Source: Selenomonadales bacterium (GTDB taxonomy: Bacteria; Bacillota; UBA994). From it: a stretch of 64,000 nt of DNA. The stretch covers positions 23,906 through 87,905 of the forward strand of contig JAGXRZ010000040.1 in assembly GCA_018335585.1 (NCBI GenBank), written 5' to 3'. The translations under genes and the position numbers were made by a program. The notes under the pieces were generated by a model, which did not search any database, was not told where the DNA came from, and worked only from the letters and a program-made list of their open reading frames with translations. This document shows, in pieces, positions 1 through 64,000 of the stretch (within the stretch, counting starts at the first letter, position 1; the number at the start of each line of letters is the position of its first letter).

Positions 1-1
1 A

Positions 2-1405
2 GAGGTGGCCACCAAGACGCAGGACGTAGCGGGCGACGGCACCACTACCGCTACTTTGTTGGCACAGGCACTTGTGCGCGAAGGGCTAAAGAACGTAACC
101 GCTGGGGCTAACCCCATGATCATCAAGCGCGGCATCGAGAAGGCTGTCGAGGCCGTAGTTGCTGAGATTAAGAGCATGGCCGTGCCCGTAAAGGACAAGG
201 CCGCCATTTCTCAAGTCGCCTCGATTGCTGCTTCTGACGAAGAAATCGGCGCCATCATCGCCGACGCCATGGAGAAGGTCGGCAAAGACGGCGTCATTAC
301 CGTCGAAGAATCCAAGACCTTCACCACCGAGCTGGAAGTTGTCGAAGGCATGGAGTTTGACCGCGGCTATGTTTCCCCCTACATGGTAACCGATGCCGAA
401 AAAATGGAAGCCGTGTTAGAGGAGCCTTACATCCTGGTAACCGACCGCAAGATTAGCGCCATCCACGACATTCTGCCTGTACTAGAAAAGCTCGTACAGC
501 GCGGCAAGCCTTTGCTCATTATTGCCGAAGATGTAGAAGGCGAAGCCCTCGCTACCCTCGTAGTGAACAAGCTGCGCGGTACCTTCACCTGCGTCGCCGT
601 TAAGGCGCCTGGGTTTGGCGACCGCCGCAAGGCTATGCTCGCCGACATCGCTGTACTTACTAAGGCCCAAGTTATCTCCGAAGAGCTCGGCCTCGAGCTT
701 AAGAACACCGACATCTCTATGCTCGGCCGCGCTCGCCAAGTGCGCATCGGCAAAGAGGAAACCGTTATCGTCGAAGGCTACGGCTCAACCGACGAGATTC
801 AAAAGCGCGTAGGCCAGATTAAGGTGCAAATCGAGGAGACTACGTCCGACTTTGACCGCGAGAAGCTACAAGAGCGCCTTGCTAAGCTCGCCGGCGGCGT
901 AGCCGTTATCCGCGTCGGTGCAGCTACCGAAGTCGAAATGAAGGAAAAGAAGCTGCGCATTGAAGACGCTCTGTCGGCGACGCGCGCTGCCGTGGAAGAG
1001 GGCATCGTTCCCGGCGGTGGAATTGCTCTTCTCTCCTCCATCCCCGCACTTGATAAGATTGTGGCCGAAGGCGATATGAAGACAGGGGTAGACATCGTTC
1101 GTCGTGCCCTAGAGTATCCGGTAAAGCAGATTGCCGATAACGCCGGTCTGGAAGGTGCCGTAATCGTGGGTAAGGCCAAAGAGCAGCCTAAGGGCCATGG
1201 CTTTGACGCCCTGCGCACTCGCTGGGTAGACATGATCGAAGTCGGTATCGTCGACCCCGCCAAGGTTACCCGCAGCGCTCTGCAGAACGCCGCGTCTATC
1301 GCCGCCATGATTCTCACGACCGAGACGCTAGTCTCCGACAAGCCTGAGCCTAAGTCCGCTATGCCTAACCCCGGTATGGGTGGCATGGGCGGCATGGACA
1401 TGTAA
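2..1405 (+). CDS. groL: Chaperonin GroEL (60 kDa), 5'-truncated by window edge
   Basis: Translation matches GroEL from ~residue 80 ([15 protein letters not shown]...) to the C-terminal GGM repeat tail GGMGGMDM; frame open to window start. Confidence 0.95.
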
Positions 1406-1420
1406 GAAACAAGCGCCCGC

Positions 1421-1455
1421 GATAGCCGCCCGAAAAGGGCGGCTATCTTGCACTT
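1421..1455 (+). terminator. Rho-independent terminator after groEL
   Basis: Perfect 11-bp stem gatagccgccc/gggcggctatc with gaaaa loop, then a short T-containing tail. Confidence 0.55.
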
Positions 1456-1504
1456 AACGCCGTCCTCGCATATAGTGGAGTAAGGCAAGGCAGGAGGTGT
1501 GGGA

Positions 1505-2074
1505 GTGGACTTATTTCTCGTGGCGCGACCCACAGGGCGTCTCCTGAGCCTTGCGGCAGAAGTGCAGGAGATGCTAAACAAGCGTTATAGGCTATATGCC
1601 GGGATTCTCCCTCCCCTTCATCTGACGTTAGCACGCATGCAGTTTGCCGATGCGGACGAGCGCAGGCTAGCCCTAGAGCGGACTGCCGAAGCCGCGCGTA
1701 AGACCGACGCTTTCTACGTGCAGGCTAATGGGTATCTTCGCTTTGGCCCGCCGCATCTGGCGATTGGCGCGGCCGTGGTAGGGGATGAGAACCTGTTTCG
1801 CCTGCGCGCGGACTTAGTTACCCACTTAGCCGAGCAACTTGTCGTGCAGCCTAACGACTATTGGAAGCCGCACATCACTCTGGTCTCCGCGACGCACGGG
1901 CGGGCCTGGAGTGAGCAGGAGTGGAAGGCTGCTTATACATCGGTGCTAGATTATGCTTTACAGGCCGAATGTCTCGTCGAAGAGCTAGAGTTATGGTATC
2001 CGCAGTACGACCCTAGCGTACGCTTGTTGGCTAAGTTTAGAATGGGACTTGGGCTAGTGGAGCTCTTAGACTAG
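1505..2074 (+). CDS. 2H phosphoesterase (LigT/ThpR-like RNA 2',3'-cyclic phosphodiesterase)
   Basis: Two H-x-T-x motifs (PLHLTLA and PHITLVS) typical of the 2H superfamily; AGGAGG RBS 7 nt before GTG 1505 (ORF frame opens at 1499). Confidence 0.65.
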   Translation: MDLFLVARPTGRLLSLAAEVQEMLNKRYRLYAGILPPLHLTLARMQFADADERRLALERTAEAARKTDAFYVQANGYLRFGPPHLAIGAAVVGDENLFRLRADLVTHLAEQLVVQPNDYWKPHITLVSATHGRAWSEQEWKAAYTSVLDYALQAECLVEELELWYPQYDPSVRLLAKFRMGLGLVELLD

Positions 2075-2098
2075 AAGGATAGGCAGTTATGGGAGGTA

Positions 2099-2872
2099 GT
2101 GTGGGACATGCTGTTTGCGATTGATGTTGGGAACACAAATATCGTCCTGGGGTTAGCAGATAACGGCAAATGGCTAGACACCTGGCGTATTTCCACGGAC
2201 ATTAAACGCACGGTGGACGAGTACTTTACAATTGTCTCAGCCTTGCTCGCGGCCGCGTCCTATCACCCCGCCGCAGTAAGCGGGGTTATAATCACTAATG
2301 TCGTGCCGCCTATCCAGGGCACGCTCGAACAGGTGGTACATAAGCTCTTTAAGCGCACGCCGTTAGTCGTAGGCGAAGGTGCCCGCACAGGGATTAAAAT
2401 CCGCACCGACAACCCGCGGGAGGTAGGTGCGGACAGGATTGTTAACTCGGTGGCTGCGTATCACCTCTACGGCGGCCCGGCGATTGTGGTAGATTTCGGT
2501 ACGGCGACGACTTTCGATGTCGTCTCTGCGCAAGGGGAATACTTAGGTGGAGCCATTGCGCCCGGCATCGGCATCTCCGCTGAGGCGCTCTTTTTGCGCG
2601 CTTCTAAGCTTAGCCGCGTCGAGCTCGAGCGTCCTAAGCGCGCCATCGGCAAAAACACGGTGGAAAGCATGCAGTCTGGTCTTGTCTTTGGCTATGCCGG
2701 GCTGGTAGAAGGCATGATCGCGCGGCTACAACGCGAATTAGGCCACAAGGCGCAAGTTATCGCGACCGGCGGTCTGGCACGGGTGGTGGCAGCAGAAACG
2801 CAGTGCATTGACCGCATTGACGACTTGCTGACACTAGAGGGGTTGAGGATAATTTGGGGGATGAATGCGTAG
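2099..2872 (+). CDS. coaX: Type III pantothenate kinase CoaX
   Basis: N-terminal AIDVGNTN motif and overall ASKHA-fold CoaX pattern; first gene of a CoA biosynthesis cluster. Confidence 0.85.
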   Translation: MWDMLFAIDVGNTNIVLGLADNGKWLDTWRISTDIKRTVDEYFTIVSALLAAASYHPAAVSGVIITNVVPPIQGTLEQVVHKLFKRTPLVVGEGARTGIKIRTDNPREVGADRIVNSVAAYHLYGGPAIVVDFGTATTFDVVSAQGEYLGGAIAPGIGISAEALFLRASKLSRVELERPKRAIGKNTVESMQSGLVFGYAGLVEGMIARLQRELGHKAQVIATGGLARVVAAETQCIDRIDDLLTLEGLRIIWGMNA

Positions 2873-2879
2873 TAGGGGT

Positions 2880-2992
2880 GCAGTTTGCACTTCGCACTTT
2901 GCACTTTGCACTTCGTAGTGTAATGCTCCAACTGCGAGCAGAGAACGCTACTTTCTCCACTAAGTGCTAAGTGCCAAGTGCCTAGTGCTACC
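2880..2992. repeat. Heptamer tandem-repeat locus A: [GCACTTN]x5, 43-bp spacer, inverted [NAAGTGC]x4
   Basis: gcagttt gcacttc gcacttt gcacttt gcacttc, then ctaagtg ctaagtg ccaagtg cctagtg in opposite orientation; lies between coaX stop and coaBC RBS. Confidence 0.8.
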
Positions 2993-3012
2993 ACGAGACA
3001 AGGAGGCCTCCC

Positions 3013-4191
3013 ATGAGCAAACAACACATCGTCCTCGGCGTAACCGGCAGTATTGCCGTGTATAAGGCAGCTGACTTAACCAGCCGCCTCGTTAAGGCTG
3101 GCTACATTGTCGACGTGATAATGACCAAGGCGGCGCAGGAGTTTGTGCAGCCGCTTACGTTTCAGGCGCTGACGCACCGCCCTGTAGTTACCGAAATGTT
3201 TACGCTGCACAACGAAATGTCGGTTGAGCATATTGCCTTGGCGGAGCGGGCGAATGTGCTCCTCATTGCCCCCGCGACGGCAAACATTATTGCCAAGCTT
3301 AGGCACGGCCTAGCGGACGATATGCTAAGCTGCACGGCGCTGGCCACACGGGCGCCGCTTGTTATCGCTCCCGCCATGAATAACGGCATGTACGAGAATC
3401 CGGTAACGCAAGAGAACATCGCGGTGCTAAAGGCGCGCGGCGTTACTTTTGTCGGCCCGGGCGAAGGGTATCTCGCCTGCGGCACCGTCGGGCGCGGGCG
3501 CCTTACGGAGATTTTGGATATCTTTGATACCGTAAAGATGGTGCTTGGGCGAAGCGGGGACTTAGCGGGACGAAAAGTCGTGATTACAGCGGGAGGTACA
3601 GAAGAACCGATTGATCCTGTGCGCTGTATTACTAACCGCTCCTCCGGCAAAATGGGCTATGCCTTAGCCGAGGCGGCGCGCGACCGCGGCGCGTCTGTGA
3701 CGCTAATCGCAGGCCCCACCAGCCTCCGCGCTCCCTACGGCGTCAACTGCGTTCCCGTACGCACCGCCCTGGAGATGCTTGCGGCAGTGCAGGCAGCCAC
3801 ACGCGACTGCGACGCCTTGGTGATGGCCGCCGCCGTCGCCGATTACCGCGTGGCCGAGGTGGCCGAACAAAAGATAAAGAAAGCCGCCAAAACTCTCAGC
3901 CTAGAGCTAGTAAAGAACCCGGACATTCTCGCTAGTCTTACCGGCGACTTTGCTAAAATAGGCTTTGCCGCCGAAAGCCAAGACCTCTTGGCTAACGCCG
4001 CGGCCAAACTAGAAGCCAAAGGACTGCACATGATTGTAGCTAACGACATCACACGCGCGGGTAGCGGCTTTGGCACAGAAACCAACGAAGCCACCCTGCT
4101 CTACCGGGGCGGCCGCCGCGAAGCTTTGCCGCTGATGACAAAAGAACGCCTAGCGCATATAATACTGGATAGACTAACCGACCTATACTAG
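3013..4191 (+). CDS. coaBC: Bifunctional phosphopantothenoylcysteine decarboxylase / phosphopantothenate-cysteine ligase CoaBC
   Basis: N-terminal flavoprotein domain (GVTGSIAVYK...) plus C-terminal CoaB ligase domain; 392 aa; GGAGG RBS. Confidence 0.9.
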   Translation: MSKQHIVLGVTGSIAVYKAADLTSRLVKAGYIVDVIMTKAAQEFVQPLTFQALTHRPVVTEMFTLHNEMSVEHIALAERANVLLIAPATANIIAKLRHGLADDMLSCTALATRAPLVIAPAMNNGMYENPVTQENIAVLKARGVTFVGPGEGYLACGTVGRGRLTEILDIFDTVKMVLGRSGDLAGRKVVITAGGTEEPIDPVRCITNRSSGKMGYALAEAARDRGASVTLIAGPTSLRAPYGVNCVPVRTALEMLAAVQAATRDCDALVMAAAVADYRVAEVAEQKIKKAAKTLSLELVKNPDILASLTGDFAKIGFAAESQDLLANAAAKLEAKGLHMIVANDITRAGSGFGTETNEATLLYRGGRREALPLMTKERLAHIILDRLTDLY

Positions 4192-4234
4192 TTTCGTCGT
4201 GCGCTTGGATCATTTATGACCGAGACGTTTGCGA

Positions 4235-4271
4235 AGCGGCTCTTAAGCCCATGCCAACGTTTGGCGTGGGC
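4235..4271 (+). terminator. Rho-independent terminator after coaBC
   Basis: Stem gcccatgccaa/ttggcgtgggc (one G.U) followed by TTTTTTATT; the upstream part of ORF 4216.. overlaps it and is not coding. Confidence 0.6.
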
Positions 4272-4308
4272 TTTTTTATTAACTTTAGGTAAAGGGGTGC
4301 GAGGCGCC

Positions 4309-5271
4309 ATGAGCGAGATACCGTCCGTCGGCGTTATTGGCGTTGGGCGGTTAGGCACAGCACTGTGCGCGTGCTTAGCGCAGGCCGGCCTGCCGCTTGC
4401 CGCAATAGCCAGCCGACGCAGAGAACGTGCCGAAGAGCTTGCGCGGGCTTTGGCTGCGAACTACGGCTGCCAGGTACGCGCGGTAGAGACAAGCGACATG
4501 GCAAGCTACGCCGACCTTATCTTTGTGGCGACTCCGGACGGGGCCATCTCTCTGGTTGCAGGCTGCGTGGCCTGGCGTAAAGGACAGATCGCCGTACACG
4601 TAAGCGGCGCCGAGACGTTAGGGGTGCTCGGGGAGGCAGCACAAGCAGGCGCAAGTCGCGCTTCGTTTCACCCCCTTAACACCTTCCCTGCGGTGCCGTG
4701 GGACAAGCCCGGTCTGGCTTTTGCGGCAGCTACGTTGGCCCACTCTTACGTCGCCTTAGCCGCAGACCAGGCACAGGCGGAAGAGACGCTCAAGCAGCTC
4801 GCTTCGTCCATTTGCCGTGGGTACTTCACGGTGCGAGAAAGCGACCGCGTGCTCTACCACGCGGCGGCCGTCTTTGCCTCTAATTTCGTCACGGGGCTAG
4901 TGGGGGCAAGTCTTGGTCTGTGGCAGACTATAGGGTACGGTGAGCGCGAGGCCCTCGCCTTTATGGCCCCCCTTATGAGTAGCGCCTGCGCAAATATACT
5001 TCGCCTAGGCCCTGTGCAGGCTCTAACCGGGCCTGCGGCGCGAGGGGACGTCGCCACGGTGGCCAAGCACTTAGAGGCCCTCGCAGCATTGCCCGCGGAG
5101 GCCGGCCTAGCGGAACTTTACCGCGCCCTAACCTTAGCCCTGCTGCCGCTAGCGCGAGGAGCGGGGACTTTAAGCCAAGCGTCCGACGTGAAAGTACGAC
5201 AACTACTGATAAAGGAGCATGAACATGCGCGAAATGATGAAGTCCAAAATTCACCGTGCCACAGTAATTGA
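4309..5271 (+). CDS. Rossmann-fold DUF2520 family protein, PanG-like putative ketopantoate reductase
   Basis: GVIGVGRLG dinucleotide-binding motif at N-terminus; ATG 4309 lies just after the terminator; embedded between coaBC and panDBC where no panE is present. Confidence 0.5.
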
Positions 5272-5590
5272 CTCGAACCTAAACTACGAAGGGAGCATCA
5301 CTGTAGACCCCGACTTGTTAGACTTAGCCGATATCTTGCCGCACGAGAAGGTGCAGGTGGTAGTAGTCAACAACGGTGCACGCTTTGAAACCTACGCCAT
5401 TACCGGCGAGCGCGGTTCCGGGATGATTTGCGTCAACGGTGCGGCAGCAAGGCTTGTGCAGCCAGGGGACACGATTATTATCATTAGTTATCAACTGATG
5501 TCGACGCAAGAGGCGCGGGTACACGTGCCGCGCGTGGTGCACGTCGACAGCAATAACCGACCAATGCGGGGAGGGGATGGCAAGAAATGA
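5225..5590 (+). CDS. panD: Aspartate 1-decarboxylase PanD (pyruvoyl-dependent)
   Basis: [14 protein letters not shown]...[10 protein letters not shown]... matches PanD including the self-cleavage GS site; AAGGAG RBS 8 nt upstream of ATG 5225. Confidence 0.9.
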
Positions 5591-6363
5591 GGATTTCTAT
5601 CCATGAGTTAAAAAAGATGAAGGCGGCAGGTCAGAAGATAGCCGCCTTAACCGCTTACGACTACCCTACCGCCAAGCTCGTCGATGAGTGTGGCATCCCC
5701 ATCATCCTAGTAGGCGATAGCCTAGGCATGGTCGTACTCGGCCTTGAGTCCACTATTCCTGTGACCATGGAGGTTATGCTGCACCATGTGGCTGCTGTAG
5801 CGCGTGGGGCGAAGCGCGCCATTATCGTCGGCGATATGCCGTTTGGCACATACCACTTGTCGTCTGAGGACGCTCTGCGTAACGCCATACGCCTAGTGCA
5901 GCAAGGAGGCGCTACGGCCGTAAAGCTTGAGGGCGGCGTCACGGTCGCAGCTCAGGTAGAAAGAATCGTCTCGTCAGGCATTCCTGTCATGGGACATATC
6001 GGTCTAACCCCGCAATACGTGCATCAACTTGGCGGGTACAAAGTCCAAGGCAAATCAGCCGATGCGGCAGAACGATTGCTCGCCGATGCTAAGGCGCTCG
6101 AGAGCGCTGGCGTCTTCTCTGTGGTGCTTGAGTGCATGCCAAGCAGCCTTGCGGCAGAGATAAGCCAAAGCGTCGCCGTGCCGACGATTGGCATTGGCGC
6201 CGGGCCGCACTGCGACGGCCAAATCCAAGTGATTAGCGATGTGTTAGGGTTAAGCGACTACATCCCCAAACACGCCAAGCAGTTTGTTAAGCTGCCTGAC
6301 GTAATCCGCGGAGTGGTGCAAGCGTATGCCGATGAGGTGACGCGGGGAGTATTTGGCGCATGA
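5587..6363 (+). CDS. panB: 3-methyl-2-oxobutanoate hydroxymethyltransferase PanB
   Basis: 258 aa, TAYDYPTAK...VGDSLGMV motif region typical of PanB; start overlaps panD stop. Confidence 0.9.
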
Positions 6364-7217
6364 AAATAGTCACGACCATAGCTGAACTGCGTTCCCTCCG
6401 GTCTACCTATGGGGCGGACGACCTTGGTCTTGTACCTACCATGGGGTATCTGCATGCCGGGCATCTTAGTCTCGTAGAGCGCTCTGTGGCCGAGAACAAG
6501 CACACGATAGCGAGCATCTTTGTTAACCCTACGCAGTTTGGGCCAAACGAGGACCTAGCGCGTTACCCACGCGACTTAGAACGTGACTTAGCTCTCCTTA
6601 ATCCACTTGGCCTCGACTGCGTTTTCGCACCTAGCCCCAGCGAAATATACCCGACAGGGCCGGCACTTGGCACCACTGTAACTGTGCATGGGCCAACCGA
6701 GCGTCTTGAGGGGGCGGCTCGGCCCGGTCATTTCGAGGGTGTCGCCACCGTTGTAGCCAAGCTCTTTAACATCATATGTCCTACGCGTGCCTACTTCGGC
6801 CAAAAGGACGCACAGCAAGTCGCGGTCATTACTAAGATGGTGCAAGACCTTAACTTCCCTGTCGAGATGGTGGTCTGCCCCACCGTGCGCGAGGCAGACG
6901 GCCTAGCCATGAGCAGCCGGAACGTCTTTCTTACCCCCACCGACCGCGCGACGGCTAGGCTTATTTCCGCTGGCTTGTTTGCGGCAAAGGCGCTGTGGCA
7001 AGTGGGGGAGCGCAATGCGGATGCTCTAGAGGCTGCGGTGGCGCGGTGCATGCGGCCGGGCAACTTTGTTAGCATTGATTACATCGCGGTTGTTGACCCA
7101 CTCACGTTTCTGCCCTACGCGGGGGACGCGCCTACCGCCCTAATTGCCGTGGCGGCGCGCGTAGGGACAACGCGCTTGATAGACAACGTCTTGCTTTCGT
7201 GCCCCTCGCCCATGTGA
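6360..7217 (+). CDS. panC: Pantoate--beta-alanine ligase PanC
   Basis: VPTMGYLHAGHLSL HIGH-type nucleotidyltransferase motif and FGQKD motif; overlaps panB stop. Confidence 0.9.
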   Translation: MKIVTTIAELRSLRSTYGADDLGLVPTMGYLHAGHLSLVERSVAENKHTIASIFVNPTQFGPNEDLARYPRDLERDLALLNPLGLDCVFAPSPSEIYPTGPALGTTVTVHGPTERLEGAARPGHFEGVATVVAKLFNIICPTRAYFGQKDAQQVAVITKMVQDLNFPVEMVVCPTVREADGLAMSSRNVFLTPTDRATARLISAGLFAAKALWQVGERNADALEAAVARCMRPGNFVSIDYIAVVDPLTFLPYAGDAPTALIAVAARVGTTRLIDNVLLSCPSPM

Positions 7218-7250
7218 TATAATTTCCCCAAGCGGAAGGGGGAAGGCGCT

Positions 7251-8792
7251 ATGCAGGGCAAGCACCAGCTCGTAATTATTCTCGATTTTGGCGGCCAATA
7301 CGCGCAGCTTATCGCCCGGCGCACCCGTGAGCTTGGAGTCTATTCTGAGATTTGGTCGCACCAGACGGGAGCTGTGGCCATTAAAGAGGCGCGTCCGCTG
7401 GCCGTTATCTTTTCCGGCGGGCCTAACTCGGTCTACGCCGACCATGCGCCCGGAGTGGACGAAGACATCTTCCACCTCGGCATCCCCATTCTCGGCATCT
7501 GCTACGGCATGCAGCTAATGGCGCGAGCGCTTGGCGGAGAGGTTGCCCCTACGCTACATAAGAGGGAGTACGGCCGCGCCGACGTAGTTGTCACCGAGCA
7601 AAGCGGCATCTTTGCCGGCCTGCCCGACCGTTTCCCGGTGTGGATGAGCCACGGCGATTCCGTAGTTAAACTGCCGCCCGAGTTTGTTAACGCGGCTCAC
7701 ACTGCAAACACGCCGGTCGCAGCCATGTACAGCTCTGCACTCAAAATGGTAGGCACACAGTTTCATCCCGAGGTTACACACGGCGCGTACGGCATGGATA
7801 TGTTAAAGAATTTCCTCTTTGACATTGCCGGGGCGGCAGGCGACTGGGGCATGAAGTCGTTTGTGTCCGAGGCTACTGCGGAAATTCAGCGCCTCGTTGG
7901 GGATAGCCAAGTTATGTGCGGCTTAAGTGGCGGTGTGGACTCGGCGGTGGCGGCAGTGCTTGTGCATCGCGCCGTAGGCCAGAAGCTCACCTCTATCTTT
8001 GTTGACCACGGCATGTTGCGCAAGGGCGAGGCCGAGCAAGTAGTAAAGACGTTTCGCGACCAATTAGGCATGAAATTAATCCACGTCGACGCGAGCGACC
8101 GTTTTCTTGCCAAGCTAGAAGGCATTACCGACCCAGAGCAAAAGCGCAAGATTATCGGGACGGAGTTCATTCGCGTCTTTGAGGAACAAGCCAAAGAAGT
8201 GAGTGCGGCTAAGTTCCTGGTGCAAGGCACGCTCTATCCCGACGTCATCGAGAGCGGTACCGCGACCGCAGCGACGATTAAGACTCATCACAATGTCGGC
8301 GGTCTCCCTAAGGACATGAAGTTTGAGCTGCTTGAGCCGCTTCGTCAGCTTTTTAAGGACGAAGTGCGTGCAATCGGGCGCAAGCTTGGATTGCCCGACG
8401 CCGTGGTGGACAGGCATCCGTTCCCAGGCCCCGGGCTAGCCGTACGCATTGTAGGCGAGATTACGCGGCCAAAGCTCGCCGTGTTGCGCGAGGCCGACCA
8501 CATCGTGCGCGAGGAGGTCGTGCGGGCCGGGCTGCACAAGGAGATATGGCAGTGCTTTGCCGTGCTCCCAGGCGTCCGCACTGTCGGGGTAATGGGGGAT
8601 GAGCGTACATATGCCGAGGTTATCGCGGTGCGCGCGGTGTCGTCGGTCGACGCCATGACCGCCGATTGGTACCGTATGCCGCACGAAGTGCTAGACGTCA
8701 TCTCCCGCCGGATTGTCAACGAAGTAAAGGGCGTAAACCGTGTCGTCTACGACATAACGTCCAAACCGCCCGGAACTATCGAGTGGGAATAA
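7251..8792 (+). CDS. guaA: GMP synthase (glutamine-hydrolysing) GuaA
   Basis: N-terminal class I glutamine amidotransferase plus SGGVDS PP-loop ATP pyrophosphatase motif; C-terminal ...PGTIEWE; TATAAT-like -10 and GGAAGGGGGAAGG RBS upstream. Confidence 0.95.
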
Positions 8793-8805
8793 TCTAGACG
8801 CACCA

Positions 8806-8843
8806 AAGTCCTGCAGGGAACGCTCTGCAGGACTTTGTTTTTT
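8806..8843 (+). terminator. Rho-independent terminator after guaA
   Basis: aagtcctgcag / ctgcaggactt 11-bp stem with 8-nt loop followed by TGTTTTTT. Confidence 0.8.
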
Positions 8844-8995
8844 GGGAAAATTGCGCCTCTTTGCAGGATATCCAACCGGCGGTAGCGAATAGTGCTCTAC
8901 CACAATGGAGGTGAGAAGTGTCAGCACGGTGTACAGGGTGGCGAATTTGTTGTGGGCTTACCAAATAGTTGCCATCTACTAAGGGAGGAGACGCA

Positions 8996-9514
8996 TTGGA
9001 GAACAGGGGGAGCGCGCCTAAGTTTGTGACGTTTCTGCACGAGCGGCTCGAGGCCATCCTGATGTGGCTAGTCTACCCGCTAGTCGCCGTCATGGTAGCA
9101 GAAATTGTTGCGCGGTATTTTTTCTTGCGCCCATTGCCGTGGGTGCGGGACGTGTCAGTTTGGCTTTTCGCTGTACCTTTTTTGCTCACAGTCGCGCACT
9201 ACTACAACAAGCGCGCCCACATCTCAGCTGAGGACTTGGTTTACGCCTTTCGCTTAAACGATGCGCAGCGCGCCACTATCGACCTAATTCACAACCTCAT
9301 CCTGCTAGCGGTGGCCGGGTTTCTCTTCTGGCCCGCGACGCAGGCGGTGCTGCGCTCATTTGCGCTGCAGGAGCTTTCCGGCATGACCACCTGGCGGCCC
9401 ATACTCTGGCCGTTTCGCGCCGTCATCCCCGCGGCCATGCTCTTGCTTGGGGCTCAGGCTGTAGTTGGGATCCTGGAGTCCGTACAGAAACTGCGGGGGG
9501 TGGATAAGCCGTGA
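8996..9514 (+). CDS. dctQ: TRAP transporter small permease (DctQ family)
   Basis: ~170 aa, four hydrophobic helices, precedes DctM; AGGGAGGAG RBS before TTG 8996 (ORF opens at 8969). Confidence 0.7.
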   Translation: MENRGSAPKFVTFLHERLEAILMWLVYPLVAVMVAEIVARYFFLRPLPWVRDVSVWLFAVPFLLTVAHYYNKRAHISAEDLVYAFRLNDAQRATIDLIHNLILLAVAGFLFWPATQAVLRSFALQELSGMTTWRPILWPFRAVIPAAMLLLGAQAVVGILESVQKLRGVDKP

Positions 9515-10839
9515 ATCCTGCAGTGCTTACGGCGGTGATGTTCGTCCTCCTCTTGGCTGGCATCGGCTCCGGCATGCCGGTAGCTTCAGTCTTAGCGGGT
9601 TTGGGTTTGTTCACTGGATTGGCCACCTGGGGTATGCGCTCCATGCCGATTATGGTTTCGGCCATCTTTGGCACGATGACCAGCGACGTGCTTATTGCCT
9701 TGCCGCTCTTTGTGTTTATGGGCTGTATGATGGAGGCCTCCGGTGTAGCGGACCGGCTCTTTATGAATCTGCGCGTGTTGTTAGGCTCTATGCGCGGCGG
9801 CTTAGGTATTGTGGCTATCTTGTTGGCTACAGTCTTGGCCGCAACCACTGGCATTATCGGGGCCTCGATAGTGATGATGGCGGCACTCGCACTGCCAAGC
9901 ATGCTAAAGGCCGAGTACGATAAGCCTTTGGCCGCGGGCATCATTTGCGCAGGCGGCAGTCTAGGCATCCTTATCCCGCCAAGTAACATGCTGATCATCT
10001 ATGCTCTGTCGGCAGGCGTTTCGGTCGTGTCGCTGTTTGCTGCGGCTGTTATTCCCGGCTTGTTGCTCGCTGCCTTGTATGTAGCTTATGTGGCTATTCG
10101 CTGTCACCTGCGGCCGGAGCTAGGTCCGCCGCTGCCGCCAGAAGAAAGAGGGAAAATCCGATTGATGCCTTTTCTGGGCGATTTGCTCACCTCCCTAGTG
10201 CCGCCCGTGCTGCTTATTGTCGCAGTGCTTGGCACTATCTTTCTAGGGATTGCCGCGCCGGTCGAAGCATCGGCGGCAGGCGCGTTTGGCGCGACGCTGC
10301 TAGCGGCCATGAACAAGCGGGTCAGCTTGGACGTGTTGAAAAAGGCTGCCCAGCATACCCTGCAGATCTCAAGCACCATTTTGTGGTTAGTGGTAGGCGC
10401 GAGTATGTTTACCTCGATCTTCCTCGTGCTCGGGGGAGGGCGGGTAGTGCACGATGCGATGATGAGTGTAGCTGGGGGCAATGCCTGGGTCGTTCTCGCC
10501 ATAATGATGGTCCTCCTCTTTGTCCTAGGTAAACTCATCTGTTGGGTAGGTATTCTGCTCATTACCGTCCCCATCTTCACCCCGATAGCGACCAGCCTCG
10601 GATTTAACCCGATTTGGTTTGCCTTGCTCGTGTGCGTTAACCTGCAGATGTCGCTCTTGACACCGCCTTTTGCTTACTCCATCTTCTACCTCAAGCAGGC
10701 GGCACCACCCGAAGTCACGCTGTTTCATATGTACAAGGGCGTGTGGCCGTTTATTGCGCTGCAGGCGGTGGGCTTACTACTCATCATCATTTTCCCAGAC
10801 TTGGTGCTCTGGCTTCCTAGCTTGCTCTATCAACGCTGA
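9511..10839 (+). CDS. dctM: TRAP transporter large permease (DctM family)
   Basis: 442 aa polytopic membrane protein with DctM-like pattern; start overlaps dctQ stop (translational coupling). Confidence 0.85.
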   Translation: MNPAVLTAVMFVLLLAGIGSGMPVASVLAGLGLFTGLATWGMRSMPIMVSAIFGTMTSDVLIALPLFVFMGCMMEASGVADRLFMNLRVLLGSMRGGLGIVAILLATVLAATTGIIGASIVMMAALALPSMLKAEYDKPLAAGIICAGGSLGILIPPSNMLIIYALSAGVSVVSLFAAAVIPGLLLAALYVAYVAIRCHLRPELGPPLPPEERGKIRLMPFLGDLLTSLVPPVLLIVAVLGTIFLGIAAPVEASAAGAFGATLLAAMNKRVSLDVLKKAAQHTLQISSTILWLVVGASMFTSIFLVLGGGRVVHDAMMSVAGGNAWVVLAIMMVLLFVLGKLICWVGILLITVPIFTPIATSLGFNPIWFALLVCVNLQMSLLTPPFAYSIFYLKQAAPPEVTLFHMYKGVWPFIALQAVGLLLIIIFPDLVLWLPSLLYQR

Positions 10840-10924
10840 CGTTTCCCGGCCTACCTTCATGGCAGTAAAGAACAGCAGTGTTCTTTGACGCACTACTCAT
10901 TCTACGAATGGAGGTTTGAATCAG

Positions 10925-11998
10925 TTGAAAAAATCCCAACTAATCGTCTACGTTGCTATTGCCTTGGTCACATTCCTTGTCGGGTACGCGGTGCGGCCGA
11001 TGATTGCACCTGTCGCCGAAGGGCCCGAGGCGCAAGTATTCAACTGGACGTTCCAGATGCATGGCACGTCTGCTCACCCTGCCTTCCCCATTTACCAACG
11101 GTGGGCTAAAGACATCGCGGAAATGTCGGGTGGGCGCCTAAATATAACCGTGCATCCGGTGAACACGGCCGTGCCGCTCATGGAGACGCTAGGAGCGGTG
11201 ACGGCTGGTACGCTAGACGGCGCAATTATGTGGGGGCCTTTCTGGCGCGGGGTCGACCCTGTACTCGCGCTCTCTTGCGGGCAGACTTCGGGGCTGACTG
11301 CCGCTGAGTTTGACGCGTGGCTACACAGCCACGGCGGACTTGCGCTCGTACAAGAGGCGTATGCGCGTCACAAAATTCACTGGTTGCCGGCCGTGCCGAT
11401 GCCGCCGGAGACTTTCCTGTGGGCGCACAAGCCCATTCGCACCTCGGCAGACCTGCGTGGTCTGAAACTGCGCGCCGGCGGATTCTCGCTTGACACATTT
11501 ACCGCCATGGGCGCTGCAGCCTCCTTCCTTCCCGGGGGCGAGACTCCTCCGGCGCTGATGAAGAAGGTAGTAGATGCCGCCGAGTTTGGCGCATTGGTGC
11601 AAGACATAGCAGTAGGCTTCCACGACGCCGCTAAGTATGCCATGGTCGGCCCGCGCGCGCCGGTCATCTCAGATGACGTCATGATTAACATGGACAAATG
11701 GAACGCGCTCCCGCCGGACCTGCAAGGCATCGTCAACGCTTCCCTAGCCCGTCATGCTACCATAGGGTATATGGAGCTTTTACGGCAGGAAAAGCAGGCC
11801 ATGCAAACGGCTCTAGGTGCCGGAGTACGATTTATCCCTGTCTCCGAGGCGTTAATGAACGAGTTCCGCACCACGTTGGACGGTATTCTCGATACCCAAG
11901 CCGCGACTAACGCCAACTTTGCTAAAATATGGACTTCACTACGCGCCTTCCGCGACGACTATCGCGACTTTACGGAAACCTTGTATCCTTGGAACTAA
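10925..11998 (+). CDS. dctP: TRAP transporter solute-binding protein (DctP family), N-terminally membrane anchored
   Basis: Single N-terminal hydrophobic segment then DctP-family SBP domain; TTG 10925 sits 10 nt after GGAGG (ORF opens at 10916). Confidence 0.7.
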   Translation: MKKSQLIVYVAIALVTFLVGYAVRPMIAPVAEGPEAQVFNWTFQMHGTSAHPAFPIYQRWAKDIAEMSGGRLNITVHPVNTAVPLMETLGAVTAGTLDGAIMWGPFWRGVDPVLALSCGQTSGLTAAEFDAWLHSHGGLALVQEAYARHKIHWLPAVPMPPETFLWAHKPIRTSADLRGLKLRAGGFSLDTFTAMGAAASFLPGGETPPALMKKVVDAAEFGALVQDIAVGFHDAAKYAMVGPRAPVISDDVMINMDKWNALPPDLQGIVNASLARHATIGYMELLRQEKQAMQTALGAGVRFIPVSEALMNEFRTTLDGILDTQAATNANFAKIWTSLRAFRDDYRDFTETLYPWN

Positions 11999-12020
11999 GC
12001 TCTAGGCATTTCTTTGTGGC

Positions 12021-12066
12021 AAAAGAGCGGGTCCCACCGGGACGCCGCTCTTTGCTCTGTTTTTGC
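12021..12066 (+). terminator. Rho-independent terminator after dctP
   Basis: aaagagcgg...ccgctcttt long stem (inner gtccc/gggac) followed by gctctgttttt. Confidence 0.7.
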
Positions 12067-12119
12067 GGGCTCTCCGTTTTCCGCCTTCCTCTTTCCTCCT
12101 CCGCTCGGGGCCGTAAGCT

Positions 12120-12182
12120 GTGAGTTGTGAGTTGTGAGTTATGAGTTGCGAGTTGTGAGTTGTGAGTTGTGAGTTGTGAGCC
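12120..12182. repeat. Heptamer tandem-repeat locus B: [GTGAGTT]x9
   Basis: gtgagtt x3, atgagtt, gcgagtt, gtgagtt x3, gtgagcc; preceded by a CT-rich tract; immediately upstream of the fur-family promoter. Confidence 0.9.
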
Positions 12183-12191
12183 GTAACCTGT

Positions 12192-12243
12192 CCTTGACAT
12201 GTGTGCTTCTACATGACATAATCTTGACTGAACAGTAACTGTT
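12192..12243 (+). promoter_or_regulatory. Sigma-A-type promoter (TTGACA-17-CATAAT) with 6-1-6 palindrome AACAGTaACTGTT at the transcription start
   Basis: ttgacatgtgtgcttctacatgacataat followed by aacagtaactgtt; its position fits an autoregulatory Fur-family operator. Confidence 0.5.
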
Positions 12244-12266
12244 ACTAAAAAAATGAGGTGGCTATG

Positions 12267-12680
12267 ATGAGCGGTATGGTGCAAACGCTGCGAGAGAAAG
12301 GCCTGAAGGTGACGCCGCAACGCATGGCCATCTATAACATGCTTATGGCGACGACAGCGCATCCCACGGCAGAGGCAGTGTGGGAGCACGTCAAGGAGGA
12401 ATACCCAGCAGTGAGTTTTAACACCGTCTATACGACCTTAAACACCCTAGAGCAGGCGGGGCTCGTACAGCGCCTGCACATCGGCGGCGTCGCGCACTTT
12501 GACGCCAAGGTGCAGCCGCACGCTCACCTCTACTGTAACCACTGCGGCTTCGTAGAAGATCACCATGCCTTTATCGGTGTAGACTACGAAGATGTCGCGC
12601 GTCAGGTCAACGCCCAAACCGGCTTTGCCGTAGGACGCTTAGAGCTCAACTTCTACGGTTTGTGTCGGGAGTGTATGTAG
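12267..12680 (+). CDS. Fur-family metal-responsive transcriptional regulator (Fur/PerR/Zur type)
   Basis: Winged-helix N-terminus (VTPQRMAIY), C-terminal CxxC pairs (YCNHCGF and LCRECM); GAGGTGG RBS before ATG 12267 (ORF opens at GTG 12258). Confidence 0.8.
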   Translation: MSGMVQTLREKGLKVTPQRMAIYNMLMATTAHPTAEAVWEHVKEEYPAVSFNTVYTTLNTLEQAGLVQRLHIGGVAHFDAKVQPHAHLYCNHCGFVEDHHAFIGVDYEDVARQVNAQTGFAVGRLELNFYGLCRECM

Positions 12681-12686
12681 GTTTGT

Positions 12687-14822
12687 CTACATCCCCTTCA
12701 TCGACAGGCCGATGCGTTTGCGCTTTAGGTCAACGCTGAGAATCCTTACTTTTACTACATCGCCGACAGATAGGGCCTCGGACGGGTGCTTAATGTACTT
12801 GTCGCTTATCTCCGAGATATGCACTAGGCCGTCCTGCTTAACACCGATGTCTACAAACGCGCCGAAATCTATGACGTTGCGCACTACGCCGCTTAGCACC
12901 ATGCCCTCGGCGAGGTCTTCCATTTGCAGCACGTCGCTGCGAAACACGGGCCCGGCGACATCTTCGCGCGGATCCCTGCCCGGCTTTTTCAGGGCGTGGT
13001 AGATATCCCGCAGCGTGGGGAGACCGGCATTAAGCTCCTCTGCGGCTTTAGCGAGAGCCCCTTCGTTTAGCTGCACTTGTCCGGTGGTGAGCGACTCAAG
13101 GTTCCCTACAAGGCGCAAGAACTTCTCGGCTAGGTCATAGGATTCCGGGTGAACGGGCGTATTGTCCAGTATGTTTTTAGCGGCAGGTATCCTAGTAAAC
13201 CCTGCGCACTGCGTGTATGTGGCCGGGCCTAAGCGCGGCACTTTCCTTAGCTGCTCGCGGGAGGAAAACGCGCCGTGCTCGTCGCGAAACGCCACGATGT
13301 TCTTTGCCACCGTCGGGCTAACTCCCGCTACATAGCGCAAGAGCGCGGGTGAGGCGGTGTTAAGGTCAACGCCTACGCTGTTCACGCAGTCCTCAACTAC
13401 ACCCGTTAGCTTGCCGGCCAGCTGCTTTTGGTCGACATCGTGTTGGTATTGCCCGACCCCAATTGCTTTGGGGTCGATTTTTACTAGTTCGGCCAGCGGG
13501 TCGAGCACGCGGCGGCCGATCGACACCGCGCCGCGGAGGGTAACGTCTAAATCCGGCAGTTCTTGACCGGCTAGCTCGGACGCCGAGTAAACGGATGCCC
13601 CCGCCTCATTCACAATCGTATAGGACACGCGGAGATTATGCTCGCGGATTAGATTGGCGATAAAGTCCTCTGTTTCCCGGCTACCCGTGCCGTTGCCGAT
13701 GGCTATGGCTTGCACCCCATGGGTTTCTATCAGTTGCTTAACTAAGCGCGCGCCCCCGCTCCGGTCGTTTTGGGGCGGGGTAAAGTACGCCACGGCGGTG
13801 GCCAAAACTTTGCCTGTAGTGCCGACCACCGCCATTTTGCAGCCGGTGCGGTAGGCAGGGTCGATGGCGAGAAACGTCTTGCCCTTGACCGGGGCCAGTA
13901 ACAGCAACTGCTTAAGGTTCTGCCCAAACACCTTAATGGCTTGTTCCTCTGCTTGCTCGGTTAGGGTAGCCCTTAGCTCTCGCTCAATAGAGGGCAGCAG
14001 CAACCGCTTGCAGCCGTCGCGAATGGCGTCAACGAGGACCTGGCCAACTCCCGTCTGCGCGCCCATAAACCTTAGCGTCGCAACCTGATACGCCTTCTCC
14101 TCGGGATAGGTGAGCGTTACCTTGAGGACTTCCTCCCGTTCGCCGCGGTTAAGGGCGAGCACGCGGTGGGGCGGGATTTTGCGCACCGGTTCGCTGTAAT
14201 CGTAGTACATTTCGTACACGGATGTCTGCTCAGTGCCGATAGCTTTGGAAGCGATGCTCGCCTCCTGACGCAAGAAAGCGCGCACGGCTTCGCGTACGGC
14301 AAATGTTTCGCTCATGCGTTCGGCTAGGATGTCCTGTGCACCTTCGATGGCCGCCTCGACATCCAAAACGCCTAGTTCGGTGTTGACATAGGTCGAAGCA
14401 ACAGACAGAAGGCCGGCATAATCTAACCCGGGGTTAGCGGCTAGGTAGTCCGCTAAAGGTTCAAGGCCCTTTTCCTTGGCAATCGTCGCCTTGGTGCGCC
14501 GTTTGGGGCGGAAGGGCAGGTATATGTCTTCGACCTGCTGTAGTGTAGTGGCCCCGCGCAGGTTGCTTTCCACTTCAGGCGTGAGTTTGCCCTGCTCGGC
14601 GATAAGCCGCGCTACCTCTGCTTTGCGGGAGGCGAGGTTCTTAAGGTATGTAAGTCGCTCGTCAACTTCGCGCAGTTTAACTTCGTCAAGTTCCCCGGTT
14701 ACCTCCTTGCGGTAGCGGGCGATAAAAGGAATGGTGTTCCCCTCTGCTAGCAGCTTGTCTACGCTTTCTACTTGCTCGCGCTTAAGGCCAAGTTCATGCG
14801 CTATCTTTATGTGCAGATCCAT
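12687..14822 (-). CDS. tex: Transcription accessory protein Tex (S1 RNA-binding, YqgF/RNase H-like and HhH domains)
   Basis: 711 aa; C-terminal S1 domain (GMVLSGVVRNVIDFGAFVDIG), central YqgF and helix-hairpin-helix regions; convergent with the fur-family gene, 6 bp apart. Confidence 0.9.
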   Translation of the reverse strand: MDLHIKIAHELGLKREQVESVDKLLAEGNTIPFIARYRKEVTGELDEVKLREVDERLTYLKNLASRKAEVARLIAEQGKLTPEVESNLRGATTLQQVEDIYLPFRPKRRTKATIAKEKGLEPLADYLAANPGLDYAGLLSVASTYVNTELGVLDVEAAIEGAQDILAERMSETFAVREAVRAFLRQEASIASKAIGTEQTSVYEMYYDYSEPVRKIPPHRVLALNRGEREEVLKVTLTYPEEKAYQVATLRFMGAQTGVGQVLVDAIRDGCKRLLLPSIERELRATLTEQAEEQAIKVFGQNLKQLLLLAPVKGKTFLAIDPAYRTGCKMAVVGTTGKVLATAVAYFTPPQNDRSGGARLVKQLIETHGVQAIAIGNGTGSRETEDFIANLIREHNLRVSYTIVNEAGASVYSASELAGQELPDLDVTLRGAVSIGRRVLDPLAELVKIDPKAIGVGQYQHDVDQKQLAGKLTGVVEDCVNSVGVDLNTASPALLRYVAGVSPTVAKNIVAFRDEHGAFSSREQLRKVPRLGPATYTQCAGFTRIPAAKNILDNTPVHPESYDLAEKFLRLVGNLESLTTGQVQLNEGALAKAAEELNAGLPTLRDIYHALKKPGRDPREDVAGPVFRSDVLQMEDLAEGMVLSGVVRNVIDFGAFVDIGVKQDGLVHISEISDKYIKHPSEALSVGDVVKVRILSVDLKRKRIGLSMKGM

Positions 14823-14957
14823 AAACTACCTCCACAACAAAGTCTGCCGCACGGGCGCGGCACAGCCTATTATACCGGATTTTTGACACTTAGTCCGACT
14901 GAATAAACGGAGCCTTATATCCGTCCTGCCCAAATTTTAATGCACAGAGGCGGCCGC

Positions 14958-14986
14958 TTGACACGGGTAGGGCGCAATGCTATAGT
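14958..14986 (+). promoter_or_regulatory. Consensus-like sigma-A promoter TTGACA-17-TATAGT
   Basis: ttgaca cgggtagggcgcaatgc tatagt; drives a short leader that ends at an intrinsic terminator. Confidence 0.6.
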
Positions 14987-14992
14987 CGAGGC

Positions 14993-15146
14993 GAAAAGAA
15001 TAGTGGTCACGAGCTAAAGTGTGTCTAGGGTTCCGTAGCCTAAAGCTAGCCTGGACCGAGCGACACTAGCGCGTTGCGCTACACCGAAGGGATAAAAGCC
15101 CGGGCGGGGATGTTTTCTCGTAAACATCCCCGCCCGTTTTCTTTTT
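14993..15146 (+). ncRNA. Candidate structured leader / cis-regulatory RNA (~150 nt) upstream of the pur operon; class unassigned
   Basis: Bounded by the promoter above and a strong terminator (gggcggggatgttt...aaacatccccgccc + GTTTTCTTTTT at 15102-15146). Internal helices GUGUC..GACAC and UAGCGC-GUU-GCGCUA. Loop CUCGU is complementary to upstream ACGAG, suggesting a terminator/antiterminator switch. Confidence 0.35.
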
Positions 15147-15147
15147 C

Positions 15148-15528
15148 GCCAGCCGCCAGCCGCCAGCCGCCAGCCGCCAGCCGCCAGCCGCCAGCCGCCA
15201 GCCGCCAGCCGCCAGCCGCTGGCCGGCAGCGGAGCAGTGACGGGGTGGAAAGGTGGAAAGGTGGAAAAGTTAAAGGGGTAAGGGCTGTGAGCTGTGAGCT
15301 GTGAGGATAGGCTTTAGGCGTTAGGCGCTAGGGGAACGGGCTGTGAGCTTAAGCATTGAGCTGTGCACGAAGAGGAAGCGGATACCGCGGCGACGCGCTC
15401 TACTGGGCACTGAGCACTGGGCACTTCCCTACCAGGAGTCAGGAGCCAGCAGCTAGGAGCCCCTCGTCCTTCACGGAGCACGAAGCACGCTCCCTACTAG
15501 GATCCAGTAGCCAGTAGCCAGCCGCCCT
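15148..15528. repeat. Heptamer tandem-repeat locus C (~380 bp mosaic array)
   Basis: Blocks [GCCAGCC]x10, [GGTGGAAA]x3, [GTGAGCT]x3, [TAGGCNN]x3, [CTGGGCA/CTGAGCA]x3, [CAGGAGN]x4, [AGCACGN]x3, [CCAGTAG]x2; fills the whole interval between the leader terminator and the purB RBS. Confidence 0.9.
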
Positions 15529-15546
15529 ACAAAGGAGGAAGAACGA

Positions 15547-16839
15547 GTGATTGACCGCTACACCTCTCCCGCCATGTCTCGCCTGTGGGGCGCGGAGAAA
15601 AAGTTCGCGAAGTGGCTCGAAATTGAGATTCTCGCCTGCGAAGCGTGGAGTAAACTCGGCGTAATACCCGCTAGCGACGTCGACCTAATTCGCGCGCAGG
15701 CGAAGTTTAGCGTCGCACGCATCGACGAGCTAGAGCGCGAGACAAATCACGACGTCGTAGCCTTTACGCGTTGTGTCAGCGAATCGCTGGGGCCGGAAAA
15801 AAAGTGGGTGCACTACGGCCTTACCTCTACCGACGTTGTCGACACGGCGCTCTCTAGCCTTATCGTCGAGGCGCTAGACTTAGTAGCCGAAAAGCTCGGT
15901 TCCCTCCGCGATATCTGCGCCGCACAGGCGCGCCGCCATAAGTACACCCTCATCATGGGACGCACGCATGGCGTACATGCCGAGCCCACCACCTTTGGGC
16001 TAAAGCTTGCCGTATGGTACGCAGAAATCGAGCGTCATCTAGAGCGCCTTGCCGCCGCCCGCACGACTATGGCCGTTGGCAAGCTCTCGGGCGCTGTCGG
16101 CACGTACGCCAATATTGAGCCCTTTGTTGAGGAGTACGTTTGCACCCGTTTGGGCCTAACTCCGGCCAAAGCCGCCACTCAGACGCTACAGCGCGACCGC
16201 CACGCCTTCTTGTTATCTACTTTAGCCCTTGTCGGCTGTTCGCTTGAGAAGTTCGCCACCGAGATACGCGCCCTGCAAAAGACCGAGACGCGCGAAGTAG
16301 AGGAACCCTTTACCGCCGGGCAGAAGGGAAGCTCCGCCATGCCGCATAAACGTAATCCCATCATGTCTGAGCGCATCGTGGGCTTGTCGCGGGTTTTGCG
16401 CGGCTATGCGCTTACCGCCATGGAAAACGTAGCGCTCTGGCACGAACGCGACATCTCGCATTCCTCGGCGGAGCGCATTATTATCCCCGACGCCTTCCAC
16501 CTCCTCTACTACATGCTCGGTGTGCAGTGCCGCATCCTAGACGGACTTAACGTCTACCCCGAGCAGATGCGCGCGAACATGGAGCGCTCCTACGACCTTA
16601 CTTATTCACAGCAGGTTTTGCTTAAGCTGATTGAGTCCGGTCTGTCGCGCGAGGCCGCGTATGACCTTGTGCAGCGCCTCGCCATGCAGGCGTGGCGGGA
16701 AGGCTCTAGCTTTAAGACATTAGTCTTTGGCGAGCCCGAGATTACGGCACGCTTAGATGCGCCTACGCTCCTGCACTTGTTTGATATCTCCGCCCATACC
16801 AAGCACGTCGACACCATTTTTGCCCGCCTAGGGTTGTAG
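15547..16839 (+). CDS. purB: Adenylosuccinate lyase PurB
   Basis: 430 aa fumarase/aspartase fold with [11 protein letters not shown] signature; AAAGGAGGA RBS before GTG 15547. Confidence 0.9.
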
Positions 16840-16868
16840 ACAAGGGGATTGTAGACGAGGAGGTTAAC

Positions 16869-17588
16869 ATGGAAAAGCGAAAGTTGCTCTACTCCGGCAA
16901 AGCCAAAGAAGTATATGCCACCGACGACCCAGACTTGTGCGTAGTCTACTTTAGGGATTCGGCCACGGCGTTTAACGCGCAAAAGAAGGGCGAAATCGCG
17001 GGCAAAGGCGAGCTCAACAACCTAATTTCGGCCCATTTCTTCCGGCTACTTGAGGCTCACGGCGTAAAGACGCACTTCCTGAGCGTTTTAACGCCACGCG
17101 AAATGCTAGTGCGTCGCCTCGAAATCATTAAGGTAGAGGTGGTAGTGCGCAACGTCGCCGCCGGGTCGCTTAGCCAGCGGCTGGGGCTGCCGGAAGGAAC
17201 GCAGTTAGCGCAGCCGGTGCTCGAATACTACTACAAGGACGACGCGCTCGGCGACCCGCTGGTAAACGACTATCACATTCAGGCGCTAGGGTGGGCCTCG
17301 CGCGACGAGATGAATGAGATTGCGGCTACGGCGCTTCGCATCAACGACATCCTCCTGCCAGCGCTTAAGGCCAGCGGCGTCCTCTTGGTAGACTTTAAGC
17401 TTGAATTCGGGCGTTTCGCCGGACAAGTCCTCCTCGGTGACGAAATTTCCCCCGACACTTGTCGCTTTTGGGACGCCACTACCCAGGAAAAACTAGATAA
17501 GGACAGATTCCGCCGCGACTTAGGCGGCGTCGCGGAAGCTTACCAAGAGATTTATCGGCGACTTAAAGGAGGCAAGGCAGATGTATAA
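16869..17588 (+). CDS. purC: SAICAR synthetase PurC
   Basis: 239 aa, [16 protein letters not shown]... typical PurC N-terminus; GAGGAGG RBS. Confidence 0.9.
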
Positions 17589-17832
17589 AGCAAAAATCTA
17601 CGTTACGCTGCGGCAAGGTATCCTCGACCCAGCCGGACAAGCCGTGCGAAAGGGCTTACACAGTCAAGGCTTTGGCTGTGTGCTGGACGTACGCATGGGC
17701 AAGTTTATGGAACTGACGCTAGAGGCAGGAAGTGAACGCGAGGCAAGTAGCCTAGTGCGCGAGACTTGCGAGCGGCTACTGGTTAATCCGGTTATGGAGG
17801 ACTACAACTTTACCCTTGAGGCTTTAGCATGA
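17581..17832 (+). CDS. purS: FGAM synthase PurS subunit
   Basis: 83-aa protein; position between purC and purQ, overlapping both. Confidence 0.85.
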
Positions 17833-18530
17833 GGTTTGGCATAGTCGTCTTCCCCGGCTCAAACTGCGACCTCGACTGCTATCATGCCGCCAAAGAGGTC
17901 TTAGGACAACCCACGGACTACGTCTGGCATGAAAGTAGCGACGTTTCCGACTATGACTGCATTGTCTTGCCGGGCGGCTTTTCCTACGGCGACTATTTGC
18001 GCGCCGGCGCTATCGCCCGCTTCTCGCCCGTGATGCAGGCGGTAGCCGAGGCGGCGGAGCGCGGCAAACTTGTGCTTGGTATCTGTAACGGCTTTCAGAT
18101 TCTATTAGAAGCCGGCCTGCTGCCCGGTGCCATGCGTAGAAACGACCACCTGCAGTTTCGCTGTGAAACGCGCTATGTACGTCTGGAAAACAACCGCACC
18201 CCCTTTACTCATCTAGGTGAGGCGGGGCAAGTGCTTAGCTTGCCTATCGCGCATGCCGAAGGCAACTACTATATTGGGAGCGACGAGCTTTTGGAACTTA
18301 AGCGGCACAGCCAAATTGTGCTGCGCTATTGCGACCAAGCGGGCAACATTACGCCCGCCGCCAACCCAAACGGCGCACTCGAGAATATTGCCGGGATTGT
18401 CAACAAGCGCGGCAACGTCTTTGGCTTAATGCCGCACCCTGAGCGCGCCTGCGAAGCTATAACCGGCGGCACCGATGGAAAACTTGTCTGGGATTCAATC
18501 TTTAGGTGGTGGGAGGAGCGACATGCTTAA
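17829..18530 (+). CDS. purQ: FGAM synthase glutamine amidotransferase subunit PurQ
   Basis: 233 aa class I GATase with Cys (GICNGFQ) and His (HPE) catalytic residues. Confidence 0.9.
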
Positions 18531-20754
18531 GACTTACCTTAGTCTGCAGGACGAAAACGCCGCGCGCAGCATGGGGCTTAAGCCGCGTGAGTGGGAGCTT
18601 GTGCTTAAGCACCTCAGCCGTACGCCTAACCTCACGGAGCTTGGCATGTTTGCCGTCATGTGGAGCGAGCACTGCAGCTACAAACACAGCAAGCTCGCCC
18701 TGCGCCAGTTTCCCACCACCGGCCCGCGCGTCCTGGTGGGGCCGGGAGAAAACGCTGGCGTAGTAGACATTGGCGACGGCCAAGCGGTAGTGTTTAAAAT
18801 CGAGAGCCATAACCACCCCTCCGCCATCGAGCCCTACCAAGGCGCGGCTACAGGCGTAGGCGGTATAGTGCGGGACGTCTTCGCCATGGGGGCGAGGCCA
18901 ATCGCGCTCCTTAACAGCTTGCGCTTTGGGGAGCTTAGCTCGCCGCATCAGCGCTACTTGTTCGCCAGCGTAGTAGCAGGCATTGCGGGCTACGGCAACT
19001 GCTTAGGCATTCCCACTGTCGGCGGCGAGGTCTACTTTAACCAAAGCTACACCGGCAACTGCCTGGTTAATGCCATGTGCGTGGGTACCATTGCGCACGA
19101 CAAACTCGCGCGCGGCAAGGCGGCCGGTCTTGGCAACCGCGTGCTGCTAGTCGGCGCGCTTACCGGACGCGACGGCATTCATGGGGCTACCTTTGCCTCA
19201 GAGGAGCTGTCCGAGCGCTCGAACGAGAAGCGGCCGATGGTGCAGGTAGGCGACCCCTTTATGGAAAAGCTGCTTATTGAGGCTTGCCTGGAGCTTATCG
19301 ACAAGAAAGCTATCGTCGGCATGCAAGACCTTGGCGCGGCGGGCCTGACTTCCGCCAGCAGCGAGATGGCGGCGCGGGCCGGTACGGGTGTAGACATTGA
19401 CGTGTCTCGCGTGCCGCGCCGCGAAACCGGCATGAACCCCTATGAAGTCATGCTTTCCGAATCACAGGAGCGCATGTTGCTCGTAGTCGAACCTGAGCGC
19501 GTGAGCGGGGTCTTAGAAATTTGCCGACACTGGGGACTAGCAGCCACCGACATTGGCGAGGTAACCGACACAGGCCTCGTGCGTGTGTTTGACGGCAGCG
19601 AATTAGTGGCCGAGGTGCCGGCTAAAGCTCTAGCCTCTTTAGGGCCGATATATAACCCGGCGGCGACCGAGCCGCCATGGCAAAGAGATGCGCAAACACT
19701 TGACCTAGACTCTCTGCCGTTGCCAAGCGACTACGGGCAGGTGCTAAAGTCTCTACTGGCGTCACCTAACATCGCCAGCAAAGAGTGGGTTTATCGGCAG
19801 TACGACCATATGGTGCGGGGAGACACGGTAGTATTGCCCGGCTCGGACGCGGCAGTGCTCCGCATTAAGGGGACTAAGAAGGGCCTAGCCATGACGGTCG
19901 ACTGCAACAGCCGCTACGTCTATCTAGACCCGTATCGCGGCGGGGCTATCGCGGTAGCCGAGGCTGCCCGCAACCTAGCGGTGAGCGGTGCGGAGCCCTT
20001 AGCGGTCACTAACTGCCTTAACTTTGGCAACCCAGAGCGGCCGGAGATTTTCTACCAGTTTACACAGGCCATCGCCGGCATGGCGGCAGCGTGTCAGGCA
20101 CTAGGCACGCCGGTTACCGGCGGCAACGTCAGCCTCTACAACGAAACAAGCGGTAAAGCCGTTTATCCCACGCCGACGGTAGGCATGGTCGGGCTGCTGT
20201 CGGATATTAGCTCGCGCGTGACGCTCTCCTTTAAGCAAGCGGGCGATGTCGTGCTCCTCCTCGGCACAACCGAGGAAGAGCTTGGGGGGAGCGAGTACCT
20301 AAAGGTTATGCACGACCGCGAGTGCGGCTCGCCGCCGGCACTCGACTTCGCGCGTGAGCGCGCGCTGCAAGGGCTCTTGCTGGCCGCGGCTTCGGCTAAG
20401 CTCTTGTCTTCGGCCCACGACTGTGCGGAAGGCGGCTTAGCAGTGGCCTTGTGCGAGTCAGCCTTCCCGCTCGGGTTAGGCGCGGAAGTCACTATCCCCA
20501 ATGAGCGCGGCCTGCGCCTAGACGCACTGCTGTTCGGAGAGTCGCAGTCGCGAGTCGTTGTAACAACGAAAGCCGACTCCCTGCCCGCGCTCGCGGCGTT
20601 ATGCAGCGAGTATGGCGTCCCCTGCACCGAATTAGGACGAGTGAACCGCGGTTCGCTGGTCATTCGCGTAGAGGAGAGCACCCTGATTGACCTGCCCGTA
20701 GCAGATTTAGCGCAAAGTTGGAGGGACGCTATCCCATGCCTTATGTCGCAGTAG
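18523..20754 (+). CDS. purL: FGAM synthase large subunit PurL
   Basis: ~743 aa AIR-synthase-related duplication typical of small-type PurL; GGGAGGAG RBS before ATG 18523 (ORF opens at 18475). Confidence 0.9.
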
Positions 20755-22184
20755 ACGGTAAGCTCAGGGAAGAGTGCGGTGTGCTCGGCCTCTATGGGCA
20801 TGGTCTAGACGTGGCCCGGTTAGGATACTTTGGCCTGTTCGCCCTACAGCACCGCGGGCAGGAAAGCGCCGGCCTCGCGGTGATAAACGGCAAAGAAATT
20901 AAGACCCACCGAGGACTTGGCTTAGTGGCGGATGTCTTCACAGAAGACGATGTCGCCGCTTTGGGGGATGTAGGGGCACATATGGCCGTCGGCCATGTGC
21001 GTTACTCCACCGCAGGGGGCGGCGGCTTAGCTAACAGCCAGCCGCTAGTAGCCAGTCACCTGCGCGGACACATTGCGCTTGCACACAACGGCAACCTCGT
21101 TAACAATGACCAACTGCGCGAGGAGCTTGAGGGTCAGGGAGCCATATTTCACACCACCAGCGACACGGAAGTTATTCTTAGCCTAATGGCGCGCTACCGC
21201 CAAAGCGGCAACGAAAACGCGCTGCTGCAATCACTCACCCATGTACAGGGGGCTTATAGCCTAGTGCTCGGCACGGAGACGGAGCTGATTGGCGTGCGCG
21301 ACCCGCATGGCTTTCGTCCCTTGGCCTTAGGACGGTTAGGGCCGGCGGGCTATGTACTGGCTTCGGAGAGTGCCGCGATTGACGCCATAGGCGGCGAGTT
21401 TGTGCGCGATATTCGCCCCGGCGAAATCGTGGTTATCGACCAAAGTGGCGTGCGCTTCCGCCGCTTTAGCGACAGCGCTGTTTCGGCCTGCATCTTTGAG
21501 TACATTTACTTCGCCCGAAACGACAGCACTATCGACGGCCTAAACGTCTATCGCGCGCGAGAAGCTTTAGGGCTCTGCCTAAGCCAGGAACATCCGGTAG
21601 CGGCCGATGTCGTAATCCCCGTGCCCGACTCCGGCACTCCGGCAGCACTAGGCTATGCCAGAGGGGCAAACCTTCCTTTCGCGGAAGGCTTGGTGAAAAA
21701 CCGCTATGTCGGACGCACGTTTATTGAGCCGGGGCAGGCGTTGCGTGAGCTTAAAGTTAGGCTCAAACTTACGGCCAACACCGAAGTAATTGCCGGTAAG
21801 CGCGTAATCATGGTCGACGATTCCATTGTGCGCGGCACCACCACGCAAATCCTAGTAAAGATGCTGCGGCAAGCCGGGGCCAGTGAAGTACATGTGCGCA
21901 TAAGCTGTCCGCCTTACTTGAGCCCCTGCTACTTTGGTATAGACACACCCTCTAGCGCCGAGCTCGTGGCGGCGCGCTGTAACGTCGACGAAATGTGTGC
22001 GTTGCTCGGTGCCGACAGCCTTGGGTTCTTAAGCCTCGCGGGGACGCTCTCCGCCCTGGCGACCAGAGAGACGCCCGCTTGCGTCAGTTGTTTTACCGGG
22101 GTCTATCCCATGCCCATTTTGAAAGTAAAGCAGGGGGCGCCAAAGCCAGACCAAAGAGAGGAGTGGGGTGACGTGCGTGGGTAA
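20736..22184 (+). CDS. purF: Amidophosphoribosyltransferase PurF (with N-terminal propeptide)
   Basis: [10 protein letters not shown] Ntn-hydrolase catalytic Cys after a ~13-aa propeptide; PRT domain downstream; GGAGGGA RBS before ATG 20736. Confidence 0.9.
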
Positions 22185-23223
22185 GGAAGTAGGGGGCAGG
22201 GGAGCGGGTCTCACGTACCGCGACGCAGGCGTAGATGTCGCAGCCGGTCATCAAGCGGTTGACCTTATGCGGGCGCACGTGCGCTCTACCTTTCGCCGCG
22301 AGGTGCTGGGGGATATCGGCGGTTTCGGCGGGCTGTTTGCCTTAGGCAAGTACGAGGAGCCGGTCTTAGTGTCCGGCACGGACGGCGTCGGCAGCAAGCT
22401 TAAGGTAGCCTTTATGCTTGGGCGTCACAACACAGTCGGCATCGACCTCGTAGCCATGTCGGCCAACGACATCTTGGTCTCAGGTGCAGAGCCGCTGTTT
22501 TTCCTCGACTACATCGGCATTGCCCGCTTAGACCCCATTTTGGTGGCCGAGATTGTGGCCGGCGTTGCCGCAGGCTGCCAAGCCGCGGGGTGCGCGCTTA
22601 TAGGCGGCGAAACAGCCGAACTGCCAGACCTCTACAGCGCGGGCGAGTACGACCTAGCCGGGTTTGCCGTAGGTGTAGCGGAGAAAAAGCGTCTTATCGA
22701 CGGTAAAACAATTAGCTGTGGCGATATGCTGCTTGGGCTTGCGTCTAGCGGACTGCATAGCAACGGCTATTCGCTGGCGCGCAAACTAGTATTCGAAGTC
22801 GGCGGGTTTACCTGTGCCGATGTGCCGCCGGCACTAGGCGTAGCAGTCGGGGAAGAACTGCTCCGTCCGACGCGCATCTATGTGCGACCCGTACTGCCGC
22901 TAGTACGGCTAGGCTTAGTTAAAGGCATGGCCCACATTACAGGCGGCGGGTTTATCGACAATATTCCGCGCATGCTCCCCGCCGGTCTTGGCGTGGAAGT
23001 AACGCGCGGGAGCTGGCCTGTTTTGCCCGTTTTTGGCTGGCTCCAAGAACTTGGTCAGGTAGCCGAGAGCGAAATGTACCGCACGTTTAATATGGGAATT
23101 GGCTTTGTGCTCTTTGTGGCCGCAACAGACGTAGCCGCAGTACGCGAGCGGCTTGCAGGCTTTGGCGAAGAAAGCTATGTCATAGGGAAAGTAATCGCGG
23201 GTGAGGGGGTTTCGCTTGTCTGA
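22168..23223 (+). CDS. purM: AIR synthetase PurM
   Basis: 351 aa; YRDAGVDV N-terminal motif and PurM fold. Confidence 0.9.
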
Positions 23224-23224
23224 T

Positions 23225-23920
23225 GTGACACAACACTTCCCCAAGCGACAAGCGACAAGCGACAAGCGACATACGCCAAGCGACAAGCGACATCCCCCCC
23301 CCTTACGCCTTGCCGTCCTAGTCTCAGGCGGCGGAACTACTTTGCAGGGGCTAATAGACGCCATAGCGGCAGGCTCGCTCGGCGCGGAAATCGCCTTGGT
23401 CGTCAGTTCGCGGCGCGATGCTTTCGCCCTTGAGCGCGCGCGCCGCTCCGACATTCCTACCTGCGTACTTAGCAGGCGCGCTTTCACAACGCCCGAGCAA
23501 CACGATGCGGCCCTCGCCGGGCTACTGCAGCAACACCAAGTTGACCTCGTCGTCTTAGCGGGCTACTTGCTGCCCATAGGCCAAGCGACGCTAAGTGCGT
23601 TCCCGGGGCGGATTATAAACATTCATCCCAGTCTCCTGCCCGCCTTTGGCGGACGGGGATATTACGGGTCACGCGTACATACCGAAGTTCTGGAGCACGG
23701 CTGTAAGATTACCGGGGCTACCGTGCACTTTGTGGAGGCCGAGCTCGACACAGGACCCATAATTTTGCAGGGAGCCGTAGAAATAGAGGACGACGACACG
23801 AGCGAGTCGCTCGCAGCTAAGGTAGGAGAACTCGAGCGCGAGCTGTACCCAAGAGCCATTCAACTTTTTGCCGACGGCAAGCTCCGGCAAGTCGGGCGCA
23901 GGGTAACGATTCTAAAGTGA
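23225..23920 (+). CDS. purN: GAR formyltransferase PurN, with repeat-encoded N-terminal extension
   Basis: Conserved PurN core starts at LRLAVLVSGGG (~23303) and contains the HPSLLP motif. The only in-frame starts (GTG 23201, TTG 23216, GTG 23225) lie upstream of the heptamer array. ~26 extra residues (TQHFPKRQATSDKRHTPSDKRHPPP) are therefore translated from the CAAGCGA repeats and a C9 tract. Confidence 0.8.
   Translation: MTQHFPKRQATSDKRHTPSDKRHPPPLRLAVLVSGGGTTLQGLIDAIAAGSLGAEIALVVSSRRDAFALERARRSDIPTCVLSRRAFTTPEQHDAALAGLLQQHQVDLVVLAGYLLPIGQATLSAFPGRIINIHPSLLPAFGGRGYYGSRVHTEVLEHGCKITGATVHFVEAELDTGPIILQGAVEIEDDDTSESLAAKVGELERELYPRAIQLFADGKLRQVGRRVTILK
23242..23302. repeat. Heptamer tandem-repeat locus D: [CAAGCGA]x4, catacgc, [CAAGCGA]x2, then cat+C9, inside the purN 5' coding region
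   Basis: Copy number taken from the ORF-track translation (KRQATSDKRHTPSDKRHPPP), which requires four plus two units followed by nine C. Confidence 0.8.
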
Positions 23921-23929
23921 GGTGGAAGT

Positions 23930-25468
23930 ATGCAGCCTAGACGTGCACTGCTAAGTGTCTGGGATAAGACAGATTTAGTGCCTTTTGCGCGTGGTCTTAT
24001 GGACTTAGGATTTACCATCCTTTCTACCGGCAAGACGGCGGAGCATTTGCGGCAAGCGGGCGTTCTGGTAACCGACGTCGAGCAGGTGACAGGCTTCCCG
24101 TCCATGATGAGTGGGCGAGTCAAGACTTTGCACCCCAGTATTCACGGCGGAATTCTGCTCCGCCGCGACCACGCCGAAGATGTCGCGCAGGCGGCGAGCC
24201 TCGGCATTCTTCCCATCGACTTAGTTTGCGTTAACCTCTACCCCTTTCAGGCGACGATTAGGCGACAGCATACATTAGAAGACGCTATCGAGAATATCGA
24301 CATCGGCGGGCCGACGCTTATTCGCGCCGCGGCTAAGAACCAGGCCTTCGTGACTACAGTGACTAATCCCAGGCAGTATGCAAATGTGCTTACCGAGCTT
24401 TGCGAACAAGGAGAAGTTAGCCCGGCATTACGCTCCACACTCGCTGCCGAGGCCTTCTTTCACACTGCCCATTACGATAGCACCATCAGCCTGTACTTCC
24501 ACCGCGCTTTCGAGCTGCCGAACTTCCCGCGGGAAATGGCGTTGCCGATGGAGCTGGCTCAAGAGCTTCGCTACGGCGAAAATCCCCACCAAAAAGGGGC
24601 CTACTATCGCCATCCCGGCGCAGGCGAAGGTTTGGCCGGTATGCGCCAACTACAGGGAAAAGAGCTTTCGTACTGCAACATTAACGACGTCAGCGCGGCG
24701 CTCGCAGTCTTAGGCGAGCTTGACCAACCGGCAGCTGTGGCCATTAAGCACGCTAATCCTTGCGGCGTAGCCGTAAGCCACTCGGCCGCCACCGCCTATG
24801 CCAAAGCCTACGCTGCGGATACAGTCTCTATCTTTGGCGGCATTGTCGCGCTAAACCGCGAAGTGGACTTAACTACTGCCGCGCTCCTTGGCGAGACATT
24901 TCTGGAGGTAGTCGTAGCACCTAAGTTTTCGTGCGAAGCGCGCGAGCACCTCGGCAAACGCAGGAACTTAAGGCTACTCGAAGTAAGTTTAAAGCAAGAA
25001 AAATCACGACTACCCGCGTGGGATGTGCGGCGCGTAGAGGGCGGGTATCTCGTGCAGACGCCCGACGCCACAGGGCCTAAGCGCAACTGGCGCGTCGTCA
25101 CTTCCGCCATGCCTACCGACAGTCAACTTGACGACCTCAAGCTAGCTTGGCAGGTAGTGCGGCACGTAAGCTCGAATGCGATTGTGTTGGTTAAAAATGG
25201 GGCTACGGTAGGTATAGGTGGGGGCCAAACCAACCGCATAGACGCCGCCACGCAGGCCATACAGCGCGCGGGCGAGCAGGCGCGCGGTGCGGTACTCGCC
25301 TCGGATGCCTTTTTCCCCATGCCGGATGTGTTAGAGCAGTGCGCTCTAGCAGGTGTTGCGGCCGTAATTCAGCCAGGCGGCTCCATTAGGGACAGCGATT
25401 CGCTTGCTGTAGCCGAGCGCGTAGGTATATGCATGATCTATACTGGGGAGAGACATTTTCGTCATTAA
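23930..25468 (+). CDS. purH: Bifunctional AICAR transformylase / IMP cyclohydrolase PurH
   Basis: 512 aa, N-terminal MGS-like IMPCH domain and C-terminal AICARFT domain; RBS GAGGTGGAAG. Confidence 0.9.
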   Translation: MQPRRALLSVWDKTDLVPFARGLMDLGFTILSTGKTAEHLRQAGVLVTDVEQVTGFPSMMSGRVKTLHPSIHGGILLRRDHAEDVAQAASLGILPIDLVCVNLYPFQATIRRQHTLEDAIENIDIGGPTLIRAAAKNQAFVTTVTNPRQYANVLTELCEQGEVSPALRSTLAAEAFFHTAHYDSTISLYFHRAFELPNFPREMALPMELAQELRYGENPHQKGAYYRHPGAGEGLAGMRQLQGKELSYCNINDVSAALAVLGELDQPAAVAIKHANPCGVAVSHSAATAYAKAYAADTVSIFGGIVALNREVDLTTAALLGETFLEVVVAPKFSCEAREHLGKRRNLRLLEVSLKQEKSRLPAWDVRRVEGGYLVQTPDATGPKRNWRVVTSAMPTDSQLDDLKLAWQVVRHVSSNAIVLVKNGATVGIGGGQTNRIDAATQAIQRAGEQARGAVLASDAFFPMPDVLEQCALAGVAAVIQPGGSIRDSDSLAVAERVGICMIYTGERHFRH

Positions 25469-25485
25469 CCGAGGGAGGGCTCTGT

Positions 25486-26733
25486 GTGCGGGTTTTACTT
25501 TTGGGGAACGGTGCGCGTGAACACGCCTTGGCCTGGAAGATAGCCGAAAGTCCTTTGCTTTCCGCGCTTTACACGGCGCCGGGGAACCCAGGCACGGCAC
25601 TTTTCGGCGAAAACATCGCCTGCGACATTTGCGACCCGGCCGCAGTTACCGCGCTGGTGCGGCAGTTAGAAGTAGACTTATTAGTCGTCGGAGGCGAAGC
25701 CCCGTTAGCGGCCGGCGTTGCCGATGCCGTCAGGCAAGGCTACCCCGCTTGTGTAGTGTTTGGCCCGGGTAAGCTCGGTGCCGAGCTCGAGTGGAGCAAA
25801 GCCTACGCTAAAGCCTTTATGCGGCGATACCACTTGCCGACGGCAGATTACCGCTGCTTTGCTAACGCCGCCAAAGCGCGTAAGTTTCTGGCCACAGCGC
25901 CGCTGCCCATCGTGGTAAAAGCAGACGGTTTGGCGCAAGGCAAGGGCGTAGTGATTGCTAAGACGCGCGAAGAAGCGCTAGCCGCGCCGGATGCCTTGCC
26001 GGCGGGAGGAAAAGTCATTGTCGAGGAATATCTCGTAGGGCGCGAGGCTTCGGTGTTTGTGCTTACCGACGGGCAGCGCTTTCACGTGCTGCCGCCCACA
26101 GAAGACCACAAACAGCTCGGCGACGGCGATACGGGCCCGAATACAGGCGGCATGGGGGCTTACGCTCCGGTGAGTTATTGGAATGAAGAGTTGCAGGCAG
26201 AGGTTGAAGAAATTGTTATGCAGATCATAGTAGGCCTCTGCGCTGAGGACAGGGACTATCGCGGCGTGATTTTCCTTGGGTTAATGATAACAGCCACCGG
26301 CATTAAGCTCCTGGAGTTTAACGCGCGTTTTGGCGACCCCGAGTGCCAAGTGCTGATGGCTAAGCTTGCTGACGACGTGTTGCCTTACTTGTACCAAGCG
26401 GCAAGCGGGAAATTACCACTTAGCCCTCCACAGTGGAGTCACGAGTACGTAGCCCTGGTGGTGGCCTGCGGGGCGGAGTACCCGGCGGCCCCGTCGCGCG
26501 GCGTGCCGATTACGGGCATCAGAGCGGCGGAGGCCTCAGGTTGTCTGATATTTCACGCCGGTACAGCGCGCGCGGGCGAGACGCTTGTCACCAACGGCGG
26601 ACGCATTCTTAATGTCGTGGGACGCGGCGAGACCCTAGCGTCCGCCCTCGCTAAAGCCTACAATGGAATTGGCGCGATTAGTTTTCCCGGCATGCACTAT
26701 CGGCGAGATATTGGCAGACGAAAGGAAGCGTGA
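25486..26733 (+). CDS. purD: Phosphoribosylamine--glycine ligase PurD
   Basis: ATP-grasp enzyme with VRVLLLGNGAREHALAWK N-terminus; GAGGGAGGG RBS 6 nt before GTG 25486 (ORF opens at 25429 inside purH). Confidence 0.9.
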   Translation: MRVLLLGNGAREHALAWKIAESPLLSALYTAPGNPGTALFGENIACDICDPAAVTALVRQLEVDLLVVGGEAPLAAGVADAVRQGYPACVVFGPGKLGAELEWSKAYAKAFMRRYHLPTADYRCFANAAKARKFLATAPLPIVVKADGLAQGKGVVIAKTREEALAAPDALPAGGKVIVEEYLVGREASVFVLTDGQRFHVLPPTEDHKQLGDGDTGPNTGGMGAYAPVSYWNEELQAEVEEIVMQIIVGLCAEDRDYRGVIFLGLMITATGIKLLEFNARFGDPECQVLMAKLADDVLPYLYQAASGKLPLSPPQWSHEYVALVVACGAEYPAAPSRGVPITGIRAAEASGCLIFHAGTARAGETLVTNGGRILNVVGRGETLASALAKAYNGIGAISFPGMHYRRDIGRRKEA

Positions 26734-26737
26734 GTAC

Positions 26738-27229
26738 ATGCAAACGCTAGTTGCCGTGATTATGGGCAGTACCTCAGACTGGCCGATTATGCAGGAAGCT
26801 TGCCGCATTTTGCGCGAGCTAGAGGTACCTTACTTAGCTAAAGTCGTCTCTGCCCACCGCACGCCGGAACTGATGGCCGATTTTGGCCGCGCGGCTGTCG
26901 CGCAGGGACTCCGCGTGATTATTGCCGGAGCGGGCGGCGCCGCACACTTGCCGGGCATGGTAGCAAGCCACACAGTGTTGCCCGTTATCGGGGTGCCTAT
27001 CCCGACCGAGCATTTGCGCGGGCTAGACTCGCTGCTCTCGATTGTACAAATGCCGGCCGGAGTCACCGTAGCCACGGTAGCCGTAGGCACAGCCGGGGCG
27101 AAAAATGCGGCGCTCTTGGCCTGCCAGATACTAGCCCTTTCGGACACGCACCTTCGTGATAAGCTCACGGCGCGGCGAGCGACGGCGCGCGAACAAGTCA
27201 TGGCGACAGAGCTGGAGCTCCTGCCATGA
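26738..27229 (+). CDS. purE: N5-CAIR mutase PurE
   Basis: MQTLVAVIMGSTSDW..., AGGAAHLPG motif; AAAGGAAG RBS before ATG 26738 (ORF opens at 26663 inside purD). Confidence 0.9.
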   Translation: MQTLVAVIMGSTSDWPIMQEACRILRELEVPYLAKVVSAHRTPELMADFGRAAVAQGLRVIIAGAGGAAHLPGMVASHTVLPVIGVPIPTEHLRGLDSLLSIVQMPAGVTVATVAVGTAGAKNAALLACQILALSDTHLRDKLTARRATAREQVMATELELLP

Positions 27230-28359
27230 CTAAACCAAACTCGTCCGCCGCTCTGCGCACAATCCTACCCGGGGGAACCATCGGTATCCTTGGCGGCGGT
27301 CAACTGGGGCGTATGACGGCCATGGCCGCTAAGCAAATGGGTTACCGGGTGGTCTGTTTAGACCCGCAGCCAAACTCCCCCTGCGGGCAGGTCTGTGACG
27401 CCCAGATTCAAGGGTCGTTTGACGATTACACCGCGGCGCGCGCACTGGCGAAGCAGTCCGACGTCTGTGTGTATGAATTTGAGAATATCAATGCTGATGT
27501 AGTGGCAGAGCTAGAGCGAGAGTTTAACGTGCCGCAGGGAAGTTTCCTGTTGCGCGTGACGCAAAACCGCATCAGCGAGAAAGCGCACCTCCGAGAACAG
27601 GGCTTCCCCGTGGTGCCTTATCGCGTGGTTGACGGCCGCGCGGAATTAGCGGCGGCGGCAGAGGAGTTAAAGTACCCGGTCGTGCTTAAGTCTGCTACCG
27701 GCGGCTACGACGGCAAGGGCCAAGCGGTGCTTAGGTCGCCGGCTGACTTAGGAAACGTTACTATCAGCGGCCTCCAGGTGCTAGAAAAGTTCTTGACGTT
27801 AACGGGTGAGGTTTCTGTCGTCGTGGCGCGACGTAGAGATGGTGAAACCGCAGCCTTTCCGGTTGGGGAGAATGTGCATCGCCACAATATCTTACATACT
27901 ACCGTCGTTCCTGCCCGTTTAAGCCAAGCATTGCAGGCCCAAGCCACCGAACTGGCCATAGGCATTGCCGAGTCGCTCGGTGTAGTTGGGCTCCTGGCAG
28001 TAGAGATGTTTCTTACGCCGGAAGGCATTATCGTAAACGAGCTCGCGCCGCGCCCCCATAACTCCGGCCACTACACCCTCGGCGCCTGCGAGACCTCGCA
28101 GTTTGAGCAGTTTGTGCGTGCGGTGTGTAACCTGCCGCTAGGCCCTACAACTCTCCTCTACCCCGCGGTGATGGTCAACATCTTAGGCGAGCATATGGCT
28201 GGTCTTATGACCCAGTTCGCTACACTCCCCCCAAACGTCAAAGTCCACCTTTACGGCAAAAGCGGTACACCTGTCCCGCGACGCAAGATGGGGCATCTGT
28301 TGATTAGGACTGACACTCCAGACCAGACAACCGCTTGGGCGGAAGAGGTGTTAGTCTAA
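27226..28359 (+). CDS. purK: N5-CAIR synthetase PurK
   Basis: 377 aa ATP-grasp protein; overlaps purE stop. Confidence 0.9.
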   Translation: MTKPNSSAALRTILPGGTIGILGGGQLGRMTAMAAKQMGYRVVCLDPQPNSPCGQVCDAQIQGSFDDYTAARALAKQSDVCVYEFENINADVVAELEREFNVPQGSFLLRVTQNRISEKAHLREQGFPVVPYRVVDGRAELAAAAEELKYPVVLKSATGGYDGKGQAVLRSPADLGNVTISGLQVLEKFLTLTGEVSVVVARRRDGETAAFPVGENVHRHNILHTTVVPARLSQALQAQATELAIGIAESLGVVGLLAVEMFLTPEGIIVNELAPRPHNSGHYTLGACETSQFEQFVRAVCNLPLGPTTLLYPAVMVNILGEHMAGLMTQFATLPPNVKVHLYGKSGTPVPRRKMGHLLIRTDTPDQTTAWAEEVLV

Positions 28360-28370
28360 AACACAAAACT

Positions 28371-28399
28371 TTGACATAGGTAAAAAAGAGCAGTATAAT
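28371..28399 (+). promoter_or_regulatory. Consensus sigma-A promoter TTGACA-17-TATAAT driving fic
   Basis: ttgaca taggtaaaaaagagcag tataat, 25 nt upstream of the fic start, immediately after the purK stop. Confidence 0.65.
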
Positions 28400-28423
28400 A
28401 CCTACGTTGAGGAGGTGTGGGTC

Positions 28424-29494
28424 GTGAACGAGCCAAAATTACCTATGTTGCCGCCTCGTGCCGATCTGGAAAGCAGGGCGGCACTTAAGCAGTTGGCCAG
28501 GGCTAACCGCGCTTTAGCTGAACTAAAAGGTTATGCGAGTACGATTCCTAATCAACATATGTTGATTAATGCGGTCATGATTAAGGAGGCCAAGGATAGT
28601 TCAGCTATCGAAAACATAATAACTACACACGACGACCTCTATCGGGCGATGAGTAACGCTGGTAAAGCGAGTATCGCCGCTAAGGAAGTCGTCAGCTATA
28701 GGGAAGCCTTATGGCATGGCTATCAATCGGTCAGAGCAAGGCAAGTGCTCACAACCTCGATGATCATCGAAATCCAAGAAATGATAGAGAAGAATACTGC
28801 TGGTTTAAGGAAGTTGCCTGGAACAGTCTTGCGCAACGAAGCTACTGGTGAGATCGTTTATACTCCACCATCTACCGAGCACGACATTAAACAACTACTG
28901 GCAAATCTAGAGACATACATCAATGAAGACGACGATGATGTAGATCATCTGATTAAGCTCGCGGTCCTGCATTACCAATTTGAAGTTATCCATCCTTTTT
29001 ATGATGGCAATGGGCGCACCGGCAGGATAGTCAACGTCCTGTATCTAGTCTTGAAAGGCCTGCTTGAGAGCCCGGTACTCTATCTGAGTAGTTTTATTAT
29101 CAGGAACAAGCCTGCCTATTACCGTCTGTTACAGGAAGTGCGCACGCATGACAACTGGGAAGAATGGATTCTATACATTCTGACTGGCATAGAACAGACT
29201 GCTGCGGAGACCTTGTTCTTGATAAGAAAGATCAATCAAGAAGCAGAAGCAATGAGCGCAGAGATTCAGGCTAGGCTGCCCAAGATATATTCACAAGAAC
29301 TGATGAGTCTGCTTTTCTATGAGTTCTATACTAAGACCCACTATATAGAGAAGGGCTTGGCGGTAACCAGAAAGACAGCCGTTAGCTACCTATCAGCGTT
29401 AGAGAGGGAAGGCTTTTTGAGCTCAGAAAGAATCGGCAAAGAGCGCATCTACCTCAACCGGAGACTCTACGATTTGGTGAGGGCGGGGCAATAA
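28424..29494 (+). CDS. fic: Fic/Doc family protein, class II (N-terminal inhibitory helix), C-terminal winged HTH
   Basis: Canonical HPFYDGNGRTGR Fic motif; SSAIEN matches the [ST]xxxE[GN] inhibitory motif N-terminal of the Fic core; gene is visibly AT-richer than its flanks; GAGGAGG RBS 8 nt before GTG 28424. Confidence 0.85.
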   Translation: MNEPKLPMLPPRADLESRAALKQLARANRALAELKGYASTIPNQHMLINAVMIKEAKDSSAIENIITTHDDLYRAMSNAGKASIAAKEVVSYREALWHGYQSVRARQVLTTSMIIEIQEMIEKNTAGLRKLPGTVLRNEATGEIVYTPPSTEHDIKQLLANLETYINEDDDDVDHLIKLAVLHYQFEVIHPFYDGNGRTGRIVNVLYLVLKGLLESPVLYLSSFIIRNKPAYYRLLQEVRTHDNWEEWILYILTGIEQTAAETLFLIRKINQEAEAMSAEIQARLPKIYSQELMSLLFYEFYTKTHYIEKGLAVTRKTAVSYLSALEREGFLSSERIGKERIYLNRRLYDLVRAGQ

Positions 29495-29495
29495 G

Positions 29496-30515
29496 ATGAA
29501 CTTCACAAAAATGCACGGCTTAGGAAACGACTTTATCGTCGTCGATATGTTTGACGGGATGGAAATTCTCAAGCCGCATGGTGTTGCGCGCGCTATCTGC
29601 CACCGCCACTTTGGCGTGGGCGCTGATGGGCTGGTGCTAGTCCACCCGTCTGAGCGCGCCGATTGTCGCATGCAAATCTTTAATTCCGACGGCAGCGAGG
29701 CCGAGTCTTGCGGCAACGCCTTGCGCTGTGTGGCGCGGTTTATGCAGCTTAAAGGTAGGGTGCAGGGCACTGCCGTCCGCGTGGAGGCGTTAGCCGGCGT
29801 CTACAGCGCTGAGCTTGTGCCTGCGGCGCACGGCGAGACGCTTGTCAAAGTCAACATGGGTGCGCCATTGCTTCATCCTGCGGCTATCCCAGCCAACGTG
29901 GCAGGCGATGGACCTGTCTTAGACCTGAGTATCTCGACACCCCACGGGGACTTCTCCGGCGTATTAATTAACAGCGGCGTGCCGCATGTCGTCATCTTCG
30001 TCCCGGACCTAGCTGCCTTTGACTTTGTTCCCGCCGGGCAGGCCATTGAGAAGCATCCGCTCTTCCCGGCCGGCATTAACGTAGATTTTGTGCAAGTTAT
30101 TAGCCGCGACTATTTAAAGGTGCTGGTGTGGGAGCGCGGCGCAGGCGCGACGCTAGCCTGCGGCACGGGAGCCGCTGCCGTGGCTGTGGCCGCTAACCTT
30201 ACCGGGCGCGCCGACCGCCGCCTAACGGTAGAGCTGCCGGGTGGTGAGCTCTATATGGAGTGGGACGAAAAGACCGGCCATGTCTATATGACCGGTCCCG
30301 CAGCCGTAGCCTTTACAGGGCATGTGCCACTAGCAATGCTTGTAAAATCATATGTCGTTTGTCCCGACCACCTCGACGAAGCCATTGAGGAATTTCTCGA
30401 TGCCTTCGAGTCGCCCCCGGACATCCACCGGCTAAAAGACATTACCTTTACAGAGTGGACGGCGCCTCCTGCCTGCCACTTTTGTTCACGTGCGCCGGAG
30501 TTTTTGGTGGTCTAA
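29496..30515 (+). CDS. dapF: Diaminopimelate epimerase DapF (with ~55-aa C-terminal extension)
   Basis: NSDGSEAESCGNALRC and GTGAAAVAVAA DapF catalytic-Cys regions; ATG 1 nt after the fic stop with no obvious RBS; continues ~55 aa past the usual DapF C-terminus. Confidence 0.85.
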   Translation: MNFTKMHGLGNDFIVVDMFDGMEILKPHGVARAICHRHFGVGADGLVLVHPSERADCRMQIFNSDGSEAESCGNALRCVARFMQLKGRVQGTAVRVEALAGVYSAELVPAAHGETLVKVNMGAPLLHPAAIPANVAGDGPVLDLSISTPHGDFSGVLINSGVPHVVIFVPDLAAFDFVPAGQAIEKHPLFPAGINVDFVQVISRDYLKVLVWERGAGATLACGTGAAAVAVAANLTGRADRRLTVELPGGELYMEWDEKTGHVYMTGPAAVAFTGHVPLAMLVKSYVVCPDHLDEAIEEFLDAFESPPDIHRLKDITFTEWTAPPACHFCSRAPEFLVV

Positions 30516-30995
30516 GTGAAGATTACGATTGTCGCCGTAGGCACCTTAAAAGAAATCTTCTGGCGAGAAGCGGCTAAGGAATACCTAAAGCGCCTTGCCG
30601 GCTATGCGCACGTCGCGATTACAGAGCTTCCCGAATGCCGCGTAGGGCAAGACGCAAACGCCGGCGACGAGGCGCGAGCGCGCGCAGCGGAAGCACAGGC
30701 CATCGCTAAGGCCGTACCCCAAGGGAGCGTGCCAGTCCTTTTGGCCATTAACGGCGAGCAGCGGAGCTCCGAGCAATGGGCCGAATTTTTCGCCGCAGAG
30801 CAACTCGCGTCGCGCTCACATCTCACCTTTATAGTCGGCGGCTCGACCGGCGTCGCCGACAGCGTGAAATCTTTGTCTCACCACCAGTTCTCCCTCGGCC
30901 CGCTTACTCTTCCCCACCAACTCGCACGCATCGTCCTGCTCGAGCAAATCTACCGCGCGTTTCGCATTCTGCGGAATGAGCCGTACCATAAGTAA
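30516..30995 (+). CDS. rlmH: 23S rRNA (pseudouridine1915-N3)-methyltransferase RlmH
   Basis: 159 aa SPOUT protein ending ...QIYRAFRILRNEPYHK, typical of RlmH; GTG start abuts the dapF stop. Confidence 0.85.
   Translation: MKITIVAVGTLKEIFWREAAKEYLKRLAGYAHVAITELPECRVGQDANAGDEARARAAEAQAIAKAVPQGSVPVLLAINGEQRSSEQWAEFFAAEQLASRSHLTFIVGGSTGVADSVKSLSHHQFSLGPLTLPHQLARIVLLEQIYRAFRILRNEPYHK
30840..30865. repeat. Direct repeat copy 1 (ggctcgaccggcgtcgccgacagcgt), inside rlmH 3' region
   Basis: 21-bp exact (26-bp near-exact) match to 31960-31985. Confidence 0.8.
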
Positions 30996-30996
30996 C

Positions 30997-31030
30997 GGCG
31001 AGCCCTGACAGGACTCGTCATTTTTTCTCT
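30997..31030 (+). terminator. Rho-independent terminator after rlmH
   Basis: Imperfect stem ggcgagccctg / caggactcgtc followed by ATTTTTTCTCTT. Confidence 0.55.
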
Positions 31031-31148
31031 TGTAGGCTATATTCTCCCTACACATTCAGCTCAGTTGAAGATACTTACTGCTATTGCGTTCTAGAGAAGG
31101 GAAATAGTAAGCCTTCGACGAATAGAGCTTTGATAGGGAGGTGTTGTG

Positions 31149-31943
31149 ATGGAAGCTAAGTGGAAGCGCGACGCCATCATACGCTACAGTGCGGTCGTAT
31201 GTATTGCGGCTCTAGTCATGTCTAATGTCTGGTTGATGATTAAGGTAAACGATCTTATACGTGCGATTGGTTCTTTGCCGAGGCATATTCCGAGTCCTAC
31301 CACCTACGTCAACCTCAGCCCCTTGTATACAGGGGTTGTTGACGAGCGTGTTCTGATGGTCTCGGAAACGATGGGCGAAAAACTAATAGTTAGATACAAC
31401 TTCACCCTCACGGAACGAATTCCCGGTTACGTCTTAGTTGTCCGCTTTAGAGCAAGTCAGACAGCCGCTTGGGAACAAGTTCGCCCCGCGCCTCTCTACG
31501 GGCTGGAATACGAAGCCTTCCTTCACGTGAATCCGGCTCTCAGCTATGAGTACCAAGTTGTTCAAATGCTTGGAGACCAAGTCATGAGGGCCACCACCCC
31601 AGGCTTCATCAAAGTTGGTGAATGGGTGGGGACCTCCACCTTAAACATCGTGCGGTCCGGTTATCCCAACGAACGTAAGGTGCGAGTCGCTGTGTACCAG
31701 CCGCAATTTTCGGCGCTTAGAGCTTGGCAGGTAGATAAGGTCACTATCAAGCTCGACAATGCGCCTGAGGCAGTCGTTCTCGAAATGTTTCGCGGCGATC
31801 TAACCGGTTACAAGTTCGATGAAACAGTCTACCAGGCAGCTAGAGCGGTGACAGTCACCGCCTACTACGGGGATGGCGAGACCCGTAGTGTGACATTCGA
31901 CCCGCACAACCATTTCGAGCAACCGATAATAAGACGCGATTAG
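31149..31943 (+). CDS. Hypothetical membrane-anchored exported protein
   Basis: N-terminal hydrophobic anchor (YSAVVCIAALVMSNVWLMI) then ~230-aa domain with no recognisable motif; AGGGAG RBS; AT-richer than core genome. Confidence 0.55.
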   Translation: MEAKWKRDAIIRYSAVVCIAALVMSNVWLMIKVNDLIRAIGSLPRHIPSPTTYVNLSPLYTGVVDERVLMVSETMGEKLIVRYNFTLTERIPGYVLVVRFRASQTAAWEQVRPAPLYGLEYEAFLHVNPALSYEYQVVQMLGDQVMRATTPGFIKVGEWVGTSTLNIVRSGYPNERKVRVAVYQPQFSALRAWQVDKVTIKLDNAPEAVVLEMFRGDLTGYKFDETVYQAARAVTVTAYYGDGETRSVTFDPHNHFEQPIIRRD

Positions 31944-31959
31944 GAATAGGCGGTGGGAC

Positions 31960-31985
31960 GGCCTGACCGGCGTCGCCGACAGCGT
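31960..31985. repeat. Direct repeat copy 2 (ggcctgaccggcgtcgccgacagcgt)
   Basis: Matches 30840-30865; together they bracket the rlmH 3' end plus the hypothetical gene 31149-31943. Confidence 0.8.
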
Positions 31986-32041
31986 TTTGCGATCATGTCC
32001 CCGCTCAATACGGGGTGTGTTCCGGAAGGAGTCTTGGATTA

Positions 32042-32773
32042 ATGAAGAACAGCGACATTCTTGAGGATGTTTCTTGTCTGACTGCGAAGGCTGTTGCTCA
32101 CTATTGGGGAACGCGAACAACGCAGAGACAGAAACAAGAACATAGCGGTAAGATCGACCAGGGCCTACGCAGCGCAGTAACCGGAGGAGCCCAGATGGAC
32201 GGTTTCATTGATCTGGTTGTTGAACTAGTAGTGCGAGCCGGAATCCCTGAACGATGCATATTTAGAAAGAAGTCTGTTGAGCTCCCCGGCTACTTTAGGC
32301 CAACCAAAGAGTGGGATCTACTTGTTGTTAAAGAACAGACTTTGGTTGCTGCAGTTGAAGCTAAGTCACAGGTGGGCCCTTCATTCGGTAACAACTTTAA
32401 CAATCGAACTGAGGAAGCGCTAGGTAGCGCGGTTGATCTCTGGACTGCCTATCGAGAGAATCTTTATCTATCAAGTCCTCAACCGTTCTTAGGTTTCCTC
32501 TTCATGCTGGAAGACTGCAAGGCCTCGAACAGACCTGTCATGGTTCAGGAACCGCATTTCGAGGTTGCCAAGGAGTTTATCGGGGCGTCCTATAAGCGCA
32601 GATACGAGTTGCTTTGCCGAAAACTAGTCCTTGAAAGGCACTACACAGCCTCCGCATTTCTCGTATCGTCAACTGACAGAGGTAGTGCAGGAACCTTTAC
32701 CGTACCGGCGGAGGATCTATCTGTTGAGCGTTTCGCTAGAGTGTTAGTCAGCCATCTCGGAGCATTTGTATGA
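32042..32773 (+). CDS. Type II restriction endonuclease-like protein (PD-(D/E)xK fold, BamHI/BglII-like)
   Basis: WDLLVV...VEAKSQ acidic/EAK block and SFGNNFNNRTEEALG resembling the BamHI catalytic region; directly coupled (ATGA overlap) to a DNA methyltransferase; GGAAGGAG RBS before ATG 32042. Confidence 0.5.
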   Translation: MKNSDILEDVSCLTAKAVAHYWGTRTTQRQKQEHSGKIDQGLRSAVTGGAQMDGFIDLVVELVVRAGIPERCIFRKKSVELPGYFRPTKEWDLLVVKEQTLVAAVEAKSQVGPSFGNNFNNRTEEALGSAVDLWTAYRENLYLSSPQPFLGFLFMLEDCKASNRPVMVQEPHFEVAKEFIGASYKRRYELLCRKLVLERHYTASAFLVSSTDRGSAGTFTVPAEDLSVERFARVLVSHLGAFV

Positions 32774-33687
32774 AGCCAGTACAGACGACGCACAGGCTTG
32801 TCAATGGCGACGCACGAGATCTCTCATTCCTCAGTGATGCGTCTGTCCATCTGGTGGTAACTTCGCCCCCCTACTGGAATCTCAAGCGGTATAACGAGAG
32901 CCCCGGTCAGATGGGCCACATACAAGATTATGAGACGTTTCTCCTAGAGCTTGAGAAAGTGTGGAAGCAGGTGTACCGTGTCCTAGTTCCGGGCGGTCGC
33001 CTGGTGTGCGTTGTTGGCGACGTCTGTGTTTCTAGGCGCGAGTTCGGACGCCACTTAGTTTTCCCGCTCCATGCGGACATTGCAGTTATCTGCCGCCGTA
33101 TGGGGTTTGACAACCTTAACCCGATAATTTGGCATAAGATTACCAACGCTTCTTATGAAGTTGCCAATGGCTCGAAATTCCTCGGCAAGCCGTATGAGCC
33201 GAATGCGATTATCAAGAATGACATTGAGTTCATCTTGATGCAACGCAAACCTGGAGGTTATAGGAAGCCAAGCGAGTCGCAACGAGAGGCAAGCAAGATC
33301 AGCAAAGAAGACTTTGACCGCTGGTTTCAACAAATGTGGCACATTCCCGGCGCGTCAACAAAGCACCATCCAGCACCGTATCCATTAGAGCTCGCAGCGC
33401 GTCTGGTGCAAATGTTCTCATTTACCGAAGACACAGTGCTCGACCCCTTTTGTGGCTCCGGCACCACTATGGTCGCCGCACTAAGGGCCGGACGTAACAG
33501 CATTGGGATTGAGATTGACCCCCTCTATTGCCGCATGGCGGCGCAGTATCTAAAGGCTGAGAGCAACAACCTGTTCTCTGCTAACAGCACACTGCTCTTT
33601 GAGAGGTCTTCCGTTGAAGCTACCGGAGCCCTAAGAGAGGACGATGCCCTTTATGAAGTACGCGCTGCCAAGAAGAGACTCGAATAG
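32770..33687 (+). CDS. DNA methyltransferase, beta-class (motif IV SPPY before motif I DPFCGSGTT), probably N4-cytosine
   Basis: TSPPYWN (motif IV) near N-terminus and VLDPFCGSGTT (motif I) near C-terminus; this order defines beta-group amino-MTases, and SPPY is usual for N4C enzymes. Confidence 0.8.
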   Translation: MKPVQTTHRLVNGDARDLSFLSDASVHLVVTSPPYWNLKRYNESPGQMGHIQDYETFLLELEKVWKQVYRVLVPGGRLVCVVGDVCVSRREFGRHLVFPLHADIAVICRRMGFDNLNPIIWHKITNASYEVANGSKFLGKPYEPNAIIKNDIEFILMQRKPGGYRKPSESQREASKISKEDFDRWFQQMWHIPGASTKHHPAPYPLELAARLVQMFSFTEDTVLDPFCGSGTTMVAALRAGRNSIGIEIDPLYCRMAAQYLKAESNNLFSANSTLLFERSSVEATGALREDDALYEVRAAKKRLE

Positions 33688-33717
33688 GATGCGCTGTCCG
33701 CCACAGCGATGGTGGGC

Positions 33718-34116
33718 TTACTTTACCGCCACCGTCTTCGTCCAGCCGGTGAAACCTAGCACGTACCGCACTACTACCGCCCGCCCGTCCTTCTGTAGAT
33801 AACCAACCAACAGCACTCGGCGGTCCTCATCGTGTAGGATAAGTGGCGGAAACCGCGTCGTTTCCCGATACTCCCTTTGAGCGTCTTGAATGGCTGCATG
33901 CATTAAGGCCTCTCCTGTTAGACCTGCCACATGGAGTGTCGGCATCTGGCTCCAGTTTGTGACAACCTCGTACCTGCCGAGGTCAATTTCGTGCTTTTCC
34001 ACGAGCTGGCGGTGCGCTTCCCTGACCTGGTCCTCCGTAGGCTCTAGGGTGTTAGGAGCGATTGGGCTGCCGAGGTCAGGAGCGGCGGCATCCCACTCTG
34101 GCAAAGAGAACCCCAA
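33718..34116 (-). CDS. Hypothetical protein (132 aa)
   Basis: Open frame convergent with the MTase; no recognisable motif; overlaps the protease-like fragment by ~40 bp. Confidence 0.35.
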   Translation of the reverse strand: MGFSLPEWDAAAPDLGSPIAPNTLEPTEDQVREAHRQLVEKHEIDLGRYEVVTNWSQMPTLHVAGLTGEALMHAAIQDAQREYRETTRFPPLILHDEDRRVLLVGYLQKDGRAVVVRYVLGFTGWTKTVAVK

Positions 34117-34626
34117 TCAGCTTGCCGTTCTGCACGATTGGGCTACCGCTCATGCCTGGCTCAATTCTATCCTTCGCATGTAGCGGAGATACGAGTAGCA
34201 ACTGCTCGCCGCGGAACTGCATATACCCGACTACCCTTACCGTAAAAGGGCCAGCAGCTCCCGGGAGAACTGTGGCAACCTCTCCCACAACGATGTCCGC
34301 GGTGCCGCCTAGCCGAATAAGTTCCGTGTTGACGCGGGTTCCTTTAGGCATGCCCAGTGTAACGCCCTGGTCGCTATTGACCAGCACCTTGACATTGCAG
34401 AAGATGACGTTGTCGCTCTCTGCCCGCCAAGTCCGACTTCTCGGTCCGGGGCCTGCACTTCCCAGTAGGGAGAAAGCGTTGGATCTGTGGCCATAGATAG
34501 TGCCATGCTCCACCCAAGCAGCAGAAGCCCTAAGACGTTAAGGCCAACGAAAGCCAGCACGAGCTGAGTAGTTCTTCGCATGAAACACCACCCCCAAACG
34601 ACTGAAGTGCATGTAATATATTCCAC
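34076..34626 (-). pseudogene. SpoIVB-like (peptidase S55) serine peptidase fragment, apparently frameshifted/truncated
   Basis: Two overlapping same-strand ORFs in different frames. 34309-34626 encodes a signal/TM segment (MRRTTQLVLAFVGLNVLGLLLLGW). 34076-34513 encodes EPGMSGSPIVQNGKLIGV, matching the SpoIVB catalytic-Ser block (GMSGSPIIQNGKVIG), but ends ~20 aa later. No single intact frame. Confidence 0.4.
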
Positions 34627-34721
34627 TCACAGGCGGATAACTCCTTCATAATTAACAAACAGCTCCTCTACGCCCAATAGGCATATCCCGTGTCATTGTC
34701 CGCCTTAAACACAACCCCCTG

Positions 34722-34756
34722 CAGTAATCTCCTGCAGGGGGGTCTGTTATCTTGAT
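34722..34756 (-). terminator. Hairpin terminator downstream of the FMN-binding gene
   Basis: ccccctgcag..ctgcaggggg 10-bp stem; on the minus strand followed by TTGTGTTTAA. Confidence 0.4.
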
Positions 34757-34809
34757 GGCCAGAGGGGGCTCAGTTCATGTAGGCTGCGCCGCAGCCTTTA
34801 TTTTGTCTA

Positions 34810-35250
34810 TCAGGTGGGGCAAGCTGGGGCGTGCTTTAGAGCTTGTTCAATGGCCTTAAGAATGCCAATACTTGAGGTAGTCGCGCCGCTTACGGTATCG
34901 ACACTGACATTGCCGCGCGCCACAACTCTTTCGATGATGCCCTCCGCGGCCATGCGTGCATAGCGATTACTGCGATTCCTAATAATCTCCACGCCTGTAA
35001 TGCGGCGGTTGTGAACCTCAACCTCAACTTTGTACTTAGTGAGCCCAAGGCGGTACTCACCTATGTAGTGGCCCTCATGAATAGAAGAGAAGTCAATAGG
35101 TTCAATTGTCACCGCTAGCGCCGCGGTGGCCTCATAGCTGAGCTGGAACATATAGCCGATGCCAAGAAGTGCCACCAGCACAACTACAGCCACACCTGCA
35201 TAGATCATGTGCTTGTTCGTGACTGCTTTAGATTTTGCCAAACATATCAC
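34810..35250 (-). CDS. FMN-binding domain protein (NqrC/RnfG-like, membrane anchored)
   Basis: N-terminal TM helix and the flavin-attachment motif VDTVSGATTSS. Confidence 0.7.
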   Translation of the reverse strand: MICLAKSKAVTNKHMIYAGVAVVVLVALLGIGYMFQLSYEATAALAVTIEPIDFSSIHEGHYIGEYRLGLTKYKVEVEVHNRRITGVEIIRNRSNRYARMAAEGIIERVVARGNVSVDTVSGATTSSIGILKAIEQALKHAPACPT

Positions 35251-35313
35251 CTCGCTCTCGCTCTTGCTTAAGAATACTATTCGCTAGTTGCGCGAATAAT
35301 CCTGCTTCTGCTG

Positions 35314-35922
35314 CTAAAGCGAAACTACTTTGTGCGCAGTGCGCATTAGCTCCACAATCGAGTACATGTTGGTAATCTCACCTATAGCTAGCTTGTCCTT
35401 AAGTGCATAGAAATCTAGGCAAGCGCCGCAAGTGGCGATGCTCCAGCCGTTGGCTTCTAGTCTTTGCAGGCTCGGGAGCAGGGGGGAGCCTTCGCAGGTA
35501 ACGTGTGCGCCGCCGTGGAGAAAAACAAGGCGGTTCGCTTGCTCACCTGTTTCGGCTAAGGCATAGAGAAAAGTCTTAAGCAGAGCGCGGCCGAGTTCGG
35601 CGCTGCCGCGGCCGACTTCTTCCGCGGCAATGACGTAGAGTGTAAAGCCGAGCGGAGCAGGGGCAGCTTTTGGTGCGATGGCAACCGCGCTCAGCTCAAC
35701 GGGCTCAGGCTCACCAGGACGTATGGCAATGTAATAGGCTGTCCCCTCTTGCCGCACATCGGTACGGTAGCCAAGGCTACGGGCGAGCTTTTCTACGTTG
35801 CTTTTTGCGGCGTCGTTGTCGACCACAGAGACGAGCGGCTCGCTTCCATGTTCCTCTAGCGCCCGCTTAGTGTTTATGACAGGTAGCGGGCAGTTTAAAC
35901 CACGGTTATCTACGATGCGCAC
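35314..35922 (-). CDS. yedF: YedF-family protein (TusA-like domain fused to DsrE/DsrF-like domain)
   Basis: N-terminal GLNCPLPV (TusA CPxP motif); C-terminal DsrE-like region with conserved Cys; GAGGAGGG RBS before GTG. Confidence 0.7.
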   Translation of the reverse strand: MRIVDNRGLNCPLPVINTKRALEEHGSEPLVSVVDNDAAKSNVEKLARSLGYRTDVRQEGTAYYIAIRPGEPEPVELSAVAIAPKAAPAPLGFTLYVIAAEEVGRGSAELGRALLKTFLYALAETGEQANRLVFLHGGAHVTCEGSPLLPSLQRLEANGWSIATCGACLDFYALKDKLAIGEITNMYSIVELMRTAHKVVSL

Positions 35923-35937
35923 TTATATCCCTCCTCA

Positions 35938-35966
35938 GATAAAAAGCCGGGGTCGACGACCCCGGT
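35938..35966 (-). terminator. Rho-independent terminator after the nfeD-stomatin operon
   Basis: ccgggg/ccccgg stem with tcgacga loop; minus-strand transcript continues into TTTTTAT. Confidence 0.65.
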
Positions 35967-36004
35967 TAGATTATAACAGCTTATGCGAGCTCTAACAAAT
36001 GCTT

Positions 36005-36913
36005 TTACTTTATAACCACTCCCGCTAAGGCGGCAAGGCTACCGGCTAATCCGGCTAAGTCGTTAGGCACTACAATCTTCGTGGCTTGCCCATGCGCGAC
36101 TTCCTTCAGGGCGTCAAAACCTTGGATGGTGAGCAAGGCGGCGTCCGGCTGCACTTCTTTAATCATCGTAAGGCCGCGGGCACGGGCTTCGTTCACCTTG
36201 AGTATGGCCGCGGCTTCACCCTCGGCCTCAAGTATGCGTTGTTGCCGGGTGGCCTCTGCCGCTAATATGGCGCGTGTCTTCTCGGCTTCGGCCGCGAGGA
36301 TGGTAGCTTCTTTGCGCCCCTCCGCAGTTAGGATGTTAGCCGCGCGCTCGCCTTCCGCCGCGAGAATTTGCGCCCGCTTGTCGCGCTCGGCTCGCATCTG
36401 CTTTTCCATGGCGTCTTTAATGTCCTTAGGCGGCTCAATCGACTTTAGCTCCACGCGGTTAACCCTGACACCCCACTTGTCAGTCGCTTGGTCGAGGGTG
36501 AGGCGCAGCTGCGCATTAATGCGCTCGCGCGAGGTCAACGTTTCGTCTAAGGCCAGTTCGCCGATTACGTTTCTAATCGTCGTCTGCGTAAGCGTTTCGA
36601 TGCCTACGCGCAGCTTGGCAATTTCATACGTAGCCTTGACGGGGTCAGTGATTTGGTAGTAAATCACGGTATCAATCTGCATGGTGACATTGTCCTTGGT
36701 GATGACCGGCTGCGGGGGGTAATCCATTACCTGCTCGCGCAGGTCGATCAAGGGCAGAACGCGGTCAATAAAAGGAACGATGAATTGCAGTCCGTTAGGT
36801 AAGAGGCGGTGGTAGCTGCCAAGGCGCTCCACCACGCCCACCGTTGACTGACGGATAACCCGGAAAGAAAACAGAGCGACAATCAGGACAAAAGCTAGCA
36901 GTACCCAAAGCAT
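36005..36913 (-). CDS. SPFH/band-7 (stomatin-like) protein
   Basis: N-terminal TM helix, SPFH core, C-terminal A/E-rich coiled coil (AERDKRAQILAAEGERAANIL...). Confidence 0.85.
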   Translation of the reverse strand: MLWVLLAFVLIVALFSFRVIRQSTVGVVERLGSYHRLLPNGLQFIVPFIDRVLPLIDLREQVMDYPPQPVITKDNVTMQIDTVIYYQITDPVKATYEIAKLRVGIETLTQTTIRNVIGELALDETLTSRERINAQLRLTLDQATDKWGVRVNRVELKSIEPPKDIKDAMEKQMRAERDKRAQILAAEGERAANILTAEGRKEATILAAEAEKTRAILAAEATRQQRILEAEGEAAAILKVNEARARGLTMIKEVQPDAALLTIQGFDALKEVAHGQATKIVVPNDLAGLAGSLAALAGVVIK

Positions 36914-37389
36914 TAACTGATTCCCTCCTTATTTTGGTTTGTGTTAAGTGTAAGCGCGCGGACCACCAGCCTGACACCGATAACCCCGAGCACCTCCACC
37001 TTTTCACCTACGTCAATGTCGCGCGGCGTCTCCGCCAAGGCTGACCATTCTTCGCCCAGGACTTTAACCACGCCGAGGCCGCTCGCGGCAGAGATGCGCT
37101 GCGTGACCGTCGCCTTCGTGCCCACCATGGCGTTGTAGTTGGTCTTTGTCTCTTTAGCCTCGCTGCGCACACGTGCCGCGAGACTGCGGCTACAGGCAAG
37201 CAGCACTACGGTCGTCAGGATAAACGACACCAGTTGTACCGCCATAGACAATTCAAGGTAGGCCGCCAATGCCGCCGCTAAAGCTCCTATACCAAACCAA
37301 ATAATTACAAACCCGGGCGTAATCATCTCGAAGCCGATCAGCGCCAGACCGACTATAAGCCAAGTCAGCCACACGTCCACGCCAAGCAC
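36913..37389 (-). CDS. NfeD-like membrane protein (short form, stomatin operon partner)
   Basis: Three N-terminal TM helices plus C-terminal OB-fold-like soluble domain; stop/start overlap with the stomatin gene. Confidence 0.75.
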   Translation of the reverse strand: MLGVDVWLTWLIVGLALIGFEMITPGFVIIWFGIGALAAALAAYLELSMAVQLVSFILTTVVLLACSRSLAARVRSEAKETKTNYNAMVGTKATVTQRISAASGLGVVKVLGEEWSALAETPRDIDVGEKVEVLGVIGVRLVVRALTLNTNQNKEGIS

Positions 37390-37513
37390 CTCCCAAAGTA
37401 CGCGTTATTCACGTTATCATCTACTACGCGAGCGGTAGGGCAAAGTTTCTCACCGGCGGCATGTTTTCGCACTGCCTGGCGGAGCTTCCCGACACTTCGA
37501 CCTTCTTGTCGTA

Positions 37514-37527
37514 ATTTCCCGGGAAAT
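37514..37527. promoter_or_regulatory. Perfect 14-bp palindrome ATTTCCCGGGAAAT
   Basis: ~125 bp upstream of the nfeD start (minus strand) in the divergent intergenic region. Confidence 0.3.
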
Positions 37528-37653
37528 AGGGTTTTTGCGGGACAGAAACATGTCACAATACAGCAGTTGATTGCCCTCGTCGTCGAACAAACACGCCTGA
37601 TGCCGAACCATACCACTACAGCTAGTGGTGTGAGAAAATTGTACCACAAAATA

Positions 37654-37681
37654 TTGACATTGCCATGTTCTGTGGTAGAAT
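37654..37681 (+). promoter_or_regulatory. Sigma-A promoter TTGACA-16-TAGAAT for the response-regulator gene
   Basis: ttgaca ttgccatgttctgtgg tagaat ~20 nt before RBS TAGGGGG; TGTGGTA/TACCACA inverted repeats overlap it. Confidence 0.55.
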
Positions 37682-37700
37682 TTATGTAGGGGTATAGGGG

Positions 37701-38102
37701 GTGAGCAGCCTGACAAACAAGCGAGTGCTGATCATCGACGACCAAGCTGGGATTAGGGCGTTGTTTCGCGAAGTGTTTGGCATTTTCGGTTGTGAAGTAG
37801 TGGAAGCAGGAAATGGCTATGAGGGCGTAGAGGTCGCTTCCGAGTGTGCGCCCGATATTATCTTTCTTGATATGAAAATGCCCGGGCTCTCCGGCATTGA
37901 GACGCTACGCATCTTGCGGCGCGACAAAGAAGTAGGCGTGCCGGTGGTGCTAGTAACTGCTTACCAAGAGGCAGATATGATCAACGAAGCCGAGCGCCTC
38001 GGTGTGGCGGCGAGCCTTTTGAAGCCCTTTGACGTAGAAGAGCTGTGCGGCCTGATGCGCAGTCTAACCACTCCGCTCCCGCGAAAAGTTGCCGGGATGT
38101 AA
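37701..38102 (+). CDS. Single-domain response regulator (CheY-like receiver)
   Basis: 133 aa REC domain with conserved DD...D (phospho-acceptor in FLDMKMPG) ...T...K pattern; no output domain. Confidence 0.85.
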   Translation: MSSLTNKRVLIIDDQAGIRALFREVFGIFGCEVVEAGNGYEGVEVASECAPDIIFLDMKMPGLSGIETLRILRRDKEVGVPVVLVTAYQEADMINEAERLGVAASLLKPFDVEELCGLMRSLTTPLPRKVAGM

Positions 38103-38187
38103 AGTGCTCTGGTAAGATGAATATGGCGACGGACACCCGTACCCTGCTAGGCCGCGCGGTGTCTTTTGTTTTAAGGAGTTGACAGCG

Positions 38188-42562
<4,375 letters not shown>

Positions 42563-42607
42563 ACGAATTTATCCGGATAGGCCGGATTGCTCTGATAGGA
42601 CGGATGA

Positions 42608-42656
42608 AAGGGACGATTCCACAGAGAACCGTCCCTTTTGTTTTTCTTTTGTTTTT
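42608..42656 (+). terminator. Rho-independent terminator after ligA
   Basis: aagggacg...cgtccctt stem followed by TTTGTTTTTCTTTTGTTTTT; the T-run abuts the convergent oppF stop. Confidence 0.75.
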
Positions 42657-43647
42657 ACTTTGCTAGGTGGCAGGCCACGAAGTGGTCGGGGCGAATTTCG
42701 CGCCATACGGGGTCGTCGACTTTGCACTGGTCTACCGCAATCGGACAGCGCGTGTGGAAGCGGCAGCCGGAAGGCGGGTTAACCGGGCTTGGCACGTCCC
42801 CTTTGAGCCTTTGCCTGTCCATGCTCATATCCGGGTCGGCATGGGGAATGGCCGAAAGCAGCGCCTGCGTATACGGGTGAGTCGGCTGCGCGTAGAGGTT
42901 TCTTGACGTAGTAAGCTCCACGAGTTTGCCGAGGTACATAACCCCTACCCGGTCACTAATGTGCTTGACGACACTTAAGTTATGGGCAATAAAGAGGTAC
43001 GTGAGGTCATGCTTCTGCTGTAGCTCTTTTAAGAGATTTAGAATTTGTGACTGGATAGAAACGTCAAGGGCCGATACCGGCTCGTCACAGACAATGAGCT
43101 TCGGGTTATAGATGACAGAGCGGGCAATACCGATACGCTGGCGCTGTCCACCGCTAAACTCGTGCGGGAAGCGGCGGTAGTGGTATGGCGCTAGGCCAAC
43201 TTCCTCAAGCATAGCGTGCACGCGTTCCGTGCGCTCCCGAACATTCGTCATTCCCTGCACCAAGAGCGGCTCCCCGATAATATCGCCTACCATCATGCGG
43301 GGGTTAAGCGAGGAGTATGGGTCTTGGAAGATGATGCCGAGGTCCTTGCGCTTCTTGCGCAGTTCTTCGGTGCGCAGCCTGCGCAGGTCAGTGCCTTCAA
43401 AGAGAATCTGACCGGCGGTCGGCTCGTGTAAGCGCAGGATAGTGCGCCCCGTCGTTGTTTTGCCGCAGCCGCTCTCGCCGACGAGCCCTAGTGTTTCTCC
43501 CTTGCGAATAAAGAAGCTTACGCCGTCGACAGCGCGGACGTAGTTCTTGGGCTTGCCAAACCAGCCGCCCTTAATGGGGAAGTGCTTTACAAGATTGTTA
43601 ACTTCTAAGAGATTAGGTGAATCGGTCTCTAGTCTCATTGCCATCAC
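42655..43647 (-). CDS. oppF: Oligopeptide/dipeptide ABC transporter ATP-binding protein (OppF/DppF type)
   Basis: Walker [13 protein letters not shown] signature LSGGQRQR, Walker B LIVCDEP, C-terminal oligopeptide-transporter extension with Cys. Confidence 0.9.
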
Positions 43648-43650
43648 GCT

Positions 43651-44634
43651 CTACCCCCTTGCCTCCCTGATAGGATACCAACAGCTAACTTTGTGCCCGG
43701 GCGCAGCCTCCACCAGTGTCGGCTGCTCGGCGCGGCACTTGTCTTGTACATAGGGGCAGCGCGGCCCAAAGCGGCATCCTTCCGGCAGGTACAAGAGGTT
43801 TGGCACCGTGCCGGAGATAACGTGCAGCTTCTCGACCTCGCGCGCGAGGTGCGGGATAGAATCAAGTAGACCGTGCGTATAAGGGTGCATCGGTTTCTTG
43901 AAGGTGTCGCGCACTGTAGCTTCTTCCACAACCTTACCTGCGTACATAACGACCACGCGGTCAGCCATGCTCGCGACTACGCCGAGGTCATGCGTAATGA
44001 GCATGATGCTCATGCCGAGCGTCTTGCGCAGGCCCCGCATCAGGTCGAGAATTTGCGCTTGAATAGTCACGTCTAGCGCTGTTGTCGGCTCATCCGCGAT
44101 TAAAAGCTTAGGGTTACAGGAGAGCGCCATGGCAATCATCACTCTTTGCCGCATGCCTCCCGAAAGCTGATGCGGGAACTCGTCAAAGCGGCGCTCGGCA
44201 AGTGGTATTTCAACTTTGCGCAGCATTTCAACCGTGCGCGCACGCGCCTCGCTCTTAGATACCTTTTGGTGCAGGATTATCGCCTCGGCAATTTGGTCGC
44301 CCACCGTATAGACAGGGTTAAGGCTGGTCATCGGCTCTTGGAAAATCATGCCGATGTCGTTGCCGCGGATTTCGCGCATTTCTTTTATGCTTAGCTTAAG
44401 CAGGTCTTTGCCGTCGAAGATAATCTCGCCGCGCTCAATCTTACCGGGCGGGCTCTTAATTAGGCGCATAATTGACAGCGCCGTTACGCTCTTGCCGCAA
44501 CCGCTCTCGCCCACTACGGCTAACGTTTCATCCTTGTCAATGTGCAGGGATACGCCGTCAACTGCGGGGACGATTCCTTCGCGAATGTGGAACGCGGTAC
44601 GGATATCTTTAACTTCAAGCATGGGACTAGACAT
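43651..44634 (-). CDS. oppD: Oligopeptide/dipeptide ABC transporter ATP-binding protein (OppD/DppD type)
   Basis: Walker [18 protein letters not shown] signature, Walker [13 protein letters not shown]; 4-bp gap to oppF. Confidence 0.9.
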
Positions 44635-44857
44635 TACGGGCCTCCTCTCGCTGCGCTACCCATTTGCGATAACGCGCATCTACTACTGCTAGAACAAACA
44701 ACACGACTACCACTATAATATACCAAGGGCGGAAGTTAATGGCGAGGCCCTGGTGTTGCACCGAAAAGAAGACCATTAAAAAGCCAACTAACATGGGTAG
44801 AGTGAGGACAATCAACCATGCGACCATGCGCACGCACTTCGTCAGTTGCTCTACCAT
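44627..44857 (-). CDS. Small hypothetical membrane protein (76 aa, two TM helices)
   Basis: Overlaps the oppD start by 8 bp and the upstream 558-aa gene stop by 7 bp, a translational-coupling arrangement. Confidence 0.5.
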
Positions 44858-46527
44858 CGCCCCACCCCCGCCATAAACAAACTAGTAAAGGAATCACCTA
44901 TCACAAACAGCAAGCCGGCAAACGAGAGGGTAAGGAAATCGTCTGCGGGCATATCTGCCAAGTGAATTACGGCCACGGTAAGTGAGGCTGCCGCAAGCCA
45001 CGACACCACCGCCGTCCAACCCGGCAACATTACCGCGCCAAAGTACAGCAGGCTTCCCGGTTCTTTCAGCGCAACGATAATCGCAAACTGCAGGGCAAGA
45101 CGCAAGTAGCTGCCAAGTCTGCTGGATGAAAACAGGCCAAAGTGGCTCATCAACCAAATTGCGACCAAGCTAATTGCCATAGCGCCGGTTGCGCCAAAGG
45201 CGACAAACACTGCGCCGGTGAGCAGGCTCATGTACTTATACAGAGCGTCAGCCCATGGGGAATGCGGATTCAGGCCAACGCGAAAAGCTAGCGTGCGCTG
45301 TGCGGGCGTAGCGGTCTGGACGACATACAACTGGGAACGTCCGGCATTGTCGTGGCTGAAGAAGGATATGACGCCGACATTACCCACTAACAGCGGTCGC
45401 GCACCTAAGGCATGGCCACGCGTTATCGTGGCATATCCGGCTCGCACTGTATTGCCTGCACCGTCCCTAAGAATGCTCTTCACCTGCCAAGCGCGACCCA
45501 CCTCGACCATGGCGGCCACTAGGGTGCGCCCATCGTCGCTACGGGCTCCGCGTGCAGATAGAATTCGACCACGTAAATGTATGAGGCTGCTAAGTGGCTC
45601 TACCCATTCACCGTTAAGCAATCGTCCCTGTACCGGTTCCATGGGGATGACGCGTGCTGGGGTAACATGCATACGTTGCCAGATCACTGAAACTGATCCG
45701 TCAGGGTTGGCGAGGAGCGTAGGTGCGTGCTCATAGTCTTGGGGTATCGCTCCAAGCTCGGTTGTGGCTAAACGTGTGAGCATGGGCAGTTCATAGAGGT
45801 GATAGCGCGCCCAAGAGAGATGCTGTCGATGCCTGTGAAACACCAAATGCAGTCTATCGCCGGCAAGGGCGATGGTAGGTACGGTAGCCAGCTCATCCGG
45901 CGTGGTGAGGCGTGTCACCAGAGGTGTTTCGCTGCCGGACGTGAAACTCAGCAGATGAATCGCGTGGTGACCGTCAATCGCGGCACTCAGTGCGATGTAA
46001 AATGTGTCGTCATCGGCGGCGGCTACGGCAGGGGAGTCGGCAAGTGCCGGGGTACGCCAGAGGATGTCCTGCCGCAAAAGCTGTCCATTTGTGTCCAACT
46101 TTGCCCTGTGTAGAGTGCTCTCGATGCCTTCTTGCCGCTCTATCCAAAACACAGATAGTCCGGCATCAGATTCTAGCAAGGTGAACCCGCGCAATAGGTG
46201 TGTTACGGGGAGCGTGATATTGGTCACGGCCGCATTTCTCTCTAGGCTGAAGAGTGTAACTTGAAGTACGGTTGCAGGCCCCTGATAACCCACCGAAGCT
46301 AACCACAGGCTGTCGAACCCAGCCGGAGCGCTGAGGTGCCCGTAGTGCGGCCTTGCTTCAATGACACTTTGTTCGCGTGACCAGCCATCCGGCCAAGCTG
46401 ACGGAGCTGCCGCATGGGCAGTTGTACTAAGCATGGCGACTGACAGCAGTACGAGTACAACCAGCGCTAGAGCGGCTTGGCGACTATTTAAGTTTCGGGT
46501 CGAGCGCATCGCGTAAACCATCACCAA
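44851..46527 (-). CDS. Hypothetical exported beta-rich protein with C-terminal polytopic membrane domain (558 aa)
   Basis: N-terminal signal/anchor (AALALVVLVLLSVAMLSTTAHAAAP), ~400-aa region of recurring hydrophobic/His-containing strands (LHLVFHRH, VSVIWQR, LSVFWIERQ, HAIHLLSF), then four to five C-terminal TM helices. No recognisable catalytic motif. Overlaps the oppC 3' end by ~44 bp; true start may be a downstream ATG/GTG. Confidence 0.55.
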   Translation of the reverse strand: MVMVYAMRSTRNLNSRQAALALVVLVLLSVAMLSTTAHAAAPSAWPDGWSREQSVIEARPHYGHLSAPAGFDSLWLASVGYQGPATVLQVTLFSLERNAAVTNITLPVTHLLRGFTLLESDAGLSVFWIERQEGIESTLHRAKLDTNGQLLRQDILWRTPALADSPAVAAADDDTFYIALSAAIDGHHAIHLLSFTSGSETPLVTRLTTPDELATVPTIALAGDRLHLVFHRHRQHLSWARYHLYELPMLTRLATTELGAIPQDYEHAPTLLANPDGSVSVIWQRMHVTPARVIPMEPVQGRLLNGEWVEPLSSLIHLRGRILSARGARSDDGRTLVAAMVEVGRAWQVKSILRDGAGNTVRAGYATITRGHALGARPLLVGNVGVISFFSHDNAGRSQLYVVQTATPAQRTLAFRVGLNPHSPWADALYKYMSLLTGAVFVAFGATGAMAISLVAIWLMSHFGLFSSSRLGSYLRLALQFAIIVALKEPGSLLYFGAVMLPGWTAVVSWLAAASLTVAVIHLADMPADDFLTLSFAGLLFVIGDSFTSLFMAGVGRW

Positions 46528-47374
46528 TATAGTTGTACGCCAAGACGGTAAGGAAGATTAGCAGGCCGGGGATATACGTCATATGCGGGGCAAAGCGTAG
46601 CGTATGGCGCCCGGCTTCCATTAAGGAGCCCCAGCTTGGAGGGTCTGTTACGCCGAGGCCAATAAAGGCCAACCCGGCTTCGGTCAACATAGCGCCGCCG
46701 ACGCGAAGCGTGGTCGATACAATGATGGGGGCCATGCAGTTTGGAAGAATGTGCTGCATGACGATGCGCGAGTTGCGTGCCCCTACCGAGCGTGCCGCTT
46801 CAACGTAGTCCATCTCGCGTAAGGATAGGAACTGTCCGCGCACCAGACGCGCCGCAGAAGGCCACGTCGTAAACCCGATAACCAACATAATATTGAGCAA
46901 GCTGCGCTCAAACACAGCTACTACGGTAAGTAGCAAGAAGAAGGTGGGAATAGCCATCATAACTTCGCAGATGCGCATAATCACATCGTCGATTACGCCG
47001 CCAAAGTAGCCAGCCACTGCGCCTGCTAAAGTCCCAAGCGACATGGCAATGCCGGCCGCTACAAAGCCTACCATTAGACTAATGCGAGCGCCATGCAAGG
47101 TGCGGCTGTAGAGGTCGCGACCCAAACGGTCAGTTCCGAAAGGGAATTCGCGGCTCATCGGCTCAAAGCGGCCGCCGACGTGGATGGCCATGGGGTCGTG
47201 CGGTGCGATATAGGGGGCGATGATGGCGATAAAGTACAGCAACACTAAGACGCCGGTGAAGAACATAGCCAACTTATGTCGACGGAAGCGGTACCAGGTA
47301 AGTGACCAGAAGGTTTCTTCTTTCGCGCTCATCCCGGTAAAAGGTTTTGTCACCTGTGGGTTTGCCGTAGCCAT
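46484..47374 (-). CDS. oppC: Oligopeptide ABC transporter permease (OppC/DppC type)
   Basis: 296 aa, six TM helices, BPD-transporter EAA-like loop (SVGARNSRIVMQHILPN). Confidence 0.9.
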   Translation of the reverse strand: MATANPQVTKPFTGMSAKEETFWSLTWYRFRRHKLAMFFTGVLVLLYFIAIIAPYIAPHDPMAIHVGGRFEPMSREFPFGTDRLGRDLYSRTLHGARISLMVGFVAAGIAMSLGTLAGAVAGYFGGVIDDVIMRICEVMMAIPTFFLLLTVVAVFERSLLNIMLVIGFTTWPSAARLVRGQFLSLREMDYVEAARSVGARNSRIVMQHILPNCMAPIIVSTTLRVGGAMLTEAGLAFIGLGVTDPPSWGSLMEAGRHTLRFAPHMTYIPGLLIFLTVLAYNYIGDGLRDALDPKLK

Positions 47375-47386
47375 TATGTCACCTAC

Positions 47387-48364
47387 CTAATACTTAATGC
47401 GTGGATCAACCACAACGTAGAGAATATCCGCAATGAGCATGCCAAGCACTAGCATGGTCGCCCCCATGAGGTTAAAGGCCATAATAACCTGGTAGTCTCG
47501 CGTGAATATCGCACTTAACGCTAACAGACCGACGCCAGGCCAAGCAAATATACTCTCGATTACAATCTGCCCACCCAACATGCCGCTAAATGTAAAGCCA
47601 AGAGTAGTTACAATAGGCAGCAAGCTGTTACGGAGAGCATGCTTAAAGATTACGACGCGCTCAGACAAACCCTTGGCCCGCGCTGTGCGCACATAGTCTT
47701 GGTTAACTTCGTCGAGCATGCTAGCGCGCATAAAGCGGACAAGCCCTGCCAAACCTCCAAATACGCCGACAGTCAGAGGCAGGATCAAATAGCGCAGTCG
47801 GTCGCTAAACCACTCCATAAAGGGTACTTGGCCCCACTCTACGCCAAACGTAGCCAAACCAGAAATAGGAATGAACTCAACATTCATCGCGACATAATAG
47901 ATAAGCATCATCGCAAAAAAGAATCCGGGCATAGCGCTCCCAATAAAAGCCATGAAGGTCATGATATGGTCAAACCATGAATACTGCTTCACAGCGGAGA
48001 TGATGCCTATTGGCAGAGCAATTAGGTACACAAAGAACACAATCAAGAGATTCAGAACAATGGTCGCTGGCATGCGCTCCATAATCATATCAAAGACTGG
48101 TCGCGCCGTGATTAAGGAGTGGCCGAAATTGCCGCTCACAACATTCCGCAACCAACGGAAATATTGGATGTGAACGGGTTGGTCTAAACCCCACAAGGCT
48201 ATCAGGCGTGCATTGTCTTCAGCTGTAGCGTCAATAGACTCACCAACCATATCGGCAAAGCTACCTGGGGCCAATTGGATAATGGTGAAGGTCAAGATAG
48301 ATACGCCGATAAGGAGAAAGATTGACTGGAGGAGTCTCCCCGCAATATAGCGTCCCAAGCTCAA
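47387..48364 (-). CDS. oppB: Oligopeptide ABC transporter permease (OppB/DppB type)
   Basis: 325 aa permease with EAA motif region (TARAKGLSERVVIFKHALRN); TTG start with AGGAAGGAG RBS. Confidence 0.9.
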   Translation of the reverse strand: MSLGRYIAGRLLQSIFLLIGVSILTFTIIQLAPGSFADMVGESIDATAEDNARLIALWGLDQPVHIQYFRWLRNVVSGNFGHSLITARPVFDMIMERMPATIVLNLLIVFFVYLIALPIGIISAVKQYSWFDHIMTFMAFIGSAMPGFFFAMMLIYYVAMNVEFIPISGLATFGVEWGQVPFMEWFSDRLRYLILPLTVGVFGGLAGLVRFMRASMLDEVNQDYVRTARAKGLSERVVIFKHALRNSLLPIVTTLGFTFSGMLGGQIVIESIFAWPGVGLLALSAIFTRDYQVIMAFNLMGATMLVLGMLIADILYVVVDPRIKY

Positions 48365-48396
48365 AGCTCCTTCCTAGGTATAGATTTGCACAAAGG

Positions 48397-48420
48397 AGGG
48401 GCAGAGCGTAGCTCTGCCCC
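48397..48420 (-). promoter_or_regulatory. Intercistronic stem-loop between oppA and oppB
   Basis: Perfect 10-bp stem ggggcagagc/gctctgcccc with 4-nt loop, 14 nt after the oppA stop and before the oppB RBS; no U-tract. The classical arrangement for differential SBP/permease expression in opp operons. Confidence 0.6.
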
Positions 48421-48433
48421 TTCGCAGAAGTGG

Positions 48434-50410
48434 CTACCTTCTAATAAAACGGGCCTCTGCAATGATCGTGCCAATGGGCGACTCTATGATGCCGTCGACC
48501 CGCTTTGCGACACCACGAACCAGTGTCCGCTGCCACAGCCAGATGTAGGGCAGTTCACGGTTAAGGATTTGGTCAACCTGCTGGTACATGGCGCGGCGCT
48601 CGGCCACGTCGACTGTAAGACGACCAGCCTCAAGCAACCTGTCTACTTCTGCGTTGACGAATGGCTGGCGGTTGAACCCGCGGATATGACCGTCAGCACC
48701 ACGTACAGCCTGAGAGGAATGGAAGAAGGGGAACGGATCGGGATCAAGGCCAAGCGCCCAACCAATGATGACGACCTCAAAGCGGCTGAGAGTGAGGTCA
48801 TCAAGCATAACCGACCACTCAGTCGGACGGTCGGCCGCGTCTACACCAATCTCTCTCCACTGCCTTACAGCCATGGCGGCGGTGTCCTGGCGAATGGCGT
48901 TGCCGGTGTTCCATTGCACGCCGAGGCGCATAGGATCGCCGGTGGGGGAACCGTCGCGGCGGCGCATTGTTTGCCCGGCGGGTATACGCCAGCCGGCTTC
49001 ATCAAGCAACTGACGGGCGCGTGTCTGGTTAAAGGCATAGGTGTTGAGGTTTGCCGCGCCGCTGGCCCAAGTAGTTGGAATCTGGTGGGAGTTAACTACG
49101 GTGCCGAGACCATTAAGAATGCTCCTAACCATAGCGGGCCTGTCGAGAGCAAGCTTCAGCGCCTCACGTACACGGCGGTCACGCAGAATTGGGTTCTCAA
49201 GGTTGAGCGACATATAGTCGTAGCCGTGGTTGGGGATATCGCGGAAGTTAGCGCGGGTTGCCATCTCCCGTCGTACGCGGTCAACTGCATCGGGGGTGAT
49301 AGTCATCCAGTCGATATCGCCTGCTTCAAACGCTGCCTGCATAACGTTAATGTCGGCGTAGCGCCTAAAGACGATCTGGTCGATGTAAGGACGAGGAGCC
49401 ATCCAGAAATGTGGATTACGCCGCAATGCGGCGAATTGCCCGGGGATAATACGGTCGAGTAAGTATGGACCTGCGCCAATCGGTTGGCGGCTAAAGGAGT
49501 GTGCGCGATGTTCACGCACAGGTACGTTGCCGAGGATGTGGTGGGGGATAATCCCAAGGCCAATGTTAAGGAGGAAGGGCGCGTCTACTTGGCGCATTCT
49601 AAAGCGCACGATGTGGTCGCCTGAGGTAGTAATTTCGGCAACATGCTGCACGTTAGTGCGACGCACGCCGTCATAGTCAGGGTGCAGGATAGTGTCATAC
49701 GTGAACTTAACGTCGCGCGCGGTAAGCGGACGACCGTCGCTCCACCGGACATCCGGCCGCAGCCAGAAGGTCCAAGTGAGGCTAGCCTGATCCCACGACC
49801 AACGATCAGCAATAGAATTGCGCACCGTCAAGTCCACTGCTGTGCGGACAAGGCCATAGCTAATCCAACCATGGATGTCTGATGAAGCGGTGTCTGTGCT
49901 CAGAATCGGGTTTAGAATAACAGGCTCGGATATAGCACCAAAAGTAATAGTGCCGCCGATTGGCTTTGCTGTGTAGGGGGTATGTTGTACGGTTACGGTG
50001 CGAGTAGCGTCAACCCAAGCGACCTCTGCACCTAGGGCTTCAGCTACAAAGCGGAGCGGCACCATCGTGCGGCCGCCGACGGCTACCGGGGCTACGTCGA
50101 GTTGGCGGGAGGGGCCGTTCACCCAAGCCGTGCGGTTACCAAGCTGCAGGACAATGGCGTCCTCGCGGCGGTAGGCGCGGATGGTGCTAGTGGCGTCATC
50201 CCAGTGTACTTGAGCGCCAAGCGCTTCGAAGATTGCGCGCATCGGCACGAGAGTACGGCCGTTTTGAATGGTGGGAGCTACGTCCATCGTCAGGGGAGCG
50301 CCGTTAATCGTTACGCGAATGGGGGTGTTAGCTTGGGCTAGGGGTAGCCCTAAGAACATCGTCGCCACCATTGCCAACACGGCAAAACCAACCAGAGATT
50401 TTCTTAGCAA
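48434..50410 (-). CDS. oppA: Oligopeptide-binding protein OppA (SBP family 5) with two N-terminal copper-amine-oxidase-N-like stalk domains
   Basis: Signal peptide, then two ~45-aa repeats (TLVPMRAIFEALGAQVHWDDATSTI / TMVPLRFVAEALGAEVAWVDATRTV), then a ~500-aa family-5 SBP domain. Confidence 0.85.
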   Translation of the reverse strand: MLRKSLVGFAVLAMVATMFLGLPLAQANTPIRVTINGAPLTMDVAPTIQNGRTLVPMRAIFEALGAQVHWDDATSTIRAYRREDAIVLQLGNRTAWVNGPSRQLDVAPVAVGGRTMVPLRFVAEALGAEVAWVDATRTVTVQHTPYTAKPIGGTITFGAISEPVILNPILSTDTASSDIHGWISYGLVRTAVDLTVRNSIADRWSWDQASLTWTFWLRPDVRWSDGRPLTARDVKFTYDTILHPDYDGVRRTNVQHVAEITTSGDHIVRFRMRQVDAPFLLNIGLGIIPHHILGNVPVREHRAHSFSRQPIGAGPYLLDRIIPGQFAALRRNPHFWMAPRPYIDQIVFRRYADINVMQAAFEAGDIDWMTITPDAVDRVRREMATRANFRDIPNHGYDYMSLNLENPILRDRRVREALKLALDRPAMVRSILNGLGTVVNSHQIPTTWASGAANLNTYAFNQTRARQLLDEAGWRIPAGQTMRRRDGSPTGDPMRLGVQWNTGNAIRQDTAAMAVRQWREIGVDAADRPTEWSVMLDDLTLSRFEVVIIGWALGLDPDPFPFFHSSQAVRGADGHIRGFNRQPFVNAEVDRLLEAGRLTVDVAERRAMYQQVDQILNRELPYIWLWQRTLVRGVAKRVDGIIESPIGTIIAEARFIRR

Positions 50411-50608
50411 CTTTCTTCACTCCTTTTTCTTTTGTTGGGCATCTAGGAAAAAGCCTATGTAGTGGCCGAAACCACCTCCTAAAGATGATAAGAATAAGAC
50501 TGCTCTCGCTTTATTCTACATGCTAATTTGGAATCCTGCTATAATTCTCGCACTTCTAATCCGTGAATTTTTTGTTACTTTTAACGCGGGCCAAATATGA
50601 AGTTTCCG

Positions 50609-50899
50609 TCATAAAAAGGCTTGCCTGACTGCGGTGATAGCATAGTATGAAACAAAGTAGAAGAAGAGCGCAAAGTAGGCGAGGAGCACCAAGCGCGCTA
50701 ACCGTGCCTTAGCGCCTCGCGGGTACCGAAAGACGAACTCGTCACACAGAAGCTTAGATATAGCTATAGACAGCAGCCCAACCAACATATTTACCCAATA
50801 GGCGGCAACAAAGTCAATCACCAAAAACGGCATCGCCAGCCCTCCTTTGACAGTCCATTGCTGTGGTATTCTTTCATTGATATGCTTACAGTGAACCAA
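50609..50899 (-). CDS. Hypothetical small membrane protein (96 aa)
   Basis: Three predicted TM segments; AT-rich promoter region; divergent from plsY, upstream of oppA. Confidence 0.35.
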   Translation of the reverse strand: MVHCKHINERIPQQWTVKGGLAMPFLVIDFVAAYWVNMLVGLLSIAISKLLCDEFVFRYPRGAKARLARLVLLAYFALFFYFVSYYAITAVRQAFL

Positions 50900-50925
50900 T
50901 TAGGAATTTGAGGAGGAAGGAATAG

Positions 50926-51561
50926 ATGGTTGATGCACTTGTCGCGGTGTTAGCGGCCTATCTTTGTGGCTCCTTGTTGTTTGGCGTGATTTTAAGCAAG
51001 TGGCTTAAAGGCGTTGACATCCGCGGCTTAGATAATCCCGGCGGCACAGGCTCCATTCGCAAGTTTGGTTGGCGCTTTGGGCTTATGGTAGGCGTCCTTG
51101 ATGCGCTAAAGGGGGTAGCGGCAACTTATCTCGCTCACACGCTTACAGGCGACCCAATTGTCGTGATGCTTAGTGCAATGGCGGTAGTGGCAGGGCACAA
51201 CTGGCCAATCTATTTTTCCTTTCGCGGCGGCGGCGGGTTGGCACCGGCATTTGGCGTGATTATCTACCACTACCCGTTGGAGTTTGCGCTGGGGCTGATT
51301 CCGGCGCTACTTATGCTCGCGCTCTATAAGCGCACGCCTATACGCCGCTGGTTGCCGTTCATCGGACCGGTCCCGATTATAAGCGTAGTGGGCTTACTTA
51401 CTACCTTGGCCTTCGTCTGGCAACGGTACGGTTTTTTCCCCGGCAGCGCAACAATAATAGCTATGGGCATTCCCATAGCTATCGGTGGGTACGTTATGCT
51501 GTTGCGGGATAGAGAGAGGCGGAGGAGTGGAGTTGAGGGACGGAGGAGTGCGACATCCTAG
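50926..51561 (+). CDS. plsY: Glycerol-3-phosphate acyltransferase PlsY
   Basis: ~200 aa, five TM helices, conserved DxxxxNPGGTGSxR and GHNWP motifs; RBS GAGGAGGAAGG. Confidence 0.8.
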   Translation: MVDALVAVLAAYLCGSLLFGVILSKWLKGVDIRGLDNPGGTGSIRKFGWRFGLMVGVLDALKGVAATYLAHTLTGDPIVVMLSAMAVVAGHNWPIYFSFRGGGGLAPAFGVIIYHYPLEFALGLIPALLMLALYKRTPIRRWLPFIGPVPIISVVGLLTTLAFVWQRYGFFPGSATIIAMGIPIAIGGYVMLLRDRERRRSGVEGRRSATS

Positions 51562-51565
51562 GGGA

Positions 51566-52168
51566 CTACGCAGCTGGCTGCACAGCCGCGCGGATACTTG
51601 CGCTACACACGTAATATGCGGCAGCAGTGCCTGCGGCTAGGGCAAAGCGCAGGTCGGCCTGCGGGGACATGGGGGTAGCTAGGTAGCGGCGATGTAGCCG
51701 CTCGAGGTGACTTTCTAGGTCACCGACTGTCGCCAGGGTACCATGCTTTAGCTCGGTTAGCGATTCTTGCGCTAGGGTGTCTAAAGGCATAGTGCGGCTT
51801 ACGAGGTGTAGGTTGGCCTCATAGGCAAAGTGTAGCGGCAGGGAGTCGTCCTGCCGCTGGTTGTGCACGGCGCAGAAGAAGTCCGTCAAAAAGTGTATGA
51901 CCACGCCGAGGCGCGTAGCGAAGGTTTCACGCGCGGTGTTGTCGATGGGAAGCACGTTGTTGGCTAGCTCGGCAATTGCGCGCAGCACAAAGGCGAAGGA
52001 TTTCTCCTTTATATGCGGAGTATAGAAGACACCAAGCGAAAAGTCCGGTTGGATACAGCCAAACAGGAAGTCATCCACCGATATTTTGCAGACCTCCGAC
52101 CGCGATTGCAGGGCGCTAAGTATGGCGAGACCGACGCGCTGGTGCGTTCCCGAAAGCAATGTACTCAC
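51566..52168 (-). CDS. Hypothetical protein, possibly zinc-dependent phospholipase C-like hydrolase
   Basis: GTHQRV near N-terminus and HFLTDFFCAVHNQ resembling the H-x-x-x-D...H metal site of the PLC/P1-nuclease fold; weak assignment. Confidence 0.35.
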   Translation of the reverse strand: MSTLLSGTHQRVGLAILSALQSRSEVCKISVDDFLFGCIQPDFSLGVFYTPHIKEKSFAFVLRAIAELANNVLPIDNTARETFATRLGVVIHFLTDFFCAVHNQRQDDSLPLHFAYEANLHLVSRTMPLDTLAQESLTELKHGTLATVGDLESHLERLHRRYLATPMSPQADLRFALAAGTAAAYYVCSASIRAAVQPAA

Positions 52169-52250
52169 TCCTGTTTCTTTGCTTAAGCAAATGCTAACGC
52201 AGAAAGATTAAGCCGGCATCAAACAGAAGTTAACCTTAGGTAAACATTAA

Positions 52251-52286
52251 CACATAAAAAGTCCCCGCCGTGGTACGCGGCGGGGC
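52251..52286 (-). terminator. Rho-independent terminator after maoC (end of bcd-etfBA-maoC operon)
   Basis: ccccgccg/cggcgggg stem with 6-nt loop; minus-strand transcript continues into TTTTTATGTG. Confidence 0.7.
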
Positions 52287-52319
52287 AAATGAGTGTAGAT
52301 GAGGGGAAAGAGAAAAATA

Positions 52320-52736
52320 CTACTTCTTCATGACGGTTGCTTTGCCGTCAATAACTAACGTGCCGTCTTGCGTGGTCGCGGTGGTCCTAAGGACAATGCG
52401 GTTCTTTCCCTCGATTTTCTCTAGGACTTCCACTGTGGCGGTGACAGTGTCGCCAATCCTTACCGGGGCCTTAAACGAGAGCTCTTGCGCGAGGTAAATG
52501 GTGTTTACGCCGGGGAGTGAAGTGCCGAGGACGGCAGAAATCATCCCGACCGAGAGCATGCCGTGCGCTATGCGACCTTTGAACATAGTGTCCTTCGCGA
52601 ACTCGGCGTTAACATGGACGGGGTTAAAATCTCCCGTCAGGCCGGCGAAAGCGTAGACGTCGTACTCGCTGATGGTCTTAGACATAGAGGCCGTGTCGCC
52701 TACCTTGATGTCGGCAAACTTTACATCTCGAATCAT
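52320..52736 (-). CDS. MaoC-like (R)-specific enoyl-CoA hydratase, hot-dog fold
   Basis: 138 aa with FAGLTGDFNPVHVNAEFA hydratase motif and catalytic His. Confidence 0.8.
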   Translation of the reverse strand: MIRDVKFADIKVGDTASMSKTISEYDVYAFAGLTGDFNPVHVNAEFAKDTMFKGRIAHGMLSVGMISAVLGTSLPGVNTIYLAQELSFKAPVRIGDTVTATVEVLEKIEGKNRIVLRTTATTQDGTLVIDGKATVMKK

Positions 52737-52773
52737 TAACTTATTACCTCCTCGTTATTCTTGTCCTCCAAAG

Positions 52774-53970
52774 TCACGCCGAGCGCAGCTTGCGTAGCTC
52801 CTCGATTAGGACGGGCAGAACATCTAGCACGTCGCCGACGATGCCGTAATCGGCAGCCTTAAAGATGGGCGCGTCCGCATCTTTGTTTATGGCGATAACG
52901 ATGTCCGAGGAGGACATCCCCGCAAGGTGCTGAATCGCGCCGGAGATGCCGCAGGCAATGTAGATTTTGGGGCCGACGGTCTTACCGGTCTGACCAACTT
53001 GGTGTAGCGCGTGTTTCCAGCCAGCATCTACAGCCGCGCGGGAAGCGCCGACTGCGCCGCCTAGCACTTCTGCCAGCTCTTCAATCAAGGCAAAGTTTTC
53101 TGGCCTGCCCATGCCGCGCCCGCCGGAAACGATGACCTCTGCTTCCTCGAGGTTGACACTCGCCGTGGTCACCTGAATTACGTCCACCAGTTTCGTGCGA
53201 ATGTCACTCCACTTTACTTTGCTTGTGACGCGCACAAGTTCCCCGGTACGATTGTAGTTCTCTGCCGGGCGCTTAAACACCTTTGGCCTGACCGAGCCCA
53301 TTTGCGGGCGGTGGTCGGGGCAGAGGATGGTTGCCATAATGTTGCCGCCAAACGCGGGTCGCGTCCATTCAACGAGCCCGGTCTCGGCTTGGATGCTAAG
53401 CCCGGTGCAGTCGGCGGTAAGCCCGGTGCCTAAGCGTCCGGCTACCCGCGGTGCAAGGTCCCGCCCGTCGGTCGTCGCGCCAAGCAGCACCACCGAGGGC
53501 TTATAGGTGTTAATCAAGTCGACGCAGGCGATGGTGTAGGCATCGGTGCTATAATGCTTGTATTCAGGACCTTCTACTAGATAGACTTTGTCAGCGCCGC
53601 TGGCGATAGCTTCGCGTGCGAGCGTGTCTAAGTTTTCACCTAGCAGCACAGCCGCAAGCTCCTGCCCTAACGTGTCAGCCAACAGCCTGCCCTGACCGAG
53701 CAGCTCGTGCCCGACGCTGCGCGTCTTGTCGCCGACGCGCTCCATGTATACCCACACGCCGCTGTAAGCGCTCTTGTCAACTAGAACCTCGCGCGCTTCG
53801 TCCTCACGCACAATCGCGGTCACCGGGCAGAGAGGCACGCAAGCGCCGCAAAGCGTACACCTTTCGTCGATGTAAGCTTTGTCGTCTCGCCACACAATCG
53901 CCCCAAACGGACAGGCTGGGAGGCAAATGCCGCAACTAATACATTCGTCGCTAATTACTCTAATCGTCAT
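52774..53970 (-). CDS. etfA: Electron transfer flavoprotein alpha subunit with N-terminal 2x[4Fe-4S] ferredoxin domain (FixB-like)
   Basis: [12 protein letters not shown] and [12 protein letters not shown] clusters in the first 60 aa, then EtfA FAD-binding domain. Confidence 0.85.
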
Positions 53971-53984
53971 GTCGCTCTCCTCCC

Positions 53985-54770
53985 TTAAACTAGCTTGGCT
54001 TCGGCTAGTTTGCCAAGCAGCTCAAGCACTGCCGCCCGCGCCGTGTCTTTGTAAATTATTTCGCCTTGCGTGCGCTGCTTTGGGGTAAAGATGCGGACAA
54101 CTTGGGTGGGCGAGCCTTTAAGTCCCAACCGCTTGTGTTCCACATCGAGGTCGTTAACTGTCCAGACAGGAATTACTTTGCGCGCTGCCTTCATCGTGCC
54201 TTTTACAGTCGGCAGACGCGGCTCGTTAATAGACTTAACCACGCTGATAAGCAGGGGCAGTGAGGTCTCAATGACCTCAATCCCTTCCTCATGCTCGCGC
54301 TCAAGGCGCGCGGTTTTGCCGCCAATATCAATGCGGGAGACGTAAGTGGCTTGCGGAATGTCCAGACACTCGGCTATTTCCGGCCCGACTTGCGCCGTAT
54401 CGCCGTCTATAGCTTGCTTGCCGCAGATAATTAGGTCAAACCGGCCCATTTTCCTGATGGCGGCGGCTAATGTATAGCTTGTGGCTAGAGTGTCGGCCCC
54501 GGCAAAGGCGCGGTCGCTAACTAGAATGGCTTCATCCGCACCCATGGCGATACACTCGCGTAACGCCTCCTCGGCCTGCGGTGGCCCCATGGAGAGTGCG
54601 GTCACCTTGCCCCCGTGCTGCTCGCGCAGGCGAAGCGCCGCCTCAACGGCATTTTTGTCGAAGGGGTTAACGATGCTCGGCACGCCTTGGCGAATCAGCG
54701 TATTTGTCTCCGGGTCTATTTTAACCTCCGTGGTATTGGGCACTTGTTTAATGCAGACGACGATTTCCAT
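53985..54770 (-). CDS. etfB: Electron transfer flavoprotein beta subunit
   Basis: 261 aa EtfB fold (MEIVVCIKQVPNT...). Confidence 0.85.
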   Translation of the reverse strand: MEIVVCIKQVPNTTEVKIDPETNTLIRQGVPSIVNPFDKNAVEAALRLREQHGGKVTALSMGPPQAEEALRECIAMGADEAILVSDRAFAGADTLATSYTLAAAIRKMGRFDLIICGKQAIDGDTAQVGPEIAECLDIPQATYVSRIDIGGKTARLEREHEEGIEVIETSLPLLISVVKSINEPRLPTVKGTMKAARKVIPVWTVNDLDVEHKRLGLKGSPTQVVRIFTPKQRTQGEIIYKDTARAAVLELLGKLAEAKLV

Positions 54771-54802
54771 GCTTGTCCTCCTTGCGGTGATGGTAAATGT
54801 AT

Positions 54803-55951
54803 TTACTTGCTGTCGCGCAAGAGGGCGCTAGACACGACCATGCGCTGCACCTGATTCGTTCCTTCATAGATTTGCGTAATCTTGGCGTTACGCATTAAGC
54901 GCTCTACCGGGTACTCGCGGCTGTAGCCATAGCCACCAAAGATTTGCACGGCATCGGTTGTTACGCTCATGGCCGTATCCGAGGCAAACATTTTAGCCAT
55001 GGCAGCTTCCTTGGCATAGGGGAGGCCCATGTCCTTTAGGTACGCGGCGCGATAGGTTAAGAGCCGGGCGGCTTCAATTTGGGTGGCCATATCTGCTAAC
55101 ATAAAGGCAATAGCTTGGTTGTGGGAAATGGGCTTGCCAAACTGCACCCGTTCCTTGGAGTACTTTACGGCGTGGTCTAAAGCAGCTTGGGCAATGCCAA
55201 GCGCTTGCGCGGCCACACCGATGCGCCCGCCGTCAAGCGTGGTCATGGCAATCTTGAAGCCGTCGCCTTCGTTGCCAAGCAGGTTGGCTTTGGGAATGCG
55301 ACAGTCTTGGAAGATAAGCTCCGTCGTTATCGAAGTGCGGATGCCCATTTTGTGTTCCTTCTTGCCGAAGGTAAATCCGGGAGTATCCTTCTCCACAATA
55401 AAGGCAGACATGCCCTTTACGCCCTTGCTCTTATCTGTCATCGCAAAGACGATGTTAATCTCAGCCTCTCCGGCGTTGGTGATAAAAATCTTGCTGCCGT
55501 TTAGCACGTAGTGGTCGCCGTCTAAACTCGCGATAGTCTGCTGCGCTGCGGCGTCGGTGCCGGCATTTGGCTCGGTGAGCGCAAACGCGCCCAGTTTAGT
55601 CCCCTCGGCGAGCGGAACAAGGAACTTCTTTTTCTGCTCCTCGCTGCCGTACTGGAAGATAGGCCACGCACCCAGCGAAACGTCGGCCGACAGTGTGATG
55701 CCAAGGCCGTCATCAACGCGTGACAACTCCTCGACGGCTAGAATGTAGGTAAGCGTGTCGCCGTCTGCTCCGCCGTACTTTTCCGGGAAACAGATGCCGG
55801 CTAGCCCGAGCTCCAACAGGGAGTCGAACAATTCGCGGCTAAAGTGCTCGTTTTCATCGCGTTCGGCCACAGAAGGGGCGATAGACTTGGCAGCAAACTC
55901 GCGCACCATTTGCAGGAGCATTTTTTGTTCGGCGGATAGATTAAACTCCAT
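54803..55951 (-). CDS. Acyl-CoA dehydrogenase (short-chain/butyryl-CoA type)
   Basis: 382 aa ACAD with conserved C-terminal catalytic-Glu region ([16 protein letters not shown]) and YEGTNQVQR. Confidence 0.85.
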
Positions 55952-56137
55952 TTGTGAGGACCTCCCTACAAAATCTCTTTGCTATTTGTCACGATACTAT
56001 TGTGCACCGAGTTCGTCCGATTTTCAAGGACTTTGCGAAATAAATATCAATAGATGTGAAATAAATAGCAGACAATACATCAACCCCGGGTTCGTGTCGC
56101 CGACAGTGCCAAAGTAGAGATTGCCCGAAGTCCGCGT

Positions 56138-56143
56138 TATAAT
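56138..56143 (+). promoter_or_regulatory. -10 element TATAAT upstream of the COG2509 gene (-35 unclear)
   Basis: gcgttataatg 28 nt before RBS GGAGGAG; no good -35 at 17-bp spacing. Confidence 0.3.
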
Positions 56144-56170
56144 GAGGCAAGCAATCTGGAGGAGAAGACG

Positions 56171-57760
56171 ATGATTCGAGTCACAAACATAAAGGTCGCT
56201 TTAGACGAGCGCGGCGAAGTGTTGCCAGCCCTCCTTAAAAAGCTTGGCGTTGCGGGAAGCTCCCTCTCGCATTACTACATCTACAAAGAGGCTATCGACG
56301 CTCGCCGCAAAGATAGGATTCAGTTTGTCTACACCGTAGACGTTGCCCTGCCGAGCGAGCAGAAGTTCCTGCAGAAGACGCGTCATCCCGACATTTCGCT
56401 TGCGCCCACGGGGACCTATCAACTGCCGCAGCCGGGGGAGCAAAGGCTTAAGCACCGCCCGGTAATTGTCGGCACGGGGCCTGCCGGGCTCTTTGCCGGG
56501 CTCATTCTGTCGGAACTTGGTTTTCGCCCGCTACTACTCGAGCGCGGCGACGACGTCGATGCTCGCGCCGCAAAGGTGCGCGATTTCTGGCTGGGGGGAG
56601 AGCTAGACCCAAGCTCCAACGTGCAGTTTGGCGAGGGTGGGGCGGGCACTTTCTCGGACGGCAAACTAACGACCAATATTAAGGACCCGCGCTGCCGTAA
56701 AGTGTTGGCAGACTTAGTCGCGGCCGGTGCGCCGGCAAATATCCTCTACAGCTACAAGCCCCATGTCGGCACAGATATCCTGCGGCGCGTGGTGAAGGGG
56801 CTGCGGCAGACCATCGTGCAGCGCGGCGGGGAGGTGCGCTTTCGCGCTACCGTGACAGATTTCCGCTCAGATAGGGGGGCGGTGTCCGGCGTAATCGTGA
56901 ACGGACAAGAAGTAGTACCGGCTGACCTAGTCATTGTCGCGCCGGGGCACAGCGCACGGGACACCTTTTCAGCCCTGCTCGCCCGTGGTGTAGACATGAT
57001 CCCTAAGCCTTTTGCTATCGGCGCGCGCATAGAGCATCCCCAAGCTCTGATTGACGAAGCGCAGTATGGCCAAGCCGCAGGTCACCCAAATCTAGGCGCG
57101 GCTGACTACAAACTAAGCCATCACCCGGAAAGCGGACGCTCGGTGTACACTTTTTGCATGTGTCCGGGCGGACAAGTTGTTGCCGCGGCCTCGGAACAAG
57201 GCGGCGTAGTCACCAACGGCATGAGCGAGCACGCGCGTGCTAGCGGGCAAGCCAACAGCGCTATCCTAGTTGAAGTATCTCCGGCAGACTACGGCGGTAC
57301 ACACCCTCTAGCCGGGGCCCTCTTTCAGCGTCAGTGGGAGGAGAAGGCGTGGCAATTAGGCGGGAGAACACACCGCGCTCCGGCTCAACTGGTGGGCGAC
57401 TTTCTCAAGAACCGCAAATCATCTTCTGTAGGCAGCAGCCGGCCTTCCTATCTTCCCGGCGTCGAGCCAAGCGACCTCCGCCTATGCTTGCCAGACTGCA
57501 TCTCGGCGTCTCTGCAGGCCGGCCTACTGGCTTTTGACAAACAGCTCTCTGGCTTCGCGCACCCAGCGGCGCTCCTCACCGGGGTGGAAACGCGCAGCTC
57601 CTCCCCGGTAAGAATGGCCAGGAACAGCGACGGAGAAAGCACGGTCTTGGGGCTCTGCGTTGCGGGTGAGGGTGCGGGCTACGCCGGCGGCATTATGTCC
57701 GCGGCCGTGGATGGGTTGCGCGTGGCGGAAGGGGTCGCAGGCAAGTACCGCATTCATTAG
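56171..57760 (+). CDS. Uncharacterised FAD-dependent dehydrogenase (COG2509 family)
   Basis: VIVGTGPAGLFAG dinucleotide motif after a ~90-aa N-terminal domain; 529 aa. Confidence 0.7.
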   Translation: MIRVTNIKVALDERGEVLPALLKKLGVAGSSLSHYYIYKEAIDARRKDRIQFVYTVDVALPSEQKFLQKTRHPDISLAPTGTYQLPQPGEQRLKHRPVIVGTGPAGLFAGLILSELGFRPLLLERGDDVDARAAKVRDFWLGGELDPSSNVQFGEGGAGTFSDGKLTTNIKDPRCRKVLADLVAAGAPANILYSYKPHVGTDILRRVVKGLRQTIVQRGGEVRFRATVTDFRSDRGAVSGVIVNGQEVVPADLVIVAPGHSARDTFSALLARGVDMIPKPFAIGARIEHPQALIDEAQYGQAAGHPNLGAADYKLSHHPESGRSVYTFCMCPGGQVVAAASEQGGVVTNGMSEHARASGQANSAILVEVSPADYGGTHPLAGALFQRQWEEKAWQLGGRTHRAPAQLVGDFLKNRKSSSVGSSRPSYLPGVEPSDLRLCLPDCISASLQAGLLAFDKQLSGFAHPAALLTGVETRSSSPVRMARNSDGESTVLGLCVAGEGAGYAGGIMSAAVDGLRVAEGVAGKYRIH

Positions 57761-57855
57761 GGTAGTGCAGGCGCAAGCAGGAGGTAGTCAAGCTGTCTAG
57801 AAATAAGTACAATTAGAACAGGGAGTAGGGCGAAGGAGGATGGGGTGGTGGCTAC

Positions 57856-59472
57856 ATGTCAAGGTTAGTCAAGAGCTATCTTGCCTTCTACTTAGTCATG
57901 CTGGCGGTCGTGCTCATTTGGGGCGCACCCATTTTGTTTCCTACCCTTGCTTACACATTTACCGAAGAAGAAGTGCGCTATCTTGCGGCACTAGGTGAAC
58001 TGCGTGTCCTGGCTGACCGCGACTTTCCTCCCTTTACCTATGTGCGCGAGGGCAAAGCCGTAGGCTACGAACTTGACTTGATGCGCGAACTAGAGCGTGT
58101 ACTGCTCATCCCGGTAAAAGTGGAGCAAGACATGTGGTTAAATGTGCGCGAACGCCTGATGCTTGGGGAAGCTCACCTTGTCTCCGGTATGCGCATTACG
58201 CCAGAGCGGCGCAGGCTCTATCAGTTTACAGATCCTTATCTCTACACCCTGCATGCGGTTATTACTAGGCGCGAGGCACGAGCCGACGACTTAGAGGCGC
58301 TGCGCGGGCTTCCCGTGGCGGCGCAGGCAGGCTCGGCGACGGCCGAACGCTTAGTCGGTGAAGGCCACACAATTATACCTAAGGCCACCCCGGCCGAAGC
58401 TTTTGCTGCTTTGGCGCGGGGCGAGGTCGCGGGGTGGGTGGAGCAGCTCTGGGTAGCTAGGTACATAATAGGTGCCAAAGATTTGCCGTTTTACACCCTA
58501 ACGCCGCTGCCGGACACACAGGGCGAGTACGCCATGGCGCTGTGGGGGCAAGCCGACCCGCGGTTACGCCGCATACTTAACAAAGCGCTGTATCGTTTGC
58601 ATCGGCACGGTGTGATGGCGGAGATTAACGCGCGTTGGTTTGGCCCTGCCGTTACGCGCGTGGCGCATGACGAGGACAGGCTGCGCCAAGCCTTGTTTCT
58701 TTTTCTGGGTGTAGGCACGCTAGGCGTAGGGTTAGTCTTTAGTAACGCTTACCTGCAGCGCCGTGTGGAAACGCAAACGCGGGCCTTGCGCCTTTCCAAC
58801 GCGGCGTTAGCGCGGCAACATGAGCGCGTGCAAGACATGCTTATCAACACGGCACGTGCCTTTGGGGTGGCTATCGAAGTAAAGGACATTTACACGGGCG
58901 GACACAGCCACCGTGTGGCGGGCGTGGCTTACTTTATTGCCAAGCAACTTGGGCTGACGGAGAGGCAGATGTTTGAGCTGTGCCTCGGTTCCTTGATGCA
59001 TGATATCGGCAAAGTAGGGGTGCCTGAGGCTATCCTTACCAAGAACGGAAACCTCACTCCTGCCGAATACGAGTATGTCAAACAGCACCCGCGCATTGGG
59101 CACGAGATTTTGCGCGCTGTAGACGGGTATGAGGCCGTGCGGGACATTGTTCTCTACCACCATGAACGGTGGGACGGACAAACCACAGGGCAATATCCGG
59201 GCTATCCCGGGCTGCGCAGGGGCACAGCTATCCCATTGGGGGCGCGCATTGTGGCCGTTGCCGACGCTTTTGACGCCATGACGTCCGAACGCCCCTACCG
59301 CACGGCCCGTTCCGTCAGCGAAGCGGTGGCAGTAATCCAAAGAGAAGCTGGCGGGCAGTTTGACCCAGACATTGCGGTTACCCTAATCGGTGCGGAGGCA
59401 GAGTTAGCGGCGACAGAGCCGCACAGCTTGCCTATGATACTTAAGGAGTTAGCCATGCGGTTGCGCGTATAA
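57856..59472 (+). CDS. HD-GYP phosphodiesterase with periplasmic solute-binding (SBP_bac_3-like) sensor domain
   Basis: TM1, ~230-aa periplasmic domain, TM2, then HD-GYP domain with HSHRVAG, HDIGK, HHERWDG and GYPG motifs. Confidence 0.8.
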   Translation: MSRLVKSYLAFYLVMLAVVLIWGAPILFPTLAYTFTEEEVRYLAALGELRVLADRDFPPFTYVREGKAVGYELDLMRELERVLLIPVKVEQDMWLNVRERLMLGEAHLVSGMRITPERRRLYQFTDPYLYTLHAVITRREARADDLEALRGLPVAAQAGSATAERLVGEGHTIIPKATPAEAFAALARGEVAGWVEQLWVARYIIGAKDLPFYTLTPLPDTQGEYAMALWGQADPRLRRILNKALYRLHRHGVMAEINARWFGPAVTRVAHDEDRLRQALFLFLGVGTLGVGLVFSNAYLQRRVETQTRALRLSNAALARQHERVQDMLINTARAFGVAIEVKDIYTGGHSHRVAGVAYFIAKQLGLTERQMFELCLGSLMHDIGKVGVPEAILTKNGNLTPAEYEYVKQHPRIGHEILRAVDGYEAVRDIVLYHHERWDGQTTGQYPGYPGLRRGTAIPLGARIVAVADAFDAMTSERPYRTARSVSEAVAVIQREAGGQFDPDIAVTLIGAEAELAATEPHSLPMILKELAMRLRV

Positions 59473-59491
59473 ACACGCGGGAGGTCTCTCT

Positions 59492-60010
59492 ATGGATAAG
59501 CGGCGCCTCCGGCAGCTAAGGGCCATCATGCAGCTAGTCGAAGCGTTCGATCGGCAGGGTGTGCAAGCTTGGCTGGGCGGAGGATGGGCACTTGAGGCTC
59601 TCGATAGTACTTACCAACGGGATCACGCGGATGTCGATTTTCACATCTTCGCATCTGATGCCCCGCTGGTCCGCGTGCTGCTCGAGGAGCTTGGGTACAA
59701 CATCGTGGAGATTACGGCCAGTTCGTTTGCTGCCGAGCGCGGCAAACTTCGCGTTGATTGGGAGCTCCTGTGGGAGGAAGATGGGGCAGTCGTCACTTAC
59801 GACAGCTATGTTGACGCAACGTATGTGTGGCCCGCTGGAGCTTTCCCGCAAGAGAAAACAGGTGTAATTAACGGCGTCGGGGTTCGAGTCATGAGTCCTA
59901 GCGCGCAACGCCAACTAAAACTCGACTATGATAAGAAGCAGAAACGCTTGCGGCAAAAAGATATGCGTGATTTGTCGCGGCTCCGCTCACTGATTCACGA
60001 TCGCCTGTAA
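59492..60010 (+). CDS. ANT(2'')-Ia / AadB-like nucleotidyltransferase family protein
   Basis: AWLGGGWALEALDSTYQRDHADVDF closely parallels the AadB active-site block (LWIGGGWAIDARLGRVTRKHDDIDL); 172 aa, similar length. Confidence 0.6.
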   Translation: MDKRRLRQLRAIMQLVEAFDRQGVQAWLGGGWALEALDSTYQRDHADVDFHIFASDAPLVRVLLEELGYNIVEITASSFAAERGKLRVDWELLWEEDGAVVTYDSYVDATYVWPAGAFPQEKTGVINGVGVRVMSPSAQRQLKLDYDKKQKRLRQKDMRDLSRLRSLIHDRL

Positions 60011-60017
60011 AGACAAA

Positions 60018-60048
60018 AGTCCTTGGCCGCAAGTTAGGGCCAAGGACT
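60018..60048 (-). terminator. Hairpin terminator after the NlpC/P60 gene
   Basis: Perfect 11-bp stem agtccttggcc/ggccaaggact; minus-strand continuation TTTGTCTTTA. Confidence 0.55.
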
Positions 60049-60071
60049 CTCGAGCTTAGACGGGCTGAGAT

Positions 60072-60539
60072 CTATCGCAGCACGGTGCGGCTGCTGTGGT
60101 ACCTAGATGCTAGGTAACGCTGGCTGAGGCGATCTATTGTTACGCCTCGCCTTGGGAAAGCGTGCACCATGCGACCATCACCCATGGCGATGCCGACGTG
60201 TGAAACGCCCCGCCTCCAGGTGTTCTCGAAAAACACGAGATCCCCGGGTTGTAGCGCTGTACGTGCGATGCGACGTCCTACTCTAGACTGCGACAGCGAG
60301 GTGCGCGGCAAACGAATGCCGACGGCGCGAGCCATCACGTGGCGTGTAAAGCTACTGCAGTCAAAAGCGCGCGGCCCATTAGCGCCAAAGACGTAGGGGC
60401 GGCCTAGGTAGCTTAGAGCCATGCGCACAACGCGCACTCCTCTGGTTCCGTTGCTGGTGGCAGCCATGGCTGGCAGGGGAATAACAGCGACAGATGCTAC
60501 TAGCACGAGTGTGGCAATGATTTTTTTCATGAGATTCAT
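60072..60539 (-). CDS. NlpC/P60 family cell-wall peptidase (C40), secreted
   Basis: Signal peptide, YVFGANGPRAFDCSSF (catalytic Cys) and SHVGI (His) motifs. Confidence 0.85.
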   Translation of the reverse strand: MNLMKKIIATLVLVASVAVIPLPAMAATSNGTRGVRVVRMALSYLGRPYVFGANGPRAFDCSSFTRHVMARAVGIRLPRTSLSQSRVGRRIARTALQPGDLVFFENTWRRGVSHVGIAMGDGRMVHAFPRRGVTIDRLSQRYLASRYHSSRTVLR

Positions 60540-60728
60540 CAGTGTTGTCTCCTCTCCTTTATTTTGCTGTCACCTATGCTGAGCTTTAGCTCTGCAAAAC
60601 TGAACTTTAAGCTCTGCATGCTTGAATTGTAAGTGATGATTCTTGATGCGAAAACAAGTAAATATTAACAACACACAGAAGAGCCTTGCCGTTGCTGGTT
60701 GTGTTATTTTTTACTAGGAGTGAAAAAT

Positions 60729-61229
60729 ATGTACCGCAGAGAAAAACTTGACGACACACACCCCGATTTTTATCCCGTTTTGGCCAAAGAGCTTCACCAT
60801 TTAGTAGAGTTCGAAGCAGAGTGGTTAGCGTCGCTCAGTAACGCGGCTGCGCTACTTGGGCATCAGCTAGGGCGCATTAACTGGGCGGGGTTCTATCTGG
60901 TTAAAGAAGGCCTATTGGTGCTTGGCCCTTTTTGGGGCAAGCCGGCCTGTTCTGCGATTGTCTTGGGAGAGGGTGTCTGTGGCGCTGCTGCTCTAAGGCG
61001 CGAGACAATAGTCGTGCCCGATGTGCACGCCTTCCCCGGACACATTGCCTGCGACGAAGCCTCGCAGTCTGAAATCGTAGTGCCGATAATCTACCGCGGC
61101 GAACTTAAAGGCGTGCTCGATATCGACAGCCCAGAAAAAAACCGCTTCCTCCCCCGCGACCAAGCAGGGTTAGAAGCGTTTGTGGCTGTACTGGCGAGTG
61201 TGCTGCCGTGGGATAGGGTGGTGTTTTAG
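60729..61229 (+). CDS. GAF-domain free methionine-(R)-sulfoxide reductase (fRMsr)
   Basis: ~166 aa GAF fold with NWAGFYL and the conserved Cys triad region (CSAIVLGEGVCGAAA ... HIACD). Confidence 0.75.
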   Translation: MYRREKLDDTHPDFYPVLAKELHHLVEFEAEWLASLSNAAALLGHQLGRINWAGFYLVKEGLLVLGPFWGKPACSAIVLGEGVCGAAALRRETIVVPDVHAFPGHIACDEASQSEIVVPIIYRGELKGVLDIDSPEKNRFLPRDQAGLEAFVAVLASVLPWDRVVF

Positions 61230-61530
61230 GCGCCAGCCGCCGGGAGAGATTGCACTTCGCACTTGGCACTTAGCACTTAGTGGAGGACGAGGGGTTGCTG
61301 GCTGCTGGCTCCTGGCTCCTGGTAGAGAAGGTGCCCAGTGCCCAGTGCCCAGTAGAGCGCGTCGCAGCGGTTTCGGTTTCCCTTTGACCTTTCCACCCTC
61401 CATGCTCACAACTCACAACTCACAACTCACAATTCACAACTCACAAGCGACAAGGGACAAGCGACAAGGGACAAGCGACAAGGGACAAGCGACAAGGGAC
61501 AAGCGACATGCGACAAGCGACAAGCCACCA
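61230..61530. repeat. Heptamer tandem-repeat locus E (~300 bp mosaic array)
   Basis: gccagccgcc, [GCACTTN]x4, [GCTGGCT/GCTCCTG]x4, [GTGCCCA]x3, ggtttcggtttcc, cctttccacc, [CACAACT]x5, then alternating [CAAGCGA/CAAGGGA]x11; spans from the fRMsr stop to 80 bp before nrdD. Confidence 0.9.
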
Positions 61531-61545
61531 AACAATTGCCCCTAA

Positions 61546-61592
61546 GCACAATATGTAGTATACTTGCTTACAACGATATCCCACTAATAGTG
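61546..61592. promoter_or_regulatory. Putative tandem NrdR boxes upstream of nrdD
   Basis: cacaatatgtagtata and ccactaatagtgca, near-palindromic, centres ~33 bp apart, ~25-70 bp upstream of the nrdD start. Confidence 0.45.
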
Positions 61593-61616
61593 CATAAGGC
61601 TTAGGAGGAACAGCAC

Positions 61617-63737
61617 GTGTTTGCAGAAATTAGAAAACGAGACAAGACCGTTGTGCAGTTTAAGCCCGAGAAAATCACCTTAGCTATCCTAAGCGCACTT
61701 GTCGCTAACTACCCGGAGCGCACCCGCGCGGAGCTGCGTAAGCTAGCCGAGGTCATTTCCGAGCGCGTTATCTTTACGCTTAGCAAGCGGCGGCTAGCCG
61801 AAAGTTGCCCTTCCGTGGAAGAGGTGCAAGATACGGTAGAAGAAGTGCTGATGGAAGTAGGCGAACGCCAAACTGCTCGCCGCTACATACGTTACCGCCT
61901 GCAGCACGAGGAGATTCGTCAGAACAAGAAGTCGTTCGTAGACGCGCAGCGCATCGTCTTAGACTACGTCACGCGCGAGGACTGGCGCGTCAACGAAAAT
62001 TCCAACATGGATTTCTCGCTGCAGGGGCTAAACAACCACGTTATCGCCGAGGTGACGAAAGGCTTCTGGCTGTACCAGCTATATCCTCCTGAGGTGCGCG
62101 AGGCGCATGTAGGGGGAGATTTTCACCTGCACGACCTTGGTCTCTTGGCCCCTTATTGCTGTGGTTGGAGCCTAGAGGACCTTCTGTTGCTTGGGTTTAG
62201 AGGTGTGCCGGGCAAAGTAGAAAGTGCGCCGCCGCGTCATTTCCGCACCGCACTCCTGCAACTAGTCAACTTCTTCTATACGCTGCAGGGCGAGGCTGCC
62301 GGGGCACAGGCCGTAAGTTCGTTTGACACGTATTTAGCTCCTTTTGTGCGCCACGACAACCTAACCTACAAGGAAGTGCGCCAAGCCATCCAGGAGTTTG
62401 TCTACAATCTAAACGTGCCGACGCGCGTAGGGTTCCAGACGCCGTTTGTTAACCTTACCATGGATCTCAATTGTCCCGCGACCTTAGCTTCTGTTCCGGT
62501 AATTATTGGTGGAGAACACGGTGAGTCTACCTATGGCGAGTACCAAGCCGAGATGAACATGATTAACCGCGCTTTCTGTGATGTCATGATGAAAGGCGAC
62601 GCCCGAGGCAGAATTTTTACCTTCCCAATACCGACCTACAACATCACCAAGGATTTTGACTGGGACAACCCCGTCGTTGACGCCGTAATGGAGATGACGG
62701 CACGCTACGGCATCCCTTATTTCGCCAACTTCGTCAACAGTGACATGTCGCCGGAAGATGCGCGCAGCATGTGCTGCCGCTTGCGCCTTGACAACCGCGA
62801 GCTGCGCAAGCGCGGCGGGGGCTTGTTTGGCGCTAATCCTCTCACCGGCTCTATCGGCGTAGTTACTATTAACATGGCGCGTATCGGCTATTTAGCCACT
62901 AACGAAGATGAGTTCTATACTCGTTTACGTCGCCTAATGGACCTAGCTAAGTCCTCGCTAGACATTAAGCGCAAAGTGCTTGAAAAGAACACAGACCTAG
63001 GGCTTTATCCCTATAGCCGATTTTATCTAAAGTCGGTCAAGGAGAGATTCGGCGAGTACTGGAAAAATCACTTCAACACTATTGGCATTAACGGCATGAA
63101 TGAAGCTGTAGCTAATCTGTTAGGCCTCGCAGAGAACATCGCTACCGCGCGCGGACAAGCCTTCTCTCTGCGCGTGCTCGAGTACATGCGAGATGTCTTA
63201 GCCGAATACCAAGAAGAAACAGGCGACCTCTTTAACTTAGAAGCCACTCCAGCGGAGGGGACAGGCTATCGCTTGGCCAAGCTTGACCGCGAAAATTACC
63301 CCGCCATGTATATTCCTGGCAACAGGGAGCCATACTACACCAATTCGACACACCTGCCGGTAAATTTAACCACTGATATCTTTGATGCGCTAGACCTGCA
63401 GGAGCAGCTACAGATTCGTTATACCGGGGGAACCGTGTTTCATGGCTTTTTGGGAGAAGCAATCGAGGACTTAGCCACGTGCAAACGCCTCGTGCAGAAA
63501 GTTATGGAGAACTACAGCATACCGTATTTCACGGTCTCGCCCACATTTTCGGTATGCCCAGACCACGGCTACATTCGAGGGGAACATCGCACCTGCCCAA
63601 GTTGCGGCGCACCTGCGGAAATCTGGACGCGCGTGGTTGGCTTCCATCGACCCGTGCAGAATTGGAACCCCGGTAAGAAAGAGGAGTTTGCCGACAGGTT
63701 AGAGTACATTGTCCGGCAGGAGGCCGCTAATGACTAG
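61617..63737 (+). CDS. nrdD: Anaerobic ribonucleoside-triphosphate reductase NrdD (class III)
   Basis: N-terminal ATP-cone, large glycyl-radical fold, C-terminal Zn ribbon (CPDHG...CPSCG) and glycyl-radical region; TAGGAGGA RBS before GTG. Confidence 0.9.
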   Translation: MFAEIRKRDKTVVQFKPEKITLAILSALVANYPERTRAELRKLAEVISERVIFTLSKRRLAESCPSVEEVQDTVEEVLMEVGERQTARRYIRYRLQHEEIRQNKKSFVDAQRIVLDYVTREDWRVNENSNMDFSLQGLNNHVIAEVTKGFWLYQLYPPEVREAHVGGDFHLHDLGLLAPYCCGWSLEDLLLLGFRGVPGKVESAPPRHFRTALLQLVNFFYTLQGEAAGAQAVSSFDTYLAPFVRHDNLTYKEVRQAIQEFVYNLNVPTRVGFQTPFVNLTMDLNCPATLASVPVIIGGEHGESTYGEYQAEMNMINRAFCDVMMKGDARGRIFTFPIPTYNITKDFDWDNPVVDAVMEMTARYGIPYFANFVNSDMSPEDARSMCCRLRLDNRELRKRGGGLFGANPLTGSIGVVTINMARIGYLATNEDEFYTRLRRLMDLAKSSLDIKRKVLEKNTDLGLYPYSRFYLKSVKERFGEYWKNHFNTIGINGMNEAVANLLGLAENIATARGQAFSLRVLEYMRDVLAEYQEETGDLFNLEATPAEGTGYRLAKLDRENYPAMYIPGNREPYYTNSTHLPVNLTTDIFDALDLQEQLQIRYTGGTVFHGFLGEAIEDLATCKRLVQKVMENYSIPYFTVSPTFSVCPDHGYIRGEHRTCPSCGAPAEIWTRVVGFHRPVQNWNPGKKEEFADRLEYIVRQEAAND

Positions 63738-64000
63738 CCAAGAGAAGTGCTTCCGCGGCCTGCAGAAGACTACGCTGCTAGATTTCCCGGGTAAAGTGGC
63801 CTGTGTGCTGTTTGTCGGCGGGTGTAGCTTTAACTGCCCCTACTGCTACAACTGCTCGCTGGTGAAACGCGAGGAACCGGAGCTCTCGTGGGACGCAGTC
63901 TGGGATTTTCTCGCACAGCGGCGCAAGGTCTTAGACGGAGTGTGTATCAGCGGCGGGGAGCCTACGCTGGCCCCCTTCCTTGCCGAATTTCTTGGCGAGG
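63730..64000 (+). CDS. nrdG: Anaerobic RNR activating protein NrdG (radical SAM), 3'-truncated by window edge
   Basis: DFPGKVACVLFVGGCSFNCPYCYN = CxxxCxxC radical-SAM cluster; overlaps the nrdD stop. Confidence 0.8.
   Translation, partial: MTSQEKCFRGLQKTTLLDFPGKVACVLFVGGCSFNCPYCYNCSLVKREEPELSWDAVWDFLAQRRKVLDGVCISGGEPTLAPFLAEFLGE

Follow-up and report, generated by a model that had tools for sequence, protein, structure and literature searches.

The coaX-coaBC spacer and its hairpin

In the 64-kb window, by which we mean the whole stretch of DNA analyzed here, the gene coaX for a type III pantothenate kinase (an ORF at 2099-2872 on the + strand, with an NCBIfam match at E 2.6e-97) ends in a TAG stop codon at 2870-2872 and is followed on the same strand by the gene for the bifunctional CoaBC (3013-4191, ATG at 3013-3015). 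The spacer between them holds two arrays of tandem heptamers in inverted orientation. The left array (2880-2914, + strand) has five units, GCAGTTT, GCACTTC, GCACTTT, GCACTTT and GCACTTC, and the right array (2961-2988, + strand) has four, TAAGTGC, TAAGTGC, CAAGTGC and CTAGTGC, the reverse complement of GCACTTN; one mismatch each occurs in left unit 1 and right unit 4. Between the arrays lies a 46-nt loop spacer (2915-2960, + strand) with an inner 7-bp helix (2915-2921 with 2945-2951) and a small apical stem, ending in CTCCAC (2955-2960; reverse complement GTGGAG), a junction motif that adjoins GCACTTN arrays elsewhere too. Read from the stop codon, the order is TAGGGGT, five left units, 46 nt, four right units and TACCACGAGAC-AAGGAGG-CCTCCC-ATG, where AAGGAGG is the coaBC Shine-Dalgarno sequence (SD; 3000-3006, + strand), outside the hairpin and 11 nt past its end. 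A sequence-only reading of this DNA had described five GCACTTN and four NAAGTGC units between the coaX stop and the coaBC ribosome-binding site, and both the units and their location (2880-2988) agree with ours, but the separation it gave, 43 bp, is short of the actual 46 nt and its array edges, 2880-2915 and 2959-2992, are slightly off.

Both arrays were called by Tandem Repeats Finder at period 7, and an inverted-repeat search returned arms at 2887-2923 and 2952-2988, 37 nt long and 78% complementary (the arrays 78-85%); since the arms are themselves repeats, several pairing registers offset by 7 nt are possible. Taking a heptanucleotide array to be at least three head-to-tail 7-nt units, the spacer holds two, of five and four units, and with one unit on opposite strands at a distance of 46 nt they form a convergent inverted pair. 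At no more than one mismatch, the window has 13 occurrences of GCACTTNGCACTT where 0.49 are expected; none of 100 shuffles came to 13. The element has the same sequence in independent JGI, ENA and Logan assemblies and is thus no assembly artifact.

Folded as RNA, 2880-2992 reaches -46.5 kcal/mol (z -5.37; 200 dinucleotide shuffles were all less stable), forming a hairpin of about 100 nt between the two genes. Left units 2-5 pair with the right array in blocks of 5+6+6+6 = 23 bp that are split by 1x1 pyrimidine-pyrimidine mismatches at the degenerate position, and the 7-bp inner helix follows; the stem of about 30 bp with mismatches at that position, as anticipated from the letters alone, is what the fold gives. 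The interval 2870-3015, for which a comparison with shuffled controls had been named beforehand, also folds better than these (-52.6 kcal/mol, z -2.74), and the hairpin persists at 65-75 °C in the folding model. The minus strand of 2880-2992 folds equally well (-47.9 kcal/mol, z -4.10), so that folding provides no argument favoring RNA over DNA.

In a partition function over 2840-3060, the SD is predicted to be unpaired with a probability of 0.69 when the element is present, 0.74 when 2880-2992 is deleted and 0.35 ± 0.14 when the element is shuffled. The hairpin is thereby predicted to insulate itself and to leave the coaBC SD unmasked, and an element that folds on itself with the SD left free may be why inserts directly before an SD are tolerated. 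The minimum-energy fold also contains a weak 4-bp helix, invariant in the A alleles described below, between GGGG at 2875-2878 and C-rich 3009-3012, between SD and ATG.

A scan for promoter and terminator consensus sequences found none in 2000-3300 and none between groEL and coaBC, which makes co-transcription of coaX and coaBC plausible; judging from these absent signals, the element is probably co-transcribed with both genes. An intrinsic terminator was considered and rejected, there being no terminator-like site in 2000-3300; ACCACGAGAC comes after the stem. Rfam searches returned no relevant match, either for the whole window at the gathering score or for 2750-3150 at the E-value threshold, and the sub-threshold matches of the element were generic miRNA-precursor hairpins only. 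Of the properties by which a cis-regulatory leader may be recognized, neither an SD or start codon paired in the fold (the SD being about as free with the element as without it) nor a curated RNA family was found here.

Heptamer arrays across the window and in other genomes

A period scan of the 64-kb window found 15 arrays at period 7 against 0-1 at each other period from 4 to 12. All of them sit between long ORFs, bar one possible in-frame case. Period 7 alone is over-represented in this genome, and at least 12 different canonical heptamer units occur within 64 kb. Besides the coaX-coaBC spacer, arrays occupy 12119-12180, 15147-15521, 23242-23292, 40387-40564 and 61252-61525; two further array-filled spacers lie in the 7 kb upstream of the window (locus L081), and an extra 10 kb downstream of the window contained none. 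The adjoining genes are unrelated to one another (coaBC, fur, purB, a purN-like gene, ligA, nrdD, tsaD and thiL). Arrays of GCACTTN itself recur at 61252-61280 and three times in L081, making at least six in all.

The closest sister of the coaX-coaBC element lies at 61252-61384 (+ strand), upstream of an nrdD promoter-like site, with the layout [GCACTTN]x4 - GTGGAGGACGAGGGG - [CTGGCTC]n - TAGAGAA - [GTGCCCA]x3, its first and last arrays being 5/7 complementary. Next to it, [CTCACAA]x6 and [ACAAGCG/ACAAGGG]x12 (61405-61525, + strand) precede the promoter-like site at 61536-61564. An inverted copy of the 61280-61384 mosaic core is found at 15370-15474 (- strand) with 88-91% identity, within a field of at least seven heptamer or octamer arrays that extends from a riboswitch terminator to purB (15147-15521) and contains CGCCAGC x12, GGTGGAAA x3, GCTGTGA x3, TAGGCGT, ACTGGGC, CCAGGAG and CCAGTAG. 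The member at 40387-40564 (+ strand) fills the spacer upstream of ligA and abuts the SD, as [CGTGCNN]x7 - GTGGAGGACGGGGGG - [CTAGCTC]n - TAGAGA - [TTCACGA]x4 - [GCTCAAC]x3; its segment 40437-40485 has part of the 61280-61384 core in common. [TGTGAGT]x9 at 12119-12180 (- strand), reverse-complementary to the CTCACAA array at 61405, stands upstream of a fur promoter-like site (12194-12222), and [CAAGCGA]x7 at 23242-23292 (+ strand), with the unit of the 61443 array, marks the junction before the purN-like gene.

Self-comparison resolves these spacers into mosaics of common modules of 40-120 bp, 88-100% identical and in both orientations. The coaX-coaBC element belongs among them: 2955-2988 matches 61252-61285, read as its reverse complement, at 94% identity, and aligned on the minus strand the coaX-coaBC and 61-kb elements follow one plan, [GCACTNN]4 - GTGGAG... 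- spacer - [GTGCNNN]n. Sister elements also pair array-to-array in their minimum-energy folds, with only 4-5 of 7 positions complementary, and are no more stable than shuffles (z -0.36 for 61245-61360, -0.27 for 15395-15505 and -1.85 for a third). Relative to the downstream gene, members of the family point either way, and in both cases with a recognizable promoter-like site (12194-12222 and 61536-61564) the arrays lie upstream of that site, not in the leader.

Three further features of the window were noted in passing. At the purN-like gene (23201-23310), CAAGCGA x7 and a run of about 10 C stand in frame inside the longest ORF, and no ATG, GTG or TTG separates the array from the conserved LAVLVSGGG motif, which leaves two options, an array translated as an N-terminal extension or a gene with an unusual start codon. 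On the + strand of 14958-15145, a promoter-like TTGACA-17-TATAGT is followed by a Guanidine-I riboswitch aptamer (RF00442 at 15014-15108; E 5.7e-11, 62 bits where the gathering score is 63) and, at 15101-15145, by a strong intrinsic terminator, after which come 400 nt of heptamer arrays and a purB-like gene; with no ORF 3' of the terminator, the riboswitch appears to be an orphan. The gene at 60699 is preceded by a spacer with a 21-nt tandem repeat of 2.2 copies (60576-60622).

When metagenomes were scanned for three GCACTTN units, at least 119 contigs (L087-L205) proved to have arrays of 3-14 units, and in 14 among the 119 listed a reverse-complement partner array of the same core lies within 250 bp. 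The mosaic core GTGGAGGACGAGGGG was absent from these 119 listed loci, which indicates that the mosaic is lineage-specific while the GCACTTN unit is widespread; apart from the GCACTTN family, none of the other window units recurred among the fetched loci. Across all fetched loci, which come from many organisms, 218 period-7 arrays had complete flanks, and 78 of these (36%) have an inverted partner (at least 12 of 14 matches) within 250 bp, against 2 (1%) with shuffled flanks. Their gene context shows no preference (91 tandem, 29 divergent, 24 convergent and 64 'in ORF'), as assigned by crude longest-ORF calls that make the 'in ORF' class unreliable. Among individual loci, metagenome contigs L170 and L180 have GCACTTN arrays in long nested imperfect palindromes. 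Clean inverted heptamer pairs are found in a Peptococcaceae genome (L054: 6133-6310, 7575-7726 and 16985-17118) and in an Acidobacteria metagenome-assembled genome (L067: 1767-1864 and 2750-2814), with the units GGGATTN/TAATCCC, CAGGAGA/TCTCCTG, CAGTTCG/CGAACTG and GTTTCCA/TGGAAAC; the GGGATT-type unit resembles those of Xanthomonas and Nostoc.

The same spacer in related genomes

A protein search returned CoaBC relatives at 99, 97, 89, 87, 86, 83 and 72% identity, the 87% relative being labeled 'Firmicutes bacterium' at NCBI, and the relatives' contigs retain groESL-ligT-coaX-coaBC-pan synteny. Unless marked otherwise, flank identities in the following are nucleotide identities of coaX/coaBC to the window. 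The element is as in the window in L217 and L222 (98-99%, L217 compared), has its five left units homogenized to GCACTTC/T in L218 (98.6-99.5%), has about 4.5 left and 4 right units in L210 (93-97%; left arm GCACTTA, GCAC, GCACTTC, GCACTTT, GCACTTC; loop diverged) and has 2 left and 3 right units in L211 (80-82%). In L216, L223 and L224 (97.7% for L223) its place is taken by an unrelated 199-nt element, with CTCCTAG x3 on the left and CCAGGAG/CTAGGAG x4 on the right, and the replacement spans the stop codon to the SD entirely. At about 79%, L213 has GCTTTCC x4 facing GGAAAGC x2, and L214 has TTCAGGC x4 in a contig that stops within the array. Two relatives are without an element: L212 (about 77%) has a 34-nt spacer and L215 (72% CoaBC protein identity) one of 7 nt.

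Unit numbers are therefore polymorphic, at 5/4, 5/4 with other unit sequences, about 4.5/4 and 2/3 in this spacer and 4 vs 3 elsewhere, and a strain about 97% identical differs from the window's genome by one TAAGTGC unit. The alleles A1-A4, B and C all fold with arrays closing the element (z -3.8, -4.7, -3.1, -1.5, -4.1 and -1.6, respectively), and the distance from hairpin base to SD is 11-18 nt in each of the three alleles unrelated to one another, A, B and C. Among the four A-type alleles, array pairs are either invariant or lost by whole-unit indels, which leaves covariation uninformative. Aligned to L211, the A-type spacer is 78% identical where the flanks are 80-82%, a weak hint of more identity than free drift would leave, or else a trivial alignment of repeats. 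In terms of sequence and length the coaX-coaBC spacer is not conserved, and what recurs is the architecture; the conservation upstream of orthologs expected of a leader RNA was not found, the spacer being replaced or without the element in syntenic relatives.

The closest strains have 7-16 arrays per 10 kb and the 72-87% relatives about 0-1, and the clade loci show period-7 predominance too. No second copies of the allele A, B or C loops were present in about 250 kb of clade sequence. Among species representatives, CoaBC identity is at best 62%, mostly to Chloroflexota metagenome-assembled genomes; the element was absent from 80 of 80 of these CoaBC loci, a scan that at such identities says nothing on conservation.

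The tsaD-upstream spacer (2.4-2.8 kb before the window start) also varies, being a 437-bp mosaic in one (L081 4159-4625) and a 115-bp array pair in another (L084 4481-4625) of two strains about 97% identical; both versions end in ACAAGCG units that abut the SD, and such units are kept upstream of tsaD in L210 and L211 as well. Contigs L085, L207-L209, L214, L219 and L221 end inside heptamer arrays, e.g., at window position 2887 or about 140 nt before nrdD. As short-read assemblies break in them, heptamer arrays are expected to be under-represented in fragmented metagenome-assembled genomes.

Origin and possible roles of the arrays

Among the long simple repeats of bacteria, heptanucleotide arrays show the strongest over-representation. 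Nostoc heptamer repeats affect recF and recO reporters. In a published summary, heptanucleotide repeats are given as the most abundant class of 5-11-nt repeats in prokaryotes, with polymerase slippage proposed as their source (Mrazek et al. 2007, summarized in PMC4679880). Xanthomonas carries 186 GGGAATC-type arrays with 70-75 convergent inverted pairs per genome (Rehm et al. 2015, PMC4692102), and these arrays are hypervariable among close relatives, mostly transcribed and preferentially of about four units (PMC4692102). The elements described here resemble them as genome-wide intergenic heptamer arrays with close opposite-strand pairs able to form a stem-loop (PMC4692102). The host, however, is an uncultured bacterium with relatives labeled 'Firmicutes bacterium', and many units are arranged in mosaics with conserved junction motifs; moreover, GCACTTN is not a G-rich GGGNATC unit and has no G-tracts, so that an explanation by G-quadruplex formation does not apply. 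Geobacter metallireducens has families of 3-5 tandem hepta- to nonanucleotide repeats paired on opposite strands (Aklujkar et al. 2009, PMC2700814), at variable distance and in many intergenic places, annotated without test as putative global-regulator sites (PMC2700814); its units (MTYCTGA, TCTCCGTS[Y] and GGACCGG) differ from GCACTTN, and strain-level allele replacement is undescribed there. Like the cyanobacterial STRR, Nostoc, Microcystis and Beggiatoaceae (TAACTGA) heptamers, the arrays are mixed, intergenic and often just upstream of start codons; unlike in Nostoc, where inverted pairs are few, at least a third of the arrays here have an inverted partner, and many units coexist here where the Beggiatoaceae genome has one dominant unit. 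The Beggiatoaceae TAACTGA repeats adjoin start codons, and binding proteins have been proposed for them (PMC4679880). For none of these kinds of heptamer array is a mechanism or function established. The coaX-coaBC feature is of this known kind and has a non-G-rich unit.

Collectively, these data identify the coaX-coaBC feature as one copy of a genome-wide, lineage-specific family of modular intergenic heptamer arrays, often in inverted pairs, and not as a dedicated regulator of coaBC. We consider it probable that slippage and recombination maintain the element as a hypermutable modular repeat, which is tolerated because it folds on itself and has at most the generic, dispensable effect of an intercistronic hairpin. 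Arrays would grow and shrink by slipped-strand mispairing, modules would spread and be reshuffled through recombination or gene conversion between dispersed copies, and whole spacer alleles could be swapped by homologous recombination via the conserved flanking genes. The inverted layout may be favored because a self-pairing insert spares neighboring signals, and once co-transcribed the element would act at most as a generic hairpin, e.g., a 3' exonuclease barrier or possible RNase III substrate. The recurrence of units and junction motifs at many loci is left unexplained by slippage alone, and so is the period of 7 nt. Four other explanations are weighed below, all of which overlap with that of a hypermutable repeat.

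The first is an intercistronic hairpin selected for its structure, in the manner of REP/BIME sequences, whose fold rather than sequence would matter and which would protect against 3'-5' exonucleases or provide an RNase III site; we regard it as unlikely, if deserving of some weight. Intercistronic REP copies can stabilize upstream mRNA, and individual copies are dispensable and strain-variable. Structural selection is consistent with a hairpin whose stability on the transcribed strand far exceeds that of shuffles and which folds at 65-75 °C in the model, with plausible co-transcription in the absence of promoter or terminator consensus between the genes, and with the array-to-array closing helices of A1-A4, B and C, invariant among the A alleles; that all three unrelated alleles are modeled as array-closed hairpins before the SD could reflect selection for structure rather than neutrality. 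Most Xanthomonas heptamer repeats are transcribed, too (PMC4692102). Yet L212 and L215 have the same operon without a hairpin, sister elements fold like shuffles (61245-61360 and 15395-15505), some of them lie upstream of promoter-like sites or in divergent or convergent spacers, the equal folding of both strands gives no pointer to RNA, and there is no covariation among pairs that are invariant or lost as whole units. The arrays share with the REP/BIME sequences and REPINs of proteobacteria (PMC3116915) an intergenic position, hairpin formation and a motif mosaic in alternating orientation. However, REP arms are imperfect palindromes of 20-40 nt and the arms here are tandem heptamers, REP/REPIN consensus arms were not found, and the copies are mosaics of different modules. 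REPINs, furthermore, are near-identical copies mobilized by a RAYT transposase; no such unit was seen here, and no RAYT (IS200/IS605-like) transposase is in the gene tables, which cover about 90 kb of the genome. A role in processing or stability, which the sequence-only reading had also raised, is conceivable only in a generic form, as for any stable hairpin between cistrons.

A MITE- or foldback-like non-autonomous mobile element, with heptamer-array arms and copied by a putative transposase or recombinase, seems to us rather improbable. Eukaryotic foldback transposons have inverted arms of short tandem subrepeats whose length varies between copies. Arm length varies here likewise, dispersed copies have a core of about 106 bp in common at 88-91% identity in both orientations, a tandem double copy stands upstream of tsaD (L081 4185-4308), and closely related strains show presence/absence and whole-element replacement. 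Foldback transposons are nevertheless eukaryotic and much larger, and nothing here points to transposition: neither a target-site duplication nor a defined terminal sequence was observed (no duplication is visible between 2873-2880 and 2989-2999, where the element-free relatives are too diverged to define an empty site), no transposase is in the gene tables of the window genome or the relatives' loci, and the allele A, B and C loops are without a second copy in the clade sequence. The copies are mosaics and not of unit length, and the replaced segment runs exactly from stop codon to SD, as allele exchange by homologous recombination predicts and insertion does not.

A broader and equally doubtful proposal is that inverted heptamer-array elements are distinct, widespread bacterial 'foldback' cassettes, actively made and exchanged by a dedicated mechanism and tolerated or used as self-folding insulators; this mechanism may rest on a specific binding protein or on an enzyme working in 7-nt steps. 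It would explain the unrelated inverted pairs in one stop-to-SD spacer among strains 97.7% identical in the flanks, the same architecture in Bacillota-like, Peptococcaceae, Acidobacteria, Xanthomonas and Geobacter genomes, and the sharp preference for period 7.

A sequence-specific protein could also use the arrays as multivalent sites, each heptamer taking one monomer and inverted pairs serving as two platforms, an idea to which we assign a low probability; the candidate binders, each as conjectural, would be a global regulator, a nucleoid protein or a cold-shock or S1-type single-strand binder. In its favor, units recur across loci (at least six arrays of GCACTTN, several of ACAAGCG and CTCACAA), array length is typically 2-5 units, with 4 preferred in Xanthomonas (PMC4692102), the arrays often abut the SD, like the Beggiatoaceae TAACTGA repeats with their proposed binders (PMC4679880), and paired sites in G. 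metallireducens carry a global-regulator annotation (PMC2700814). At least 12 canonical units in 64 kb, the replacement of one unit by unrelated ones at a single spacer, an orientation relative to genes that is not fixed and the lack of any candidate protein argue against it.

The proposal from the sequence-only reading that the hairpin is a coaBC-specific riboregulator hiding or exposing the ribosome-binding site is very hard to credit, since for all the closeness of the hairpin end to the SD (11 nt) and the weak helix of 2875-2878 with 3009-3012 in the A alleles, the SD is as unpaired with the element as without it, the element is absent or replaced in relatives, the same family adjoins unrelated genes and Rfam returned no match.

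For annotation, the lesson is that a statistically convincing hairpin beside a ribosome-binding site can be a generic repeat, and that such hairpins should be compared with the remaining spacers of their genome and with the corresponding spacer in close relatives. The clade offers an unusually clean natural experiment, in which one 140-nt operon spacer holds at least four unrelated array elements or none between conserved flanks; with such varied alleles between conserved genes, slippage, recombination and effects on expression are measurable through population metagenomes and reporters. The most interesting residue is that unrelated inverted heptamer pairs coexist at one spacer within a species-level population.

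At a more distant coaX-coaBC locus, that of a Chloroflexia metagenome-assembled genome (L052; CoaBC 54%), an independent TGCGTAC/TGCGTAT array with a 14-nt super-unit (9534-9660), without an inverted partner, directly follows the coaX stop and is itself followed by a small ORF and then coaBC.

Follow-up and report, generated by a model that had tools for sequence, protein, structure and literature searches.

The closest described systems

Two PRPP riboswitches of ykkC subtype 2b provide the nearest points of comparison for the leader described below: the Heliobacterium modesticaldum singlet that lies 5' of purB and has been confirmed both in vitro and in vivo (Sherlock et al. 2018, eLife 7:e33908; PMC5912903), and the aptamer of Thermoanaerobacter mathranii, for which a crystal structure, 6CK5, is available (Knappenberger et al. 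2018, eLife 7:e36381; PMC6031431). In PRPP aptamers, G6 touches the beta-phosphate of the ligand and metal M2, and G96, conserved in >97% of PRPP switches, forms a pair with C75 and is in contact with the ribose of PRPP. The ppGpp aptamers of subtype 2a have A, C, U or nothing at position 96, where a G competes with the ligand guanine for C75, and the substitution G96A produces a 40,000-fold switch in specificity. Two features separate these subtypes from guanidine-I riboswitches: position 49, a pyrimidine in subtype 2 versus an adenosine in guanidine-I, which serves as a sorting marker, and P0, a helix formed from conserved 5' and 3' tails and stacked on P3, which is found in subtypes 2a/2b (PMC6031431).

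The leader lies ahead of a 12-gene purine operon in a window of 64 kb, the whole stretch of DNA (64,000 nucleotides) that was analyzed, and all features given below are on its forward (+) strand. We propose, with a probability of roughly 0.87, that it is a PRPP riboswitch of known class, namely a singlet of ykkC subtype 2b functioning as a transcriptional ON switch for the operon. The host belongs to an uncultured lineage with a genome of ~1 Mb, which we take to be candidate division NPL-UPA2(-like), from serpentinite-hosted springs. To our knowledge, no regulation has been described in the NPL-UPA2 lineage, and the leader offers a concrete candidate regulator for its entire de novo purine pathway. 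This member leaves the established picture of the PRPP class unchanged and is ordinary in kind apart from one unusual ligand-contact base.

Like the H. modesticaldum switch, the leader combines a subtype 2b aptamer, present as a singlet without a guanine aptamer, with purB as the first gene, and in both cases the 5' arm of the terminator begins in the loop or 3' strand of P3 and continues via the linker into the 3' strand of P0, a layout in which the ligand leads to read-through. The two differ in P2, which is long there and a minimal 5-bp hairpin here, in the linker (UAGG there, GAUG here), in P0, which here carries a U.U mismatch and a bulge, and in the distance to the start codon, short there and 400 nt here; furthermore, the H. 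modesticaldum switch has been validated, whereas the present leader is a candidate assigned from its sequence. None of 34 published seed sequences, the Heliobacterium construct included, is more than 72% identical to the aptamer of the leader. The T. mathranii aptamer is co-linear with the leader block by block, so the numbering of the crystal, which was mapped onto the leader and is used throughout, transfers directly; A5, G6, G48, C49, A74-C78, G96, A103 and G105 are identical, and the four-way junction P0/P1/P2/P3 is common to both. In contrast to the leader, the T. mathranii aptamer occupies the second place in a tandem guanine-PRPP gate and has a continuous 8-bp P0 instead of an interrupted one, a G rather than a U at position 104, and U79-A98 in lower P3 where we find G79-C98, a compensatory difference.

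Architecture and conservation of the leader

Promoter, structured leader and intrinsic terminator form one unit, at positions 14958-15146. The sigma-70-type promoter (14958-14986) has 11/12 consensus matches, with a -35 box TTGACA at 14958-14963, a 17-nt spacer, a TG at 14978-79 and a -10 box TATAGT at 14981-14986, and it is the sole promoter-like site in 14600-15800 (1 observed vs 0.4 in shuffles). Transcription would start at ~14993-14994, about 7 nt 3' of TATAGT, leaving only about 15 nt between the inferred start and P0; 115 nt separate the -10 box from the terminator stem. On the other side, the switch is separated from the purB start by a 5'-UTR spacer of 400 nt (15147-15546), 57% of which is made of 7-8-nt tandem arrays, an array of 12 CGCCAGC copies beginning at 15147, directly 3' of the U-run. 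A consensus scan, which a weak internal promoter may escape, detected no promoter-like site in the spacer, and a GGAGG ribosome-binding site (15534-38) is found 8 nt 5' of the GTG start of purB. Judging by its length and content, which differ among relatives, the spacer is outside the switch proper. The (CGCCAGC)n array was considered as a conserved Rho-loading site or a second site of regulation and rejected, given 12 copies here, 4 in a 98% relative and none in the others. The regulated operon, purB-C-S-Q-L-F-M-N-H-D-E-K, extends from 15547 to 28359, all 12 of its genes being NCBIfam equivalog matches above the curated cutoff, and the next transcription unit has a perfect TTGACA-17-TATAAT promoter at 28371-28399.

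The aptamer, including an extended P0, spans 15009-15121 and is matched over its full length by covariance models, with a model-matched core at 15014-15123. The 5' strand of P0 (15009-15018) is composed of the extension ACGAG (15009-13), a bulged C15014, U15015 and the core AAA (15016-18), in which A15018 corresponds to A5; this strand is invariant in the clade and in the outgroup L176, while the flanking leader diverges. The equivalent of G6 follows at 15019, a position occupied by G in 34/34 published seeds. P1 (GUGUC 15021-25 / GACAC 15062-66) encloses the CUAGGGUU junction, P1a (CC 15033-34 / GG 15053-54), P1b (UAGC 15036-39 / GCUA 15045-48, giving the hairpin UAGC-CUAAA-GCUA) and the ACCGAGC strand (15055-61), in which G48 is 15060 and C49 is 15061. 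P2, supported by the alignment to model R1 (see below) and by a pairing check, is the hairpin AGCGC-GUU-GCGCU at 15068-15080. It is followed by the junction A74-C75-A76 (15081-15083), conserved in 34/34 seeds, where C15082 stands for C75, the partner of G96. The P3 domain (15084-15107) contains lower P3 (CCG 15084-86 / CGG 15105-07), P3 (GGG 15089-91 / CCC 15099-101, with the loop AUAAAAG) and the S-turn G95-G96-G97 at 15102-15104, G15103 being G96. A single-stranded P3-P0 linker, GGAUG (15108-15112, positions 101-105), which has U15111 at position 104, leads to the 3' strand of P0 (15113-15121), made of UUU (15113-15), U15116 and CUCGU (15117-21). The extended P0 hence comprises the AAA/UUU core plus the pairing of ACGAG with CUCGU. 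According to the pairing check, all aptamer helices are composed of standard pairs; mismatches stand at the first pair of P0 (U15015.U15116, in the place of G2-C109) and at the first pair of P1 (U15020.U15067). The folding of the leader surpasses that of 200/200 shuffles (z = -4.2).

The intrinsic terminator (15101-15146) consists of a 15-bp stem (15101-15 / 15122-36; strands CGGGCGGGGAUGUUU / AAACAUCCCCGCCCG) with 10 G-C pairs, a 6-nt loop UCUCGU (15116-21) and the U-run UUUUCUUUUU (15137-46). Nucleotides 15101-15121 are common to the aptamer and terminator folds, the 3' strand of P0 occupying the tip of the 5' arm of the terminator and its loop. Since the terminator fold is predicted to be more stable than the aptamer secondary structure (-45.1 vs -25.6 kcal/mol), OFF would be the default state; and because the 5' arm is built of aptamer nucleotides, in a layout like that of the validated Heliobacterium purB switch, we infer a transcriptional ON switch, with PRPP binding and the ON response as predictions. 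Our working model is that the nascent RNA, initiated about 7 nt past TATAGT, adopts the ykkC scaffold (P1/P1a/P1b, P2 and P3) and that abundant PRPP is bound in a pocket made of A5/G6, G48/C49, C75-C78, G96 and the P3-P0 linker. Binding would lock P3 and P0 (AAA/UUU and ACGAG/CUCGU), and with them 15101-15121, from which the terminator takes its 5' arm and loop; terminator formation would be blocked, so that the polymerase would read through the repeat-filled spacer into purB-purK. When PRPP is lacking, the much more stable 15-bp hairpin would form and transcription would stop at the U-run. Two other pairings were rejected. A long-range helix between AAAAGAA (14994-15000) and UUCUUUU (15139-45), present in minimum free energy (MFE) folds, is contradicted by an uncompensated change of G14998-C15141 to G.G in L165, L167, L168, L169 and L170, and its 5' segment is also unconserved in the outgroup L176. 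An MFE alternative pairing the leader at 15003-15015 with the P2 region finds no matching changes in relatives, in which the P2 loop and stem vary.

Most elements of this architecture had been recognized in the original prediction: the near-consensus TTGACA-17-TATAGT promoter, the strong terminator with a U-run and a GC stem, for which its 14 bp were essentially right, and the location ahead of purB, the first gene of a 12-gene pur operon. The GUGUC..GACAC helix proved to be real, being P1, and UAGCGC-GUU-GCGCUA (15067-15081) corresponds to P2; GUGUC..GACAC was thought to close two hairpins, and it does enclose one (P1a/P1b), but P2 adjoins P1 and is not inside it. The antiterminating pairing of ACGAG with CUCGU is likewise real, as the extended P0 of the ligand-bound aptamer, and the broader proposal of a riboswitch or attenuator with terminator-antiterminator alternatives is supported by the subtype 2b match and by the overlapping folds. 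A covariance-model match and conservation in related genomes, on which the proposal had been made to depend, were both found, the latter in 10/10 close relatives and two outgroups, and the extent given to the element, 14958-15146, is precisely the block conserved in the relatives.

The close relatives are 10 sequences with PurB at least 85% identical, found through a protein collection. In them, the conserved block runs from the -35 box to the last U; neither the -35 box nor the TG varies, two forms of the -10 box occur (TATAGT and TAGAGT) and the promoter spacer is variable. The two outgroups, L175 and L176, carry the element ahead of a permease-purB operon, and L176 has TTGACA-17-TATATT at the equivalent place. 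Among the contigs of genome and metagenome collections, the best genome match was MAG HKB212 (88% PurB), which ends 23 nt before purB, the others being at most 63% identical. Taken by itself, the close clade shows no significant covariation (46/500). With the outgroups included, the aptamer fold is 98.3% paired with 3 compensatory pairs (0-1/500) and the terminator fold is 97.3% paired with 3 compensatory pairs relative to L176 (4/500), the compensatory evidence coming mainly from one outgroup sequence. P1 and P1b show compensatory changes relative to the outgroups, and P2 displays strong covariation across the published family (7/7 pairs). Compensatory changes preserve both mutually exclusive folds.

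Proposed assignment to ykkC subtype 2b

At the gathering score, a scan of the whole 64 kb with Rfam 15 reported no family at all, and no separate PRPP match was returned for the leader. RF00442 (Guanidine-I) matches the leader over its full length with 62.0 bits (E=1.6e-10), 1 bit under its gathering threshold of 63 bits. We also used R1, a covariance model for which only published PRPP (subtype 2b) aptamers served as seeds; these 34 sequences obey the crystal/consensus structure (90.7% paired, 22/30 pairs compensatory, 0/500 shuffles). R1 matches 15014-15123 over its full length with 87.3 bits (E~1e-26), its sole significant match in the 64 kb; the weak matches at 23094-23220 (13.8 bits, E 0.04) and 27656-27789 (11.1 bits, E 0.34) were set aside as chance. 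R1 was also run on ~870 kb of other purB loci: the Bacillota part (487 kb) gave no match, and the metagenome part (385 kb) gave one strong match, an independent switch that is itself 5' of a purB. L095, a strong 2b-model match ahead of a purB, reaches 99.9 bits on R1 and 71.7 bits on RF00442; because it thereby exceeds the cutoff of the latter, RF00442 does not separate the ykkC subtypes. Some relatives of the leader also pass this gathering score (66.7 bits). This points to an annotation gap, in which the leader falls 1 bit short of the default Rfam threshold while its relatives and the other 2b-type switch would be called 'Guanidine-I'.

The PRPP/ppGpp ykkC model was among those that the original prediction had listed for a search, and its remark that the leader did not fit the purine consensus was also sound. 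The purine or ZTP-type identity that it had considered was not borne out, as neither RF00167 nor RF01750 gave a match at the gathering score in the 64 kb or at E<=10 in 14800-15600; the class is probably PRPP. The absence of the guanine aptamer RF00167 from 14800-15600, even at E<=10, makes the leader a singlet and not a tandem guanine-PRPP IMPLY gate. The remaining entries of the E<=10 Rfam list (M23, mir-3926, mir-2066 and Collinsella-1) have E >=0.18, coincide with the repeats or with the hairpin of the terminator and were attributed to chance. An 8-oxoguanine class as a ykkC subtype was dismissed, since the literature places it as a guanine-riboswitch variant.

The ykkC scaffold is complete, with P1, P1a, P1b, P2, lower P3 and P3, and its junctions and loops have the conserved sequences CUAGGGUUCC, GACCGAGCG, ACACC and GGGAUAAAAGCCC. 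Among the key structure-defined positions, 13/14 agree with the 2b family consensus, including A5, G6, G48, C49, C75, C77, C78, G96, A103 and G105. Position 49 is C15061, a pyrimidine as in subtype 2, and position 96 is G15103, with C15082 as C75. The other ligand-contact bases (A5, G6, G48, C77, C78, the purine at 101, A103, G104 and G105) match in 8/9 cases, the exception being 104. Furthermore, a purB-first pur operon downstream is the gene association that defines subtype 2b.

Several other readings deserve to be weighed against these observations. That RF00442 is the only Rfam match, and that relatives pass its gathering score, would be expected of a guanidine-I riboswitch, but we attribute this match to the overall ykkC scaffold and the many tertiary-contact nucleotides common to both; the leader itself scores below the threshold, a criterion that in any case does not discriminate subtypes, as L095 illustrates. 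The ligand would differ from guanidine because the leader has C and not A at position 49 (ACACCGAAGGG not ACACGGAGGG), possesses P0 and conserved tails, which guanidine-I lacks, and precedes pur genes, with no guanidine carboxylase or exporter genes downstream, which makes a guanidine switch exceedingly improbable. A ppGpp riboswitch of subtype 2a, coupling purine synthesis to the stringent response, is a closer rival given that the 2a and 2b consensus are nearly identical, may differ by one nucleotide and have P0, the pyrimidine at 49, C75 and an NAGG-type linker in common. Nevertheless, we consider it very unlikely: G15103 occupies position 96, where 2a has A, C, U or none, and 2a members are found ahead of genes for branched-chain amino acids, glutamate synthase or natA rather than ahead of pur genes. 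Moreover, ppGpp turning purine synthesis ON would be contrary to the physiology of the stringent response. The preference for 2b over 2a is based on G96 and the gene context, and not on competing models. The subtypes 2c (ADP/CDP) and 2d (orphan) were rejected on the grounds that they call for NUDIX/HAD hydrolase genes and EamA/phn_DUF6/TauE transporter genes, respectively, whereas pur genes are found here with a pocket of the 2b consensus; both were set apart by their described gene associations and more prominent pocket changes, and not by a nucleotide-level consensus. Lastly, promoter-leader-terminator units are common in many attenuation systems, and the leader might be imagined as an attenuator that depends on a protein or a tRNA (PurR-type, T-box or RNA-binding protein) or as a chance structure; we give such an origin almost no weight in view of the full-length match to a ligand-binding aptamer (E~1e-26) with intact pocket nucleotides, of the conservation boundaries and covariation, which agree with the riboswitch fold, and of the lack of a T-box or any other Rfam family at E<=10.

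Position 104 and its terminator partner

The one departure from the ligand-contact consensus is U15111, which replaces G104, a base that is hydrogen-bonded through its N1 to the ribose 2-hydroxyl of PRPP (PMC6031431). Position 104 is G in 33/34 seeds, and a U was found in none of 257 published rows (no AUGUUU[C/U]); 4 rows have A, hence G104 is highly conserved and not absolute. U104 is fixed in all 6 distinct sequences of the clade, and the outgroups L175 and L176 keep G. The base paired with position 104 in the terminator has changed from C to A, compensating G104->U.

As read from these alignments, the affinity or specificity for PRPP could differ in the present leader. The rival explanation built on this substitution is that a 2b-derived aptamer has changed its specificity or affinity in favour of a PRPP-related or other phosphorylated metabolite, or of another range of PRPP. 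U15111 displaces a direct ligand contact, its absence from the 257 published members and its fixation in the clade set it apart, the linker in the sister 2a class (NAGG / NARG) tunes the preference for ppGpp versus pppGpp, and the ykkC fold is able to switch ligands via single substitutions. Against this, no other contact departs from the canonical base, nor does the discriminator G96, and the operon holds exactly the genes that a PRPP switch would be expected to control. Variation at 104 (G->A) is already seen in a few published members, and drift at a position doubly constrained by the terminator, whose partner went from C to A, also explains the U. We therefore judge a shifted specificity to be distinctly unlikely and retain the PRPP switch as the preferred reading. 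There is a slim chance, slightly greater, that G104->U marks a functional retuning, whether to another ligand, which would add a specificity to the 'rugged' ykkC scaffold, or to a markedly shifted PRPP response range. PRPP is chemically unstable in hyperalkaline serpentinite springs, and a shifted PRPP range could be an adaptation to such springs.

U104 represents a natural single-site variant at a ligand contact, in a scaffold that switches ligand by single mutations. If the retuning were true, the C->A substitution that accompanies it in the terminator would reveal how a nucleotide common to aptamer and expression platform evolves. G104->U and the terminator change together illustrate compensatory evolution at a nucleotide of two mutually exclusive structures.

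Identity of the leader ahead of the pur operon

The leader upstream of purB is most probably (we would put it at about 0.87, judging from sequence) a singlet PRPP riboswitch of ykkC subtype 2b, which would act as a transcriptional ON switch for purBCSQLFMNHDEK. The original prediction of a riboswitch or attenuator is supported and is sharpened to this subtype by the match to an independent 2b model and by the pocket nucleotides, whereas its purine or ZTP option falls away, neither Rfam model appearing even at E ≤ 10. No Rfam family reached its gathering threshold across the whole 64-kb window. A permissive search of the leader region gave one real match, to the full length of RF00442 (ykkC / Guanidine-I) at 15014-15108 (62.0 bits, E = 1.6e-10). 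The element departs from the guanidine consensus in carrying GAGCG for GAGAG and ACACCGAAGGG for ACACGGAGGG, departures that coincide with sites where subtype 2 is described as diverging. Subtype 2b RNAs bind PRPP, and 257 examples are known in Firmicutes 5' of de novo purine genes; they are ON switches with P3 as the antiterminator, and a singlet ahead of Heliobacterium modesticaldum purB was validated in vitro and in vivo (PMC5912903, Sherlock et al.). Published work already covers the class, its ligand, structure and ON logic, and includes a singlet at purB; the window element is a fairly divergent new 2b example in a poorly studied lineage.

The independent model, R1, was built from 34 diverse sequences, none of this lineage, which were degapped from the published 2b Stockholm alignment (PMC5912903) and realigned, with the published and crystal structure (P0, P1, P1a, P1b, P2, lower P3 and P3) written onto the alignment columns. 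On these seeds, 90.7% of cells were paired and 22 of 30 pairs had compensatory changes, and none of 500 shuffles reached either value. R1 matched the window at full length at 15014-15123 with 87.3 bits (E ~1e-26), the next scores within the window being 13.8 and 11.1 bits, and the aptamer is 55-72% identical to the seeds. Other Bacillota purB loci (487 kb) contained no match, and 385 kb of metagenomic purB loci yielded a single element (L095, 99.9 bits), itself 5' of a different purB.

Rfam 15 gave the window element no PRPP match of its own; the element lies one bit below the Guanidine-I gathering cutoff of 63 bits and would go unannotated. Switches above this threshold occur in relatives (66.7 bits; L165 1019-1114, L167/L168 1192-1287, L166 1060-1154), in the outgroup locus L175 (2876-2970) and in L095 (1220-1335, 71.7 bits). 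All those listed here lie ahead of pur genes and match R1 strongly, and such 2b-type switches would be labelled 'Guanidine-I riboswitch'. The RF00442 model does not separate ykkC subtypes, and the finding is of practical use in annotation.

Ligand pocket and competing subtypes

The Thermoanaerobacter mathranii row of the published alignment, which gives the crystal numbering of Knappenberger et al. (G6, G48, C75-C77, G95-G97; PMC6031431), aligns co-linearly with the window in three blocks. The contacts to PRPP are made by A5, G6, G48, C49, C77, C78, G96, A101, G104 and G105, with A103 stacking under G105 (PMC6031431). The window has A15018 at position 5, G15019 at 6, G15060 at 48, C15061 at 49, C15082 at 75, C15084 at 77, C15085 at 78, G15103 at 96, G15108 at 101, A15110 at 103, U15111 at 104 and G15112 at 105, and 13 of 14 key positions agree with the consensus of the 34 seeds. 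Position 96, which pairs with C75, is G in >97% of PRPP switches, whereas ppGpp switches have A, C, U or no nucleotide there, and G96A changes specificity 40,000-fold (PMC6031431). A ppGpp switch (2a) is thus countered by G96, and a guanidine-I switch by C49 (A in guanidine-I) and the presence of P0. For subtypes 2c and 2d, neither the NUDIX/HAD hydrolase or EamA/phn_DUF6 transporter genes nor their more prominent pocket changes apply. The Rfam purine model (E ≤ 10) detected no guanine aptamer 5' of the switch, as only ~15 nt lie between the inferred start and P0, and the PRPP switch therefore stands as a singlet.

U15111 makes the linker GGAUG, against NAGG in the family; position 104 is G in 33 of the 34 seeds, and the 257 published rows include 170 with AGGUUUC, 4 with AAGUUUC and none with AUGUUU[C/U]. 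The U is fixed in all six distinct clade sequences and is G in both outgroups. Its terminator partner has changed as well (U-A in the clade, G-C in the outgroup locus L176), and the differences at G95 and G97 are likewise matched by their terminator partners. Most simply, the substitution is read as tolerated at a site under two constraints. In the sister ppGpp class the same linker tunes ligand preference; that U104 retunes affinity or ligand here seems improbable.

Alternative folds and proposed mechanism

The promoter, terminator and structured leader that had been predicted were all recovered. TTGACA (14958-14963) is followed after 17 nt by TATAGT (14981-14986) with a TG before the -10, giving 11 of 12 matches, and consensus scans of 14600-15800 found this single promoter-like site and one strong plus-strand terminator, a 15-bp stem with 10 G-C pairs (15101-15136), after which UUUUCUUUUU runs to 15146. 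None of 200 dinucleotide shuffles folds as well as the 157-nt leader (z = -4.2). The GUGUC/GACAC, UAGCGC-GUU-GCGCUA and ACGAG/CUCGU complementarities were likewise found in the sequence, the last, proposed as an alternative pairing, being the P0 extension.

The P0 core pairs AAA 15016-15018 with UUU 15113-15115 and is extended by ACGAG 15009-15013 with CUCGU 15117-15121, past a U.U mismatch and a bulged C. P1 (15021-15025/15062-15066), P1a (15033-15034/15053-15054), P1b (15036-15039/15045-15048), P2 (15068-15072/15076-15080), lower P3 (15084-15086/15105-15107) and P3 (15089-15091/15099-15101) complete the aptamer. The terminator 5' arm (15101-15115) is made of the last P3 nucleotide, the G95-G97 S-turn, the lower-P3 3' strand, the ligand-contacting linker and the P0 3' strand, and the terminator loop contains the P0 extension, so that the two folds are mutually exclusive. 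Since the terminator fold is more stable than the bare aptamer secondary structure (-45.1 versus -25.6 kcal/mol), termination would be the default. The terminator 3' arm is made only after P3 and lower P3 have formed; PRPP binding would lock P0 and P3, and the locked helices would block the terminator and permit read-through into the pur genes. The layout is that of the validated H. modesticaldum purB switch, and we infer an ON switch, with PRPP binding and read-through both predicted here.

Outside the aptamer, the ~16 nt at the start of the inferred transcript (14993-15008, GAAAAGAAUAGUGGUC) scarcely vary within the close clade and are not conserved in L176. Half of the relatives break the pairing predicted between AAAAGAA and the terminator U-run, and short evolutionary distance alone may explain the clade-level conservation.

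Relatives, operon and neighbouring sequences

Scans of genomes and metagenome contigs gave no usable close relative. A large protein collection contained PurB homologues 98-85% identical, some of them under the name 'candidate division NPL-UPA2 bacterium', a lineage of alkaline, serpentinite-hosted springs. The element is present, on the purB strand, in the contigs of all ten relatives (R1, 87-90 bits), and in their alignment the conserved block runs from the -35 hexamer to the U-run, with flanks diverging immediately. The aptamer is nearly constant in the clade, changes falling in loops, at family-variable sites or as G.U pairs, and within-clade covariation is not significant (46/500 shuffles). 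The same switch is present in two outgroups, whose PurB is 77% and 74% identical. With them included, pairing is 98.3% in the aptamer (0-1/500 shuffles) and 97.3% in the terminator (4/500), each with three pairs changed on both sides, compensatory counts that rest largely on one outgroup sequence, the shuffle counts not being probabilities.

In both outgroups a xanthine/uracil permease gene lies between the switch and purB (L175 3084-4397, L176 3096-4394), as it does in L171-L174; in these next-closest lineages (PurB 74-77% identical) purine base uptake would also be switch-controlled. The window's clade either lost this gene or never had one, and has a repeat-filled spacer in its place. That spacer (15147-15546), 400 nt from U-run to purB, is 57% tandem arrays of 7-8-nt units, with 12 copies of CGCCAGC against 4 in a 98%-identical relative and 3 of GGTGGAAA against 5.2; among relatives it spans 97-400 nt, in some without repeats and in some with different arrays. 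A consensus scan found no promoter-like site within the 400 nt, and GGAGG lies 8 nt ahead of the purB GTG start. The arrays are outside the switch proper, yet would be transcribed when it is ON.

The operon, purB-C-S-Q-L-F-M-N-H-D-E-K (15547-28359), lies 3' of the leader, and all 12 genes match their own NCBIfam equivalog above the curated cutoff. A perfect promoter (TTGACA-17-TATAAT, 12/12) at 28371-28399, 12 nt past the purK stop, starts the next unit, ahead of a Fic-family adenylyltransferase gene and dapF, and so delimits the pur transcription unit at its 3' end, although the interval from purK to this promoter showed no terminator-like site. A (CAAGCGA)x7 array (23242-23292) lies within the operon just past the stop codon of purM (23223). 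As called mechanically, the purN ORF begins at 23201, yet it matches its family only from residue 36 onward; the true start probably lies close to 23306, and the array would then fall in a purM-purN intergenic spacer. Further arrays of differing 7-nt and some 8-nt units occur at 2880-2990, 12119-12180, 40387-40564 and 61252-61525, mostly intergenic among the sites checked, and look like hypervariable simple-sequence repeats in a lineage with ~1-Mb genomes. The divergent gene 5' of the leader (12687-14822, minus strand) encodes a Tex-type protein of 711 aa, as judged from S1 domain matches (NCBIfam) and from Tex_N, Tex_YqgF, HHH and S1 Pfam matches on the identical-length product of the locus L161. 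Its adjacency to the pur leader is retained in the closest relative only; other relatives have different upstream genes and an unchanged riboswitch block.

Follow-up and report, generated by a model that had tools for sequence, protein, structure and literature searches.

Tandem arrays of 7-nt units are known from several groups of bacteria. The STRR repeats of heterocystous cyanobacteria (Calothrix, Anabaena, and Nostoc; Mazel et al. 1990, as summarized in PMC4692102) are described there as several tandem heptanucleotide units per genome, often juxtaposed, dispersed, and non-coding, with some inverted array pairs and with lengths that vary between strains. The GGGNATC and GGGGAYT heptamers of Xanthomonas and Nostoc (Rehm et al. 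2015, PMC4692102) form intergenic runs of 2 to 26 units, often about 4, which at a given intergenic site differ widely in length and sequence from one close species to the next; some of them form inverted pairs. TAACTGA repeats of marine Beggiatoaceae, cyanobacteria, and Bacteroidetes (MacGregor 2015, PMC4679880) are intergenic heptamers often found just 5' of start codons, and their horizontal spread is suspected. The Geobacter metallireducens elements with four heptanucleotide repeats GGGACCG (49 copies) and the (GATAGRA)n satellites of Chloroflexus are dispersed multicopy sequences with a few tandem heptamers, located between and sometimes within genes (PMC2700814, PMC6749651). More generally, the survey of long simple sequence repeats (SSRs; units of 5 to 11 nt) by Mrazek, Guo and Shah (2007), as cited in PMC4679880 and PMC4692102, found tracts far beyond chance with a scattered phylogeny, in which heptanucleotides were the commonest class in many prokaryotes and mostly intergenic, and ascribed them to polymerase slippage.

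Arrays of this kind are present in the window analyzed here, a 64,000-nt stretch of DNA. The nearest named relatives of its genome are MAGs that bear the label Firmicutes / candidate division NPL-UPA2, which supports an earlier impression of a Firmicute-like genome. A preliminary description, made from the sequence alone, had reported six non-coding loci of tandem heptamers. Sequence reading and TRF confirmed all six, largely composed of 7-nt units; the claim that every unit has 7 nt fails for GGTGGAAA, an 8-nt unit, and otherwise stands. Five of the loci are intergenic as described, but the array at 23.2 kb is in frame within the purN open reading frame (ORF), an insert in the dispensable N-terminal tail of PurN. 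The six loci hold at least 12 unit types in 64 kb and occupy ~1.1 kb of the 4.1 kb of intergenic DNA in the window, about a quarter, filling spacers end to end. The flanking gene names were confirmed by Pfam (CoaX/CoaBC, Fur family, PurB, PurN, PcrA/LigA, and GAF/NrdD).

The repetition is specific to a period of 7. Using a lag-7 scan with a threshold of 12 matches in 14, we found 15 period-7 segments in the window, 654 nt in total, while the same scan gave 0 to 1 segments for each of periods 4 to 6 and 8 to 12. Markov shuffles of the window (n = 20) contained 0 to 1 period-7 segments. Exact runs numbered 11 for period 7, 5 for period 14, and at most 1 for any other period, and the higher-order periods found by TRF, 14 and 21 nt, are both multiples of 7. 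Only 3 period-7 segments were found at 79 purB loci of other genomes (1.49 Mb of Bacillota DNA), or ~2 per Mb compared with ~230 per Mb in the window. In all, some 74 kb of this genome were covered, plus about 20 kb per genome for a few relatives, and no further arrays were seen in the 9.7 kb downstream of the window. Heptamer arrays are common in metagenomes, where GTGAGYT arrays occur on at least 119 contigs of 27 to 71% GC (36 of them with at least three arrays), which together hold 268 period-7 segments in 722 kb.

The preliminary description had allowed that the arrays could be an assembly artefact. They were recovered in the ENA contig (L081/L230) and, from other read sets, in four Logan assemblies (L082 and L231 to L233), which are 99.99 to 100% identical in the overlap. 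Short-read contigs do terminate within arrays, and three same-strain Logan contigs start inside array F.

Array A (positions 2879 to 2992) lies between the coaX stop codon (2872) and the ribosome-binding site (RBS) and ATG (3013) of coaBC. It consists of four GCACTTY units (2887 to 2915), a spacer of ~45 nt, and four inverted CTAAGTG/CCAAGTG units (2960 to 2990), and it is the sole locus with a clear hairpin (RNA fold of -51.6 kcal/mol, z = -3.2). Array B (12069 to 12192) starts with degenerate CTTTCCG-type units (12069 to 12102) followed by nine GTGAGTT units (12113 to 12184). It is located between a terminator-like hairpin 3' of dctP (about 12031 to 12043, plus a T-run) and the -35 box of a promoter-like site of the fur-family gene (TTGACA-17-CATAAT, 12194 to 12222, 11/12 matches, TG-extended).

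Array C (15141 to 15531) is a series of modules between the T-run of a ykkC/PRPP-type riboswitch terminator and the purB RBS (AGGAGG, about 15534). In order, it contains about 12 units of GCCAGCC, three of GGTGGAAA, three of GCTGTGA, four of TAGGCNN, three of CTGGGCA, four of the CCAGGAG type, two of GRAGCAC, and four of the CCAGTAG type, with non-repeat linkers setting modules apart. Upstream, on the plus strand and outside the repeat family (14958 to 15136), there are a promoter-like site (14958 to 14986), a ykkC-class aptamer (15014 to 15108), and an intrinsic terminator (15101 to 15136) with its T-run, which define array C as leader sequence. The aptamer matched RF00442 with 62.0 bits (gathering score, 63; E = 1.6e-10), and this upstream context is conserved in the relatives L083, L086, and L088. 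Singlet PRPP riboswitches on purB have been described (PMC5912903).

Array D (23234 to 23295, plus strand) has four CAAGCGA units, one variant unit, and two further CAAGCGA units at the 5' end of the purN ORF. This ORF has a TTG start at 23216, overlapping the purM stop codon (23221 to 23223), and agrees with the ENA gene call (23216 to 23920). The array is translated as ...PKRQATSDKRHTPSDKRH..., N-terminal to the conserved core LRLAVLVSGGG; the Pfam Formyl_trans_N domain begins at residue 31, and there is no start codon between the array and the core.

Array E (40383 to 40567) takes up the whole pcrA-ligA spacer, from the stop codon at 40386 to the ligA RBS (GGAGG, about 40567), with seven CGTGCNN, three CTAGCTC-type, four TTCACGA, and three GCTCAAC-type units. 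A ligA start further upstream through the array, where the frame is open from 40388, was considered and judged a chance event (about 0.1 for 64 codons). The true start is the ATG at 40580, as indicated by the RBS and by a Pfam N-terminal domain at residue 3. Array F (61230 to 61535) fills the region between a GAF-domain gene, with its stop codon at 61229, and the -35 of a promoter-like site of nrdD (61536 to 61564, 9/12 matches). Its modules are GCCAGCCGCC, four GCACTTN, four CTGGCTC-type, and three GTGCCCA units, a linker with a single TTTCCACC, six CTCACAA units, and about six copies of (GCGACAA GGGACAA), a 14-nt higher-order repeat.

The preliminary description had placed each array in the 5' untranslated region (UTR) of a plus-strand housekeeping gene. 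This could not be upheld, as the placements are heterogeneous. Arrays B and F stop 2 to 10 nt short of strong or moderate -35/-10 promoter-like sites and thus are upstream of predicted promoters. Arrays A and E, between adjacent genes of the same strand (coaX-coaBC and pcrA-ligA), may be intercistronic, and only array C is in a predicted leader, downstream of promoter-like site, aptamer, and terminator. In L083, a relative of 98% identity, one array follows the fur stop codon and precedes the terminator of that gene, which places it in a 3' UTR. The window has 25 intergenic gaps of 40 nt or more, all of which we tabulated. All 5 intergenic arrays precede a plus-strand gene, as do 16 of the 25 gaps, so that the suggested bias toward plus-strand genes is not significant (p of about 0.08); "upstream of a gene" is true of 23 of the 25 gaps anyway, and 20 of the 25 comparable spacers have no array. 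Moreover, one composite block stands in opposite orientations upstream of plus-strand genes (in C compared with F and E). RNA folding gave z scores against shuffles of -3.2 for A, +2.3 for C, +0.5 for E, and +2.6 for F; only A folds better than shuffles, C folds worse, and no fold is shared. No Rfam family matched anywhere in the window at gathering thresholds, and an E-value search of 14800 to 15600 yielded nothing but the ykkC aptamer and, on the GCCAGCC run, a chance match to Collinsella-1 of 15 bits. The consistent position, strand, and conserved structure or motif of a cis-regulatory 5'-UTR RNA were not found, and the inconsistent orientation and folding make a strand-specific RNA element unlikely.

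It had also been noted that the same words recur at different loci (GTGAGTT/AACTCAC, GGTGGAAA/TTTCCACC, CTGGGCA/TGCCCAG, CAAGCGA, and GCACTTN), and these equivalences are all correct. Beyond words, the loci have in common ordered blocks of modules with their non-repeat linkers, in both orientations. The composite block of array C (15374 to 15485) comprises linker GCGACGCGCTCTA, three CTGGGCA units, a linker, four CCAGGAG units, and linker CCCCTCGTCCTTCAC. In a repeat-pair search it was 82 to 90% complementary to 61269 to 61381 in array F, with a Smith-Waterman score of 144 over about 140 nt against the reverse complement of F, and it is partly paralogous to the reverse complement of 40437 to 40485 in array E. 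This segment of E is 88% identical to 61280 to 61328 in F. Array A matches F twice, at 2882 to 2916 (89% identical to 61247 to 61281) and at 2944 to 2988 (84% complementary to 61252 to 61296). Judged from these alignments, the loci are paralogous copies of one composite sequence, and whole-block paralogy accounts for the shared vocabulary, which had earlier been taken, with the array density, to imply a dedicated generating or recognition mechanism. Neighboring modules are joined in register: CTCACAA to GCGACAA, GCTGTGA to TAGGCNN, and CTAGGAT to CCAGTAG to CCAGCCG each make one continuous lag-7 segment. A special or universal vocabulary was considered and rejected. In viral contigs, arrays of window words had 3 to 12 matches compared with 1 and 3 for two permuted control heptamers; the words themselves are thus not special.

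Copy number was compared between strains, as had been proposed, and the window and L083, whose Pur proteins are 92.6 to 99% identical, differ by whole units. In array C, the GCCAGCC tract has 85 nt in the window (about 12 units) and 28 nt in L083 (3 units), and the GRAGCAC tract has 19 nt in the window and 40 nt in L083, a difference of 21 nt or 3 units. The short modules of 3 to 4 copies are the same in both. The array upstream of fur is several times larger in L083 (GAGCGTT x11, AATCATG x4, CTTTCCG x3, and GTGAGYT x9), and the fur-tex spacer, a 6-nt gap in the window, has roughly 190 nt in L083, starting with an array and containing a terminator.

Array C has a partial ortholog in L088 and a degenerate one in L086. 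Its first part (15148 to 15297) is 92 to 96% identical between the window and L088, a 78% relative, and is as conserved as the adjacent riboswitch. In three genomes (the window, L083, and L088) the array does not interrupt the purN ORF, and the insert is absent from L086 and L001. An additional copy block in the window measures 21 nt, or 7 codons, and the length differences between genomes are in frame, 21 nt within the array and 12 nt overall. Around this array, L083 and L088 are 95 to 100% identical over about 240 nt, compared with 55 to 80% in the flanks. Another NPL-UPA2 MAG (L234) has CCGTCCAC followed by seven YAWGTGC units upstream of purB, the same linker-plus-module combination. NPL-UPA2-like bacteria have both array-rich loci (the window, L083, L088, and L234) and array-poor ones (L001 and L235). 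The NPL-UPA2 genome paper (PMC6305446) does not mention repeats.

STRR had been named as the nearest analogue, a fair choice. The features summarized for it above recur here, but its hosts are cyanobacteria, not a Bacillota-affiliated candidate division, and in our window whole ordered blocks with linkers are paralogous between loci and one array is translated. The units of STRR1 to STRR3 (CCCCAGT, TTGGTCA, and CAACAGT) do not occur in tandem on either strand of the window. Long SSRs are matched in the respects tested, with lengths beyond chance, a 7-nt unit, mostly non-coding location, and copy number polymorphism between strains. As cited, however, the 2007 survey did not include this lineage, and its description lacks a mosaic, block-paralogous layout and horizontal tract exchange. 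The Xanthomonas and Nostoc repeats, similar in location, size range, variability, and inverted pairs, are one G-quadruplex-prone unit family, whereas the units here are diverse and without G-tracts; our unit census of the window found no GGGAATC or GGGGATT tandems and no dominant unit containing G3. TAACTGA repeats share the intergenic location and suspected spread, but they are a single unit at a constant position a few nucleotides before the start codon, in contrast to many units at variable positions. The Geobacter and Chloroflexus sequences are likewise dispersed but are single-unit families, and here composite blocks of many modules are dispersed. TAACTGA, GATAGAA, and GGGACCG are never in tandem in the window. 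BIME/REP and BOX elements are also modular, multicopy, and intergenic, in either orientation and with variable module number, but their modules are palindromic or structured and 20 to 40 nt long. Here the modules are heptamer arrays, and most loci fold no better than shuffles, which bears out the view that they are not REP/BIME palindromes. They were also rightly set apart from CRISPRs, which have 23- to 50-nt repeats with unique spacers of similar length between them, by their 7-nt head-to-tail units.

The reading that we favor, with a probability of roughly 60%, is that the arrays are long SSRs with a 7-nt unit, a lineage-specific, STRR-like mosaic family in an uncultured Bacillota-affiliated (NPL-UPA2-like) genome, representing slippage-driven filler diversified by mutation and spread by recombination. 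Whole units, whose number differs between strains, would be gained and lost most likely via replication slippage or unequal recombination. Point mutation would create variant units that are amplified again in register, from which the module mosaic and the 14-nt higher-order repeats would result; the continuous register at module junctions is consistent with such a history. Composite blocks of modules and linkers would be copied to other intergenic sites in either orientation, as the paralogous blocks suggest, and array-bearing tracts would be swapped between co-existing lineages by homologous recombination, for which the purN tract is the one documented case. Expansion would continue until a functional element is reached, namely, at one end, a stop codon or terminator and, at the other, a -35 box, an RBS, or a conserved protein core. 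The arrays that fill these spacers would thus be tolerated filler rather than a sequence-specific regulatory device. Effects on neighboring genes, such as longer leaders, an occasional hairpin (array A), and an N-terminal tail of PurN that is 19 residues longer, are probably incidental. The heterogeneous contexts and the lack of a common fold support filler. What counts against it is that slippage alone does not account for expansion at period 7 only or for the arrival of blocks at new sites. The conservation of the first part of array C in L088 could also reflect purifying selection, and hence function, rather than horizontal exchange, and the position of arrays B and F next to -35 boxes would also fit a role as upstream promoter DNA.

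We consider it unlikely that the arrays are a mobile composite element (MITE/BIME-like and non-autonomous), or are made or inserted intergenically by a specialized enzyme (a reverse transcriptase [RT], primase-polymerase, or recombinase), with slippage only adjusting copy number later. Multicopy paralogs in both orientations, as such elements have, do exist here, with conserved linkers at a minimum of four loci (C matches the reverse complement of F and of E, and E and A match F). The combination of CCGTCCAC and YAWGTGC x7 in L234, the near-identical tracts in distant lineages, the new array-bearing insertion of roughly 190 nt in L083 at a 6-nt site of the window, and the exclusive period of 7 would fit as well. 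But no terminal inverted repeats, recognizable target-site duplications, or constant ends were seen; only A folds better than shuffles, and comparison of the filled fur/tex site (L083) with the empty one (window) revealed no clear target-site duplication. The block boundaries are ragged, the module content differs at every locus, and no transposase or RT gene was noticed among the Pfam-annotated genes beside the arrays. The flanks of the purN tract are homologous coding DNA, which fits ordinary recombination. A related idea, slightly less likely again, is that of an active, heptamer-specific, horizontally spreading process, in which a host or selfish enzyme would create or propagate the arrays, rather than passive slippage. 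It could explain why only a 7-nt period occurs, why ordered blocks of modules and linkers were copied in both orientations, and why tracts are near-identical in lineages with genes only about 75% identical.

A function at the DNA level, as phased protein-binding or structural DNA (nucleoid-protein sites, promoter-upstream elements, insulators, or spacers between transcription units), is improbable, and somewhat more so than an active process. Three 7-nt units make 21 bp, or two helical turns. Orientation independence would suit a double-stranded DNA role, as would the exact filling of spacers between transcription units, the abutment of B and F on -35 hexamers, and the high conservation of part of array C in a distant relative. 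However, the units differ widely in sequence, 98% relatives vary freely in copy number without compensating change, most comparable spacers lack an array, and no binding protein is known. Arrays are found, too, in a leader, within an ORF, and between genes of the same strand.

There is a still smaller chance that the arrays are cis-acting 5'-UTR RNA elements at which a dedicated RNA-binding protein with ~7 nt per monomer (e.g., a Csp or S1-domain protein) tunes translation or mRNA stability of housekeeping genes. The binding of one heptamer per monomer by CspB is considered in PMC4679880. Array C does lie in a predicted leader between riboswitch terminator and RBS, A and E lie between same-strand neighbors and end a few nucleotides before an RBS, and C, E, and F are unstructured (z of at least 0), as single-strand binding sites would be. 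Yet B and F are upstream of predicted promoters, D is coding, and the L083 array is in a 3' UTR. Blocks in both orientations before plus-strand genes would yield complementary rather than similar RNAs, the dozen or more unrelated units would demand many specificities or none, and the close relatives L086 and L001 have no arrays at the same genes.

It is very doubtful that the arrays are contingency loci, in which copy number acts as a phase-variation on/off switch for neighboring genes. Copy number is polymorphic between strains, and a one-unit change in array D would frameshift purN. But the neighbors are housekeeping genes, none of the arrays separates a -35 from its -10, and the sole intragenic array varies by in-frame lengths and keeps its frame in three genomes, which indicates selection against switching. 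Finally, although short-read assemblers break at arrays and could misjudge copy numbers in the longest tracts (GCCAGCC, about x12, and GCGACAA/GGGACAA), an assembly or sequencing artefact is effectively refuted by the recovery of the same sequences in assemblies from ENA, from Logan (4 read sets), and from JGI (3 samples) and by the orthologous arrays of diverged relatives.

No new regulatory system emerges from these arrays, which add one more case to the heptamer repeats already described in cyanobacteria and other bacteria. To our knowledge, neither the 7-nt preference nor any function of heptanucleotide arrays has been explained since STRR was described in 1990. For genome work, arrays of this kind break short-read assemblies, mislead gene callers on start sites, and yield spurious ORFs, such as 61180 to 61545 and the upstream extension of ligA from 40388. 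If an active process, which we think improbable, should prove true, it could also underlie the heptamer arrays of cyanobacteria, Xanthomonas, Chloroflexus, and others, and the contrast between array-rich and array-poor NPL-UPA2 genomes could expose the responsible gene by presence/absence. With this window, a Bacillota-affiliated candidate division from serpentinite-type habitats joins the array-rich lineages and provides unusually clear natural experiments, with individual intergenic sites open to comparison across 98%, 89%, 82%, and 78% relatives, a purN array held in frame, one tract exchanged between lineages, and blocks common to several loci.

Reading of the sequence and Tandem Repeats Finder both placed head-to-tail 7-nt units at six loci of the window: array A (2879-2992), array B (12069-12192), array C (15141-15531), array D (23234-23295), array E (40383-40567), and array F (61230-61535). 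A lag scan with a threshold of 12 of 14 matches returned 15 period-7 segments (654 nt), against zero or one at each other period from 4 to 12 and zero or one period-7 segments in Markov shuffles of the window. Exact runs were concentrated at period 7 (11 runs) and period 14 (5 runs), with no more than one elsewhere, and a set of 79 loci around purB in other genomes, 1.49 Mb in all, contained three period-7 segments in total. Together, the reading, Tandem Repeats Finder, and this period specificity bear out the six loci of the preliminary description, whose equivalences between words at different loci were all correct on checking. The arrays are also present in an ENA contig and in four Logan assemblies made from other read sets, which are 99.99 to 100% identical to the window over shared stretches; that they are an assembly artefact is extremely improbable. 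Logan contigs of the same strain (L082, L231, L232, and L233) start or end within GCCAGCC, CAAGCGA, and GCGACAA arrays, as expected of short-read contigs at dispersed repeats, so the arrays fragment the short-read assemblies of this organism.

Pfam confirmed the flanking gene identities (CoaX/CoaBC, DctP/Fur-family, Tex/PurB, PurM/PurN, PcrA/LigA, and GAF/NrdD for arrays A to F), and the settings differ from locus to locus. Arrays A and E occupy the coaX-coaBC and pcrA-ligA spacers from stop codon to RBS. Array B starts after a terminator-like hairpin 3' of dctP and ends about 2 to 10 nt before a near-consensus promoter-like site (promoter scan; TTGACA-17-CATAAT, 12194-12222), and array F begins at the GAF-gene stop codon and reaches as far as another promoter-like site (61536-61564). 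Because both adjoin these downstream sites, they lie upstream of the predicted promoters and outside 5' UTRs. The preliminary description had assigned every array to a 5' UTR; this agrees with array C, which is in a predicted leader, but not with B and F or with D, which is coding. The arrays themselves are confirmed, and their earlier interpretation as a whole is partly supported. Of the intergenic gaps, 25 measure 40 nt or more, and 5 of these contain arrays; the arrays make up about one-quarter of the intergenic DNA and account for its two longest spacers. Since 16 of the 25 gaps precede a + strand gene anyway, the + strand bias of the arrays reaches only p ~0.08.

Between the fur-family promoter-like site and gene start is a palindrome, AACAGTAACTGTT (12229-12241), which may be an autoregulatory operator of that gene. 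Two 16-nt motifs, ACAATATGTAGTAT and CACTAATAGTGCAT, lie between the array F promoter-like site and the nrdD start (61549-61594); judged by eye, they resemble NrdR boxes. Array sequence is also spanned by long open reading frames at 61180-61545 (+), 40388-40579 (+), 11970-12389 (-), and 2692-3027 (-), among them one of 121 aa over array F and one that would extend ligA upstream by 64 codons; most likely they are spurious, arising from stop-free repeat units.

In the predicted purB leader, a near-consensus promoter-like site (14958-14986) precedes a ykkC-class aptamer (RF00442, 62.0 bits, E = 1.6e-10), which is followed by a 15-bp intrinsic terminator with a T-run (15101-15136). Array C spans the ~390 nt from this terminator to the purB RBS. 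The aptamer score is just below the gathering score of 63, and the aptamer thus escapes the default Rfam threshold. Subtype 2b (PRPP) ykkC riboswitches are typical of purine biosynthesis operons of Firmicutes, and in Heliobacterium modesticaldum purB is under the control of a singlet one (PMC5912903); the gene context here fits such a singlet PRPP riboswitch. Relatives were located starting from the PurB protein and ordered by how closely their Pur proteins match those of the window (L083, ~98%; L086, ~89%; L001, ~82%; L088, ~78%), and the promoter-like site, aptamer, and terminator are conserved in L083, L086, and L088. One module of array C consists of an 8-nt unit, GGTGGAAA, in three copies (15244-15267); L083 and L088 carry it unchanged, and it recurs once, inverted, at ~61390.

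In L083, arrays are found at the sites of the window with changed copy numbers. The GCCAGCC tract measures 28 nt versus 85 nt in the window, the GRAGCAC tract 40 nt versus 19 nt (+21 nt), and the fur-upstream array is several-fold larger, while short modules of three to four copies are the same. The convergent fur and tex genes, 6 nt apart in the window (12681-12686), are separated in L083 by a ~190-nt spacer (6976-7176) made up of an array of GCTTGTC type, a degenerate GCC-rich one, and a terminator hairpin; L083 thus has, beyond the sites of the window, an array between the stop codon and the terminator of fur. L088 retains the purN array and part of array C; over window positions 15148-15297 of array C, L088 and the window are 92 to 96% identical, a conservation that may reflect exchange or selection. 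The purB upstream region of L086 contains just a degenerate GCTAGGN x4, and that of L234, an NPL-UPA2 metagenome-assembled genome, contains the linker-plus-module combination of A and F. The more distant L236 (48% GC) has other heptamer arrays, and none were found in the L235 locus.

Array D, described earlier as non-coding like the rest, is read in frame within purN. The gene starts at a TTG codon (23216) that overlaps the purM stop and also serves as the start in relatives; from the array to the conserved LRLAVLVSGGG core there is no start codon. In the window, in L083, and in L088 (23216-23302, 17660-17740, and 9095-9165, respectively), the reading frame passes through the array without a stop and yields a PKRQATSDKRH(TPSDKRH) insert in an N-terminal tail, the PurN Pfam domain starting at residue 31; the insert is missing in L086 and L001. 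The JGI gene caller starts L083 purN at 17779, a truncation apparently caused by the array. Across a ~240-nt tract comprising the purM 3' end, array, and purN 5' end (window ~23100-23336; L083 ~17550-17790; L088 ~8980-9220), L083 and L088 are 95 to 100% identical amid flanks of 55 to 80%, and the identity of L083 to the window drops to 55 to 78%. The near-identity of L083 and L088 within such flanks points to exchange of the array-bearing tract between lineages by homologous recombination.

Beyond single words, the loci have ordered blocks in common. The order at 15374-15485 of array C (linker GCGACGCGCTCTA, CTGGGCA x3, linker, CCAGGAG x4, linker CCCCTCGTCCTTCAC) is 82 to 90% complementary to 61269-61381 of array F, 40437-40485 of array E is 88% identical to 61280-61328 of array F, and A and F match in both orientations. 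This makes the loci paralogous copies of a composite sequence, which stands in opposite orientations upstream of + strand genes. The 7-nt register is kept across junctions (CTCACAA to GCGACAA; GCTGTGA to TAGGCNN; CTAGGAT to CCAGTAG to CCAGCCG), and Tandem Repeats Finder also found 14- and 21-nt higher-order repeats, the pattern expected of unit mutation followed by re-amplification. Among A, C, E, and F, only array A, which contains an inverted module pair, folds better than its shuffles (z = -3.2; C, +2.3; E, +0.5; F, +2.6).

A metagenome scan for (GTGAGYT)n found at least 119 contigs of 27 to 71% GC; among those listed were at least 268 period-7 segments in 722 kb, with three or more arrays, often inverted pairs, in at least 36 contigs. 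In viral contigs, 3 to 12 matches were obtained for arrays of window words, as against 1 and 3 for two permuted control heptamers. A special vocabulary of window words was rejected, since the controls also form arrays, and heptamer arrays of any word are widespread. Very dense mosaic arrays occur in the unrelated metagenome and viral contigs L104 (68% GC), L210 (IMG/VR 3300036770_005734, 63% GC), L100, L139, and L091, with densities such as 11 arrays within 7.6 kb and 11 within 12.7 kb; in L104, L139, and L091 many of the arrays form neighbouring inverted pairs, which would fold into long heptamer-periodic hairpins. Two studies describe heptanucleotide repeats as the most abundant long simple sequence repeats (SSRs) in many prokaryotes, over-represented intergenically, and there polymerase slippage is the sole origin proposed and a function is established for none (PMC4679880, PMC4692102). 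Known cases are the STRR of Calothrix and Nostoc and GGGAATC of Xanthomonas (PMC4692102), TAACTGA of Beggiatoaceae (PMC4679880), and the four-heptamer elements of Geobacter and (GATAGRA)n satellites of Chloroflexus (PMC2700814, PMC6749651). None of these units is in tandem in the window, and the NPL-UPA2 candidate division genome paper does not mention repeats (PMC6305446).

With a confidence of about 0.6, the arrays are best explained as a family of heptanucleotide long SSRs specific to this lineage. The gain and loss of units that was observed probably results from slippage or unequal exchange; variants would arise by mutation and be re-amplified in register. Composite blocks have been duplicated into other spacers in either orientation, and tracts pass between lineages by homologous recombination. 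Expansion would halt at functional boundaries, so that arrays fill spacers end to end, and within purN only in-frame lengths would survive. A dedicated mobile or generating mechanism is possible, given that blocks are paralogous and that the restriction to period 7, a long-standing question for such repeats, is unexplained, but the loci showed neither inverted termini nor target duplications, and no enzyme genes associated with them were noticed. Somewhat less probable, though possible, is a structural or binding role as double-stranded DNA, in favour of which B and F adjoin -35 boxes and part of array C is well conserved. A strand-specific 5'-UTR element is doubtful: the positions and orientations of the arrays, the diversity of their units, and their folding all contradict it. 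Phase variation is unlikelier still. The arrays are heptamer SSR/STRR-like arrays, a kind already known, in a new lineage, and their instructive features are the composite block paralogy, the array translated in frame, and the inter-lineage recombination tract.

Follow-up and report, generated by a model that had tools for sequence, protein, structure and literature searches.

A heptamer repeat array probably read as a tolerated, frame-constrained N-terminal leader of PurN in an uncultured bacterial lineage

The purN gene in the 64-kb stretch of DNA analysed here, which we refer to as the window, probably carries a tolerated, frame-constrained and repeat-derived N-terminal leader that is translated from a conserved TTG codon at 23216, a reading to which we give a probability of about 0.75. 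We propose that the CAAGCGA array and C-tract at the beginning of purN represent one local copy of heptamer simple-sequence repeats that occur genome-wide. Elsewhere these heptamers occupy spacers and 5' leaders, but purM and purN overlap by TTGTCTGA, so there is no spacer between them and the repeat would sit after the purN start. Initiation would take place at TTG 23216, with GAGGGGG positioned 6 nt upstream, and the array and the run of nine cytosines (C9) would then be read in frame, yielding a basic, hydrophilic and disordered leader in front of strand beta-1 of a PurN that is ordinary in all other respects. Because the unit lacks stop codons and gives one heptapeptide in every frame, total length would be the only constraint, with selection holding the net length at a multiple of 3. 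We infer that the leader itself is functionally neutral.

The purM-purN junction and the start of purN

The purN gene belongs to a complete pur operon with the gene order purL-purF-purM-purN-purH-purD-purE-purK. The purM gene, which encodes AIR synthase, occupies 22168–23223 of the forward strand and ends with TGA at 23221–23223, as judged from the ORF listing and from Pfam AIRS and AIRS_C matches on the gene called in identical contigs; its final codons contain the ribosome-binding site and start codon of purN. The junction reads ...GGTGAGGGGGTTTCGCTTGTCTGATGTGACACAACACTTCCC(CAAGCGA)4CATACGC(CAAGCGA)2CAT-C9-TTACGCCTTGCC.... Exact matches and Tandem Repeats Finder (period 7, 7.3 copies, score 81) place the array at 23242–23292 of the forward strand, where four CAAGCGA units are followed by a single degenerate unit, CATACGC (23270–23276), two further units and CA. 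The six exact units begin at 23242, 23249, 23256, 23263, 23277 and 23284. The heptamer repeat at purN is far beyond chance, with 16 matches to the double CAAGCGA unit (two or fewer mismatches) in the window against 0.68 expected. The C9 tract at 23294–23302 of the forward strand, read as Pro-Pro-Pro and present as C7 in a second allele, is the sole C or G homopolymer of at least 7 nt and the sole homopolymer of at least 8 nt of any base within 64 kb; a run of C8 or longer is not improbable when taken alone, as 42 of 100 shuffles were equally good. The PurN core, delimited by Pfam PF00551, PDB matches and invariant residues, comprises the Formyl_trans_N domain, begins with LRLAVLVSGGG at 23303 and extends to the stop codon at 23920 on the same strand. 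The sequence is as the initial annotation described it, with the array and C9 lying between the usable purN starts and the core. An antisense ORF at 22915–23487 (190 aa) was treated as spurious, being merely the complement of conserved purM and purN sequence.

A scan of the purN frame found that, after TAA 23192, the only ATG, GTG or TTG codons are GTG 23201, TTG 23216 and GTG 23225, all upstream of the repeat as had been claimed; the next is TTG 23342. Between 23228 and 23341 there is no in-frame CTG, ATT, ATC, ATA or other start codon, and no ribosome-binding site was found downstream of the repeat or adjoining the PurN core. We aligned the junction across six lineages: the window, a strain 97% identical to it (L034 and L039-42), L029, L035, L036 and L037, the last of which is named NPL-UPA2 by its source. 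Their PurN proteins are 66% (L029), 83% (L035), 80% (L036) and 71% (L037) identical to that of the window. TTGTCT at the purN start is invariant in all six lineages, and each has a G-rich stretch, GGGGGAGGG(G/C/T) or GGGTGAGGGGG, at the ribosome-binding-site position 6 nt upstream (alignment A3); in the window this is the Shine-Dalgarno-like GAGGGGG at 23203–23209 of the forward strand. In contrast, neither GTG 23201 nor GTG 23225 occurs in any aligned lineage other than the window. The start-stop overlap takes the form TTGTCTGA or TTGTCTAG in the aligned lineages, and L043 carries the equivalent TTGCGTGA. Gene calls from NCBI (MBS3985281.1, labelled 'Selenomonadales bacterium'), ENA and JGI also give a product of 234 aa from TTG 23216.

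Conservation and gene calls together indicate that purN translation most likely begins at the TTG at 23216–23218 of the forward strand, within the TTGTCTGA overlap with the purM stop. With this start the leader comprises 29 residues rather than the approximately 26 first proposed, although the proposal that the repeat is read through in a single frame stands. As the first downstream start or near-cognate codon is at 23342, within the fold, translation of the repeat as a leader is almost certain. The repeat must therefore be translated if purN is functional, and both the gene and the pur operon otherwise appear to be so.

The initial annotation had also raised a non-canonical internal start as an option, to which may be added the related idea that purN is a pseudogene in decay, in which insertion of the repeat displaced the start. 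Such a reading would fit the short stretch of 1-3 residues that precedes beta-1 in most PurN homologues, and it is in keeping with the lack of a ribosome-binding site next to the core. We nevertheless regard it as very unlikely. The stretch from 23228 to 23341 offers no near-cognate codon in frame, no canonical start follows the repeat until TTG 23342, and a start at TTG 23342 would remove beta-1 and the glycine loop, with its invariant S37, G38 and G40, and would also cut away the beginning of the Pfam and PDB matches. Moreover, the ORF is intact, its invariant residues are present, the structural model is confident, the pur operon is complete and the frame is kept across alleles.

In all six lineages the purN start overlaps the upstream stop and the ribosome-binding site lies inside purM. 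Such a stop-start overlap is the classic layout for translational coupling, and purN may well be coupled to purM. The window resembles translationally coupled overlapping genes in that the TTG precedes the purM stop by 5 nt, its ribosome-binding site belongs to the purM coding sequence and relatives keep this layout; it differs from typical cases in that the unusual part is what follows the purN start. For annotation, the 234-aa TTG-start calls in the NCBI, ENA and JGI records are probably right, whereas the 191-aa calls in some JGI records represent truncations in which the substrate-binding N terminus is deleted.

The leader peptide, its alleles and its reading frame

Structure and Pfam homology, an AlphaFold model and a homologue survey agree in placing the 29-codon leader (23216–23302, forward strand), which ends ...KRQATSDKRHTPSDKRHPPP, outside the PurN fold. 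Both the alignment with solved PurN structures and that with Pfam Formyl_trans_N start at residue 30-31, which corresponds to residue 2 of E. coli PurN. In the AlphaFold model, pLDDT is 50-70 over residues 1-29 and 86-98 (mostly at least 93) from residue 31 onwards, with beta-1 formed by residues 30-36. The 29-residue leader is therefore predicted to be disordered and to precede a confidently modelled core. That core is otherwise typical of the family. It scores 179.6 bits against PF00551 (cut-off 26.1) and is matched by GAR transformylases in the PDB at E=1e-51 to 1e-38. Among 70 homologues, in which the leader is usually 1-3 residues long, S37, G38 and G40 are invariant, as are N135, H137 and D178, which we take to be the counterparts of E. 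coli N106, H108 and D144.

An N-terminal extension of this enzyme has a parallel in the human trifunctional enzyme, where the GAR transformylase domain follows the AIRS domain. The human domain has been solved as a separate construct (among our PDB matches), and by analogy the domain order suggests that an extension at this end of GAR transformylase is structurally tolerated. The PurN leader is like the eukaryotic trifunctional AIRS-GART linker in forming a flexible stretch before beta-1, directly after the AIR synthase coding sequence. Unlike the linker, it belongs to an arrangement in which purM and purN are separate genes, with a stop and an own start, and it is repeat-derived and not conserved.

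The composition of the unit offers an explanation for how such a sequence could be accommodated. CAAGCGA contains no T, so every frame is free of stop codons, and since 7 shares no factor with 3 its three frames give one heptapeptide in rotated form (QATSDKR, KRQATSD and SDKRQAT). Insertion of a T-free heptamer array should thus cost only a hydrophilic tail, provided that the net length is a multiple of 3. In the three nearest relatives (83%, 80% and 71% identity), which do not have the array, the leader is the 9-residue MSSESPVRP; the extension is not strictly conserved in relatives, as an ordinary linker would have been. Relative to these, the window has gained 60 nt and the second allele, seen in L029, L034 and L039-42, has gained 48 nt, both of which are multiples of 3. 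The second allele encodes a leader of 25 residues from (CAAGCGA)4, CACGCATGCAT and C7. It departs from the window in length at two places, by 13 nt behind the fourth unit and by 2 nt within the C-tract. Either difference alone breaks the frame, and their sum of 15 nt restores it.

Protein collections gave the same picture of constant length. All six members of the second-allele protein cluster are 230 aa long despite amino-acid divergence, the 234-aa product of the window allele is identical on 7 + 8 contig records, and no length variant occurs in the 90% cluster of the window-allele PurN. In cluster members, K in the leader varies to Q. The leader peptide is conserved no further than the shared DNA repeat requires. 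We propose that purifying selection keeps the net leader length at a multiple of 3; this proposal draws on two independent array alleles and two insert lengths, which lend it modest weight. Two wider searches returned little that bears on these alleles: public genome contigs searched with the PurN core yielded only distant PurN genes at 39-50% identity and no close relatives, and metagenome contigs searched with the 20-mer directly after the C-tract yielded one unrelated chance match (L038).

The reading that the leader is a tolerated low-complexity peptide, which the initial annotation had listed among its options, is favoured by the conserved TTG and ribosome-binding site, the lack of a downstream start, the frame-preserving indels and the predicted disorder. 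The comparison of junctions in relatives that had been recommended gave, across the six lineages, an invariant TTGTCT and leader lengths that differ by multiples of 3. If this reading is correct, purN offers a clean natural example of a non-triplet repeat that enters a protein, gives the same heptapeptide in every frame and is selected only for net length, and in which two neighbouring tracts have compensated for each other.

Tests for slippage and RNA structure, and a probable exchange of alleles

A different view, put forward at the outset, is that the tract is a slippage-prone switch. Under this view purN would be a contingency (phase-variable) locus in which slippage of the 4-unit block or of C9 toggles the gene in subpopulations; polarity could perhaps extend to purH and the genes after it, and the formate-dependent PurT or purine salvage could act as a substitute. 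Several features make the idea worth considering. Neither the heptamer unit nor a homopolymer is a multiple of 3, and both lie in the 5' coding region; C9 is the sole long homopolymer in 64 kb; and adjacent slippery tracts can compensate mutually, as the two alleles show. In addition, some bacteria have hypermutable poly-C/G tracts as long as C9, which is plausibly a mutable tract here. Longer intergenic arrays also differ between close strains: upstream of purB, the 97% strain has 4 copies of CGCCAGC where the window has 12, and 5 copies of AGCACGA where the window has 2.

We looked for such variation in consensus assemblies, in which a minority of frameshifted cells would be hidden. Ten contigs from different assemblers and samples were base-identical over the part of the junction that each covered; four of them (L001-L004) include the junction in full, and the other six, from Logan, include the part that begins at 23242. 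The junction-spanning contigs from JGI, ENA (k141) and NCBI and both flanking Logan contigs were identical, as were all five contigs of the 97% strain that carry the second allele. Neither an out-of-frame allele nor an in-frame length variant of the window PurN occurred among the 15 billion proteins of the collection searched. Two groups of shorter entries were considered as frameshift alleles and rejected: the 192-aa cluster members are encoded on contigs that start only at the array, and the 191-aa entries have DNA that is in frame, with purM and purH shortened by the gene caller as well. Arrays of 3-4 copies elsewhere are unchanged between the window and the 97% strain, and the purN block, with four perfect units, appears to belong to this stable size class.

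The Logan contigs, which are assembled at k=31, break at the array, with a left end at 23267 and right starts at 23242 or 23243. These breaks were examined as a possible trace of slippage heterogeneity. A k=31 de Bruijn simulation that included the L029 allele, which shares the 34-mer TCCCC(AAGCGAC)4A with the window, produced both observed break points and no others in 5 kb, whereas simulations with 3-unit, 5-unit, C8 or C10 variants did not reproduce them, and slippage as the origin of the breaks was rejected. Since adding the L029 allele suffices, the two lineages co-occur, and the breaks fit two co-occurring lineages or alleles rather than a slipping tract. The breaks also bear on whether the repeat or homopolymer could be an assembly or sequencing artefact. 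Contigs that end at the array would invite that suspicion, but the spanning contigs from JGI, ENA (k141) and NCBI and both flanking Logan contigs agree and the 34-mer shared with the co-occurring allele explains the breaks, so we consider an artefact extremely improbable.

With the junction identical and in frame in the consensus assemblies of both the window allele and the five second-allele contigs, no frameshifted allele or in-frame length variant among 15 billion proteins, stable 3-4-copy arrays elsewhere and breaks that fit the second allele, we regard a slippage-driven purN switch as unlikely. The nature of the gene points the same way, as a core biosynthetic gene is not a usual target of phase variation. 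If minority frameshift variants existed, the locus would represent a rare contingency-type tract on such a gene.

The history of the junction points to exchange between lineages. The 97% strain matches the window on both flanks, but between approximately 23105 and 23335 it follows L029 instead, at 93-99% identity; outside this region, identity to L029 is only about 70%. In this strain the junction has been replaced by an array-bearing patch some 225 nt long. Perfect identity between the window and L029 covers 34 nt (the 34-mer) that take in the first array block and at least 30 nt comprising the C-tract and the first 8 core codons. The 3' end of purM in the window resembles that of its nearest relatives, which lack the array. 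From these mosaic patterns we infer that the array-bearing junction has probably moved between co-occurring lineages at least once. Exchange across lineages that are about 30% divergent is compatible with neutrality, but it could hint at selection.

In a further alternative, the leader or the array would be functional and retained under selection. In one version of this idea C9 and an array unit would pair with the ribosome-binding site and start as an RNA element that restricts purN translation to the purM-coupled state; in another, a stall at Pro-Pro-Pro or the basic peptide would tune the level or localisation of PurN. In the minimum-free-energy fold, GGGGG does pair with the C-run, and the segment that holds the start codon, UCGCUUGUC, pairs with GACAAGCGA of an array unit. 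The array segment shared by lineages only about 70% identical elsewhere, the 225-nt replacement and the recurrence of heptamer arrays at the purM-purN junction of a lineage that is 53% identical could be read in the same light. However, site and start pairing in the window was 0.82 compared with 0.74 ± 0.09 for shuffled downstream sequence, with 18% of shuffles as good, and neither the second allele nor the repeat-free relatives showed a pairing excess over shuffles. A hairpin occluding the ribosome-binding site and start was rejected on this ground. The fold of the whole region had a z-score of -1.5, and no Rfam family and no promoter-like or terminator-like site was found at the junction. 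The element is also absent from the nearest relatives, and the peptide is conserved no more than the DNA repeat imposes, as illustrated by the K to Q changes in cluster members. We therefore find a function for the leader or array held by selection improbable, and we continue to favour a tolerated leader.

Heptamer arrays across the window and known repeat systems

In a scan for tandem units of at least 3 copies, alongside Tandem Repeats Finder, period 7 stands out in the window, with 14 arrays covering 534 nt against 0-2 arrays for each other period from 4 to 12. The 13 arrays outside purN in our period-7 scan lie between ORFs or in 5' leaders, and the purN copy is the exception. The arrays outside purN often end just before a ribosome-binding site. 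At ligA, for example, the gene has its own GGAGG and an ATG at 40581 downstream of four arrays, and the mechanically called ORF stays open through the arrays. The AAGCGAC unit of purN (23242) recurs at 61443–61525 and, as the reverse complement, at 15045–15068 of L039; the AACTCAC, ACTGGGC and AAGTGCT units also recur, such that unit families occur at several places and in either orientation. A composite element also recurs, in which some of the arrays are combined with a conserved, non-repetitive core, GTGRAGGACGRGGGG. In L045, the lineage that is 53% identical, other heptamer arrays lie at the same purM-purN junction, with possible in-frame GTG or TTG starts downstream. On this distribution, the purN array can be taken as a local copy of a genome-wide excess of heptamers.

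A bolder interpretation would join these elements into one system. The array and C-tract would be a mobile, selected cassette that passes by recombination between co-occurring lineages and is kept because its two slippery tracts gate purN translation in a tunable or reversible manner, with formate-dependent PurT as a possible bypass, and the heptamer arrays and the composite element with the GTGRAGGACGRGGGG core would be the cis-regulatory system of the lineage. We consider this a speculative and doubtful extension of the data.

Repeats of this general kind are known from other bacteria. An excess of heptameric simple-sequence repeats has been documented in Xanthomonas (GGGAATC), Nostoc (GGGGA(C/T)T) and Calothrix/Nostoc (STRR heptamers); these are mostly intergenic, with an intragenic minority, and vary between close relatives (PMC4692102 and work cited there). 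The arrays in the window are like them in consisting of many tandem 7-nt units with a period-7 excess, in lying mostly between genes near gene ends and in varying in length between close relatives, as seen with the 97% strain. They are unlike them in that the host is Bacillota-like, the units differ and are not of the G-quadruplex type, a composite element with a conserved non-repeat core recurs here, and at purN the repeat falls within the opening codons of a housekeeping gene. Published cyanobacterial STRR units include CCCCAGT, TTGGTCA and CAACAGT. The units in the window differ from these STRR1-3 units, and the best named relatives of PurN are Bacillota and NPL-UPA2, so that the arrays are not STRRs in the strict sense.

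Simple-sequence contingency loci provide a second comparison, and include heptanucleotide repeats at hmw1A of H. influenzae (PMC8262952). As in the contingency loci of Haemophilus, Neisseria, Campylobacter and Helicobacter, purN has a non-triplet repeat and a poly-C tract at the 5' end of the gene, which are in principle capable of causing frameshifts. Unlike those loci, it has only 4 perfect units, it encodes a core biosynthetic enzyme and not a surface or restriction-modification gene, and no repeat-number polymorphism or OFF allele was found in consensus assemblies. Taken with the comparison above, the purN leader is a coding intrusion of a known kind of repeat in a new host.

The source names of its PurN relatives place the host in an uncultured, Bacillota-like lineage with affinity to candidate division NPL-UPA2, for which the genome paper makes no mention of repeats. 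Heptamer arrays, a class of bacterial repeat that has received little study, heavily populate the gene junctions and 5' leaders of this lineage. In L037 the C terminus of PurK likewise reads through an array, (CCGTCAA)5.

Differences between close strains

Comparing the purM–purN junction across strains, we found a mosaic patch, some 225 nt long and matching window positions 23105–23335, in the contigs L034 and L039–L042, which derive from a strain 97% identical to the window. The patch takes in the 3′ end of purM, the heptamer array and the C-tract and extends into the opening codons of the purN core; it is 93–99% identical to L029, a distant lineage whose PurN is 66% identical, in a genome that otherwise matches the window at 97%. 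It was reproduced across four samples.

The copy number of individual arrays also differed between these close strains. When window positions 15147–15230 and 15474–15490 were compared with positions 1859–1886 and 2127–2165 of L039, CGCCAGC units numbered approximately 12 in the window and 4 in L039, whereas AGCACGA units numbered 2 and 5, respectively; adjacent arrays of three to four copies had the same copy number in both. Gene content was compared downstream of purK (window 28415–29494; L039 15024–15258 and 16807–18455). Between purK and dapF the window carries a gene with a Fic domain, and heptamer arrays occupy its place in L039. An XhoI-like restriction-modification pair lies farther along on some contigs of the 97% strain.

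Arrays at gene ends and shortened gene calls

Arrays also reach into gene ends in relatives. In L037, a metagenome-assembled genome assigned to NPL-UPA2 by its source name, a (CCGTCAA)x5 array at 13092–13129 lies inside the purK ORF and is read through ahead of the stop, giving PurK a C-terminal extension of approximately 20 residues (397 aa versus 377 aa in the window). In L045, a lineage with a PurN 53% identical, arrays of units unlike those of the window (AGTCACT, 6037–6061; AAAATCC, 6124–6143) are found at the purM–purN junction, and PurN as gene-called, at 280 aa, includes them in its product; its true start may be one of the in-frame GTG or TTG codons downstream of the arrays. Products annotated on L039–L042 (JGI 3300045453-56) are systematically short, with PurN at 191 aa, PurM at 318 aa and PurH at 489 aa. 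This PurN call is without beta-1 and the glycine loop, and its start is almost certainly mis-called.

Structured and composite elements

A match to RF00442, the ykkC/Guanidine-I riboswitch model, was found at 15014–15108 (+) with 62 bits (E=1.5e-10), 1 bit below the gathering score of the model, and a hairpin and T-run resembling a terminator lie at ~15100–15146. Because the match lies upstream of the entire pur operon, it is probably not a guanidine sensor but a PRPP-type riboswitch of ykkC subtype 2. Approximately 400 nt of heptamer arrays separate it from the purB ribosome-binding site.

Immediately upstream of the ORF at 3013, two arrays whose units are reverse complements of each other, GCACTTN and NAAGTGC (2879–2913 and 2960–2988), form the arms of a long predicted hairpin (−49 kcal/mol, z = −4.7), and none of 200 shuffles was equally stable.

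A composite element of ~100–120 nt is present in three copies in the window, at 40380–40500 (+), 61245–61365 (+) and 15395–15530 (−). It consists of a GCACTTN or CGTGCTT array followed by the core GTGRAGGACGRGGGG, a CTNGCTC array, CTGGTAGRGAA and a GTGCCCA array. The conserved core has three matches in the window against 0.36 expected, and predicted folds of the element showed no improvement over shuffles. A related core, GGGGAGGACGG, is located at the purM–purN junction of L045.
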